Assembly: GCA_002633005.1 (NCBI GenBank)
Contig: NMRA01000262.1
Span: 465,894-529,893, forward strand
Length of the DNA stretch: 64,000 nucleotides
Direction: 5' to 3'
Origin: Phoronis australis
Lineage: Eukaryota > Animalia > Phoronida
The notes under the pieces are model-generated. The model ran no database searches, was not told where the DNA came from, and saw only the letters and a program-made list of their open reading frames with translations. Of the stretch, positions 1 to 64,000 are shown piece by piece (position 1 is the stretch's first letter; each line of letters begins with the position of its first letter). The position numbers and the translations under genes are program-made.

Positions 1-1300
1 ATTTGTAGTGGCATATATGATTTCTTGTGTTTTACGTGTATATAAAAATGGTGATGCCGTAACTATAAGCAAGATACACGTACGATTTGTTACTTTCAGA
101 AGGTTAGACCTATCGACAATAGCTTCCATTTTTGAAGGTTTACTGACCATTGCATCGAAGTGCCATGTTTTAACCGCCCGTTTATCACAGGTACAATCAG
201 ATTGTGTGCAGTTGCCAGTACGACAGTAAAGATAATTTTTGAGAATTGTTCTTATTGAGTGATAAGGAGTTACTGGATTTAAGAATTTTATTTTTACTAA
301 ATAAATATTCAATGAATACTATTTAAGTTTCACTCCAAACATTCACTTCTGGTATCAAAATTGTATGTATAAACAAAAAGTGTAGCATCGGAACTAACTG
401 TTTGAATTTGTCATGAGCAATTATTTATTATATGACCTCAAGGGAGAACGGGATAAAACACAATGAATAAATGACAATAGACAGATTAAAATTAAATTAA
501 AAGGCTCTGGTGATAGCAAATGGTCATGAGAGAAGAGTCCAGACAACGAAAACGGTTGTCCCTGGGATTTGACGTTTTGTTAGGCTCACATTTTGAAAAT
601 ATATCCTCCGAACTAGCCGTTTACAACGTCTGGCTTCATCTCCACACCGATCAATGACAGTTAACAACTGCCAAAATGTGCCTCATGGTACAGTTACACC
701 ATTTGCTACCCACTTCTGATGCATAACCGTATCAACGTGCATCTGACCCCAACCCGCGATGTGTTTTGTTTTATGTGCATCAATTTCAGTTTAATCACCA
801 GTCGTCTCTTTATCTAACGCCATTATTTGTGTACTAGTCGTACGTCGCCATTACATGTATTTGTGTACTATTCGTACGTCACATTTGGTTATTGTGTTTC
901 CTGTCGCTGTTCTATAAAAATACAGACGTTCATGTAAGCCAAGTCGTCTTTTATTATTACTGGCGTAATGTGTCTTGCTCTTATGCCTCTCTGTTGTCTT
1001 TCATGTTTTGTCCATAGCCCATTGTTGTTAGGTTCTGAGTACAGGGCGTTGGGTACACTGGCTGGAATTAGGTATTCGCCAGTGGTTGGAGCGGGCTGTT
1101 CTGAGCAGGCTTCGTACTCTATAAGTGTTTTGGGCTGCATTTCGTATTGTATTTTCGTGTCTTTATACATTAGGTCAGTTTAGAGTAATTGTAGTTGCTA
1201 GTAAGACTAAGCTTCACAGTGTTCAGTAGTACAGTTACGCATACTGGTTTGATTTCACGAAAAAAGGTGATTTGTGTTTCAGGAGTCACTACTTTCTTAC

Positions 1301-1590
1301 CCTTGTCTTTCCTTCGTGATCTCCCAGGATAAGAAGTGTTGAAATCATTACGTCGTGCACTGCCGGCGGCGGTCGGCTGTATTGACGGAGTTCTGCTATG
1401 GTTGATTTGTCCATCGTCAGCATTGCGACTCTGTAGCTTTCAAGGCGATACAATGTTGCCAGTAGCTCCCTTGCGCGCGTTATTTCGGAACTAATTTGGG
1501 TATCACTGTCAGAAAGGCAACTTTCGTCTACGTCGTCTAGAGCATTTTGCAAAGTTCCTGCGTCGTGAGTCCGCTTAGCCTCTGCTAAAG
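1301..1590 (-). CDS. Internal exon 4 of uncharacterised membrane-anchored protein; helical domain with dynein-stalk-like motif
   Basis: Acceptor ttcttcttatag| (AG at 1591-1592, phase 1) and donor AGG|gtaaga (phase 0). Reads (A)LAEAKRTHDAGTLQNALDD...MDKSTIAELRQYSRPPPAVHDVMISTLLILGDHEGKTR. Phase matches exon 8165-8347. No further downstream exon recognised in the window. Confidence 0.8.
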
Positions 1591-1679
1591 CTATAAGAAG
1601 AACTGGTGAATTAACTTCGAAATATTTACCAATGTGTGATTTATTTTGACGTGCTGGGCCATCACTGATTATGTCAGGA

Positions 1680-2700
1680 TTTTATACAATGCAGGTACTT
1701 GAGATTTCTCTATTGCAACAATGCTAAGGTGATCTAGCAGGACATCACTTATATGTCTAAAAGTTTTAACCATTTTTGTTGCTGCCAAAGAAGAGGGGGG
1801 GTCTCTATGCAAAAGAGAAGCCAGTCGCCTTGAAGTAGTTCTAAATGTGGTCGTGCTCCCGAGTAGACTCCCATGCCACGTTGAATGGGTCCGCCACTGC
1901 TGTTTACAAGCTATCCACTTTTGAATATCTGAAGAAAAAGTATCAGAAACTGGTCCTGGGTGATGCAGACCAACGCTAAATACCATGTCTCGATAGGCAT
2001 CGATACCGTGCGCAATCGAGACGTTGATCTTATAATAATTTAATGTATTGACGATTGTGGAAACAAGATAAGCATACAGCTCCCCGTCAGGACCTTTGTG
2101 ATGGCTTTAGAAGGGTCTGTCAGGCTAGTGCTGATTGCAGTGAACCCCAAACCTTACTGTAGTCTTCGTGGGGTATTTCTTCAGGTGAAAACTAATACTC
2201 CCAAGGCATAAGCTGGAAGGGTGAGTTCGACACCAATCCATCCGAGGCAGTTGGGCCAGATTTGGAAGCTGGTGCTGATAAAGTGGAAATCACCGAGTCA
2301 ACTGATGTTTAAAGTGCTGATGAGACTGTCAAGAACCGCGTGGTGCCTAGTGTGGTTGACCATGGGTATCTATCATCCAGTGACACTGCCTCTTTTGTAG
2401 TAGATCTGAATGTCCCAGGGAGATGCAAACAAGCGACTGATCGCATACCAAGTCTACTATTTCAAAAATGGTCCTTTCTGGTTTTCATATTAAGATGCCT
2501 AATCATGAAGTGGGGCTTGAAATGTTGGCACGTTAATCTTTATCATGGTTTTCACCTGTCCTCCTGCAACAAACTTTGCATAGAGACAAGTTTTGTCTCC
2601 GATCCAAAAGCCTTACTGTAGTGGGAGCATGGTGCATGTTCCTCTAAACATCAAATTATATACCACTAGACCCGATAGCGACTTGGGACCAAGCGCAGGT
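1680..2700 (-). mobile_element. Possible degraded DIRS/Ngaro-like retroelement fragment
   Basis: Broken minus-strand fragments ITQDQFLILFLQIFKSG* and LSIVAIEK loosely resemble the DIRS RT N-terminus (WxxITxDxxxLxxIxxGY...LLxKxAIE). Weak match, boundaries approximate. Confidence 0.3.
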
Positions 2701-2959
2701 GTTTGGCACCTATAGACAATATTGTCAAGGCCACTGTCAGATTTCTATGACAGACTTTGCGACCTTATAAACCGATATCATCAAAGTAGTTTTACAAAAC
2801 CTATTTTGAGACTTAAACTTGGCTTTCCTAATTTTTTTAGTCTTAGACCTAACTTGCATTTCACGAACTCGGTTTAAAAGTCTGAAAGCCTGGTTTTATT
2901 AGACTTTGTGAGGAGTTTTAGTAAAACTAAGTTTAAAGTATCCAAGGCACACTACTGTT

Positions 2960-4790
2960 TCTATTTGGACTAACTCTTCAAAGAAATTATTGAAGTTCGT
3001 CAATGAAACCATGATCCTATAGCTATGAATGAGTACTGACATTTGCAGCTGGGTCCGTTACCAATAAAAGGAGTCAGGAAAAGTGTGAAATATATATCAA
3101 GAGAAATAGGGTTTCCTCAACGAAATGATTAGAGAAAAAGCCAATGATAGAGGTAGCAAGAAAACAGGCACCAAATGAAACCAACGTTACCAGCAGACTA
3201 GGACAGACGTTAGTCCAGCGAGGCTAAAGAGTTACCGCTTTCGAAAAATGCAATGTGAAGCAGTTAAATGACGCCCTAAAACACTCAAAACTGAAGGACT
3301 AAAATGTGCGAAGCCAAACGGTGAGGATTAACCATATCATGGGAGGGCTCAAGCTGTTAATTTGTGTTACCGGTGGCCAACACACCACTACATGAAAAGG
3401 TGGCACATCAAGGTGTTACTTTCCTCTATCACCTTTCGTGGAAACCTCATGTGATGAACAGAATCACTAAACCTAAGTCAGCTTTAATGAGGTGTTCTCG
3501 TGTGGTGGGTAAAACTTGGAGATTTATCTCCCAAGATTACGTTATGGGTCTAGATTGGTCTTGTCTGGCCTATTTTAGTATATACTAATCATATCTCTTG
3601 ACCAAAGCACCACCAAATAAAACCTAACACAATCACTGTAACAGTGTTTACATGTACCTTGCATGTGTGTTACTTGTGCGTTTCCAGGAACACCCGCTGC
3701 TGCAATATAAGTGGTTATTGGCTTGTAAAATTGTACCTACAGTTTACAGTATGAGGTGTAATAGATATGCAAATTACCGTATGATATCGAATGGAATAGG
3801 GCTCAAATCAGTGATACTGTAGCACTTTTACTTTCCCGACCTCAAAGATAAAGACAAGCAGACTTAGATATCAGTCAGTAATAATGCAACAGTTTTAGGC
3901 CATCCAATCTGGCTGTTGACTAGAGAGAATTGCGCAGTTCTTAGTAACCAGGAGGTCTGGATCTGCATGGATACTTTTGCATGGTGAAGCAGAAATTAAG
4001 GCTCTAAACAGCCTAAATCAGCTCAAGGTGTGCTCGGACTTGCGTGGATGAGCTCAATTTAATGACAATAAATATTACGATACATGTCAACTGGGTCAAA
4101 GGTCATGTTGGCATTGATGGTAGTGAAGCTGCTGATTACCTTGTAAAGCAAGGAGCAAGGACACCATGTTTGCACCAGAACTCTACATACCATTCTCATA
4201 CCAGTATTGCAAGGCAACGGTAAACCGTGGGTTTATAAATTGTGAGCGGTTGCATGGAGGATGTCCTCCACCTGCATGGAAATCAAACGTATAAGTACCA
4301 TAGAGCCGAGAGGTTCCAAGCGATTGTTATGCTCAGATAGGCTGGCTAATCGGCAGGTGAATACTAGGCACTGCAACTTATCTCGGCGCCAAAACGCCAC
4401 AGGTTGTGTGGCTTGTTCAAACTGCCCTAATTGCGGCTTGGAAGCTGAGACTCCCCAAGGTATCAAGGTATCAAGGTCTTCGCAACCATCTGCTAGATGA
4501 GCAAATAACTTGCCCGGAAGAAATCGCCAGATCGAGCATGTACAATAACTTTTATAATTTCCTGACAAAACCGAAAGATCAGAAGACTTTACTCACGAAG
4601 AGCCCCGTGCTAAGAGATCTTCTTGAGTCCTAATCAGGTGGTTAGTGCAATGGGCCAAAATGAGTGGCCTAAGAGCGCCTGGAGTACCACAGAAGGCATC
4701 GGGTCACCTGACCACTTTTAGCAGGCGGACTGGACCCTCGTTCTAGTCGCGCTTGACAGACCAAAAAACTTGTATGTAAAAGATTATTAA
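2960..4790 (+). mobile_element. Degraded non-LTR retrotransposon with RNase H (R1/LOA/I group)
   Basis: Frameshifted RNase H motifs AEIKAL (~3990) and WVKGHVGIDGSEAADYL (~4093-4143), then a Cys-rich C-terminal remnant (RHCNL...CPNCGLEAETP). Many stops; ends approximate. Confidence 0.65.
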
Positions 4791-5346
4791 CAAAACAAGT
4801 TTCAAGTGAAATTATATATAAGATACAGAAACAATATGAGTCATAGACCAAAAGACGTTCCTCGGTGGTCAGGCAGTGTCGTCTCAGGACCTTAAGCACC
4901 TACGCATCCATCACTAGTACAATATTTGTATCCTCAGACATTCTGGGGAAATTCATTAACGTGCCACAAATAACATGCATTAGAAACCTTTGAAGGTGAG
5001 CCCCTTTTGCTGTGATGGGTAGACGAAAAAACATTACGTTCGAGTTTATTCTTCATAGGTGCAATCATCTCATGATGAACACGAAAGGTCACGAGATTGA
5101 ATGTCGAATGATTCTCAAAAATCTTCACTACATTTACCTTGTCATCGTATCCTAGCAACATTACAACCGTTGAACTGGTTGGTCAATGAGGCTTACATGT
5201 GCAATGGTTGGATAGAATTCAATATTTCCGTTACACAAACGGACAGATACATCAACATAAATCGAATTGCTAGGTACACGTGAGTGGAAGTCAGTTAACG
5301 GACGTGGTTTGCTTGCAAAGATCGATATCTCATGCGAAGGCAAACT

Positions 5347-7350
5347 TAAGAGGCATCTATATAAAAACAGTAGATTTTCAAAAATCAGTCTATACGGCAA
5401 AATTCAAAACAACTTCATTTTTTGTATAGGGATAGGTATCCTAACAAAAATCTAAATGCCACATTTTGTGCACTTAACGACCCCTAATTTTGTCTCTGAA
5501 GCACTAGACCACAATTGGTCATATTAGTTGTCTCAGAATTGGTTTTTTAGCAATGAGTAACTTACAAAGTAGATTGAATGTTGTACTTTAGTGGCTGGAA
5601 TAACCAATGTATACTGTAAATATTTATTTGGCATTTACTCAGATTTGACGGCTTTGAGCTAGACAGGGGAGATAATTCACATACCACTTTCCTAGCTAAA
5701 TTTAGTGGCCGTTTTTGTGAGATTTAATGAAAATTGTCTTGCAAAACTGTCGATTTTGGAAATGAGGAGCACAGACAAATTGAACGAAACTTTGAACAAT
5801 AAATCTGCTTTAAATTATTATTTCATGATTTGACAACTGCAGGTCAATTAAATGGAAATCAATCCTTTTAAAGTTCGAAATTGAAAGAACTGTTATTTGT
5901 AAAGACTGGTTTTGAGGCTATTATTTTGTTAAGAAAAAATGAAGAACGAAGGCCATTTCTATTCATTTAGGAGTTTTTATCGAATAAGTGCCATCACAAA
6001 GTCTTTGATAAAGACACAGAATGCAGAATTTTAGGGGGGCATGGCTCCCTTGGCCCCTCTGAATCCGCCACTGGATCCGTTCAGTGGCGTAACGAGCACC
6101 TCTTTCCCCCCGTCGACATCTCACTAAAGTGGCCCCCCACCCCCGGTAATTGGTAGCTGTGTAAACCCCCAGTGAACAGGTGCCTCCCTTTGACGACACA
6201 TGTTTAGCACCCCCCGCCCCCTTCCCCTTCGGCATCTAACCCCACTTGCTTCGGCACAGAGTCAGTCGCTCGGTGTGTTATGAAGTCCAGACCGTTGTGT
6301 TGAAGTGTGTTCACGTAACGTCAGTCATGAACTGAGTCATTAATTAAAATTGTCTAGCACGAATTTTCTCTTGATCTCGAATGTATGTCGTTTCATGTCG
6401 TTAATGATCGCACTGTCAGAATTATTCAACGTTGGGGTGGTCGGCGACCGGTGTGGAGATTAAAATTCGAAGCAACCTGCAGGGACATTACATTATGAAT
6501 TTTTTCGAAGATGAAGAAATTTTTGCCACAACTCCCTACCTGCCTATGCCAGTGGCTCTCACATCAAAGATACAAACACGAGTAAGGCAAATGTGACTGG
6601 TAGTTGCGTCCACAGTGTCCAGGTAAATGGACAGCGGCGCCATCTATTATTTAGACAAAGCACTCATGCCTATCACAATTTATGTACATAATTTTTTGTA
6701 ATAAGCAATAATCATCAGTGTGGTTTTCAGGGAATGGTAATTAGTAATACTGTCTGCTTTTTCTCTAAAGTACATGCTTTTTACGTCGTTTTTTGCAAGC
6801 TAATTACACGTTTCGAGAGGCCCCCTATTGATGGTTGAGGTAACCGAGAACAGGCAAATAGGACGAAGTGCTGTGCGTGTAATGCTTCGTAAGCAAACAC
6901 TACGAAGAGGCAAGATTTCTTATTTTAGATTATGACGAGGTTAGGATTGGCCAAACAATTTAGTATAAGCTCAGGTTTTGAAAAGATGCAATATGGCTGC
7001 TACAGAGTGCCAAATTTGGCCGAAAATAGCTTCAATAAAAACCTCCAAAACAGACATTTTTGCCACACAAAATCAAAGTATACAAATTTGAAAATAAATT
7101 GCGCCATTATATTATAGTCTTTTGAAACCGTATCACTCATTTGTTATCAGCTAGCTATACATGCTAGCAAAATGCATTCAAACACGTCTACTTCGGCGCC
7201 CAATTTTGTCGCAAAACAGAAGTGCATGCCACAAAAAGAGAAATAATGGATGGAAATTCTTAAAAAAGAGATTTTTTTACATCTCACCAAACGAAACTCA
7301 TGTGCTAAGTCTCAAAAATCTGTGATTATGTGTATAGACTCCACCTGTTG
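5347..7350. mobile_element. Non-autonomous DNA transposon, ~2 kb (Kolobok-like), copy 1
   Basis: Begins ttaagaggcatctatataaaaacagtagattttcaaaaatc. Colinear diverged reverse-complement copy at ~27830-30125. Termini are imperfect inverted repeats. Superfamily is an inference from the TTAA flank. Confidence 0.6.
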
Positions 7351-7477
7351 GGTTTTATATGGAGTCACTCTTAATTTCTCCAGAATTGTAAGAAACTACA
7401 TGTAACAGTTTACGGAACACAGTCCAGCTTTCTTTAATTGCCGGAGGTTGCACTAGGGTGTCTTGTAACAAACACTG

Positions 7478-7760
7478 CAGTGGCGGATCTTGAATACCAT
7501 AAGAAGAGCCCAACATGTTGACTCGGGCAATTGGGCAAAGCGCCACTGCATGCGCACAGCCGGCCTGAAAGTTGCGGAACATGAATCGAAGGACTAAAAA
7601 AAACGGGGACACGATTCCAGTCTGCGCTCAGATCCCCTCCTCATCCGCTACCGTATCTAGTTACTGAACTCAATGATTCCTCACCCTTCACGTTGTTGCT
7701 GTTTCACTTTGCTTGCGGCAGCCAAGGGGGGGGGGGCTGACCCCCCTAAATCCGCCTGTG
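7478..7760. mobile_element. hAT-type MITE
   Basis: cagtggcggatc...cccccctaaatccgcctgtg inverted termini. Related sequence at ~56690-56950; similar termini near 6060 and 52816. Confidence 0.5.
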
Positions 7761-8164
7761 CACTGTAGCACGGACGTCCTATATATGACGAGTGCGATGA
7801 CATATGCCGTCAACATGAACATACGTCGCCGCTCGAGCGACAACGCATGTCACAAAAGTATGCCAAAGTATTGTGTATGGAGGATTATTAACCGCAGGTT
7901 ACTCAGGGGAATGCTACCTTGGACTCACTTCGTATCCCAGAAGATTATTCTAGTTTCGTAAGTAAGCATCGCTACCAATCAAAACAAGAGTCCTCCACAT
8001 TTTCTTGTTTACACTGAGTTAGTCAGTGTTACTCTATATTCCTTGTTTACAGTGACACAGTCAGTGTAACTGCTCATCTAGTTACTGCACTTTTCACCAA
8101 TATTTGTACATCTTCCTATACTATGCGTTCGCTTATACTGCTCTACGGAACTGTTTGACATTAC

Positions 8165-8347
8165 CATCTCTTATTGTGAGATATTTCAACATCTTCGTGG
8201 CTTCCTGGACATCGACCAGACCGATGTCCTTGTCGGGATGCTCCTGTAAATACTTATTACAGAGGGGGAGCAGCTCTTTTATGTCGTCCCGTTTCGACAA
8301 CTGAATAGCCATACCCAGGTTCTTCTTCAACACACTTCCGTAGTAGT
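8165..8347 (-). CDS. Internal exon 3 of the membrane-anchored protein
   Basis: Acceptor gttgttgcag| and donor G|gtaat; 183 nt, phase 1 to 1. (D)YYGSVLKKNLGMAIQLSKRDDIKELLPLCNKYLQEHPDKDIGLVDVQEATKMLKYLTIRD. Confidence 0.75.
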
Positions 8348-8423
8348 CTGCAACAACAATTTCCAAGTTAAGTATTTTGGTAAATGAGGGCACCTTAATG
8401 TTCTAAGAGGAGTTACGTTGTTA

Positions 8424-8716
8424 GTGAGTTGCATAAAACTTCAAACTTATCCGTTGGATAAGTTGGATTGTGCATGTCGTCAGGTGCATTGTTCAACAAA
8501 AACAACGTGACGTGTGATAATGTGACGCCATTGTTGCTATACGGCGTATAACTTGTATGCAACTGGGCCCAGTTGCATAAACGTTATACGCCGTATAGCA
8601 ACAATGACGTCGCATTATCACGCGTCACGTTATTTTTGTTGAACAATGCACCTGACGTCATGCAACAATCTAACTTATCCAGCGGATAACTTTTGAAGCT
8701 TTATGCAACTCAGCCC
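8424..8716. repeat. Foldback palindrome / head-to-head MITE pair
   Basis: About 145-bp arms inverted around atgcaactgggcccagttgcat (~8557-8578) with no spacer. Related ends at ~10795 and ~48103. Confidence 0.85.
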
Positions 8717-9182
8717 TGGAGTTTAAATTGTCTAAGGACAACAGCATAGACACGAGCATGGGACCATATTCAAATTGGAGGTACAATTCAATGACCCGAC
8801 TTAGAAATGGATTGGTCTGATCACAACACTGGAGTGGCAGAATCCTTTGTAAAATATAGCAACAGCAGATCAATACTTTGTCCGGGCTCGGTGTCTGTTA
8901 CACGTACTTGCATTCAACAAATGCGTGAACACTATATATTAAGTACGTTGGGTGCCCGCACACGAAACAAATACAATGCAAAGTCGCTTTCAATTAGACT
9001 AGCTCTTCCAAGCGTGTTTGCTTAAATGTCGAACCACGGGTTGAAAGGTTGGTTAATAAACCGAAAATATTTTTCTGTGGGTTTCATATTCCATTGTGAA
9101 TGAAAATTTTCACCAAGCACTGCACGGCCTTCAACAACAGCAACTGTGAAAGCCGTCTTGTATTCAACCTAAGACAACTTAC

Positions 9183-9234
9183 CAAGACTTGGAATCATTG
9201 CTCCTACACTAGCTTCATGTGAATCACGACGATC
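9183..9234 (-). CDS. Small exon 2 of the membrane-anchored protein
   Basis: Acceptor attactatag| and donor G|gtaagt; 52 nt, DRRDSHEASVGAMIPSL. Bridges the phase 0 donor at 9371 to the phase 1 acceptor at 8347. Confidence 0.65.
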
Positions 9235-9370
9235 CTATAGTAATGATGGAATAAGTAGAAGTTGTCAAGAAATTTTGGTTATCAAGTCGTATGCAGTGAA
9301 ACAGAATTCATGCCGAAAACGAAAGCCCATTATTAAAACATGTGTGTAATAGGGAAAATATGACACCAAC

Positions 9371-10342
9371 CTGCGAAAGATGAGATTTTAGATCTTGAAA
9401 GAACTCAACGGGTAAAATGGCACGTTTCGGATTAGAAGTGGAGACGTTGGCACTCAGCGTGTCACTGGATTCGTTTTCTTCGCAGAGAGCTTCTAATTCT
9501 TTATCCCAGCTATCTGAGAAATCTTCTACTTCGTCATCACATTCATCTTGTGATTGCTCCATCAAGGGATATGTTTTTTCGCCATAACAGCCGCACAGGT
9601 ATGCTTTACTCTCATCTTTATCCGTATCGACACTCTGTTGAAAGTATGACATGTCCAAATTCCCTGAACATTCCGTCGTACTTGGTAACTTTTCTTGACG
9701 CCGGAGTGAGTGCGAAGTCTCTGGCCAAATTTCGTCAGACATTTTTTCCGGGTGACTCTCTTTATGAGTGGACACCAGACTATGTGACAATGTTCTTTGC
9801 GAGCTGAGATCGCGTGATGTCCAACACGATTCGATGTCATTAGCATAATCCTGTGATAAACTTTCACATGCTTCCCCCCTATTACTAACACGCATTTGTT
9901 CCATACCATCCCTCTTTCCACGAGCTTCTCCACCGTCAGAGCTCTTCTCGTATTTGCTAACTGAATTAAACATTACAGGTTCAACGATCGCATGATGCCC
10001 ATCCTGTGCCTCGTTACACTGAGATCTTCGCTGTTCCAGAACATCAATTCCACTGTCGTCTCTCATGCACTCTTCAGAACATCGTAAGTTTCCATCATCA
10101 AGTGCAAGTCTTACGTGTGAATTCGTGTTGATTCCATTTGCACTCATCACACCTCGACTCAGTTGTGGAACCTCATGCTCATCGTTAGATATCTGGTTCA
10201 CGTGAACCTTTTTCTTAACGAAGAGTTTGAAAGCAAATGCCCCCACCAACGCTGCCACTATAGCCAGGCCGATGACCGTGAGCGCAATCGCGGTGTTTGA
10301 AGAATCATCACGGCCCGGCGTGTTCTGTAACCCGTAGGACCT
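9371..10342 (-). CDS. Large exon: TM helix plus long acidic/Ser-rich disordered region
   Basis: Open 972 nt from acceptor aacttttcag| to donor CAG|gttggt. Encodes TAIALTVIGLAIVAALVGAFAF followed by KLFVKKK (TM helix + basic stop-transfer). No ATG before the TM, so an upstream exon is required. Confidence 0.8.
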
Positions 10343-13159
10343 CTGAAAAGTTATGGTATTATTGATTGCGGACGCTAAACGGATTGGAAATGTATTTCTG
10401 CGTTAATTTTTTGTTCCCCAATCTTATTTTTTGGATTTTGACGGTAATTGTTATAATCAAAAAGCATTGGTTTAATATGGCGGCTGATGGATAATATTGA
10501 TGCACAACACATTTGCACATGCCGTCGAAATAGAAGACAAATTGAACATCTGAGCATAGATTATAGTCGGCCACCAACTCAGCATATTTTCATTGAACAA
10601 AATCTCACGCACAAGCCGTGACGTCACTATTTCCTAGAGATACTTTCAAAACCAGGCAGTTTTACTTCCGTCGTTTGCTAATTATGTTTTTCCGTCGGTA
10701 TTCGGATCGGCGGTTTTGCCAAACTCACACCAGTGCTTAAATTAATTGAACGCTCTTAAATAAAATTCATATTAGAACTCTAGAAATAACCACCTGGACC
10801 TGGTTGCATAAAAGTCTGTATAACTATTCAGCTGATAAGACATTATACGGCGAATAAGATTTATACAGCGGATACTTATCTGGGTTATAAATTTGGGTTG
10901 CACAAATCTTGCATAAAGTTCGGATACCTATCTGGCGGATATCTATGTTATCCGTCGGATAGCAAAAAGGATACCATATGAGGCAATACCCATAATTTTT
11001 GTAACCATTGTAAAGACAACATGACTGACGCACGAAGAAGGTCAACTAATTGGACAAAAAATGAGAACAACCTTGTTACTGAACTTGCTACGTCATATGT
11101 ACAAGTAATTTTAATTACAATTAAAATTGCAAGTTCAATCAGAAGATGACAAAGCTGGAGAAGAACTCTGTTTGGGAGGGAACTGCGCAAAAATACAAAC
11201 CTCGGGTCTGAAAAGGTCTTCCTATGATGCCAAATAGAAGTGCAGACACATGGTGTTTGGGGCGAGAGCTTCGCAGAATCATCTACATGTATGTAAAGAA
11301 CTGAGAAGAACGGGAGGAGTCTTTGATACCTTATCAACAAGTCATGTGAAAAGTAGAGAACTTTCTGATGTAGAAAGTTCTCTACTTTTCACTTTTCTTA
11401 AAAAATGAAACACACAACTCTTTTAAGTATTCAAGAGTTATTTGCTACGTGGCATTCATTGTTTTGAAAAAATAGGTCAATCAACAATGGAATTTTGTCA
11501 AGGGCCACAGTTGTCGAAATAGCCACATATCAAAAACGTAGATCAGTTAGGGTATTGATTAGGATAATTTCCTGCTTGTGATCTATACGGTTCATCATTG
11601 TGGATTTGAAACTTCACATGATACAACAGCACAAATGTTTAAAACTTGAAAAAGTTTATTTTTTTTAATGAAGTGTCAAGCGAAAAGAGCATATTTAGTA
11701 TAGGGAGCCTCTGTTTGAGATATCCTCTTGTTTGAAGCTAAGACATCTGGTTCAATATTGATTACCAAGTTATTTACATCACCTCCATTTGGCGAAGTGG
11801 GCAAAAAGGTCCGCCCCAGAGAAACAGAAAGTCCGAGAAAACGAGACAAAAGTCCACAGGAATTCGCCACAAATGCACAATTCATAGGTCTGAACGAAGT
11901 TACCCGTTTTTTTTATTTTAGCCTCCGTTTTTATTCTTTTCACTATAAGGTTCACATACTGAAAAATTCGAAACCCCCGCCTATTCACCTATTTCACGAA
12001 AGCGCCATCTTCCCGCGCCATCTTTAAATACTGATCGAAAACGAGGCACACTGATAAAACCTCGTGAGCGGTCATCAGCTGGCCTTGATGGTGTACTGTG
12101 CAGTGCCTGAACGTACCAATTCCAACTCGTCGGTATCCTTCCCAGGGATATACTTAGCCACTCGCCCAGTCGCCAATGCGAGTAAAAATGGTGCTGGGCG
12201 AGTAGAAGTTGACTTGCCGGTCGCCCTGGTGGCGAGCGAATTTCAAAGCNACTGATGACACGCACGCGCTCGCTCACTCGGTGCACACCTGTTGACTCAA
12301 GTTCAATACAAACGTCACGTGACAACAACATATGTGTTCGTCCAGATTTTTCTCGTTGCCGGGTGCGATCTAGCGCAGATTTTAACTTAATCTGCGGTTA
12401 ATACCGACTCCGAGTCCACAGGAACTTAAGAATCTTAGGACAGGATATTTGGAAAACTTAAGCAGGATTTGAGGCAATTTGAGTCGAAACTATTTTTACT
12501 CAATTCAAGTTGTCCTATCGACGATCGCGAAGCAGCGACGCATCAGTCGGCAAGTTTTCGCCCTGGGATTTCAGCACATTTTTTTTAAAGATTAACAACA
12601 GAGTTTGATAGCAATGCACCACAGTTTTGTAGAAAGTCTGTCATAGGTTACACATACGTCACAGCGGAGACCGGGTTTTAACCGCCGTGGGCTACAAAAA
12701 GCGTCCCCCTGGGCGCTAATTATTAGGGCAAGAATACGGTAGCCCTAATAGATGGTGACGTCAGTGCACGAAACGATCATTTTTATTTAAACTATTAGCA
12801 AGTTTGTGGTGACTGGCGCCAACGGCCGGGTGACTGAACTTCGGGCGAGTAGATTTTCTGGCTCCGGCACTCGCCCAGCTGGCGAGCAGGATTTTTCAAG
12901 ACTAAAAGCCTGGGTAAATCCCTGACTTCCACACTTTTCCAAAAAGGGAAAACTATGGAGGAATGGCTGAGGAGGGTAAAAGTCTAGTTTCCGTGCGTAT
13001 TGGAATGTTTTCGGAGATAGATTCAACATCAGAAAACTTGATTTTTGGTAACGTTGATAAGGATTTTGACCACACCACCTTGCAGGACGATGCCATGTTT
13101 GTCAAGGCGCCTCGTTTTCGATCAACACGACAGCAGCGCCCCGCGTTCGTGAAATAGGT

Positions 13160-13822
13160 GAATTGACTATCGCTGTAACTGCTGATTATCTTCACTGCAA
13201 CTCAACTGTAATCTCCCGATTAACTTTCCTGAACTCACCGATTAACTGACTTGATCTCCCGACTTGATCTTATCTTGAACTCAACTGTAGTTCTCTTGAT
13301 TAACTTGCTTGAACTTACTTGATCTCTCGACTTGATCTTCTTGGACTCAACTGACTTAATGTTCTTGGACTCAAGTGACTTAATCTTCTTGGACTCAACT
13401 GACTTAATGTTCTTGGACTCAAGTGACTTAATCTTCTTGGACTCAAGTGACTTAATCTGCCTAACACAAACCCGTGCTTGTGTATTTATAGCCTAATGCA
13501 TTATTCTAGAATTTTTCATCAATTCAAGCACATACCAGGAATTTCTGGAACCTACCCAATCATTCTACAAACATGTACTAGTCTCTAGAATATTCCAAAC
13601 TGCATTAATCACTGTCATGCTAGAGTCTTCTAGAAAGTTCCGCACTATACTGCAGTAAACAAATTACATCATCACTATTCTGACCTCAGTCTTCTAGAAA
13701 GTTCCACACTATTTTGTAGTAAACAAATTACGTCATCACTGTACTTAACTCAGGGGTCATGCCAATCAAACAGAACAACAAAACAAAACAAACTAAAAAT
13801 ACTGTCAGACTATATTCTGACA
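13160..13822 (-). mobile_element. LTR-like fragment with internal ~25-bp tandem repeats
   Basis: Minus strand starts TGTCAGAATA, as does the solo LTR at 21122. Contains ttctagaa repeats, a TATA-like ctataaata and (cttcttggactcaagtgacttaat)-type repeats at ~13340-13460. Other end not resolved. Confidence 0.55.
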
Positions 13823-13999
13823 CTGTGGTATTGGTCTCTTTCAGTTACAGTAGCTGGTTTACTCCAGTTGTTAGATGTTGTCGTAGATCGATGTCAAAAA
13901 CAACTTGTCACGATCATAGGTGACCCATGGGCGGCGCAGAACTGAAAAGGTGGGGCTATAGCCCCCAGACCCCTATTGTGCGCCGCCCATGTGACCTAC

Positions 14000-14910
14000 T
14001 CCAAACTATGAAGACAGGCACTCAAACCGACGCCGTGGTGCTGGACTTCTCCAAAGCTTTTAATAAAGCATCCAAGACTTGGAGATGATCAGATACTACA
14101 GTGTAAGGGGTCTCACCCACAATTGGACCCAGTCATTCCTATCTCATATCACGCAGAGAGTCGTCGATGGCATCGAGTGCCTCACGGCTCTGTCGTCGCT
14201 CCTGCACTCTTCGTACTCTATTAACAACCTTCCACACTTCATTCTTTCAAATGTCTTTCTCTTTGTCGATGATGCAGTCCTCTGTAGACCTATTGCTTAC
14301 CCCCATGATTGCCAAATACACCAGAAAGACTTAGACTCCTTAGCCTCCAGGGAAAAATCCTGGAAATTGGACTTCAACGTTTCCAAATGCAATATTCTAC
14401 GTGTCCACGGAAAACGTTCCCCCATGATATACAATTACATTTTTCACAACGCATTGCTCAAATGCATAAATCAAACCCCATACCTTGGGGTCGCTCTTAC
14501 CATTAATTTATCATGGAAAACTCACATAAACACAATTACCTCTACGGCTAACAGATCGAACTCTTGGGTCCATTAAACGCAACCTCAAATACGTTTCTCG
14601 TGAAACAAAAGCTCAAACGAATTATTGTTCCTCTGTCTAGGGTGCCTCCACTCGCTCCAGTATTGACAAGATAGAAAGAATACAGCGTACAGCAGCAGGT
14701 TCTTCATAAATGACCACCTCAGATACTCCTCTGTTTCGTCTATTCTTACCACCCTCACAGGACCCACTCTTCAAGAAAGACGTGCTCAAAATAAGCTGTT
14801 CCTCATGTACAAGACCGTACACTACCTGGTTGCCATTCCCCACACATACCTTCCACCCCTACATGTTTCTGGATCACCTAATTCCCACTCTCATACCATT
14901 AAGAGAATAT
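14000..14910 (+). mobile_element. Degraded CR1/L2-type reverse transcriptase fragment
   Basis: QTDAVVLDFSKAF (~14022-14060), LFVDDAVL (YADD box), QKDLDSLASREKSWKLDFNVSKC, YLGVALTINLSWKTHI. Deletions and frameshifts. Confidence 0.85.
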
Positions 14911-15579
14911 ACACTCCATGCGCGCACCCAATGGTGAGCCCCTTCCTTTGGCGAAGTGGGCAAAACGGTCTGCCTCACTTAAAAGGCGCAAATGCACAAT
15001 TCATAGATGTGAAAGTGGTCCCCCGTTTTATGTTAGTAAGAGGTCCACAGTCTCAAGACTTCGAGCACCCTATATTTTAGGTTGGGTGCACACATGCTAC
15101 ACAACCCCTACTGGAACTGAACATAGAACAATCGCTGATTTGCAGGACTAACGAGTCGGGTCGTAAGCTCTACTGTGTTTTCCCTGTTTTGCAATTAAAA
15201 GAGTCGATTCAGTTTGAAAGCCAAAAACAGAAAAAAACAACGCGACCAGATCAAACCCAAGACCTACTAAAGTTACAAATATCGTTCCCAGCAAAGTCTA
15301 GTCGCCTCGTCTGCAAATTCAACCTCTTTGAGAGAGTACGCGGAATTGACGAATATTCATTTATTCAGTAAATACAGTTTTAAAAAACAAAATGTTAACT
15401 AGAATGTTTCTCAACGTTACACGAGGTATATTGTAAACGATTACACAACAGAAAGCAAACAATAAAATTTGAAAATGCGTCCATTCACGTTGGCGTTCTC
15501 TCTCCATAAGTTCAGTAGAAAAGGGCAACATCACTAGAAGACAGCACATTCAAATGTTGATCCGTACCTGTTGTAGTGT

Positions 15580-15900
15580 GTCACTCAGACCTCGCAGAGT
15601 CCCACTGGGCAAGCAGATCTTCATCATCGTAAACTTTTCGGGCGGGACGGACTACGTCATCATCTAGGATCAGGTCTAACACCACCTGATTTTCTTGACT
15701 GAGTCCTACCTCCTTTGTCCTCCACCGGTTTCCTTTGCAGCTGTTTCAGTGTTGAAAATTCCTTTTGGCCTTCGTTTTTAAGCGTTTCCAAAAGTCTTTT
15801 AACTGTTTATCGTTGCGTTTTTCTGTGGCAACTGTGCTGCCAACCTGAACCCAATGTCCCTCAAGCATGTTACCTCAGTTGGTATCACTTTTCTGGTTCT
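15580..15900 (-). pseudogene. Myb/SANT-like DNA-binding remnant (PIF/Harbinger accessory ORF type)
   Basis: VATEKRNDKQLKDFWKRLKTKAKR, then frameshifted KETGGG, the typical Myb_DNA-bind_5 ending. Interrupted by a stop. Confidence 0.55.
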
Positions 15901-15924
15901 CTTGCCCGTTAAAGCAGTTTAAGC

Positions 15925-16464
15925 GAAAAACAATATAATAAACTCATTTTCTTGCGTAGTTCTCCGCCTTTTGTAACAGAAAAGTATGTCGTCGCTTTGA
16001 AATCAGTAACGGTCAAGACACACGCACGCGCCATTTCCTAAATGTTTGCGACATCTCTCGGTAGATGATGACAGCTTGGCAGCAAAAATTGTTTTGAAAT
16101 TCGGTTTGATGGTATCAAAATACTAATAAAAACTTATCATGAAGTGAAAAGAGTCCCGATAATTTGCTGTGACGTGTACGCAAACTTGCGAAAGAACTTG
16201 AATTGATTTACGAGTCAGTGAAAAAAGAATCTGACCAACAGGTGACGCAATAGTTCATGGCACACAAAAGCCGATGAAGATCGCATCACAATTTTAGCAG
16301 TAACGGTCGAACGTCAATTTTTCCATCTCCGGTAAATAATTTACTTTATTCAAGGAAGATTGTAGTTTTCAATGAAACTAGTTTTGTGTCAGATTTTATC
16401 TAGTCATTTTTACCCACATCGGCTCAAAATTGTATATGTAGTATACATCTTTGCGACTAAGGCT
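15925..16464. repeat. Dispersed repeat family (non-autonomous DNA element)
   Basis: Similar to ~17790-18330 (direct) and ~41275-41830 (inverted), e.g. cacgcgccatttcctaa and acccacatcggc. Confidence 0.8.
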
Positions 16465-17549
16465 AAATAAAACTTTCAGCAGTAACACAAAAAATAGCCT
16501 CCTTTTCCCCTTTCGCTGTATCACTGGAATTTTGATAACATGACATTACCTCAATTATTTTTCTCTCAGACAAAATGACGTTAGTGTCGTTTGCAGCTTC
16601 CTGCATGATAGCCTTTCCTACAGAAGTACTGACGTGCGTTGTTGCGGCTAGTAACCTCAAGTTATTTTTCATCCGCCGATGCTGCATTTGGAACACTAAT
16701 CATCATAGATGCCAAAGGCTTCTAAGTTTGGATCACGGCTCGGAGAACATTCCTGAATTCTTGGAAACGAGAGTTAAATCCGTTGATGATGAAAACGCGT
16801 TATGGCTTACTCTGGCTCACCTTCCGGTCATGGCAACCGTAAATTTGTTGTTCAAATAGTTGGGATAACATAGCCAAATTTCTAGAAAGCAGAATCAGTT
16901 TCATAGTTTTACTCTAAGATTTTTCAACAAGAATTAGTGCAAAATGAAGTGCACGTGCTGGCCACGTGTAAATAATTTTTCTCTTGGTGTTCTAAACTCT
17001 GGTAGCGCAAATTTAAGAAACCCTCTCTCTTCATTTCCCTTTTCAAATATGATTCAGTGTTGCTATTCTGTAGCGGGTATGTCATGTCTCGGTTCACGTT
17101 GGAAATATTTGCAACACGTTGAATGTTTTTTTTTAATAATTGAAAAATAACCACCGCACGGGATAAATGAGTGTGCATACGTGCGCGATCTCGGTATTTA
17201 TAAAACTGCTGGTGTATTTTTATTCTAAAAACCCGTTCATGCGATTAGTATTTGCAGATTAGAGAGGTTTCGCAAAGCGACGTGAACGTGATTTATGACA
17301 CATACGTATCTGCGCGTGCCGATTCACGTTACAGTAACAAAAATGGGTTTCGCAACAGCTAAATTTTTACGCGAACGTAAAGGCAAATGTGAACGAATAA
17401 CTGAATTGAGGGTGTTCATTTATCGTAGTACATATCCGCTAGATAGAAGTAGATGTTAGATGTGAAAAAAGTCGTTCCTATGAACTCGTGCAAAAAATGG
17501 TCAGTTCTTAGAATGCGAAATTTATTTGGAGTTCAAAATAAATAGATGC

Positions 17550-18330
17550 ATGAAAATCTAGCCAGCCAGCTGGCTGTATGAAGACTGTCGTCAAAATACA
17601 GCTAGGTACCACTGTGTGTATTTCTTCCGTAGACCCCGAAATTGCTCACAGCCAGGGTAGTTCTGCTCGTCACCTCGCCGTGAAACTTGTATCAACATGT
17701 AAAACTAAAGACCGGACGGGGTGCATGCAAAATCTGGGAATCAACCGACACTGACCTTGCCCGTTAGAGCCGTTTAAGGGAAAAACAATGCAATAACCGT
17801 CATTTTCTTGCGTAACTCTCCGCTTATTCTAACAATTAAAAGTATGTTGTCGTTTTGAAAACAGTACCCTCGTGTCACGCGCACGCGCCATTTCCTAACT
17901 TTTTGCGACATCTCTCGGGAGATGATGATAGCTTCGAAGCAGCAAAATTTCTTCTGAAATTCGGTTTGATCGTATTAAAGTACTAAAAACTTGTAGCTAA
18001 ATGAAACCAGTTTCGATAATTTGTTCTAACATCTACGCAACCTCGTGGAAGAAGAACAGTTGATTGAAGAATCTGCGAAAAAAGAAACTGGCCAATAGGT
18101 GAAGCAACATTTCATGGCGCCGAAAGCCGTCGCTAAAGATCGCTCCACACCTTTAGCAGCAGAATATTGGTAGAACGCCAATTTTTCCAACACCGTTTAA
18201 TAATTTAGTCTACTCAAGGAAGACCGTACTTTTTAATGACACTAATTTTGTGTCACATTTTATCTGACCACTTTTTTACCCACATCGGCACAAAGCTGTA
18301 TATTTAGTATACAGCTTTGTACCAAGGCTA
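17550..18330. repeat. Second copy of the 15925-16464 repeat family
   Basis: Colinear similarity to 15925-16464 and to the reverse complement of ~41210-42035. Confidence 0.8.
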
Positions 18331-19074
18331 ATGAAAATTATGCATGTAAAATTTTTAAAAACACAACAATCCAGTCTAGTTTGATGATGTCCAGCTAACC
18401 CAGGCAGAATAACAATTTTGGAAAAAGTGCTTTCTTGCAACTAAACTTTAAGAACATTTATAGACAAAAGAATCCTGCTCATTTTATACTTAAGCAAAGA
18501 AAAAAGATTGAGAACCTGTGAAAATAATTTTTTCGATGTCTTACCTCATAGAGAGATTTCACAAAGCGACGTGTACGGGAATTATCACGCGTTATAATAC
18601 CGCGTCATACATGCCATTGTTGGCTGTGACGTGATCTCCATAGTGTTTGAGTATTTTCCTATACAGGGTGTATATATATTCTACATTTCGTGAAACAATA
18701 GTATTCTTGAGAGGATCTGGATCGTCTTATTTAGTTTCAGATTAATTTTTTACGTTACTTATCATCATCTTAGCTGAAGCATCCATCAATTGGTAACATG
18801 AATGGAAGAAAGTTTAATCAAGCAAAGACTACACTGGACAGATATCAACATCATTTTAATTCTCTGTCGAACTTCAAGAAGAACAACTGTTACCCCGAAG
18901 GAATGGAACTCAAAAAGACCCCGGCAATAGAATGTAAAAAAAAGTTTCAAATCAAATGGAATATCCATTCTTGTTGTTCTATTTTCCTATATATATTATA
19001 CATTTCGAGAAACAATATTATCCTTGAGAGGATCTGGATTGCCTTATTTAGTTTCAGATTTATTTTCTACAGTA

Positions 19075-19760
19075 TTTTACAGGAATACAGGGAGATTCGG
19101 GTCACTTTAAACGCGAAACCTATGGCCTCATTTAATTCTTATTTTGGTTACCACTTGTTAGTGAGTATAATGTTCCAAGTCAAAGGATCCCGACGACATG
19201 TACACCGCATTTAAACTGGAGATCGCCGATTTACGAGAGAGAGCAAATGACATATAAATTTTACTGAAATAAAAATGTCGTTTATATTGCAGTTTTGCGT
19301 CTTATTCTTCACTGCGTATATTTATGCTGGTACAATGTGGTTTGTTGAACATGCGATTATTGCGCGTCCTCGTTTAAATTTCACGTACACTGACTTCCCC
19401 TGTTGGATGGCGCAGCGCTTAAATCGACGATTCGAAATTCTAGCGAAGCGAGTGCGAATCCGGCCTCGGGTTCCCGCCAAAATGTTATTTAATGAGTTCC
19501 CACCATGCATTTTCAGTTTCCTAATATGAAATGAATGCCATAAAGTCTAACAAAATAACTTGTTTTTATGCCAAATAGTCGCGATTTTTTTAATTTTGAA
19601 GAAAAATTAGTTATTTCCAAGTTTCTCACCAAATGATGTAAGAGGTGAAAGACGTTGGGTCACTTGACAATTAGTTGCATTGGCGAAACGCAGCAGATTG
19701 GAAAACGAGGACGATTTTGAGCGAGAGCTAAACAATTATTATGCAAAGTAGAAACATAAG
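19075..19760. repeat. Dispersed repeat with degenerate tRNA-like core
   Basis: Shares sequence with ~48900-49250 and ~26765-27030. Core tggcgcagcgc...gtgcgaatcc is a degenerate A/B box pair. Confidence 0.6.
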
Positions 19761-21121
19761 TAACGGTCCACGGATCCACCGACCACAGTACAGCCAACAA
19801 GCGGGAAGGTTGGGGGTCAGCCATTCAGAATCACGTTTGCTCTAAAAATCACATTAGGGTTGAGAGAAATTGTGTGAAATATGACACCACAGTTTGGTGG
19901 TTTTGAAGATACCAGGGTAGTCTTCTGGGAGGGCAAAATGAGACAATTTCTCGGTGCAGAATAGGCCGTTTTTAACTACATTGTCTACTGCAGTTTTTGC
20001 TTCAAACCAAACTTTTTCTGAATAATTTTGAAATCACGTGATAAGTTAATGACCTATGTGAGCAAAAAAGGCACAGACACTAAAATATCGGATACCAAGG
20101 TAACACAGGAACTGTTTCAGAGGAGGTACATTTCATGCTTGTGAAAAACCAGCAGTAAGTTATATCCTTATAGCGAAGCTGCCCGCACGAGAAACCTGTA
20201 AATACAAGAGAAAATTGCATGTAGAACACTCCATGCCTTTGAAAGTAATAAACACAAACTTTGTCATCGCTTCACGAAGGCTTGAGAAAAGGTGTCTGCA
20301 TTTTACTATTTTCAGACTGCACATTTGTGTACTTGTGTTAAAACAGTCACTAATTGTGCGCCGTTTGTACGCATTAAAATGCCGCAGTATAATACAATTA
20401 ACAAAATTGATTTGCTTACATGTTTTAAATTAACACAAAAAGTTACCAATAAAATATGAAATTATACTGGATTTCTTCATCCAACTCATTGAATACCAAA
20501 CTAAAGCAATAATGCGTTAGTTGAATGACGGCTGGTCTTAAGTGCAGGTTTGCGAATTTATTTGACACTGCCAGCCGCATCAAATGTGGTATTATTTACA
20601 AATTACCGAGAGAAACAACTTTGAAAGCTCTTGGGAAATGCAAAAGGAATATAGCGAGACATTTGAGAACCTTAAAAGTGAGGGGATTTGATATGAAGAG
20701 GTGGAACGTGTCCTCTCGCGAAGTAGTATGTCTGCCTGGGGTGCAGGTGTGCAGCAGGAGATAGAAAATCTAGGGGATTGACTTGCCGAATCATCGTCTC
20801 AACTCTTTGCATGTATTGGCGTCGTCAAAGACACTGAGTACATCCACTGCACGCTGGAGGGGAAATTCGACAGAGTTATGAAAAATGACCAAAGATGTAA
20901 AATCAAGATTCGACGTACTGATCCGTGTGAACTCAAGTAGGAATCACTCCAGGGTCTGACCCTGAGGAATATTTTAGGAGCACGTCATACGCGCATCAGT
21001 ACTTTTTTGACGCTCTGTCATTGCTTACAACTCGGGCCTTATTGCTTAACCATGGCTTATTTCAAATGTCTTGAAGTATATGCAGTGTATACAGATTGTT
21101 AAAAATCGACATCACGACTGC

Positions 21122-21858
21122 TGTCAGAATAAATATTGATTAAGTAATTAGTAAGAATAGATCCATTTTAAGTTGCCCAAAATTTGTGCAGATGTACTTT
21201 TAAATCATGGGGTCAGACTTGTTGACATGTATTTTAACGTCAAAATCTATTTTTAGATGGTGTTTACAACTTTGGGTTCTGGGGTCAAAGGTACTCTAGA
21301 GATTCTAGAATATTCTGAGAACAAATTGTAGCAGCCAATAATACGAGTGGATATGATCATGTGGTTTTTATTAGCCAACCACTAAATAAGTAGAATGTTA
21401 TATTATGGGCTGAAATCAACAAGATAATTAGATGCGCTATAGTAGTTGAAGCATAAAGACATGCAACGGTGTACTGAAGCAATTGTATGACAGAGCCATC
21501 TCGTGGAAGATTCTAGAAAGGATCTTGGCAAGGGCAAGGGTTAACGAACAGGAAGTTAACTTGTCACTTGCATTGTGGGTAGTAAGATACTACCTGAAGT
21601 GTTGCGTCATCAGCCAGAGACTGTGACCAGCTTGGAAAGCAGATAAGACATTTGATCGTTTTGGTTCTTTGATTAAAGTAATCTTTAAAGAGGGCGCTAG
21701 CGTAGTTAATCTTTGTAGTTGATTACTTAATTCATAATAGGTTTCACTGGTCTAATTAGGGGTTGTCATATAATAAATTAATTACTGGATTTGATTATTC
21801 ACTCTCCATCTCAAAGCATAGCTACCTTTTAAACAAACCCACTGTCAATCATCTGACA
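21122..21858 (+). mobile_element. Solo LTR
   Basis: TGTCAGA...TCTGACA termini, exact 5-bp TSD ACTGC (21117-21121 and 21859-21863), AATAAA at ~21772. Confidence 0.85.
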
Positions 21859-23549
21859 ACTGCCGTGAGGAACAACTGATCAAAATGAATGTCATACCAA
21901 CAGTGTTGGCAATATCCTGTCTGTGAAAACTTATGTTTGGTTAAGTTCATCAGTTTTGTTATGCGGGTAGGATTGCAATAGGCCGTTGGTTGTAGGGGTC
22001 GAGGTGGTTTTAAAGCAATCCGATAAAATCCTTTATCAAAGGACGATATAGATGTCTGCAATACAAAAATGAAAATGATCAAAATAACACGGTACATTTA
22101 AAATTGGTCGCTATAGGGACACTGTTTGGACTTGGTCAGCCATCTAAGATGACGCGAAGCCTTGAGTTCAGAAGTGCTCATAACTTATTTTCAACAATAT
22201 TCGCTTTCAAAACACATTGACACATGTCTTTGTCTAGTAAAATGTACGATTCTAGAGTTTTCACTAGTGTTCATAATCTGTGGGAGCACCGACAACGTGG
22301 CGACTTCTGTTTAACTGATGGGCCTGTTCAACCTGTTTCTTTGGCATAGATGAAGATTTAAGTAGGACACATTTGTAGACACGTTCCTAAAAAATAATTT
22401 AATACATTATTTTATTGTCCGGTGTTTGTGCTAATATTATGAGCAACATTTTATTTGTTTCAATGTCAACTGCGCATTCAATTGACCTTGCACACGGCTC
22501 AAAAACTTGCTTGAAATTGTTTTTAACTCATCTTTTGTTGAAAGCCAAGTTTTCTCCAAAGTGTGATTACGTGTAACAATAGAAAACATATTTTTCTAAA
22601 TTTTATGTCATATTTTTTATTCAAAATATGTAAAGTTTTACTGTCTACTTTCTTATGTCAAAGCAAGAAAAAACGAAGAATGTTAAATCGTTTAGAGAAA
22701 TGGGTTATATTTAGATTGTGAAGTGTGAAGCTCCTCGAATCCTACGTTTTTACATCCTTATTATTGTTAATTATCATGCTTGTCAAATATTAGTTTAATG
22801 AGTTGCGTTTCATACTATAGTACTCAGTCGCCATGGTGACGCAATTGTGTGTCCACTTTTGCTGGCGATTCTACATGTGTAACAGAAATGTTGTAAAACA
22901 TGTTCTAAGTTACTTATTGTGCCAAAGGTTGTTAGGATCATTTTGGCTTACATGTTAATTTTCTATACCGCGATCACTTCACTATCTTGAAATTTTGAAG
23001 CCCATTCTTCCATTATGTTTTGACATATTGCCTCTTATGATAAGTGTAACAAGTGACGAAATCGGTTTTGTGTGAAAACTAGCAAAATAATGGCATTTGT
23101 AAAAATGTTAAGTCTCAGATTAAAATGATTTTGTTTATTCAATGTAACGATTGTCAGACAGTGTAAACGTTGCCGACGCACAAAAAGTAAAAGCTGACTG
23201 GGGGCACCTGTTAGACACATGGGCTGTCTTCAGTTCCAAATGTTACAACTGTCTCTGGTAGGCCAGCACAAGTTAGAATCATTCAAAAGCATGTATGATG
23301 TACCGTCGCCTCACCAAACAAATCTAGTTACGCAAACTGTCACATGTCAGTTGTAGTGAAATCGTCTAAAATCATCGTAGAAAAACGTGCAAAAACTGAT
23401 GAAGTCCCCTTTTTATGTGGTTACGAGACACGTCTGCAGACTCTCCGTAGCCAAGAACTGCACAATACGTGATGGAATATCAATTTCATCGGCTGTTTTA
23501 ATATTTTATTCCCGTAGTCACACAGCAATGTGATGAAATTCAGTATTTG

Positions 23550-23805
23550 AAATCACCAGCACCTCGCCAACTTTCTCAACGGTAAGTCAGCTTCACATCG
23601 TGTTTGGAGGTAAAATCACCAGCACTTCGCCAACTTTCTCAACGGTAAGTCAGCTTCACATCGTGTTTGGAGGTAAAATCACCAGCACCTCGCCAACTTT
23701 CTCAACGGTAAGTCAGCTTCACATCGTGTTTGGAGGTAAAATCACCAGCACCTCGCCAACTTTCTCAACGGTAAGTCAGCTTCACATCGTGTTTGGAGGT
23801 AAAAT
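23550..23805. repeat. 63-bp tandem repeat x4
   Basis: Unit aaatcaccagcacctcgccaactttctcaacggtaagtcagcttcacatcgtgtttggaggta, near-identical copies. Confidence 0.95.
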
Positions 23806-26387
23806 TCATGTGGAAGGATAGTTTAAAAAGAAAGTCGTATTTGAATATAAAACGTTGGTGGGAGTTAAGTCGAGATTGGAAGTTTTAATGTGAACAATTC
23901 GCTGGCAAGCGTTAAGCTCAACATAGACGTTACTGCGGACGGTGTCAAAATTCAATTTGCAGGTGTGACCAAACAAATGTTGTATATTTAACATTCACTG
24001 TCGGCTTTCACAAAACAAATAAAACGCATGGCATCACACGTCTTTGTCAATAGATTTACTGTCCTTGATTATTCCTGATGCAGATTAAATAAAATTAGTA
24101 AGTGCTTAAATATGAGATTTCATGATATCATTGAAAGATCAAAAGCATAACCCGTCACCTAGATAAGGGCCTCGTATATAAAGAGTTACAGCGCAATAAA
24201 GTCAAAAGATGAAGTGGGAACAACACAAATTATGAAGTGCGTAGCTAGTTGGTATGCTTGGACACGTTATTTTGAAGAACACCCATAATAGTTTCATGCA
24301 ACGTGGCGTTTCATTTTATGCACCGGTGCGCATGGTGTAAAAGCCTAACGAATTTCAGTTTTTTACAAACGCATAAAACACCTCTCACACAAGTAAAGAT
24401 TAAGTTGAGACCAATTTTACGCCGCAAGAGGTCTAAAACGCTGAACTGTTGTGACGTTATGTTTTGTCGCACAAAACATACGTTGTCGCTCGGACGACAA
24501 TGTATGCAGAATGCGGTCATAATTGTGACAATAAACGCGAGTTTATTCCTTCTTGAGACATTGTGGTGCTCTGTTGAATGAATGACTGTCACACTCTAAG
24601 TGTATTTAATGCCGCATTTCGAGTAGACTCCAAACCTACATGAATCTGAGAATCGTGCTCGAGGTGCTTTGGCCTTCTGTGTGGTGTCAAATGCAGAATC
24701 ACGCTCAGTTGCGCTTATTTTAGTGCCCTCTAGTAACAGAACCTAGCAACTACATATCGTCTGCTGTCACTGTAAGTCAACTACTATATGGCAAGGTATC
24801 TGTTATGTAACTGTTACTCATTTATTTTTTCATTTACATTACGAAATTCTTATACCAAAAAGTTTATAGACTTCTTGATATATTTGTTAATTAAGTTTTA
24901 CTTCCTGCCTATCTGACCAGAGCCCGGTCTCTAATTTCCGTACTGACACTTCATACTCATAAACTATCAAAAATGAGCCAAATCACGGGAAAATTGGGTG
25001 TCGATCAGCCACGTTTTAAGAATCCAAACTGCACTGAAGGGTGCCTGAACTTCCTGCTGAATTCCTACTTCCTGATTGCAAGCAGTAAAGGTTTAAGAAA
25101 AGCCACAACTGAGCAACAATTTGGTCAAGGGGTCGCCAGTTGGGATTAAACGTTTCACTCAGAGCAAACTCAAAAATCAACCAAATGTCAACCGTAGCCT
25201 TCATATGCAGCACAAACCAACCCAACAGGCGTCAATCTGTATTCATGTTATGCGGCTCTAAAAAACTGCTGAGTGCCAATGCACGACTGATACACTGTGC
25301 TTTCCACTCGCGTGATGTTGTTATCTCATTTTTCTTTTCCGAAACTAGGTTACAGGAATTCTCTTTTCGTTTACGGTTTTAACTGCGCAAAACTCAAGTA
25401 AGCTCCGTCTTCTTCTAAATTCCTCATTGTATTTTGACGTAGGTAAAGTCCACTGGCGATTTTATGACATGTTCAATTGTCTAAAACTTGTTTTTTCGTA
25501 GTTTAAATTATTAAAGTTCGTTTCGACCACGATGTGAATCTAGTGGTGAGAAGTGTATTTCATGACCTCTGCACTTAAGTTGCTTAGGGTCAACAGAAAG
25601 AGTGAGCATTAACAAAGATTATCCGCATATATTCATTAATGGAGCACAGGTTCACGGACAACTTCAGCAACATGTTGAGTAGTTTTTATTTCCTTTTTGT
25701 TCTCAAAACGACATTACATATACGAAATTGAATGTGTGATAACTATGGAACTCAACCAATATGGCAATGTCGTCACAACTTGCGGTCCACATCAATTCTA
25801 AGCAAAGTCACCAGGGAGTTCACGGCGGCTGACGTCACTGTCGTCAAAGGTTCCTAAAATTGTAAAAGATATGCACTCAAGAAGAAACGTATAGTGGACC
25901 ATAACTTACAATTGATAACTAACCCAATTTTCAGTTTATCTCAACACTTCTCATAGAATTGTTTACATTTGTTTTCAAACTCAATGCAGAACCATGTTTG
26001 CAAAGCCTTGTGTTATGTCATGGTGTTTAAAAATATCCATGTTTACATAGCGGGGAATCCTTTCCAAAATGTTATTCGTTGTTCCACACGTTTGTGTCGT
26101 GGGTTTTGGAACTGCCTTAAAATAAGTCTAATTGAACTGACCTCTTGGAAATACACGGATAAGTCACCTTGCAGTGAATTTTGAGAGCGTGTACTTTAAA
26201 TTCCAGGGAACACGGGACCTGGATCACGAATATTATTTATTGCAAAGTCGTCACTAGGACACTAGGAAAGTGTCACTTAGTAGATAGTTTAAACATGTTC
26301 TAATGTTTGATTTGACTGAGTTGTTCAGAGAAAGAGCGATTTTTAATCTAAAAATTCTACATGTCTGGAAATTTTTCACTGGCATTC

Positions 26388-26743
26388 ATGTGTGACACTA
26401 GATACTCAATGTGTGACACTAGATACTCAATGTGTGGCACTAGATACTCAATGTGTGGCACTAGGTACTCTTCTTCTTCGTCTTCTTCTTCAGCGTTCCC
26501 GGCCATGTAGCTTAGATAGTCTAGTCTTTTGGGCGAAGTCTGCAGTTCGCCGCAGTGATGCCGTCGGGCCCCACAGTTTTACCTTGAGTTCCACCGGACT
26601 GAGCCATGTACTCGATGTGTGGCACTAGATACTCAATGTGTGGCACTAGATACTCGATGTGTGGCACTAGATACTCGATGAGTGGCACTAAGGTACTCGA
26701 TGTGTGGCACTAGATACTCGACGTGTGGCTCTAGATACTCAAT
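26388..26743. repeat. 21-bp minisatellite interrupted by a LINE 3' end
   Basis: (atgtgtggcactagatactca)n on both sides of the insert at 26471-26607. Confidence 0.9.
26471..26607 (-). mobile_element. 5'-truncated non-LTR retrotransposon 3' end (I/Ingi-like) with (GAA)n tail
   Basis: Minus strand reads PVELKVKLWGPTASLRRTADFAQK, then a gaagaagaagacgaagaagaa tail. TSD gtactc at 26465-26470 and 26608-26613. Confidence 0.75.
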
Positions 26744-27469
26744 GCAGAGGTTTAAATAATTCCCATCATGCATTTTTTAGTTTTTGAGGTTTCAGTTAGC
26801 TAATATGAAATGAATACCATAAAATCTAACTAAATAACCACTATTTCTGCCAAATAACCACGAATTTAATATTGAAGAACATTTGGTTATTTGTAAGTTT
26901 CCCACCAAATGATGTAATGGGTGGAAGACGTTTGGTCACTTGATAATCAGTTCTAATGGCGAAACAGAGCAGATCAGAAGACGAGGACGATTTTGAGCGA
27001 GAACTGGACAATTTTTATGCAGACACAGAAGAGAGGTGATACGGGAATCACACTCAAGTACTTGAAGAATCAGACAATGAAGTTGATTTCCCACTGAGCG
27101 AACCTTTGTCGGGTTTGAGGCCGTATGAAGTCGTCCCACTTGCACGAGAAATGTTGCAGACAGATGTGAGACACAACCAATTGGACCAAGAGGTGGTTAA
27201 TTTCCACGGAGTAGACACTGGCAAGGGCCACAGAAAACCTGGGCCACTCGTGTCCAATATTGCCATGATGGAGCATCTTCTGCACAATGCCAGCCTACCG
27301 TGCGTGTCGTACCAGTCGATCTGGGCCAGAGTCGAAGGCCTGGCATCATGCGCTCTTGAATGGAAGCGGTTTGTTCCTTATTTACAAAATTTGCAATACA
27401 CTTACAAGGTATTGAGTCCTCATCATAACGCCTCTTTGTGTTTGGTCGAAACACGACTTTGAGTTGTGG

Positions 27470-27641
27470 CTCTCGACTGAATCGCGTGTTCCACACTTAC
27501 ATTCCACACTCTCACGCGACGCACAAACCGACGCCATTTCTGTGCAACTTTCACGTAGTTCACATGTTATAGAAAATTTGAACACAAGACGTTCTCAGTC
27601 AAGTTGATGTTACTGCAGTCCCCACAAGCGCACCTTTTCAT
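27470..27641 (-). pseudogene. THAP-domain remnant (DNA transposon-derived)
   Basis: MKRCACGDCSN... then, after disruption, VAQKWRRFVRRVRVW, matching the THAP C-x4-C...W pattern. Confidence 0.5.
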
Positions 27642-27829
27642 GTTTGAAAAAAGCGACGCTCTGCGGAATCCCTCAGAACTACTCAGTGTCGCACTAGTAA
27701 AAACAACAACGGCGGAGACGGTCTTCCATCCATTAAGTACAAACCCGATAACAGAATAATGTTTGATTTTTTTCTTAGCACCAGGTATACTAAAGACTAT
27801 TAAGAGTGAATTCATGTAAAAATCATCAG

Positions 27830-30125
27830 GTAAAATCTATACCCAAAATCTCAGATTTCTCAGACTCACTTTTCAAGAATTTTCATCCATTTCTCTTAAC
27901 ATGATCTATACCTCCATTTTGCAAATAAATTGGGCGACGAAGTAGACATGTTTGATGCATTTTACTAGCATGTATAGTAAGCTGATAAATGAGTGAACCA
28001 GTCGGAAAGGACTGTGATTGATTAATTTAATGGCACAATTTTCCAAATCTATTTTCAAATCTGTATACTTTGACTTTGTTTGGCAAAAACGGCTATTGTA
28101 AACGTTTTCACTGAAGCCATTTTCGGCTAAATTTGGCACTCTCTAGCAGCCATATTACACTTTTCCATGAACTGACTTTCTAACTGATAATTTGCTCAGT
28201 CATTCCTAACCTGTTCATAATCTAAAATAAAAAATCTTGCCTTTTCCGTAATTTTTGCTTACGAAGCATTACACACTTGGTCCTATTTGCCTGTTCTCAG
28301 TTGCCTCAACCATCAACAGGGTGCTCTTGGAACAGGTAATTAACTTGCAAAAATACGACGTAAATAACTTGTATATTAGAGAAAAAACAGAAAGCATTGC
28401 TAATTACCATTTCCTGAAAACCACACTGATGATTATTGCTATTACAAAAATTGTGTACAAAAATTATGACTGACATGCGCACTTCCTCTGTATGATAGAT
28501 GGCGTTGCTGTTAGTTTCCATGCTCTCGTTCCTTGTCTTCGTTGTGTGAGCCGCTGGCGTAGGAACGGGGAGGCTAAGGCCCACTCTTCAGTGCGAACAA
28601 TTCGTCAACTCTCATTGCAATTTTGCGTTCATATTTCAATGTCCGCGCAGATTGCAATCCCGTGTGCACCCCCCGTCACCCCAACAACATCGGGTATTTT
28701 TGACAGTGCGGCAAACATTCAAGGTCAATCGAAAACAGTCCATGAACGACAATTTTGATGATGACTCAGTTCATGACTGACATTAGGTCCCCAAACTTCG
28801 GTCAACATAAGTAACGGTCTAGACACAAGCATTCCGAGTGACAGCCTGTGTGGCGTACCAAAGGAAGGGGTCAGGCGTCCCAGATGTTCTCCAAGGGTGG
28901 CACCAGGCATCTGTTAACTGAGGGGATTTCCACAGCTACCGACCGGGTTGAGGAAAGGGGGAATGGTGCCACTTGAGGCGTCGACGGGAAGGAGGCAACA
29001 AAATGCTCGCTACGCTACTGGACTGACTACTGTCATTTCAGGTGTTCAGGGTACAGAAATTTTCTGCTTGGGTGAAACCCGACACCAAATTTTCTTCGGT
29101 GAACATAGCATCTCATTTGACTCCACGGCTGGTCCTGATCAGTCACAAATTTACCTACTCTGGATAGTGGGAGCTCACCTTATGACACTGGCCTTGATTT
29201 ATAAGGTACTTTACAGCATCTCAGATGTTCTGAAGTGCCTTTAGTGATGCACTTTTGTGTTAACAAGTCTCTAAACCAAAGGGCAGGACCTTCGTTCTCC
29301 ATTTTGTCTTTAAGCATATGATACCCTCAAAGCAGATGTGACAAATAAAAATTCTCACAAGTGCATTTGATTCCATTTAAAAACTCTAAAGAGTGTTTAA
29401 ATTTACCTGATAATGAAAGAAAACGAGAGAGTACAAGTTGTTTATATGTCCTCAAACCTAATGTGAACTGAATCTTGGGCAAAGGTCACCAAATTCAGTT
29501 TTGATAGTGACCGCGCACTACGTCCAGAAAACAACTTGTTTTCGGTTGAAAGAGTTTAGACTTGATTTTAGTAACAATTTAATGCAGAATTCATGTTCAA
29601 ATTTTCGCTCAAATGGTCTGTAAACTCTGCTCATCATTTTCGAAGTAGACAGTTTTGCAAGGCAGTTTTCACTAAAATGTAAAGTTGAGGCAAGATATTT
29701 TTGTTCATTTATCAAGATTGACCCCCCCCCCTTGTTCAAAAAGTTACTTAAAGCTAAAAAGGTGAAATATGGCGGTAAGAGGGTCACAAAAACAGACACT
29801 AAAAATAGCTAAGAAAAGTGGTCTGTGGATTATATTCTCTGTCTATTGCAAAGCTGTCAAATTTGAAAAAATCCAAATAATTATGGACAGTATGCCAAAC
29901 ACCAAAGAACAAATTTCAATCTAAGTTTGTAAGTTACTTATTTTTATTGCTGACCATGTCCAATTGCGGTCTAATACTACAGCGGCGAAATTAGGGGTCA
30001 TTGAGTGCAAAAAATGTGCCATTTAGATTTTTTTTACAAAACCTATCCATTTACAAAAACTGAGGTTGTTTTGAATTTTGACTGATTTTTGAAAATCTAC
30101 TGGTTTTTATATAGATTGCCTCTTG
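27830..30125. mobile_element. Non-autonomous DNA transposon, copy 2 (inverted relative to 5347-7350)
   Basis: Ends gactgatttttgaaaatctactggtttttatatagattgcctctt. ORFs 6932-7117 and 27906-28139 share sequence (PNLAEN...FC.TKSKYT.LKI). Confidence 0.65.
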
Positions 30126-30309
30126 AGATGTCTTTTTGAGACACAGGGTTTTGGTGAGAACTCTTTAAGCTGGATTGAAAAATCAGTAGTTGAAGCTGTT
30201 TATCCATCTTTCGTTATATTAACAAATTCAACCACGTGTTTTTAATCTTGTCGCACTATTGCTAGGACAAAATCATACGCGCTTAAAACATTCAAAGTGA
30301 TTCAGCACA

Positions 30310-30384
30310 CTAACCGTCATCTTGCATTTGTTGTATTTCGGATTCTGAAAACTTGTTCAGGAACTCGTCAACTTCGTTTTCAGT
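30310..30384 (-). CDS. Cationic Cys-hairpin peptide precursor A, exon 2 (acidic propiece)
   Basis: Acceptor ggtttttatttcag|, phase 0. TENEVDEFLNKFSESEIQQMQDDG*. One nucleotide difference from 39791-39865. Confidence 0.85.
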   Translation of the reverse strand, partial: TENEVDEFLNKFSESEIQQMQDDG

Positions 30385-30929
30385 CTGAAATAAAAACCAT
30401 GGAAAAGTCTTGAGAATACATGCAGAATAGGTTAACGTTATAAAGTTGTTCTAATACAGTGGTTGCAAACGAGTAGTCAAACGTTGGTGTATGAAGATAA
30501 AGATATAGTTGTTGCCTGTGACCAAAATGTGTGTATTGTATGCGTGTCGTTTGCACCGTAGTTTTTTGAGACGAATAAATCACAAAAAACACATCAATAG
30601 GAAATTCTAATTGCCTAAACAATCTATTCGAGCAGCAGCCTATTAATTTCACGCACAAATACTTAGCAGTGGGACTGACAACACCCGAGGGCGTGGCAAT
30701 GAGTTGAAACTTGTGTGCATATTTTTGTTATTTAGGACGTATGTGCTTTTGACCGTCAAAGTTTAAAAGAAACACCACGTCTTGGCATGTATCAATTTTC
30801 CCAGAAATGAAAAGTTTTGCGCTTTGTTGTACTCCAATAACTACAATAGACCACAGAAGAACGCACTGAACTGCAAGTACTCCTCAAACACTATTCTGGA
30901 AACCCTAAAGGGTCAAGCAGTTGTATATT

Positions 30930-32660
30930 GGCCCAGAAAACGTAATTGTGGATCACTTTCCCCATTTTACAGGCTGTAACCTCACCTGTTCAGATCCCTC
31001 CTCAGCAATCAGCTGCTACCCACTGGCGAACAAATATATTTCGTATTGTTCTAAAACATCTTCGAACCCCTCGACCCACGACCCCCACGCCCCCCTACAC
31101 AAACTCGACTCGATAGAACAAGCGCTGACTTGCAGGACCCCAATGAGCTCGACTGGCTTTTCCATGTTTTTTTGCAATTAAGAGTAGTGGATTCGGCTAA
31201 TGAATGGACTAACTGCCTGTCTCAGTCACAGGGCTAAAGAATGGACTGACTGCCTGTCTCAGCTCCAGAGCTGGCGAATGTACTATCTACCTGTCTCAGC
31301 CCCAGGGCTAACAGCTACCTGCACTTGCACTCATTGATCTCTTAATTTTTACTGATAGGGCTTCAAATGTTCCAAAACAATTTCATATCGAAATCAACAA
31401 TTTCTTCGTGATTGTTCTAAAGCTTCCTCGAGCCCCGCACCCCACGATCCCCTGGACCCACGATCCCCTCGACCCATGGCTTACAACTCCTTCCACCCAG
31501 TCCAAACAAGTTCGACTCCATCTGAACATAACAGAAGCCCTGACTTGCGGAACCAACAATTGGGCCGTGAGCTCGACTGAATATTTCTTGTTTTTTTTGC
31601 AATTAAGAGAGTCGATTCGACAATTTTGAAAGCCAAAAACAACGTGACCAAATCAAATCAAAGACCTACCAACTTTACAAATGTCGTTCCTGTCAGAGTG
31701 TAATCATCTCGTCTGCTCTTCAGTGAATGGCAGATTCAACCTTTTTTGCTGAGGGTACGAGGAACCGACAAAACTTTAATTTCATAGGTAAATATAGTTT
31801 GAAAAAACAAATTGTTACTAAAAATATTTGAACGTTATATCGAGTATATTGTAAATGAGTACAAACAAAAAGCAAATAATAAAAATGTGAAATCATGTAC
31901 ATTCACGTTAACGTACTCTCTCTCTAAGTTTAGTAGAACTTGGCCATTGGAAGACGCTCGTGGAACTAATTCGTGAAAACGATAGCGCGCTTACCCTCTG
32001 ACACTGCGCCACCTATACTGAAAAGTGGCCCTGTGGAAACATGATGAGCGACACACGGAATTTCGTCTGTTGGCATCAATGCGCATGCCTTGGTCGAAAG
32101 TATACCGATCACATCGCCACCACTTGCACACGCCTTTGAGCGTAAGCCACTGGGTCGGGGTTCTCTTGAATCGATCACTGTCCGTTTTAATAAATTGCAA
32201 CTATTCTAGCCAAAGGTGGTCGTCATACTATCTCACAGTAAACTTGAAGAGGTTTCCCAGAATTCAACCAGTGGGAATGGCTGAATGTTATGACGTAGGT
32301 TTCATTACTTTATCCAGTGAGAAGGCATGTTAAACAACATTCTACAGTGCACTGTGAAAGAGTGTATAGCGCGCAAACAATGCGCTATTTCAGATCACGT
32401 TCTAACGCCACTTTCTGTTTTTAATCACCAAACTTGAGCCAGAGGAGACTCGCGTGTAGGTATGTCTTATGGGAAGACCTTCAGCGACGTTATGAGATTA
32501 TGAAATATGTAAAAAGCGCAAAAATACCTATATTGTCACAGGTCGTGGGTCGAGGGAGTTGTGGGTCGAGGGGGTTGTGGGTCGACGGGTTCGTGGGTCG
32601 AGGGGGTTGTGGGTCGAGGGGGTCGTGGGGCTTGTGGATCGAGGGGGCTTAGAACAATCC
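30930..32660. repeat. Repeat pieces inserted in the intron of peptide gene A
   Basis: cccctcgacccacgacc-rich segments and the gcaattaagagagtcgattcg block recur at ~15190-15520, ~34640-34800 and 50560-51530. Confidence 0.7.
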
Positions 32661-32784
32661 GAATATTTTTCATCATTTGCCCATAAATCAATATTCGGAT
32701 ATTTTTCGGCATAATGAGATCCACTGAATGTGCACCAAACATTTATTTCGGCGTATTTTCAAACCAACCGGCCTGCTTACTTAC

Positions 32785-32997
32785 CATTTCCCTTTTTGAA
32801 ATCCTTGAACACGCTAATTTGCACGCAGCTGCAGCAGCTACATTGCTAATGGCTAAACAGGCAGCGTAGCAAGCGGGCTTTCGGATGCGACTCCATCTAA
32901 TTCGAATTCTTGGAGTCCATCTGCCGGCCTGACAAGACTCTAAAGTAAGAGCCACGAGAAAGCACAAGACCAAGACACTAGCTGTGGAAGGTTTCAT
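32785..32997 (-). CDS. Cationic Cys-hairpin peptide precursor A, exon 1 (putative antimicrobial/toxin peptide)
   Basis: MKPSTASVLVLCFLVALTLESCQA (signal peptide) then GRWTPRIRIRWSRIRKPACYAACLAISNVAAAAACKLACSRIS-KR-EM and donor ATG|gtaagt. TATA box upstream; paralog at 40266-40478. Confidence 0.9.
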
Positions 32998-33045
32998 GAT
33001 AAAGTTGTCACGATTTAATGTGATAATACAGGACAGACTCGCAGC

Positions 33046-33051
33046 TTTATA
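33046..33051 (-). promoter_or_regulatory. TATA box of peptide gene A
   Basis: CTATAAAG about 50 nt upstream of the ATG, same position in gene B. Two CCAAT motifs further upstream in both copies. Confidence 0.7.
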
Positions 33052-35781
33052 GTCGGCACAATCTTTAATTCCTTGTGAAAATTGGTAATTCTGATTGAAG
33101 CACATTGGTCAAATGAAGATTAATACAATTATGGACAACAGTAAATATGTATAAATATGTATTCTTGCAATTTATTTATTAAGCAGATATGACAGATAAG
33201 TGAGTGCAGGAAAGTAGATTGGCATTTATGAGGGTTGTCAGATACATTCATGTAAGCGTAATCGAACGACTCGGTGTGTGGACGACTACTCGGGGCTTTT
33301 GCATAGGATACGAATACTGGACGTGTCGGTCAGAAGGTCGTTTTTCACGACCAGTTTGCCTACAAAAGCGTGCGCGCACCCAGAGGGGGCTCGACGGGCT
33401 CGAGCGAGCCCCCACCCCATTTAATGAAGTGAGCAGAGAAACGAAAACTCCGAATAAAGTAGAAAACGAGAAAAAATTCCAGTAAAAAAGGCAGGAACTA
33501 CCATATTTTGGTGATGCACAGTTCATAGCTCTTGAGAAGAATGATTTTTTCGTGGATGCTCCCTACACATATGAGTCTTCATTTTATGACTCTGTTACAG
33601 AACGGTAAGCCAGCTTATTTGTCTGTTGGATGCTAAAAGTCACATGGGTCGGGAAAGTCTTGATAGAATATCTACAGGCGGTAGGATTTAACGTAAAATT
33701 TAGCGTCAAAAATGAGACTTTTGATTATGGGCGTTAAGTCTGACACTTTGTTTGCGCAAACGAGTAATGTAATGGCAGGTCGGTCGGATGTAATCAAGAT
33801 ATTGAAGCTCGTTTAACAGGCAGTGCTGACATCCACCAAACAAAAACACGAATTGGTTCGTCAATAAGACCACAATGCTTGATTACTGCTACAACAGATT
33901 GACTAAAATCAGCAAGTGTTTAGATATAATCGTATCATATGATCAAAGGATCAAAAGCATTTTAATGTAACCACACTGAGATCTGCCCCACATATATAGA
34001 GAGTTACAGTCAAAGGATAAAGTGGGAAAATTGCAAATTATCAAATGCATAGGCAGGCTGTATGCTGAGGCAGAGTGATGAACAACATGCGCAGACTGCA
34101 CAGTCTTCACAGACTGCACCGAAAACATTATAGCAATAAAATTTGTACAACGAAACCATGGGAATACCTGTAAGCAGTGTCAATTGAATCAAAATTCTGA
34201 AATAAAAACAACAATCTTGAACAGAAAGTAGGAACGATCTTACGAGATTTCACAAAAATTTCGAAGTTTTTCAGTTAGTATGTGCACTACTAACAAAACC
34301 AAATTTCAGAAATTTTAAAATAATGTGGGCGGTGTTACAGTCGCAGGTAGTAAATATTCTCCAGTGCTACATGACCTATATTTTCCATAATGGTACGGAC
34401 ATAACCAAATGCAGGTAGTAAATATTCTCCAGTGCTACATGACCTATATTTTCCATAATGGTACGGACATAACCTAATGCAGCACCTTGAGGTTGTGTAT
34501 ATAGCTCAAGAACTTTTAATGCTACACTCCACCGATCATACTTCATGTAACGTTAACCTTCTTTTTTAGTTAACAGATTATTTTTAAACTGTATTTTCTA
34601 AAGAAATAAGAAAATCGTCGGTTCTTCGCACTCTCCCAAAAAGCTTAAAACCTTCCATTCACTGAATAGCAGACGAGACGACAACAATTTGCCTGCAACA
34701 TTTGTAACGTTGGTAGATCTTAGATTTGATTTGATTTGTTCGCGTTGTTTTTTTTTCTAGTTTTGGCTTTTAAACTTACGTAACCGACTTTCTGTTACAG
34801 AACGCGGTAGAAAATAGCTTAAACAGATATCAAACTGCCTTAAATCGCAAAAGCGAGTTTTGATTTTGACATCCGACCGTTTTGAAATTGGAGTCAAATT
34901 GGATATGATTTCAGATCAGAGTTGAGTTTCATTGACCGCAATTTTTTAGTTTTTTCATCTGGCTTAAAGTCTTTGAGGTTAGAACGGAAACAATTAAGGA
35001 ATTCTCTCCCATAATCCGCAATCTACATGTCATCGTATCATTGCTTCGGTGACCGCCATTTTGTTAGCCTTGTAAGCTCTCCAGAATACTCACGAATCAC
35101 AAGCTTTTTAATAGCCTGATTTTGCGAGATATCGTTTTCTACTCAAGAAACTAGGTCCACGGAACGCCCTCCCGAATTTGCTAAGTGACGAGTTATTTTA
35201 TGAGCCGAGAATGTTGTAAAGCCTAATGAATTGCCAGTTCTTTCCAAATCCAGAATCACTTCCAATTTGTGTAAGGAACAGTTTGAGACCAAATTTAAAG
35301 CGGTAAAAGGTATAAATCAAAAGTTGCCTCTAGGGTGGAACGCTATTGTGGTATACATTGTAGTCTGGGACGACAACACTTAAAGAATCCTGCACGAGTC
35401 TCAGGTTTATGACATGGGCAAAACCTAATGGAGATTTCTTCAAAATCCCGAGGCCTGTCATTTCATCAATCTGAGACGAGTGTAGGATTTGTTTTCTCAC
35501 ACGAACCGTAAAAACGATCTTTTTGGTGAAGAACTTAACGTGTCTAAAACTTTCAACCACAATACGCAGCTTTTGTAAAAACAGGCTCGCGTAATGTAAA
35601 GTAATTCAGTTACTTTTTGTTAATAGTTTTATTTTAAGCTTAGCAATTATAAATTGCATTCAGCTTTCGTAGCAAATGTTCAAGTTAGAATCAAATAGAT
35701 AGTATTTGAAGTAGTATTATTATAGCTTAAAGAATTTTTATAAATAAGTCAGTAAGGCTTCCCCGCACGTGAGCACTGAAT

Positions 35782-37379
35782 GGGGCTATTCGGAGACTTC
35801 TCCTCGCGGTGTCGCTGCTGTACTAGTGGTGATTGAATTGCACATGCGTCACTGTCTCCAGGTAAACAGCTGGTAAAAAGCACAGGCGTCCTCAGCTTCT
35901 GATCGTCCACAATACACTATATAATATACTACAAGGTATGACACTCCGGACTAGAAATTCCATTAGTGCTTCACTTCAGCCGTCCATAGCAAACACAAAA
36001 CTAAATAAATTTACACAAAACAGAGGTTCAACAAACCATGAGGAATTGTTCTTTCTACCAATGCCATTTACGGTGTCCTGCTTCACCCAGCTCGCAAGTT
36101 TTTGAGACAATTTCAAACCTTTTTATTTTTGATACTTTGAGCAATTTTAAACTCCGATTACAGAATCATGGGTCTGTCAAGCATCTAAGGCTGAGGGAAC
36201 CGTATCTTAGACTTTTTATTTTTCTTCTAATAGAAGATCATTTAAAAAATTATGGATAATCTTTCTGTTGTGTAAGAGTAATTACAAATCGTAAGGCTCC
36301 ATAAAAATGCAATTTTCACACGAAATGGAAGTCATTTGAATTTATAAACGACTTGCAACCTTTCAGGGCATGAATTAGACTATTCAGTCACTGAGAATTC
36401 AGATAATGTAATATATTTTTATGGGTTTACAATTGATAGCAAAACAGTTTCATGAAATAAACTTGAAGGAACTTCATGAAGGTTAAGAATTATCTCACCA
36501 TGCTCTTTCCCCCAAACATGTATTACGTGTTATTTCCACACATTCAGTTGCACCAAATATTACAAGCCCTATGCCAATCCCCCTCTAAGGACCTGAATAA
36601 GTAAGTTAAAAATTGCTGTTCCTTTTCAAAGGCTTTGTTTGTTGTCTTCAATATAGAAAATAAGCTTTGACAACAGGTCTGCACTGGAAGGGGAGATCTT
36701 GCTGGTCAGCTGCAGTCAAACACTTAAAACTAATTTTTGTCCATTCAGGGAAATCTCCTATGCACGGTACAAGCCCTCAAACCTAAAAACCAAAGGTCAC
36801 GTGGAAACAGACATGATAGATTCCATTTCAACGTGTAATAGATTTCCGGAAGACATAGGATAGGGAGTAAACAAATAGTCTAATGGATATTTGTCACGTA
36901 CCCTTTGCCATTGGGCTTGGATTTTAATCTTAACTCACTATCCAATATCGAGTTGACAGCATAAACATTCAGCATTAATTGATGTAACTGTCACTGATAA
37001 ACCTTTCAGAAATCATTCCAAACAATAATACTGCTTTGATGTACGAAAAGATCCCGAGTGCTACGTCAAGTATCGTAACGAACATCACAACAAAGATTAA
37101 TCCGCCTGGCGACTGCCGCGAAGTCGACATCGAAGAGTACCTCGGTTAACACAGGCATCTGTAGAATAAACATGGAATAATCGTTAAAATAATCACAAAC
37201 CTTACCTTTGTATAAGTGCGTGCTTACTTCCTCTCACAGAAGCACCCTTTTCAGATTCAGTTGGCACGGCTGCAAGCCATTTCACCATGTATTTAAAGGG
37301 TTCACGAAATCGAGGCTGCTTATCTATTACCACTAGTACACGCGCGCCCTCTAGTTAAGATAAATTTCCGAATAGCCCC
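35782..37379 (-). mobile_element. Non-autonomous ISL2EU/PIF-Harbinger-like DNA transposon
   Basis: TIRs ggggctattcgga...tccgaatagcccc flanked by AT. Internal SAP-like exon KGASVRGSKHALIQ(R)|gtaagg (~37207-37290) and SWIM-like VFDCS*PA (~36700-36722). Nested MITE fragment at 35881-36080. Confidence 0.55.
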
Positions 37380-38263
37380 ATTGACGTGGAGACAGCACAG
37401 CTAGACAGTTTCGCCGTCTCTATTTGAATAAACGTGGATATGGAATTCGCCGCCGAATACCAGATGGGTCCGTTTGAGTAGTTGTCTGCATGGCCTTCCG
37501 ACTGGGAGACGTACGTACAGTTGCGACACCCGATTTGTCAATCATAACCTTGTCACCTCGGAATTCCGTTATTGTTTGGTTTGCGCGCGTTTGGTTGTTT
37601 TAGGGTTTGCAGGCGATAAAATGCAAGGCGTATGAATTTCTACTTTGCACTACTTTGTGATTCGCCCTTGTAATACATGAGGGCACTCAGCCTACGTATA
37701 GGGGGCTCGAATTTTTCGGTGTACGGACCTTTTAGTGAAGGAAATCAACGAGGACTAAAAACAAACGGGGCCACAAGCTTCAGGTCCACGAATTGTGCAT
37801 CCGCGCCGACTTCCCGTGGGATTTTGTGGATTTTTTTGTTTACTGAGACTTTTTGTTTCACTGAGACCTACCTTTTTGCCCAATTCGCCAAATTGGGGGG
37901 CTCGTTCGAGCGCCCCAATCCCCCCCTGGGTGCGCCCATNCCCCCTGTGTGCGCCCATGTAATATTAAAAAATTAGTACTCTGTTCGGTGATATTAACCA
38001 GTCGTGGCGTGACACATTCCAGGTCATGCGAGAAATATGTACATGTGCGCACAGTGCAGCAATATTTGTTATCTTAAACGCGGTATAATATAAGCTTTAA
38101 GCAATGTATGTTTTTTAACAGAAGAATAATGGTAGTTAGGTGTTGCACAAATTTTGGCATGTTAGTCGCCTCAAACTTTTGGCATGTTAGTGTCAAACTT
38201 GCTTCATCCTAGTTTAATTTGCAAACATCTTTTCCGACTCAGTGTGACTAAAAACTAAGTTTA

Positions 38264-39067
38264 TTTCGAAATGTTACCTTTTTCTTCCATGACTTCTGCA
38301 AGTATTACTCAACGGAATTGAGTGAGTAAGGTTATCCGCACATTTAAAATTACTGTGAATGTATTTTAGTACAACGTCTAAAATGAATGGCAAATTCACG
38401 AATAACTCCAGCAATGTATTTGAATATTTGTATTTATTTTTCTCTAAGTTAGACATAACTTATACGACATTCAATGTGCGATAGTTCAGAAATTCAATCA
38501 ATATGACAATAATCTACCAAGCTGGCCAACTTCCGATTCTGAACAACATTAAGCAAAGTCACTAGGCAATTCCCGGCGGTTGGCGTCACTGTCTTCAAAA
38601 GCACCTAAAATTGTAAAACATACGCAATAGCACGCACTCAAGAAACTTTCAAGAGGAAACGTTTNGTTTCGAAATGTTACCTTTTTATTCCATGACTTCT
38701 GCAAGTATTACTCAACGGAATTGAGTGAGTAAGGTTATCCGCACATTTAATATTACTGTGAATGTATTTTAGTACAACGTCTAAAATGAATGGCAAATTC
38801 ACGAATAACTCCAGCAATGTATTTGAATATTTGTATTTATTTTTCTCTAAGTTAGACATAACTTATACGACATTCAATGTGCGATAGTTCAGAAATTCAA
38901 TCAATATGACAATAATCTACCAAGCTGGCCAACTTCCGATTCTGAACAACATTAAGCAAAGTCACTAGGCAATTCCCGGCGGTTGGCGTCACTGTCTTCA
39001 AAAGCACCTAAAATTGTAAAACATACGCAATAGCACGCACTCAAGAAACTTTCAAGAGGAAACGTTT
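38264..39067. repeat. ~400-bp direct duplication across single N (38665); probable assembly artefact
   Basis: 38264-38664 is repeated at 38667-39067 with a few substitutions. Confidence 0.8.
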
Positions 39068-39790
39068 AGGAGTTCACAACTAACGGTACATAATAGCCAG
39101 TTATTTAGCTTAGCTCGATACGTTCCATTGAACACACTACAGATTGTTGTATTTTCCTCAAACGCAAGGCAGCGCCATCTTTAAAAACTAATCGCAAAGA
39201 TTCATCGCCGCTGGTTTGACTTCTTGAGTTCTAACATTCCGATTTCACCTACATCTGTGCTACACGGATATTAAAAGTTCACATATTGGGGAAAAATTTT
39301 TCAAAGTGTTATGAAGGGCTACATGTGTATGTCGTATGCTTGACAAATAACGATATCAGTCTAATTCAGTTGACATTTTACAGATGGATACAGCACATTA
39401 CAGTGCACTGTGGGTTGACGACGTGGGTTATCCGAAACAGCTACTCAAAACAGAATATATGTACTTATATTTCCAGCCATAAAGTGGCCTGTATATTCCA
39501 CAATTGACAGAGGACACAAGGAAGGAGCCATTTAGCGGACAGTTTCCATGTGCTCTAATATTTTGTTTTTCCGAGTGATATGAATAAGAGTAGGGAGGAC
39601 GACTCATAACATCAAAATATTACATAATCACATTCACTCGTGTAACTGCATAATTACCCAATGCAGAAATTTGCATTCAAGAAATTAAATTTTTGAGACA
39701 TTTTACCAACACGCTGTGTTAACAATTTTATCCGCGATGATTTCTTTACATTCCCAAGCAATATATAAAGTTTCCAATCGTTTCTGCACA

Positions 39791-39865
39791 CTAACCGTCA
39801 TCTTGCATTTGTTGTATTTCGGCTTCTGAAAACTTGTTCAGGAACTCGTCAACTTCGTTTTCAGT
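39791..39865 (-). CDS. Cationic Cys-hairpin peptide precursor B, exon 2 (acidic propiece)
   Basis: Acceptor ggtttttctttcag|, phase 0. TENEVDEFLNKFSEAEIQQMQDDG*. 400-nt intron at 39866-40265. Confidence 0.88.
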   Translation of the reverse strand, partial: TENEVDEFLNKFSEAEIQQMQDDG

Positions 39866-40265
39866 CTGAAAGAAAAACCATGGAAAAGTGTTTGTTGTGA
39901 GAATACATGTGAGTACGTACAGACAGTTTAAACTAATCTCACAAATGTGTTGTAACAGACCCGCGCGTTGCAAACATGTGCAAGAGTCGAACAGTACTTG
40001 TGTATGTATGATGATATAGATAGTTTTTATATTTATACATGTGACCTAAAGCTCGTGTATATTGTGCTTGTAGCTTGCACCATATTTGTTTTAAACGAAT
40101 AAAAAGCAAAAAAAAAACAAATTAGAGTATTTATATGAATCGCCGGTCAATTCAGCTGACCCATAAGTCGGTTAATTCTCTGCAAAATCTGTCACCGCCG
40201 AAGTGTGCGACAATATCAATTTTGAGGAAATAGCCTCATTAGTCTAACTACGTACATGTACTTAC

Positions 40266-40478
40266 CATTTCCCTTTTTGAAACCCTTGAACATGCTAATC
40301 TGCACGCAGCTGCGGCAGCTGCGTTGCTAATGGCTAAACAGGCAGCGTAGCAAGCGGGCTTTCGGATGCGACTCCATCTAATGCGAATTCTTGGGGTCCA
40401 TCTGCCGGCCTGACAAGACTCTAAAGTAAGAGCCACGAGAAAGCACAAGACCAAGACACTAGCTGTGGAAGGTTTCAT
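40266..40478 (-). CDS. Cationic Cys-hairpin peptide precursor B, exon 1
   Basis: MKPSTASVLVLCFLVALTLESCQA-GRWTPRIRIRWSRIRKPACYAACLAISNAAAAAACRLACSRVS-KR-EM|gtaagt. Confidence 0.9.
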
Positions 40479-40527
40479 GTTAAAGTTGTCACGATTTAAT
40501 GTGACATTGCAGGAAAAGACCCACAGC

Positions 40528-40533
40528 TTTATA
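40528..40533 (-). promoter_or_regulatory. TATA box of peptide gene B
   Basis: CTATAAAG about 50 nt upstream of the ATG at 40478, conserved with gene A. Confidence 0.7.
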
Positions 40534-41209
40534 GACTTCACAACCTTTAATCCATAATGCGAAAATTGGTAACTCTGATTAAAGTATATTGGTCAAACGA
40601 TGATCAATATCATTATGGGCAATTTCTTTGGTTCTCAAATATGTATAAATATGCATTTCCGACTGAGATGAAAGATAAATACGTGTATTTTGTAAATATG
40701 AAAGTTGTCAGATATTGGTACCAGCTTAAGCCAAGCTATGCCTTTGCTGTATACACATTCGGCGACAAAAGGCCGTGGCAAAACAAGTGGAAAAGTAGCA
40801 ACACATATTACCTTAATCGTTTTGTATAAAGCAGTATTCAAATTCATCGAAAATTTTATATTAGAATGTAAATTTTTAATATAATTCTTGAAGTCATATA
40901 ACCCGTAGTCGCCGCCTTTTTGACTTCGTCAACCTTACACAAAGATTGAAAATTTAATTGCAACACAACGGTGTGAATACTTGTAATATATTAAAGCTAT
41001 GAATCGAAGTCTCGATTGCATGAAAACACACCAATTTATAAGTATTTCTATGAAATTTAACGTTTCAAATTCCATCATAATATATTTCGATATTGGTCGC
41101 CCTAATCAGAATTCCGATACGGCAACGGACCAAATCAGAATATACCGATTTTTGCCGGATTACCGATACGGGCTGGAACAATAACACGAAACATAGAAGT
41201 GCGCGACAG

Positions 41210-42035
41210 CTAGCCTTTTTCAAGACTATCATGTAATACAGCTAGGTACCATTGTGTTGAGCTCCGTTAGACCTAGCGTTGGTACAAAGATACAGCTTTG
41301 CACCGATGTGGGTAAAAAAGTGGCAAGATAAAATCTGACACAAAATTAGTGTCATTAAAAACTGCAGTCTTCCTTGAGTAAACTAAATTATTCAACGGAG
41401 CTGGAAAAACTGGCGTTCTACCGTTATTCTGCTGCTAAATTTGTGTAGCGATATTTAGCGAGTGCTTTCGGCGCCAAGAAATATTGCGTCACCTATTGGC
41501 CAGTTTCTTTTTTCGCCGATTCTTCAATTAACTGTTGTTCTTTCACGAGGTTGCATACATGTCACAACAAATTATCCGAACTGGTTTCACTTCATTATAA
41601 GTTTTTAGAATTTTGATACCGAAAAAACGAATTTCAGAAGAAATTTTGTTGCTGCTAAGCTATCACCATCTCCTGAGAGATGTCGCAAAAATTTAGGAAA
41701 TGGCGCGTGCGCGTAACACGAGCGTACTGTTTTCAACACGACGACATAGGCCTACTTTTCATTGTTAGAAAAGGCGGAGAGTTACGCAAGAAAATGACGT
41801 TTATTGCAACGGTTGTAACGGGCAAGGTGAGTGTCGGTTGATTAACAGATTTTGCATGCACCCCGTCCGGTCTTACGCTTTACATGTTGAAACAAGTTTC
41901 ACGGCGAGGTGATGAGCAGAATTACCCTACGGAAGAAATAAACTCAGTGGCAGCCAGCCAGCTAGCTGTATGAAGACAGTCGTCAAAATACAGCTAGGTA
42001 CCACTGCATGTATTTCTTCCGTAGACACCGAAATT
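41210..42035. repeat. Third (inverted) copy of the 15925/17550 repeat family
   Basis: Reverse-complement similarity to 17550-18330. Confidence 0.8.
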
Positions 42036-45000
42036 ATACATATCTCATTTTCTCAATAACGTATCATTCTTTACCACACTGACCACTGTATGTTTTGGTT
42101 GCAAAAGTCAACTATGCTCCATCGGTTATGGTTGAGCACATGACAGGGGGTGGGAGAAGGGTCCCTGGAATTGTCGTCAGCGATTTGTTCAGAAAATGCA
42201 GGGGCATGCAAATTCCTCGGGTTAGCGCGGTTCTGTAGCATGGCAAGAGATCATAATATCGATTTCATGTACAACATACAAGTGATTCGGTTGAATATGA
42301 ATTTCAAATTTGGGCTCATCATCTTTGACTTATCTTTGTACATGAAGGCAATGTAAGAAGGTTCCAGAGATTTTGAATTTGTATTCCAGAACGATTTAGA
42401 AGTTGTACATTTAAAACGGATATGATCCTGCCGTAAATGTCAAAAAGGCTAACGTGAAATCGATCCATATTGTTCCGTGGTTAAACTAGACATTAGAGCT
42501 TGTTGGGGACCAAGCTCTCAAGATGGATTGTTGCGTCCAGTATGGTTTCGTGTCTAGCGAACTGTCCATTATTTGCATGCTGGAAATTACTTCCATTTTT
42601 AGTAAGGAGCCAGTGACACAATGTATAAATCGAAAGGTTGCTTCTTGGACAGAACGCTATTCTGGCTTATATTCTTGTACTCAACCCATATTGTCAACCG
42701 ACAATATTGCCAATATTATCTGAGTGCTGCAATACATTTCACAATAAACGCGGGTTTACAGTCACCATAAGTAGTGTGCTGCGCTTTTCAATGAGTAATT
42801 AACGATCGGAATTATGGGAATTAGGTGCATACTCATACTGCATAACCAAATGTTATGTGTCAATTTGTAACAAAAATCTGGCGGCCATCTTCAGACTGAT
42901 GACTATTGAACACATGCATGTGTGACGTCACGCTCGGAACAGGCGGAGATTTAAACCTGCCTCCCGTTCAGTTACGCTAGGACCTCGCTAAAGAGCAAGA
43001 CTTCGCGAGGTTACGTGAGACATTGCCGTGTATTTTAAATAAGAACATCTGACTTTGACTCGATTTTAGCTGGGTCATAGCGTAGGTCCTAGCGTTATTG
43101 AACGCACGCCTGGTTTTTCCGTAGTATGTGTCCAGTTGCAATTGTCCCAATTGCCCGATATGTTGATTTCAACTATTCATGACATACCTCGTAAATCTGT
43201 TAATGTCATTGTCCAGGATGGAGACCCATGTCAATTATTTGATCAATGCATGAGTGAAGGTGTGGGACAATTACAGCCTATAACTTCATCCTACAGAAGA
43301 ACCAAGTTTCTAGCTCTGCCCATTCCGATCGCGACACTGCTTGTCGAGGTGTTCAACAGTAATCAATTTGAAGATGGCCGCCCGGATTAAGGAGGGCGAA
43401 AACGTTAACGTGGCATAAATTTTCGACGTCTGTGCCAAAAATATTTTTAGGAGCCTCTTAAAAACGCTGTCAATTTTTGTGTTGCGGCACCCATACTTTC
43501 CCGTTTGTCAGGGAAAGTATAGACATTGTAAGGTTTACTGCGATTCATAACCAGTTCAGAAGTAAATATGTCCCTGTCTGTGCTGCCTTCTCGGCGTGGA
43601 TGGCGCTGAGACGCCCGACTCTTGACTGTAATAGAGTTCAGTCATCTAATCCGTTGACGGAATAAATGATTATTTGGAAACAAATATGGATTGAGGGAAT
43701 ATTTGTTCGAGCTGGAAGAATTTAAAAGTGTTCATCTGCACCCGACAGATACTTACAGCAACGGCAACTTTGATATTTTAGCCAGAATTAAGCAGTATTA
43801 GCAGAAAATGTTTTGACCAACGTGATGGATTAGAATGTGCCACCATCTAGGTTGGATTAGGATTGGTTTCAAAATTTTATATAGCTCCTGCTAGTTTAGT
43901 TCAGATTTGGGGATACAGTACTCCCCATCAGCTTGTGTACTCATATCGGGTCCATGTAATAAAAACGGGTCATAAAATAAAAAGTTTCATCTGGTCAAAA
44001 ATTTTGCATTTAATTGGTACTGAAATTGACAACCTTCTCCAGTCACCCTTTTGGCTTCTATGCATACCCTCGATGAATTAGCCTGACCATCAAGATTAAG
44101 GAAAGTTTCGTACTTCCCAAAATAATCACTGACACGCCTAGGTGACTTCACTCAAGTTAGATACTGGGAAATTACTTCAAAATGCCAGGGGTAGCGTTTG
44201 TCTCCTTCACAGATCCTCTAGAATGGTGGGGATCTGCTACAGCACATTTTCAGATCTGCCATATTGGAATTTCATTGGCCGTTCAGATTTCAACAGACAA
44301 CGCATTCTATTAGCCAGTTCCATTATGGGTAAAACTTGTTCATCAACATGGCGACATACATTGAAAAAATATTATTTCTTTCAGTGCTGTATCAATCGAT
44401 TTGTTTTCATCTAGGAAGCAGCTCCTACTTTTCAAACAAACGACTCAGCACCAGTAACGTGCAACCGACGTTTTAGGCAAAATGGTCAACAAGAAGTTGG
44501 TAGTGAATGCTTTAATAAACATTTACATTTACATTTACATAAATATATACAAACAAACATTTCGGTTACAGTTTAAACAGTGAAAATGTCAGCTCAGTGT
44601 AAATTTGTGTTTATTTTCAAAATAATGAATAGGTAAATACATAATACAAAGCTCAATTTTTTCCGGTTTAGATAGTTGGCTTCACAACAGAGATTCAACG
44701 TTCTAATTGCTGGATGTTTTAAAAGACAACGCCACCCAAAAAACAACCTTTTTGTATCTATATAGGTCGAGTTGTTCCACTCGATAACAGCAAGTTCAGT
44801 TGTTTTACCTGACATCTAACGGCAGACCGAGGTGATGAAATTAACCAATGACGTAATCGGTTCGAACGCAGTCTGTACAGCCGTTCACAACACGCTTACT
44901 GGTGTCAACTTATCGCTTGAATTCATCGTTTTGCACCAATAAATCATCAAAATTCGATGTAAACCCCTTACAAATACATCGAGCTCTTGAACAAACGTGT

Positions 45001-45932
45001 TGTTTTATTTCAGTGTTACGGATTATAAGTATTTGAACGTACCGTAGCCTACCTTGATTTCGGTAGGCCAATTTACGATGGTTGATCGCGGGAGTTTGGG
45101 TCTGTTTGGTGATAAATTCAAATCATTCTTCCATGAAATACAGACGGGGTAACATACCTGTGTGTTGTACTTTCAGACATGCGATTTTTTACTTCTAAAA
45201 ACACAAAGCGCTTGTTACTCCCAGTCAGTGGCTCAGAACCCGATCAGGCCCGTCGCGGCCCGGCGCCGGGACTGGACATCACGAACATAAACCAGCTTAA
45301 GTTGCAAACTAAACCTTCAGTCACGAAAAGACTATAATAGTTAGCCAAAGAAATAATGTACACGTAATTATTTAAATGAATTAGCCATGAAACTGAAAAT
45401 CTACTTACTTGTCGGGGGCCGCGAAGTTAGGTTCCCCTTCCACGCACAAACCGTCAGGGCAAAGGTTACACAGTAACAATTATTTGAATAATGAATTTGT
45501 ATATCTAAATAAAAATTCCCCTCCGGTCAATTACCTTTATTGCATATAAAGCCTGTAACGCAGTGGTTTATTCATTGCTGGCTTCTCAAAACATTTGCAC
45601 TCACGAATGCTCCTAAGGCATTACAAACTGGATCTAATGAGACAAATTTTGTTTCAGTTTTACCTAAGCATTGGTTAGGGTGAGAATGATTCATTTTGAA
45701 ACAGAACGCAGAATAATAAACGTCTACATGGCAACTCGCCCGGCGCCAATCCCGACTCATGTAGTCGAGAGCTCATCCGACGAAGACTTCACGCGTCGGA
45801 TCGTTAGGTTTCACAGGCTATCAGTTCGAACCGGGATACACTGATCACGAAATACTAGAGAGGCGCCGTGAACATGCACAGGCAACGGAACGTATGGATA
45901 GTTCTTTGGTAAGCTGGAATTCGTCAGAAAAA

Positions 45933-46310
45933 TCACTCAAGGCGAAATGCTGGCCGGCAGACACGGAGATGTTTCACGGCCACATACTTGCCATTAACAG
46001 CGTACTTTTCATTCTTCATTACCGCGAGCCACTTCCTAAGCATTTCGGGCTCTCGAAGAAGTCGAAAAAACGATATACCCGCTTTCTTCGCAGCTTCATA
46101 GTTCGGAAAAGCGGTAACGATGCACCGCAATATACCGGTATTCACTCTGCAGATGAACCACTGACGTCGCTGCGTCGTTTCTCACCGTCCCCACAGGTTA
46201 ACGCGACACCTCTCGGCGAGGTCAGGTCGACCGTAAAAGAGGTGATGTGGATATAGACCGATTAAAACGGTAAAAAAGACTAATTCAATCGGGTGGCATT
46301 CTCCTTTAAT
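45933..46310 (-). mobile_element. THAP-domain remnant near a Kolobok-like end
   Basis: RCIVTAFPN...GISFFRL...RKWL...LRVCRPAF is a decayed THAP pattern (C-x4-C...GISFxRFP...W...RVCSxHF). ...ctcctttaa at ~46300-46309 could be a TTAA-flanked terminus. Confidence 0.55.
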
Positions 46311-46657
46311 ATCTGAGATCGCGCATTCCAACTAACCGGTTAAAAGGAAACACATCACCATTAACAGCAAAACCACGATATCAACAAATTGACTAAATTC
46401 CGTTCATTATAAATTTTCAAGCTGAAATCTCAAAAAAACGGTGGTGTGCTTTTCTAAATAATTTCGTTTTCTGTTATGCAACTTTTGCTTTTTCATGAAA
46501 ATCTCATTTTGTTGGCCTCTCATAAACCCATAAAACAGTAGAGAAATCATAGTATTTCAAAGTTTCATATAAATCCGATCACCTATTCCTCATTCATGAT
46601 GTTCCGAAGTTAGCCAAATTTACACAATTTTCTTGAGTCCTACAAAACATTAAAAGA

Positions 46658-47380
46658 ACACTTGGTCGACTTCGTGAGTGCAGATTGCAGACCTCGTGCT
46701 CGAGCTGGCAACAAATATTAAGTGCCCCACACTGTTGACCTTATTGTGATGAACTCAATTGCCGGTTACCACACAAGACAAGACAAAAAAAAATTACTTT
46801 GGAGACCGAAATAAAGGGTTGTGCAAGATAAAATTGACGAAAGACTCCCAAATCGACACAACGTCTGAATTTCAACGATTTGTAAGGTCAGCATCGACGA
46901 TCCAAATTAATAATTTGCTAAATATTGCCCCCTCAAATTTACCCTGTACCAACTTGAGCCTCAACCATAGGTTAGCAAACCATCAAGGAAAACAAATAGA
47001 TTCATCAAGAACTGACACANACACTTGGTCGACTTCGTGAGTGCAGATTGCAGACCTCGTGCTCGAGCTGGCAACAAATATTAAGTGCCCCACACTGTTG
47101 ACCTGATTGTGATGAACTCAATTGCCGGTTACCACACAAGACAAGACAAAAAAATTACTTTGGAGACCGAAATAAAGGGTTGTGCAAGATAAAAGTGACG
47201 AAAGACTCCCAAATCGACACAACGTCTGAATTTCAACGATTTGTAAGGTCAGCATCGACGATACAAATCAATAATTTGCTAAATATTGCCCCATCAAATT
47301 TAGCCTGTACCAACTTGAGCCTCAACCATAGGTTAGCAAACCATCAAGGAAAACAAATAGATTCATCAAGAACTGACACA
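46658..47380. repeat. ~360-bp direct duplication across single N (47020); probable assembly artefact
   Basis: 46658-47019 is repeated at 47021-47380 with a few SNPs/indels. Confidence 0.8.
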
Positions 47381-48332
47381 GCACATGTTGTGAGAAAAAA
47401 TTATAATGATTTCCTAAGTCCACTCAAAACAGTTTTGCCCAAGAGCCAGTTTATGAGGGAAGCAGACAAAACGATACCCAGTTATCAAGAGCAGACTTGG
47501 TAGCTTGCCATTGCTTTTGATCGATACCCGATATTAGATGGTATCGTTATGCCTTTTTAGTTTGAAAATACCGCATTTGGTTCAATGTGCAGATCATCTG
47601 ACTTGTAACTGTATACACAAACATACCGAGAGTGGCGTACATGAAGTAATATCCCACGAGACGTTATTCCGCGGAATAAGGTCGATTGGGATATTACTTC
47701 ACGTACGCCAATCGAAGGTCGTTTTGTATTTAACCCATGCGCTTCGAATTCCTAAGTTTCTTATATTTTTTCGGCAGATTTTTCAAATACTTCACCCAGA
47801 CTGTTCACATGGCAGATCACATCCTATATGTATGTACTTGCGCATTAGGTTGCAAGTTTTCTCTTGTAAAAGAAACAGTTTTAAAAGTAACGATTAATTT
47901 CTTGAAAAGGGGTAACAAAGATGAAAGCAACGGCAACTATGCAGTGAACTAGTAACATCTCCTGGAAATAGTTAAAAACAACATTTGATATTTCAGTTTA
48001 CTAGGAATGGGCGCCTGAGTTGCAGACGATATAGTATTCAGCAATTGAAAACTGAGACATAAGTGTCTTAAAATTAACAGTTTTGTTCCAGATTTTACGT
48101 TTAGGGCCTGGTTGCATGTCAAGTGTTAGTTACACTGCTGCAACTGTATTACTTTAACCTATATTCGGAAAGTTTGATGATCGAACCGGCTGTCGGAAGA
48201 CGCCGAGTCAACATTGACCTATCTTTTGAACTTTCCATGTCAGAGGTCACTGTTGAAGTAGTGCGGGAGGTGAATACGGAAAACTTTATTACATGGCCGT
48301 ATTTCCCTCGACAGATTCAACGCGTATGGGAT

Positions 48333-48609
48333 AAAAAACAATACACGCAAGTGTTGGCTTACGAATTAGAATGCCACAATCGTAAACTGTTAGACCTACA
48401 GCCTGGGAATAAGATATGGAAGCCAAATCATATGACGCAGGAGCAGCTGTCTCGCCCTTTGAACTAAATAAGTTAATGGCGTTCCGCTTTCTCGAGGTTT
48501 TTCTCCTTTACCTGCTTTTCACACCTGTTAGTTTATAATGGATTGATATAGCTGCCTTTGATGTTCGTAATATACCGGTGGCAAACGCTTCATTAAGCGA
48601 CACCTGTTA
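48333..48609 (-). repeat. Duplicate of the sulfotransferase 3' end, terminating at N 48610
   Basis: Near-identical to 49321-49599, which holds the last codons and 3' UTR. Confidence 0.8.
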
Positions 48610-49163
48610 NTAATCTATTTATACCACATACTAAACGAGAAACATTGCAATGAATCGATTTACCTTTTCTGACTCTCCACGGCTTGGTAACTACTTTCTA
48701 TGTCAGAGGCCCGGGGTCGGAGGTCGTGACCTTTTAAGAAAAGCCCGGCTATTTTTGTCAAATAATCTTTTTACTCAAAACCCATTGAAAACTTAAATAT
48801 TATAGAAATAAATTGAATTTATAAATTAAGGTTTACCAACTATTATAGCTTAAAACACGTTTTTTCACGCTAAGCTTCGACCGGGAAATTATCGTCTGCT
48901 AAAGTAGGTTACCACTGGTAACTGAAAATAATTCTCAAGTCAAAGATCCTGACGACACGATACCCGCATTCAAACTAGAGATCGGTGATTTACAAGTAAG
49001 AGGACATGAGAGAAAAATTTCACCGAATGAAGATATCATTTTTATGGAAATTATGTGTCTTTGTTTTCGTAGCGTATAAGTACAGTACAATGCGGTTTGT
49101 TGAACGTGCGATTATTGCGCGTGCTCATTTAAGTATTCTATTTTCACTCTTGATGACGTCAGT

Positions 49164-49235
49164 CGCTGCTTGGTGTAGTGGTAAAGTCGGCGACCAGCAA
49201 TATCAGGGTCCCGGGTTCGACCCCGTCCTCGGTTT
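49164..49235 (+). other. tRNA-like (SINE head-like) segment inside a dispersed repeat
   Basis: A box TGGTGTAGTGG (49171-49181) and B box GGTTCGACCC (49214-49223) at tRNA spacing. No convincing acceptor stem. Confidence 0.55.
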
Positions 49236-49516
49236 CCCGCCAAATCGTTATCTCACTAGTGAGATAACTTTATGGGTTATTACACGGTTGTATCTGCCAT
49301 TTGACGCTAATAGTGTGGTATAAAAAACAATACACGCAAGTGTTGGCTTACGAATTAGATTGCCACAATCGTAAACTGTTAGGCCTACAGCCTGGGAATA
49401 AGATATGGAAGCCAAATCATATGACGCAAGAGCAGCTGTCTCGCCCTTTGAACTAAATAAGTTAATGGCGTTCCGCTTTCTCGAGGTTTTTCTCCTTTAC
49501 CTGCTTTTCACACCTG

Positions 49517-50423
49517 TTAGATTATAATGGATTGATATAGCTGCCTTTGATGTTCGTAATATACCGGTGGCAAACGCTTCATTAAGCGACACCTGTTAGA
49601 TTGGTTTCCTCTTCGTTCAGTGCTACAGATATTTATCCATTCTTGTTTTAACTGTCTTAGCTTTAGGATTTCAGACTCCATTCGATCTATTCCAAACATT
49701 TCAATTTTCTTTAACAATATTTTTCGGAAATGATTCCACAGGACTGTGTCGGCGGCATGCCAATCCCGAATTGCCATCTTTGTGCTTTCCAACATAGTGT
49801 AATTTACATTTAGAAACTGCTTATACCTCATCTTAAAGTATACTACGTCGTCCATTTCCCATCCCATCAAATCTTTGAATAAAATCAACGATTCATCAAA
49901 CAGGTCTGTGATCATAACAAGTCCGAAAATTTTTTCGAACTCTTCTATTTTCGCGTTCACCAAAGCTCGGCTCTCTACTTGAAATTCGTCTAGCCCTAAG
50001 TCAAATGACGTGCGATCGTGTACACAAGGCCACAAGCTGCACATCCGTATTTTACGCATGCGCCGATCGTTGTAGTGTTTAATGTTCTTCACAAATTGTT
50101 CAGCCATGTCAATATTACTGCTTGTGTTTAACCCGAAACAGTCAAGTTCTCTATACCTACATGTACCGCTAAAGTACTTGAGTTCCGAACGAAACCTTGT
50201 TGCAGGATCGCGGATGATGGTAACATAAAATGTGTCCTTGGGCATTATGTTTTTGAAAACAATGTAATTAAATCGGTGATGGTTACAGACTATGTTGTAC
50301 TCTCCCGTTTGGGTTTTATGCAACTGCAGCTGAAGAAGGTCACTTGTCTTTAGTTTCCTCGGATAGCCCATATGCATGCTTTTGGCTCCAATTAAAAATG
50401 TGAGATTCCTTGTCGTCCCGTAC
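49517..50423 (-). CDS. Galactose-3-O-sulfotransferase family protein, exon 2
   Basis: Acceptor ttttaaacag|, phase 2. (R)YGTTRNLTF, NIVCNHHRFN, YVTIIRDPATRFRSELKYF (3'-PB), FGLVMITDLFDESLILFKDLMGW. Stop at 49517. Confidence 0.92.
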
Positions 50424-51612
50424 CTGTTTAAAAGTAAAAGGTAGCCCAGGTGAGATAAAAAAACAAAGGAAGGGAGAACATAAAAATTTAATTTCCATCA
50501 GGGTGTATATGTATGTATTCTAGTGTAGTCAGGTATCTGCAACTTTGAAACTTTAATTAAGAACGTGTCGTACACACATTTAAAGGAAATAGACGTGTTT
50601 TCTTCCAATAGTTTTTCAATTTCGGAATGTTAAGCCGTGACGTCACAAGCGCTCTTTCCAGTTGATAATGATTATAACTGAAAAAATTGAGTAAAGCACG
50701 GATTGTTCTAAAACCCCTTCGACCCACGACCCCCTCTACCCACGACCAACTCGACCCACAACACCCTCGACCCACGACCTGTGGCAATAGAGGTATTTTT
50801 GCGCATTTTACATATTTCATAATCTTATTACGTCGCTGATTGACTTTCCCACGAGACACACTTACACGCGAGTGTGTTTTGGCTCAAGTCTGGTGAAACA
50901 GAAAGTAGCGTGAGAACGTGATCTGAAATAGCGCATTGTGAGCGCGCTATTGTTGTCACGGAAATAGTTCCACGAGCGGCTACCAATGGCCCACTGGCAG
51001 TTCTACTAAATCGTGAACGTATGTTATTTCACATTTTTATTGCTTGCTTTCAGTTGTATTCCCGTTTACAATATACTCCGTACAAAGTTGAAATAGTTTT
51101 TCAGTTAACAGTTTGTTCACTGATGAAATTACAGTTTTCGTGGTTCCTCGCACTCTCTCCGTGAAAGGGTCTAGTCTGCCATTTACTGAAGAGCAGACGA
51201 GACGATCAAACTCTGCCGGAACGATATTTGTAACCGTTGTTAGTAAATCTTTGATTCGATTTCTTCTCGTCATTTTTTTCTGTTTTTGCCTTTCAAACTT
51301 GCCGAATCGACTCTCTTAAGTGCAGAAAACTGGGAAAAGACTGACGAGCTCACGGCCCAACTCATTGGTGATTGGTCCTGCAAGTCAGCGTTTTTTCTAT
51401 GTTCAGATCGAGTCGAGGGGATTGTGGGTAATGGGTAGAGGGGGTCGTGGGTCGAGGAGATCGAGGGTCGTGGGGGTCGGACGTGTGGGAGTCGAGGGGG
51501 TTTCAGAACAATCCGTAAAGCACTTACACTAAAATTGGTCACCGTTACACTAACGATGACAACGAATATTCAAAGTACTTAAAGAATCAAACTTCTTCAC
51601 GTAGTTGCTTAC

Positions 51613-51905
51613 CTGTTAATAATCGAATTCATTGTTGACGATCCCGTTTTATGGGTCTTCACAAATACCAAATTATGCCGCGGCTGTCGTTTTCTCCAGT
51701 TTGCCGTCGGCGTCCTATTACCCATTTCTGTGTTCATTAATGTTTCTTTCATCGTAGGAGTATCGTGTCTTCTTAATGATTCCACTCGCACAATGTTGGA
51801 TGGGAAATGTGTGTATAAATTAGTACATAAGAAAGACAAGCACAGTACCATGAAAATGATACTGAAAAGGCGACAAAGGGTCTTGGTGGTTTTCCGGCGT
51901 AACAT
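51613..51905 (-). CDS. Galactose-3-O-sulfotransferase family protein, exon 1 (type II membrane anchor + 5'-PSB)
   Basis: MLRRKTTKTLCR-LFSIIFMVLCLSFLC (TM)...NLVFVKTHKTGSSTMNSIIN(R) AG|gtaagc. Spliced product is 399 aa. Specific GAL3ST ortholog not assignable. Confidence 0.9.
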
Positions 51906-52689
51906 AACTGTTTTACTGGCAATTGTCAGTAAATAACCTATCAAGAAAGCATAAGGACCAGGTGTAATACGCAAATAAAAACCTACGCGAGTCGCGCAAC
52001 TACACGCCTTATTTAAACTTTGATTTGTAGGCTTTTCGATTACTATGTAGTGAAAATATTGCGTAAATTCCACAGTAGCTGGAATGCCATCGTTAGTCTT
52101 CTCGGTACCCTCCAGTTGCTGAAAAGCAACCTTTTCCCCAACTGCCATGTATGTATAAGATACATATGGGGTATTTTGTCCATAAACAATAAAATAGTCC
52201 TACTTTGAAATCGCATATTTCTTAGGTTTCTGCTAAAGGTCAGGTCCTCGACCCACCATTTTACAGATTTCACATTTCCAGGACTATGAGAATGTTTGGC
52301 GGAATGTTTCCCCAAACAAATTTGAACTATGGAGGAGGATCGCATCACACATGTATGTGACACGAAAGCTCAGAAACCGTCCTCAATTGAACTCCCTCTT
52401 TCGCGAAGGTTCAAGTGCATTGCATGACTAACCTACTTATCTAGATCGGTTAGTACGCGAAAAACAAAGCATGGTGTGTACAGCGCTGGGTATATTACGA
52501 ATTTCTTTGATTCACCAGTGCACCTCACAATGCATTCATGATGTACATTACCAAGCATGATGAATTTTACAATAATTATGATATGGATTTTTGAGTAGTG
52601 CATTTGCATGTGAAGAATTCAAAGCTTTACACATGTATTGCATTGTGGGAAATACCTTAGATTGAGATTGGTGCTGTGCTATTTCAGGA

Positions 52690-52816
52690 TGAGCCTATTC
52701 TAATACACGTCATCCAGTGACCATCAGATGATTGGCCTATTCCAATACACGTCACCCAGTGATCACCAGATGATGCGACTATTCCAACGCACGTCATCCA
52801 GTGACCACCAGATGAT
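52690..52816. repeat. ~41-bp tandem repeat x3
   Basis: cctattccaatacacgtcatccagtgaccaccagatga units. A further piece follows the N at 53814. Confidence 0.75.
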
Positions 52817-54459
52817 AGGCGGATTTAGGGGGGGCAGGGCCCCCCCCTCCCTTGGCTGCCGCAAAAAAAAATAAAACAGTAAGAGCGTAGGGAAATGTTG
52901 AGTTTATTAATTAACCCCGGTAATTAAAATTATACGGATGAAAAAAAGATTTAAATGTGTGCAGTTTTAGTGTTGGGGGGAGGCTCAAATCCAATTTCAA
53001 GTGTCAAATTCGGAACACGGCGCATTCGTAACGGAACTATGGCTATGTATAGGCTCTCCCGCGATATCCCAGGCGACCGGCAGTGGCGCTGCGCACTACG
53101 ACTCCGTTTCCGTCGTCTGCTCCACTGTGCAATGAAGAAAATTTACTTCATTTTTAAAGAAAATGGAACCTGAGTGACGATGAAAAAACAGAAGCTGCTG
53201 GTAAGATGTGAATTTCAATCGAAGCCTTAGTGAATCACTCAGAAACTCGCAATAATCTCTTTGTCAAACCTTATCTTAATACGATTTCCAAAGCAATCCC
53301 GTCATTATTGCCAACACGAAAAACAGATTTGGTCTTTTGGGCATTTGAAGACTATTTTAAATACGACAAATTTGTTACGAATTGATGGCACAAAATATAA
53401 AACGTGTAATAAGCATTACAAAAAGAAGTAGGTTTCGCGCGCAAACGCTGTGGACCATAAACTGCAACAAGTAGGTCTCTTAGTATGAGATTAGTAGTTG
53501 AATCGTGGTGGTGTAGTGGTAACGCCCGCGCCCCCTATCCGCCATGTCGTGAGTTGGAGTCTTTGTTACTTGCAGTTTTTCCTGTTTGATACGTTTTCCG
53601 TGTTTTTTTTGCCTTTTTTTCTTGGATATTACTTCAGGAATCAAGGACAATGCTTGAATTTTATAGGTAAAAACAGAAAAATTTCCTGGGCGGAAGTGGG
53701 GCAAACCCCCTCCCGACCTCCCCCCATTCGGTGCTATGCGCATCTACAATCGTGGTTCAGTTTGCGCAAATACTTACAGCCGGACAAAATATTGCCCCCC
53801 CCCCCTTTGTGATNTCATCCGGTGTCCACCAGATGACCCATTTTTCTGAAAATTATAATCCAGAAAAGGAATGGTTAACAAGCTAATTCACAACATGTAA
53901 CGTGAATATGATAACACGTGATCAATATTTGACGAAAGAATGAGATCTTTACGAAGGTGTCAGAGTTGTTTGAAAATCTGAGAAGACACTGATTTTAGTT
54001 GAGAAAAAAATATGAAGCTGGTCGTCCTAAGAGCACACACCGCTGGAATAATCTAGATTATTTGTAACTAAAAACATTTTCTTTTCGTACTTTTTTCTTT
54101 TGTCTTCTCATATGGGATATGGTTTTGAGCGAGTAAACGAAGCATTCAATGGAGATCGAGGAAAAAGTGCTCCTGCCTCGGTTGAAGTTTTTCCGTAATT
54201 TTGTGTTGTCATTGATACCTGGTTCCCGCTCGCTCAGGGTCGAGTTCCGTAAACGTAAGAATTTCGTGCGTAAAGTTAGGGTGATCATGTGCTTTGTTTG
54301 TAAGACATCAGGCGAAATCTCGCACAAACTCTTGTTTTCGCCAGCTTCTTGCCGCGCTAATGCATTTACGGAATCTAGCCCTGGGGTCTTTTTCGTGAAG
54401 TGAATTAGGTTTTAATTTTTTGGAAAATGCGTTGTGTGTACTTACACTGATGTCATCTG

Positions 54460-56357
54460 CCACAATAGTTGTCAGGCTTCTATGCAGTCTGACGTCTTGT
54501 TGCCCCTTCTTCGTAACAGCTGAACCAGGATTCTCTTCTACCCGCCGTACGCTAACTAGTTGGAGGCATAGCTTGATGTCGTCAGATGGCATCCAGCTTG
54601 TTCCTCCACTCGTTTCGACCCTAAATCATAAAGGTCTCCACTGGTGGGTCCACAGTGGCGGCCAACCCACTGTGCATCACTGAGGCCTCCAACTTCCTTC
54701 ATTCCGACGGAACCACAGCCAACAAGATGTCCTCTAGCTCAGCTGTCTCGCCCAGTCTTCTCACTGCAGCTTTCTTCCTTCCCCCTCGCACACCAAGCTT
54801 CTCCAGCAACCACCATACAGATCTTGCAGGAAATCCTCTACATCCCACCTCTACAGGAAACAACAAAGTTCGCCAGCCTCGAGCTCTGTATGTCTCCGCC
54901 AGCTCGCTATACTTAGATAACTTCCTCTCATGGGCCTCTTCGCATGCTTCCACCCAAGGCACCGTAAGCTCTATAATCACTATAAATTGATGAATATCCG
55001 ACCACAGAATGATGTCAGGCCGCAGTGATGTTTCCACAATACTCGGGAACACAAGCTTTCTTCCCAGATCTACTCTCATTTCCCAGCTTACTCCATCCAG
55101 GATGCAAGGCTGCTGACGTGACTTCTTCNGGGCCTCTTCGCATCCTTCCTCCCAAGGCACCGTAAGCTCTATAATCACTATAAATTGATGAATATCCGAC
55201 CACAGAATGATGTCAGGCCGCAGTGATGTTTCCACAATACTCGGGAACACAAGCTTTCTTCCCAGATCTACTCTCATTTCCCAGCTTACTCCATCCATGA
55301 TGCAAGACTGCAGACGTGACTTCTTCCGTATCTCACCTTCCCTGACGAATTGTATGTGCTGTCTGCTTGCCCTAGGCCGAGTTACTCTTGTCTTACGCTC
55401 TCCATCTATGACGTCTGCAAGGGTCTTCAGTACTTGGTCGTGGCGCCATCTGTATCGGCCGTGCTGCAGTGCCATCTTGCACCCTGATAAGATGTGGGCC
55501 AATGTACCTCTTCCTCCACACAACTGGCAGGCAGGGTCATCCACTAGGCCCCAGCGAAGAAGGTTTGCAGGCGATGGTAACACGTCGTAAACCGAGCGAA
55601 GTAAAAACTGGACACGCATCGGCTCCATACTCCAAACGTCTGCCCACGATATCTTCCTCTCTGGAAGATTCCACCTGGTCCATGCTCCCTGCTGACTTAG
55701 TTGGACTGCCTTGGCTTTACGGGCTTCCTCCTCTGCTGCTCTCACCTCAGCTTGGACCATCTCCCTCCGCTGCCTCTCACTCGCTTTCTCCCACTGTTGG
55801 AACTGGGATGTCCCCAACCCCTGGCGTCCTACGCAGGTGTCACCAATTATATCTCTGATCTGTAACAAACTCTCCGCCTGACTCGCAGATGTGTCTGCTG
55901 ACCACCGTTTCCCTGATCTTGTCATAACACCAGCATCCCTCACCTTTGGATCTCTAGAGTCGCGTAATGTGAGAACCAGCCTGCACTTCCCTACTTTAAA
56001 CTCCTCCGTGATTGACGCTAGAGGCAGCTGAAGCTCTGTTGTTCTGCTATAAAGACCAACCTGTGTGAAGCTTCTTGGGACTCCCAACCCCTTCCTCAGC
56101 CACATGCTAACTGTTCTGTTCAAGCACTCTACTGCCGATATCGGGATGTCATACAGCATAACACCCCACGTTGCTCGAGGTAACAGCCCGTGCTGGTAAA
56201 TCTATGCCTTGTACTTGCCAGGTAGACCGCTTTTCTTTATTCTCTTCAACCACTCCGTCACCTGGGTCTCCATCTGCTTGATGTTGTTCTTGCCGCACAG
56301 GAGATCATCGTACCATTTATCCAGGCACTTGATGGGCTTGTTAACAATTGATGGAAT
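54460..56357 (-). mobile_element. 5'-truncated HERO-like non-LTR retrotransposon (restriction-like endonuclease)
   Basis: RT thumb PIKCLDKWY, CCHC knuckle CQLC...HILSGC, RYRWRHDQVL, RLE motif RPDIILWS...IIELTVPWE. In-frame TAG at ~56203. A 4-nt insertion (~54735) displaces the natural end AERTSCWLWFRR. Internal duplication at N 55129. Confidence 0.88.
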
Positions 56358-56436
56358 ACAAATAAGTGCAAATTTTACGGAGGAATTTTAGACTTAAAAG
56401 TCTCAGCTGCTTTGTGAAAGGTATTCATATGGGAAG

Positions 56437-56640
56437 ATGAATCAGCAGCGTGTGTTTTACACAACGAAATTTAGATGTTCAATTCACACATTAGAAATTG
56501 AAGAAGGCAGAAGAAATTGTATTATCCGGAGTGAAAGAACTAGTAAAATTTGTAACACAGGAGATATTGAGACAAAAGAATATTTCATGTTACGTTGTCC
56601 AGTACTGGTAGATTTGAGAAATAGATTCATACCACGCTGT
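56437..56640 (+). mobile_element. C-terminal fragment of CR1/L2-group LINE ORF2
   Basis: FRCSIHTLEIEEGR...KICNTGDIETKEYFMLRCP..VDLR matches RxSxHxLxIExGR...CxxC...EDExHFxxxC. Confidence 0.65.
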
Positions 56641-57532
56641 CAGGATATCAGGTCTCTTTTTATCTCGAGAACAGCAGAGGGAGGCAGGGCACAGGAATAA
56701 CCAGAATTTCGCCGCATGCGCGCGCCCAGCCTAAAATGCAGGGATGCAGGGGTCCCAGTTTGTGGACCTTATTACTAAAAAAATGTGACGGAGATTTGTT
56801 CAAAGCCTATGCATTATGCATTCGCTCCCCGAGCCCTCCTTTGTGCACGGCATGTGCTAGTCAGCAATTCTTACCCTGAACTGTCAAATGGTATCTGGCA
56901 GAATTTTAGAGGGCCATGATCCCTTGCCCCCCCCCCTAAATCAGCCACTGTTGCTTGTGACTTGTGTTGCTGAATTAACTCATCTCGTTCGGACATAATT
57001 CCAGATCGGATGAACATGGAAATGCTTTAAACACCAAACTTATCGAGCGCCGGCTTCGTCGACAAGTTTGTGTATTTAGTCATTTTTTCAAAACAAAAGA
57101 ATTAACTCAGTAAACGCATGTATAATGTGAAATCCTGTACAGTTTGATTCTGATTTCATTCCAATCTGCCGTTAATTGGTTCACGTAACCGTAAGTTTAG
57201 TTAAAATTAGCGAAAAACAAAAGGAACATTCATAGGAAAACAACGGAATCAAGAACATCAATAAATCTTGTTTTATGAAGTTTTTAACTGAAAAAAAACG
57301 GATTATGCCTTTAATGGCAACGTAATAGTGGTTTTGGGTAGAAATCAGATTTTTTTGATTTTTATGAAAAAAGAAAAAATTCTTGAGACGAATACGAGTT
57401 AATCCTTTGGAAAACTGTAAAAGTGTTTTTGACATTTCACCTTATTGTTGTCGATCTTTTGCTGTGGCTGTACTTTTATTTTTACTAATTCTACTACAAG
57501 TGATCCAATAAATGGAAGATTGTTGTGATATA

Positions 57533-57951
57533 TTTTATATTGGAGCACCGGTACTGTTAGTTATGTTTTATATTGGAGCACCGGTATTGTTAGTTATGTT
57601 TTATATTGGAGCACCGGTATTGTTAGTTATGTTTTATATTGGAGCACCGGTATTGTTTGTTATGTTTTATATTGGAGCACCGGTATTGTTTGTTATGTTT
57701 TATATTGGAGCACCGGTATTGTTTGTTATGTTTTATATTGGAGCACCGGTATTGTTTGTTATGTTTTATATTGGAGCACCGGTATTGTTTGTTATGTTTT
57801 ATATTGGAGCACCGGTATTGTTTGTTATGTTTTATATTGGAGCACCGGTATTGTTTGTTATGTTTTATATTGGAGCACCGGTATTGTTTGTTATGTTTTA
57901 TATTGGAGCACCGGTATTGTTTGTTATGTTTTATATTGGAGCACCGGTATT
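57533..57951. repeat. 33-bp minisatellite, ~13 copies
   Basis: (ttttatattggagcaccggtattgtttgttatg)n. Confidence 0.95.
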
Positions 57952-58739
57952 CTTATGTTTTAGTATTGGTCATTTGGATTTCCTCTCAAATGACATTGCA
58001 GACGCCTGGGATCCATTTCTAAATCTTTTGTAGTCTAGCATTCTTGAAACATATAGTAGCATTGTTGTAATGTGTGAAAAAATAAATTTTAGTTAATGGC
58101 TTCTCGATTAGGTCTCAGTTAGGAAATGTCGATTTTCAATATTCTAGAATTTGTCAATATCGCAAGTGTCAGCACTTGGCAGGATCTACTTTATGACACA
58201 ATAACTGGTTTCTTAATTCAATAAATGACAATTACCCTACATACGTCAGCTATTCATTTTGCAGTCTTTTGGCGTACATGCGATTGGTATTGATCACTTA
58301 TTATAGTATAGTTACAAACACTTCGTCCATTAATGACAGTAACTTACTAATTGTTACAACAAATTCCATGCCTAGTCTGTACCCAAAACGAGTTGAGCAT
58401 ATTTTTGTCACGTCCGAATGTGATACGACAACAACTAACAAAAAAAGTAAATAGAGTTATATCTTCGCCCCTTATGTTATCTTAGCAAATTGCCTGTAAA
58501 ATGCTGAAATAATAATTTTAATGCTTCTTCTGTCTGTGGTGGGGCCTGAAAACTTTTGAATAAACTATAAAATGTAGAATGACGACTGTTTAGTTACACC
58601 ATATACATACAACCCTTCACCTGCATAAGATGCGTACATGGCGACCACTATTGGGCAAGCCATTCCTAGGATCAGCCAATAGGGGACGCTCAGAACGTGA
58701 CAAATAACTGACCGTTCAGTTATCCCTCATGGTTAAATA

Positions 58740-61715
58740 AAATGCATATGTACTCAATACATATTTGATTAATTCCTCACATAGCCATACAAAACACCAC
58801 AATGAGTTCACTGGCTCATACCATTGCTTTCTAGGAGTATTATATATTTTTGTGACATCACTCCTTGTAAAGGCACTGTTTGGCTAGTAAGAGCAAAATG
58901 TTAAATAGAAAATCATGTCTCTCAAAAATTAAAAGAATAACACGTTTGTACGAGAAATAGTTGGGAAGCTGAATGAGAAACTTTTGACGCAGTTTTCTAA
59001 ATTCCTTCCAAAAATTTGGTACAAGGCGACATTCCCAAAAAATGTGTGACAGCGTCTCTGGAGCTATATTACAAAAGAAACATCAATTAGAATCCCGAAC
59101 TTTGATTTTGACTAAAAAGTATTTGTTGCAATAATCCTGTGCAATATTCTAAATTGGAACCACCTAATGTTGGGATACTTTGTAATTTCATAAGGCATTG
59201 TGATATTTTCCTCCAATCTAAACTATCTTCTAAGTCTATTTCCAATTTACTCTCTTATTGTCGTTAAAGATAGAGCAAATATGTTTACAACCCTTCACAT
59301 CTTTCTGAGAGTGAATAACTCCTAAAAGCATGCATGAAGAATACACATTAACACTTTTAAATTTACTTTAAAATAGACTTTTTTAAGCCTTCTTAGTATA
59401 GAAACAACACCATTATATTCTACAAAGTTGGTTTTTACATCGAACACATTTATCATGTGGTCTAAACTAATGAAATCAACATCAGAGGTATACATATCTC
59501 TAATAAATTTTAAGCCTTTTACAAAGCAACACTTATAAAAAATACTACTGCCTCCGATACCCAAGATACTATTAAACCACAAAGGTTGATTCAAAAAGTC
59601 TTCTTTACTCGCAACAATTATTTTCTTATAGAATGTTGTCATACTTTCAAATTCATCGCGCCAGTAGGAATTTTCAGTTAGAGTTAACTTGGACGTAATA
59701 AAGTCTTCTCCAAATGAAGCAAAATTCTTTAAGAACGAGTAGAGTGAGTATAGTAACCCACCACTTTTAGACTCGGGGCTTTCAAGATATCTACGGTCCA
59801 TGGCGAGTTTTAAAGCTTTGCTGAAAATGTGTATATTAACCATTTGAAGTCCCTTTTGGTCTAGTCTTAAATAGGCTGTATTTTGCTTAATTCTATAATT
59901 ACGTCCCATAAAATCTAAAGAATATCGCATTCAATTGGTAAACTTGACGAGAAAAAATAAGCTTTTAAGTAGCTAACGTTTTAATTACAGTTACTCTACC
60001 AAACGGCGTTAAATTTCGTCGACTCCAACTTTATAATAAAAACTTAATGTCAGTCATTCTTGCAGTGGAGTTCTTGTGCGTCATGTTATATAATTGAGTG
60101 TTAAGATTCACCACCAAAAATCTAAAAAAAATTGCCCAAGACAGGCTTTCCTTTGTAGGAATCACGTCATCACTACCAGTTGTACTTCAAAACCATATGG
60201 CTTTTGTTTCATCCCCTTTTACTTGGAGACCGGAGACAGTAGCAAACATATGTAATACATTCAATGTGCTAGTCACTGGCAAATTCGACCCATACAAAGT
60301 AATTGATGTGTCGTTCGAAAATTGCGAAATCCAATATTCATTATTTCCTGCAACTGCAACTTTTTATGCTTGATTAAAACGCCAGAATCTCCGCACACAA
60401 TAAGAAAATGTAGGGCCACAAGCGGCCACCTTGTCTGCAGCCACGCGAAAATTGAACCTGGAAGATGGGTGGTGATTTTCGACAACACACGACTTAATAT
60501 TACTATAAAAGACTTGTACCCACATTCTGATTGACCAACCAAAATTAAGGAAAGATGAAGTTTTTTATTAAAATTCCACGACAATAAATCAAATGCTTTC
60601 TAAAAATTGATCAGTAAGAGCAATCCTGATTTGTTAGCTGACTAGGCATAAAACATTAAACCATATAGCACGCGGATATTTTCGTTCATATTTCTTCCAG
60701 AAATAAAACCTGTCTGGTCCATACTGATTAGTTTTCCTAAAACGGATTTTAACCGTTCGGCCAAAGCTGAAGAAGCCAATTTATATGTCACATTGAGTAA
60801 GGATATGGGTCTCCAGTTTTTCAATTAATGTTTCCTTTTATCTGCTCCCTTGGAGATGTAGATAATCACTCCGTCTTTCTGTATTGATGATAACTGACCA
60901 GCAGTAACACCAGAATTAAGTGAGAGAACAACGAAATGTCCGATATCAGTCCAAAAAAAATTCAGAAATTCCACTGAAAAACCATCGCAGCCTGGACTCT
61001 TGTTGTTTTTCATTTTTGGCTCTTGTTCAGTTGTTTTTCTTGTATTTCAAGCATTGTGTGACTTCTTCATACGTATGAAGACCTTTTAATTTTTCCTTTT
61101 CCTGTCTCATTCAGTTTGGAGACACACACCTTATTAAAAAAAGTTGCTGAAGCAGTATTGTTAGAATTTCTATATTTGTTTAGATTTTTATCCAAAGTTT
61201 AGGTTTCCTGAATATCCTCTTCTTCACTGTTAGTTTTAATTTTGTCAGCTTTCCATAAAAAGCCATAAACTTACTTGTGTAATGCCTATTTTCCAAGTGA
61301 AGAAAATGTTTGGACGGTTTTTCATCCTTCTCAGTCATAACACCTTTTAACTTATTCTGCCTCAGCTCGGCACATTCATTATTTTTTGTTCAAATATTTC
61401 CTTGTCAAGACTGAGGCTTTTTCGAACAAGCTTATTTCTTCAATACGTTGCTGTTCAGTTCTGTTACTTTTTCATTTTAAGTAGGTAGCAAAGGAAGTTG
61501 TTTTGTCGCGAATCTCCATCAACAATGTTTCAAGAAAAAGTTGATCATTTATACACAATTGTAAATCTGAATTACTTGTACATGTACTTGCACTATCGAC
61601 TGTCTTAATGACGTCAGTCATATACTGGTGCTTAACTAATTCAATAGTATCCTTGACCTCAGCAATAAATTCAGAGTTTTTTTTAACAGAGAGTTATTAA
61701 TCTTCCAAAATGATT
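58740..61715 (-). mobile_element. Degraded L1/Tx1-clade retrotransposon ORF2
   Basis: WKINNSLL (~61685-61708), MKNNKSPGCDGFSVEF, KNWRPISLLNVTYKL, DQTGFISGR, NQPLWFNS, and a C-terminal FCNIAPETLSHIFWEC knuckle. Many frameshifts. Confidence 0.88.
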
Positions 61716-62886
61716 AACTCTATGATACATGAAACAGCAAAGAAAAAACTTTATCCGACTATTCCTGGTTCAGTCCCCTGGCTCCCGGACTAGTTGTCGA
61801 AAGTGGTTCTATGACTGTGGAAGATGAGACCGGGGCCAGACTATTCCTATTCCCAGCCAGAGCCACGGTTAGGTATGCCCTACGTATAAAGAATGACCAA
61901 TGCAATTGTCGTGTTTGTTAACTGATTTTCCCGGTAAGTCGCTGGATGTCTAAAAGCGTAACTCAAGAGTCTCGCTTCATAGACAACAAAATTTGAAATT
62001 AAAATGATGCAATAAAATTAGGTTTGATTTCGATATCTACAACACTCGTCGAGCAGACAGCCGAGAATTCACAATGCAAACTCTTGCGTTGTCTTGTGGT
62101 CACAAGCTTTAATGATAGCAAACATTGGCCACTTGCCCCAATTTAGCGGCATTCCAGGGCTAGAATTACTGTATTGGAAGAGCGTGTTAATGGTCCCAAC
62201 GGTCTTGGATGAGCGTGAGGTTGCCAGTGTTGCTGTGATGCTTCGGGAATCGGTGGAGCGATCAGTACATGACTACTTAAGTTAGTATCTAAATTTGGTT
62301 GTTCGTAGCCGATAAACATAATTCTGTACTTTTTCACTGGCTCGTGTTGTACACGAGAGAGCCATGGTGAGAATTCATAGCGGAGAGTGAAACAAGAGAG
62401 AAGAAAACATATGAGTTTATTATGCGCCGTAATATAAAATACAAAAAATCTACAAACTTACAACACATCATTACCTTCCGTCGTCATCTCGGCTTTAACC
62501 AAAACCACCCAAAAATATCTGAGCTTGAGAAATATAAAGCTCCTAAGAAAAACATTTACTAAGTTGGTTGGAATTTCTTGCAGATAGGATCGAGACCCGG
62601 CAGAATCCAAAGTCTGAGTGAGCTTGTGGAAACCATTTTTATAGGAGAATTCTCGCCTCGAAGGTACCGAAATACGCTGAAATAGAGATCTAGAGTTGAA
62701 TGTAAAAACCAATCGAATTGCAAAGTGAACATTTCGTCATCGGCAGTACCAAATAAGGGGATTCACAAAGGAGCACCCACTCTAGCTTCCAGAGAAAGGG
62801 GACATAGTCATGTCTCACGTCTCCATCAATAGGCAGCGCTCTCGTCACACTGCTCTTTAGGTTTGTAAGGTGAGTAAATAATCAAC

Positions 62887-62997
62887 ATGGCGGCGCCCAA
62901 GGATAGTCATCCTGGAATTGTGGAAAGTCTGAAGAGAAACCTTGCAGAAAAGGAAGAAGAAATTAGAAAATTGAGAAGACTTTTAGAGAATAGAGAG
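62887..62997 (+). CDS. Probable first coding exon (coiled-coil N-terminus; possibly MOCS3/UBA4-like)
   Basis: caacATGGCG start context. MAAPKDSHPGIVESLKRNLAEKEEEIRKLRRLLENRE, then GAG|gttatt. The likeness to the MOCS3 N-terminal coiled coil is from memory only; the rest of the gene lies beyond the window. Confidence 0.55.
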
Positions 62998-63112
62998 GTT
63001 ATTGTTTACAATATGACGACATTGACTTACACATAGGATTTTGGTATCGTTCGATTCCCCTCAACGTTATCTTTCCAAAAATATATGAATCATGATTGAA
63101 TGTATCCCCTAC

Positions 63113-63776
63113 CACAGGCGTCATCAGCTTCTGATCGTCCCCAATACACTACATATAATACTACAAGGTATGACACTCCCGACTAGAAATTCCACGGGTG
63201 CTTCACTTCAGCCGTCCATAGCAAACATAAAACTCAATAAATTTACACAAAACGGGTTCAACAAACCACGAAGAATTGTTCTTTCTCCCAATACCATTCA
63301 CGGTGTCCTGTAACGGAGACTTCGTAAGAAATTCGCAGTCAAAGAACAAAAATGTTCACAAAAAGCCCCCACACATGTCCTCCCTGGGCCCGTCGAGGTC
63401 AAGGACGGTACGGAAATTGCTGGTGAGTTACGGAAGTAGCGACATCGTGACTTTAGGCGACAAAGCGCCAATTTCCGTACCGTCCTTGACCTCGACGGGC
63501 CCAGGGAGGACGTGTGTGGGGGCTTTTTGTGAACATTTTGTTTTTTGATTGCGAATTTCTTACGAAGTCGCCGTAACAGGACACCGTGAATGGTATTGGG
63601 AGAAAGAACAATTCTTCATGGTTTGTTGAACCTCTGTTTTGTGTAAATTTATTGAGTTTTATATTTGCTTTGGACGGCTGAAGTGAAGCACCCGTGGAAT
63701 TTCTATTCGGGAGTGTCATACCTTGTAGTATTATATGTAGTGTATTGGGGACGATCAGAAGCTGAGGACGCCTGTG
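63113..63776. mobile_element. Foldback MITE with ~305-bp inverted arms
   Basis: cacaggcgtc...gacgcctgtg termini. Arms 63113-63419 and ~63469-63776 are near-perfect reverse complements. A partial copy starts at 35881. Confidence 0.9.
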
Positions 63777-64000
63777 GTCTGAACAAGTAGCAGCATTTCA
63801 CCTTTTCCAATTTTTTTATAATTGTGACCATTTGACCATTTTTCCACAAAAATTGTTTGAAAATTGTTTTCACCAATTGGGATCTCAAAACCAACCTCCG
63901 CTTTTTCGCAGATTCTTGGTAGCAGATGCGTACCAGGGTCACCATAGGATTGAATTCGAACCCTTGGCACCGTAACTCAGGCAGGGGATAGACGGGTCTC

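Follow-up and report, generated by a model that had tools for sequence, protein, structure and literature searches.

Gene structure and transcription

The window, i.e., the complete stretch of 64,000 nucleotides from Phoronis australis analyzed here, harbors on its minus strand a tandem pair of genes, termed gene A and gene B in the following, with ATG start codons at positions 40478 and 32997, respectively (Table 1). Based on RNA reads and sequence, each consists of three coding exons, with intron 1 in phase 0 and intron 2 in phase 1, and encodes a precursor of 112 aa that comprises a 24-aa signal, a 43-aa cationic peptide (+9), a KR site and a 43-aa acidic tail (-11). In both copies exon 1 spans 213 nt (71 aa) and ends at a phase-0 GTAAGT donor, while AG acceptors precede positions 39865 (gene A) and 30384 (gene B). 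Intron 1 of gene B is made larger by repeat insertions. A 402-nt block with gene A exon 3 is duplicated on both sides of a single N at 38665, and the second exon copy is likely an assembly overlap rather than a real exon. The window also contains a sulfotransferase neighbor, the named matches of which are animal proteins only.

Table 1. Coordinates of the features of genes A and B in the window.
Feature	Position	Strand	Remarks
Gene A TATAAA box	40528..40533	-	55 nt above ATG
Gene A exon 1, predicted 24-aa signal peptide	40407..40478	-	crude rule: hydrophobic core; C-Q-A before the cut and G after it fit -3/-1
Gene A exon 1, predicted 43-aa mature peptide	40278..40406	-	net +9; Tyr20, Arg36
Gene A exon 1 end, KR dibasic site and tail residues 1-2	40266..40277	-
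Gene A intron 1, 400 nt, phase 0, GT-AG	39866..40265	-	junction reads
Gene A exon 2, 70 nt, acidic tail	39796..39865	-	RNA reads
Gene A intron 2, 788 nt, phase 1, GT-AG	39008..39795	-	junction reads and X1 contig
Gene A exon 3 coding, remaining acidic tail, RR site, 7 terminal residues, TAA	38952..39007	-
Gene A 3' UTR	38820..38951	-	AATAAA 38836-38841; poly(A) at 38820
Identical second copy of gene A exon 3	38549..38604	-	within duplicated 402-nt block
Gene B TATAAA box	33046..33051	-	54 nt above ATG
Gene B exon 1, signal, 43-aa mature peptide, KR	32785..32997	-	B-diagnostic letters in reads
Gene B intron 1, 2400 nt, phase 0, GT-AG	30385..32784	-	junction in reads aligned to gene A
Gene B exon 2, 70 nt	30315..30384	-
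Gene B intron 2, 4461 nt, phase 1, GT-AG	25854..30314	-	loose read ends match exon 3
Gene B exon 3 coding, RR site, TAG	25798..25853	-	AATAAA at 25685-25690

An earlier note on this DNA, made from the sequence alone, had recognized the minus-strand tandem pair and its phase-0 GT-AG first intron, and both are borne out by the reads. At gene A, this intron is spanned by 33 (run X3), 79 (X4) and 1499 (X5) reads, all minus-strand, counts that include gene-B reads aligned at gene A. The corresponding gene B junction (32785/30384), which had been named as a check, is seen in X3 reads aligned to gene A, 60 of 62 exon-2 reads carrying the B letter. On the other hand, the note's two-exon genes with 95-aa precursors and 26-aa acidic tails have to be replaced by the three-exon model. 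Intron 2 of gene A is skipped by 18 reads in X4, 896 in X5 and one X1 contig (depth 4710), with none listed for X3, a run poor in gene A. In gene B, the second joint was deduced from loose read ends at 39795 (41, 89 and 957 reads), whose consensus equals the sequence with which B exon 3 begins (25853), and not from direct spanning alignment; the gene thereby reaches 25798, 4.5 kb beyond the coordinates given earlier. The stop codons of the two-exon model (GGT TAG) coincide with the phase-1 donor (G/GTTAGT, the slash marking the splice site) and have no supporting reads, depth being 0 in bin 39726-39791 in all four runs.

Read 5' ends of gene A are concentrated at 40485 and 40488, and a T-run loose end (one X1 contig) marks its poly(A) end at 38820. 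Stranded spliced reads, this poly(A) end, the TATAAA boxes and the existence of two diverged copies with intact frames show that the pair is genuine, transcribed and no product of chance. Reads per million records amount to 11.7 (X3), 23.8 (X4) and 494 (X5), such that expression varies 20-40-fold across samples, and the gene-B share at the exon-2 site is 0.97, 0.83 and 0.51, respectively. Both genes are therefore regulated or tissue-restricted.

The predicted mature peptide

As stated in the earlier note, the 43-aa segment contains nine Lys or Arg and no Asp or Glu residues as well as four cysteines (positions 19, 23, 35 and 39), and is followed directly by KR. Its pI is 11.3-11.5. A 17-aa Arg/Ile/Trp arm precedes a C-X3-C-X11-C-X3-C hairpin; the arm holds seven of the nine basic residues and both Trp, alternates Arg with Ile, includes two Pro and, over residues 1-11, reaches a high beta-periodic hydrophobic moment of 1.19. 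The inter-Cys loop is free of Arg and Lys, and neither a Gly before KR nor CXMAC or KKXGG motifs occur in the mature peptide sequence; with Ser at the C-terminus, amidation is not expected. Signal and convertase sites were assigned from simple rules alone, and signal cleavage after Ser21 is also compatible with the crude -3/-1 rule.

Single-sequence AlphaFold modeling yielded helices at residues 5-24 and 29-41 with pLDDT around 90 over residues 21-40. The mature peptide is thus predicted to form a helix-loop-helix behind an Arg/Trp arm, in line with the helix-loop-helix suggested earlier. The arm itself, previously regarded as linear, is drawn as a continuation of helix 1 at low confidence (pLDDT around 60, residues 1-10). 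Foldseek returned 17 weak rows, all with E values of at least 2.5; five are of hairpinin type (7lxk, 2nb2, 6o3s, 7uv4 and 6o3q; E 2.5-9.2) and a sixth is Tk-hefu (5lm0). A wide structure search retrieved generic helical hairpins only (best Z 5.7). In consequence, the fold is uninformative on function.

With regard to divergence between the paralogues, the gene B mature peptide differs at Val29, Lys36 and Ile42, three conservative replacements (pN 0.031 vs. pS 0.159), and the four read variants of the coding sequence that do not correspond to the other paralogue are all synonymous. Judged from these sequences, the mature peptide is conserved and not diversifying; numbers are small and gene conversion may contribute. 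The signal region is identical (0 of 72 nt differ) and exon 2 nearly so (1 of 70 nt). Exon 3 constitutes the least conserved coding part (pN 0.142), with the RR site and seven terminal residues (six of seven identical) retained in both copies.

Relation to known peptide families

In agreement with the earlier note, no named family was matched in Pfam, PDB, searches of 5.8 billion and 1.84 billion proteins, Atlas or literature motif searches. The cysteines fit the published definition of 4C alpha-hairpinins, C-X3-C-X4-20-C-X3-C (PMC11591084), as had been noted before. With plant alpha-hairpinins such as Tk-AMP-X2, EcAMP1 and nigellin, the peptide shares the Cys motif (n = 11 as in Tk-AMP-X2) and the predicted helix-loop-helix (PMC7191063; PMC11591084), while it differs in stemming from an animal gene with introns and in its long Arg/Trp arm, Ala-rich helices and acidic C-terminal propiece. 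On sequence grounds the likeness is most likely convergent, homology not being detectable. A plant vicilin/modular-type precursor does not agree with the single-module three-exon precursor or with the sulfotransferase neighbor and its animal-only named matches.

For the precursor, the earlier note had correctly described the order of signal, cationic peptide, KR and acidic tail. It had named mytilins and myticins as the model; by analogy, the closest layout is instead that of the myticalins. Membership in mytilins or myticins is contradicted by their eight-Cys CS-alpha-beta array, compared to four Cys and an all-helical model here. Myticalins are described as 23-42-aa mature peptides with pI >11, KR and a 35-75-aa anionic extension (PMC5577615), and this order of signal, Arg-rich peptide, KR and anionic extension is common to myticalins and modiocalins of the Mytilidae (PMC5577615; PMC12294457). 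Myticalins further resemble the gene pair in that a single exon covers everything from the signal to the first tail residues, including peptide and KR, in that their genes lie in tandem and in that a phase-1 intron interrupts the tail. They differ in having two coding exons and a single phase-1 intron (three exons with phase 0 then 1 here) and are devoid of Cys, often Pro-rich and amidated, and hypervariable, whereas the gene pair encodes four Cys and a conserved peptide. A sequence match to myticalins or modiocalins was not found.

CS-alpha/alpha toxins (kappa-hefutoxin, OmTx, HelaTx1, flf14/vil14a/pl14a) have the same Cys motif, and the peptide agrees with them in its predicted fold and in Tyr and Lys/Arg residues that fall in dyad register (PMC7191063; PMC7262511); as far as these sources describe them, they are venom peptides of 22-27 residues without a cationic arm, compared to the predicted 43 residues here. 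Arasin 1 and penaeidins likewise combine a cationic N-terminal arm with a disulfide-bonded C-terminal part, and in arasin 1 activity resides in the arm, which has 32% Pro (PMC10608444; PMC11678341). This arm-plus-disulfide-domain design is already known as "mixed type" and not new in itself; the arms described for these peptides are Pro-rich and their Cys spacing is another one, unlike the Arg/Ile alternation seen here. The ascidian turgencins A and B are cationic marine antimicrobials of similar size with a disulfide-stapled helix-loop-helix; their reported six Cys, CXMAC and KKXGG motifs and amidation have no counterpart in the gene pair (PMC7024374). BjAMP1 from amphioxus, termed an "alpha-hairpinin-like scaffold" in a cited title, is an animal antimicrobial with a 97-aa precursor, a 24-aa signal and an anionic region. 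In that precursor the anionic region precedes a C-terminal cationic 21-mer (PMC4683396), whereas here it is C-terminal and the peptide has 43 residues.

The sole lead to a relative is P0015, a JGI/IMG protein of 441 aa on a 1366-nt contig. Its six modules, set apart by acidic spacers, share with the gene pair an alternating cationic/hydrophobic arm and a Cys hairpin with an 11-residue loop ending in Asn; the second helix is similar, and most pairwise alignments give 33-39% identity. On the other hand, P0015 is multi-module, uses Lys instead of Arg/Trp, has six Cys per module (C-X2-C-X2-C-X11-C-X3-C plus one) and lacks a Tyr/Lys dyad. From sequence comparison, a relationship is plausible but unproven.

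Candidate function and significance

With a probability of roughly 0.6, we consider both genes to encode a putative antimicrobial host-defense peptide, a secreted and cleaved cationic disulfide hairpin of 43 residues that is released from a myticalin-like precursor and kept inactive by the acidic tail. Transcription, splicing and polyadenylation are observed. Then, the signal would be removed after Ala24, followed by convertase cleavage at KR and carboxypeptidase trimming, and the 43-aa tail (net -11) may offset the +9 peptide during storage. Charge neutralization by an extension has likewise been proposed for mytilin. Predicted C19-C39 and C23-C35 bonds would hold two Ala-rich helices antiparallel, giving a hairpin resistant to proteases. 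The arm could bind anionic microbial surfaces and then permeabilize or cross the membrane, with the small, mildly hydrophobic hairpin serving as anchor and stabilizer.

The antimicrobial reading is suggested by the +9/-11 charge split at KR that matches the myticalin precursor, by the Cys motif, which fits the 4C alpha-hairpinin definition, and by P0015, where the same logic of alternating cationic arm, X11 Cys hairpin and acidic spacers appears six times. Tandem duplication is common for antimicrobial peptide genes. Counting against it are the conservation of the mature peptide, unlike in the hypervariable mussel peptides, and a Tyr/basic pair in dyad register that suggests a rival role. In addition, several plant alpha-hairpinins are described as leaving membranes intact and some as trypsin inhibitors (PMC7191063).

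That the product is a toxin used in defense or predation, or acts both as an antimicrobial and on ion channels, appears unlikely, albeit worth weighing. The arm would enrich the peptide at membranes, and a Tyr/Lys dyad would enable the CS-alpha/alpha hairpin to block voltage-gated potassium channels. Spacing of the cysteines (X3-X11-X3) is that of Tk-AMP-X2 and Tk-hefu (C5, C9, C21, C25), and in an Ala-dominated hairpin the residue next to the first Cys is Tyr20 and that next to the third is Lys36 in gene B and Arg36 in gene A, in each case on the C-terminal side, i.e., the register of Tk-hefu, with its Y6/K22 dyad (PMC9637586; PMC7191063). Animal peptides with the motif (kappa-hefutoxin, OmTx, flf14, vil14a) block potassium channels (PMC7191063), and strong conservation is compatible with a fixed protein target. 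Among 100,000 Cys-fixed shuffles, an aromatic plus basic pair arose in 0.5-1.8% and, for gene B, a Tyr/Phe plus Lys pair in 0.1-0.2%; however, this test is post hoc, and gene A carries Arg instead of Lys. The pair may also be structural, as in the Y6-K22 cation-pi contact of Tk-hefu (PMC9637586; PMC7191063), and the dyad is a weak marker since it is dispensable in the CS-alpha/alpha fold (HelaTx1). Furthermore, P0015 modules have no Tyr at the corresponding place, the toxins described (PMC7191063) are shorter and without a long arm, and no venom tissue is known for the source animal.

Slightly less likely still is a secreted peptide outside defense, for instance one that forms part of a mucus, an adhesive or a matrix, inhibits a protease, or serves as a ligand in signaling or gamete recognition; the acidic tail or the seven-residue piece after RR would then be a second product. 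Purifying selection on the mature peptide, very high expression in one sample and retention of the second dibasic site with its terminal piece in both paralogues point in this direction. Such retention resembles prohormone-type precursors. However, amidation Gly and repeated peptide copies are absent, exon 3 is the least conserved part, and a +9 Arg/Trp peptide with a -11 propiece is a typical antimicrobial pattern. That some hairpinins inhibit trypsin also fits, but they place P1 in the loop, which here lacks Arg and Lys (PMC7191063). An artefact, whether in the form of open frames arisen by chance or of one gene whose two alleles were placed in tandem by the assembly, is barely credible and largely refuted by the RNA reads: local overlaps at single Ns, one duplicating gene A exon 3, and the near-identity of signal region and exon 2 would favor it, but the non-coding flanks diverge by 21-29% where alignable, intron lengths differ by 2.0 and 3.7 kb, A-type and B-type transcripts occur in all three raw-read runs, and additional X5 variants of about 20% each at 40308, 40395, 40407 and 40449 imply more than two haplotypes.

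For the putative host-defense peptide, the significance lies in the union of hairpin scaffold, Arg/Trp arm and myticalin-type precursor; in the literature surveyed, few animal antimicrobials are built on a two-disulfide helical hairpin. The corrected three-exon model is relevant to anyone cloning or annotating these genes, which, strongly expressed yet missing from the searched protein collections, show what annotation overlooks. As 43-mers are short enough for synthesis, function is directly testable, with a possible new antibiotic scaffold in prospect. Should the dyad prove functional, the peptide would put to the test whether defense hairpins and channel toxins can be one molecule. It is a doubtful, long-odds proposal that the pair founds an unrecognized "arm plus alpha-hairpin" defense family of animals or, more widely, marine eukaryotes, linked to P0015, in which the Arg/Trp arm attacks membranes and the Tyr/Lys dyad blocks potassium channels; if true, it would connect, in nature, the alpha-hairpinin antimicrobials of plants with the CS-alpha/alpha toxins of venoms, a link previously obtained by engineering.

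Gene structure and genomic setting

The minus-strand paralogues A and B, which encode a small cationic peptide with a cysteine hairpin, constitute a real, strongly expressed and not previously annotated pair of three-exon genes. Exon 1 is 213 nt long in both, codes for 71 residues and terminates at a phase-0 GTAAGT donor; the acceptor AG lies just before 39865 (A) and 30384 (B). Three raw RNA-seq runs (X3, X4 and X5) and one contig set (X1), all labelled as the same organism, were aligned to gene A. The exon-aligned reads are all minus-strand, and intron 1 (39866-40265), for which an earlier note had suggested looking for junction reads at 40266/39865, is spanned by 33, 79 and 1499 reads in X3, X4 and X5, respectively. 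While that note was correct with regard to exon 1, its donor, the acceptors, the 43-residue segment with nine basic and no acidic residues and the adjoining KR, its two-exon model ended at a TAG that falls in a bin (39726-39791) of zero depth in four of four runs, and a third exon is needed. Intron 2 of gene A (39008-39795; 788 nt, phase-1, GT-AG) is skipped by 18 reads in X4, 896 reads in X5 and one X1 contig, with none listed in X3, and one contig carries a poly(A) end at 38820, below an AATAAA at 38841. Reads with gene-B letters run out of exon 2 into another loose end, seen in 41, 89 and 957 reads, whose sequence matches the window from 25853 downward; the second intron of gene B therefore measures 4461 nt, as inferred from these loose ends. 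Instead of the 95 residues and 26-residue acidic tail proposed earlier, both spliced precursors have 112 residues, i.e., 24 + 43 + KR + a 43-residue tail containing 14 Asp/Glu and 3 Lys/Arg, with RR at 104-105 followed by seven residues. This RR site and the C-terminal piece, identical at six of seven positions, are kept in both tails (38952-38981 and 25798-25827, minus strand), and the piece could be a second small product.

TATAAA boxes are located 54-55 nt above both ATGs, and 5' ends of gene A reads cluster 7-10 nt above the ATG. A promoter scan revealed no strict kB site within 1 kb above A or B; CCAAT boxes common to both promoters are uninformative, the scan having been run without shuffle control.

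Features of the window (coordinates are window positions)
Feature	Position	Strand	Remarks
Gene A start (ATG)	40478	minus	sequence
Gene B start (ATG)	32997	minus	sequence
Second identical copy of gene A exon 3	38549-38604		in a block of 402 nt present on both sides of a single N
Galactose-3-O-sulfotransferase gene	49520-52199	minus	PF06990, 160.6 bits on large exon
Retroelement remains	54702-56201; 14067-14573	minus; plus	weak zf-RVT and RVT_1, both under Pfam cut-offs
364-codon open frame	9311-10402	minus	hydrophobic, possibly transmembrane stretch; no Pfam match
Exon-like frames of another gene	892-1681	minus	no Pfam match
16-nt-unit repeat pieces	31062-32661; 50712-51499		first set in gene B intron 1
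Tandem arrays	57427-58053; 23550-23864; 26367-26775; 13329-13482		units of 33, 63, 21 and 24 nt

The window is eukaryotic, with about 40% GC, and the named matches of the sulfotransferase neighbor are animal proteins, the best being a crinoid protein with only 34% identity, too distant to fix a lineage; an invertebrate source is likely. Insertion of the 16-nt-unit element explains much of the extra length of gene B intron 1; the 21-nt-unit array sits inside gene B intron 2. A tblastn search of the window yielded no gene copy beyond the two. The additional exon 3 copy most likely represents an assembly overlap, the same pattern being seen at other Ns in the window: single Ns at 37940, 38665, 47020 and 55129 are flanked by duplicated blocks of 18, 402, about 360 and 197 nt, as is typical of unmerged contig overlaps, and N-adjacent repeats in this assembly are to be distrusted. 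In X2, an RNA set labelled as a different organism, one contig of depth 3 (39794-39866) is identical to exon 2 of gene A, spliced at either end, for which cross-contamination is a more likely source than a true orthologue.

Divergence and expression of the paralogues

Where the non-coding sequence of A and B can be aligned, it shows 21-29% divergence. All three raw-read runs contain A-type as well as B-type transcripts, and X5 features extra variants beyond the letters of A and B, near 20% each; A and B are therefore paralogues and not alleles. Aligned reads per million records amounted to 11.7, 23.8 and 494 in X3, X4 and X5, with gene B shares of 0.97, 0.83 and 0.51 at the exon-2 site. Such uneven expression between runs demonstrates that A and B are regulated or tissue-restricted, but not that they are induced.

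The mature peptides are separated by five synonymous and three conservative changes (pS 0.159, pN 0.031). Of the 13 read variants listed for the coding sequence, nine are B's letters and the remaining four all synonymous. Nucleotide differences are absent from the signal region (0/72), almost absent from exon 2 (1/70) and frequent in exon 3 (10/54). A Fisher test applied post hoc to the synonymous sites gives p = 0.009 for this distribution, which suggests gene conversion between the paralogues on top of constraint. Near-identity of 40407-40478 and 39796-39865 to their gene B equivalents, set against flanks that are more than 20% different, is likewise a sign of gene conversion.

Predicted peptide structure and search for relatives

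Behind a predicted signal peptide of 24 residues (a site after Ser21 also meets the simple rule), the 43-mer has a pI of 11.3-11.5 and cysteines at positions 19, 23, 35 and 39, a spacing that conforms to the alpha-hairpinin motif as given in an excerpt of the literature (PMC11591084). In reduced form the 43-mer has a calculated mass of about 4719 Da (A) or 4733 Da (B), lower by about 4 Da once two disulfides, expected to be C19-C39 and C23-C35, have formed. The single-sequence AlphaFold model comprises helices at 5-24 and 29-41 with a mean pLDDT of 78, about 90 at residues 21-40 and about 60 at residues 1-10. The helix-loop-helix hairpin proposed in the earlier note is in line with this predicted two-helix model, while the arm (residues 1-17), taken there to be linear, is drawn at low confidence as a continuation of helix 1. 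This arm carries seven of the nine basic residues and both Trp; at residues 1-11 its hydrophobic moment is 1.19 for beta periodicity vs. 0.41 for a helix, so that an extended conformation is plausible in spite of the modelled helix. Foldseek returned no match to the 43-mer model at E 0.001 or better; its 17 weak rows include five hairpinin-type entries and Tk-hefu. A wide fold search gave generic helical hairpins only (best Z 5.7).

Sequence relatives were sought with exon 1 alone. No match was accepted in Pfam, where FAP42_B2 reached 15.7 bits in one of the two exon-1 proteins, under its 27-bit cut-off; PDB sequences gave no match at E up to 10, and a word-based search of 5.8 billion proteins gave one candidate and none at E up to 1. 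Two metagenomic loci were rejected as chance matches of 13-19 residues, one inside an 852-aa open reading frame of bacterial outer-membrane type. The Atlas yielded no usable match, which is evidence for neither absence nor novelty. The view that the peptide belongs to no recognized named family thus holds for Pfam, PDB sequences, the 5.8-billion-protein set and metagenomes queried with exon 1. New invertebrate peptide families turn up regularly.

In open-access PubMed Central and bioRxiv text, the N-terminal hexamer of the peptide was not found; of five peptide motifs only the arm hexamer matched, in 13 papers that by title mostly concern lactoferricin-derived or designed peptides. As far as motif and topic searches of this scope reach, the peptide is not in print; transcript tables in supplements of venom or immunity papers, APD3, DBAASP, Tox-Prot or TSA could hold the sequence.

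A phmmer search of 1.84 billion representatives returned two proteins. One (P0016) is spurious, a repeat-rich bacterial-type protein matched in a part without the cysteine pattern. The other, P0015, is an unnamed JGI/IMG precursor of 441 aa from a 1366-nt contig with six cationic six-cysteine modules (net +6 to +8), each with an arm in which Lys and hydrophobic residues alternate, ahead of C-X2-C-X2-C-X11-C-X3-C; three of the spacers between them have 41-49 residues, 13-16 of which are acidic. Against a profile derived from the P0015 modules alone, A and B score 21-24 bits, higher than all 2000 shuffles of every one of three controls, cysteine-fixed ones included. These scores do not prove homology: P0015 was selected as the top entry out of 1.84 billion, its E-value (1.4e-4) is a sum over six non-independent repeats, and a library of such size should, by rough arithmetic, contain hundreds of single 21-bit matches by chance. 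Partly independent support comes from the layout common to P0015 and A/B, the loop of 11 residues and the Asn that immediately precedes helix 2 in the two models (that of P0015 being of low confidence, overall pLDDT 44), and we regard the odds of homology as about even. No relatives of P0015 were found at E up to 1 among 7990 scored candidates from shorter proteins, none of 32 pattern matches in metagenome contigs was confirmed, Pfam gave three rows, all under cut-off, and the Atlas was blank. A C-X-M-A-C stretch resembling a turgencin motif occurs in three modules. P0015 is a candidate defense-peptide cassette in its own right.

Functional assignment

We assign a probability of roughly 0.6 to the 43-mer being an antimicrobial peptide. 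Secretion, followed by cleavage after Ala24 and at KR, is predicted. Until release, the tail (-11) would mask the peptide (+9), as has been proposed for the extensions of mytilins (PMC7168163, in part). The stapled hairpin would confer stability, and the Arg/Trp arm would bind anionic microbial surfaces and then permeabilize or cross them; in arasin 1, according to an excerpt of PMC11678341, activity resides in the arm. Against an antimicrobial role stand the conservation, rather than diversification, of the mature peptide and the use of the same fold for other jobs in other families (excerpt of PMC7191063).

A toxin or a dual role through potassium-channel block is unlikely, albeit the best-placed alternative. 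Animal peptides with the same cysteine motif are, in the literature excerpts, mostly potassium-channel blockers, and Tk-AMP-X2 and its derivative Tk-hefu, with cysteines at 5, 9, 21 and 25, share the X3-X11-X3 spacing (PMC9637586 and PMC7191063, in part). Tyr20 together with Lys36 (B) or Arg36 (A) occupies the register of the Tk-hefu dyad Y6/K22, and such a pair arises in 0.1-1.8% of cysteine-fixed shuffles, depending on the definition used. However, the dyad was searched for post hoc, after the sequence had been seen, the pair may only stabilize the hairpin through a cation-pi contact, gene A lacks Lys at the dyad position and P0015 lacks Tyr. A secreted non-defense role appears somewhat less probable still. 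Transcription, splicing and polyadenylation are documented steps, and an artefactual gene pair is exceedingly improbable.

Among known families, mytilins, to whose layout the earlier note pointed, have eight cysteines vs. four in A and B; the precursor is closest to that of myticalins (PMC5577615, in part). Myticalins, however, lack cysteines according to an excerpt of PMC12294457, and their exon plan differs from the three coding exons of A and B. Turgencins have six cysteines and motifs absent from A and B (excerpt of PMC7024374), arasins a Pro-rich arm; plant hairpinins differ in origin and precursor, kappa-KTx in length and BjAMP1 in domain order (PMC4683396, in part). Nemertean neurotoxin B-IV, described in an excerpt as a helical hairpin of 55 aa with eight cysteines, was ruled out by cysteine number and size. 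PMC6410017, PMC12846725 and PMC12466427 add little further. The A/B peptides thus most resemble a precursor of myticalin type with a predicted fold of hairpinin type, yet they depart from every named family tested in a defining feature. They may be placed among the mixed-type peptides, an already recognized class (excerpt of PMC10608444), and probably represent a new type of antimicrobial peptide with a hint of channel-toxin chemistry.
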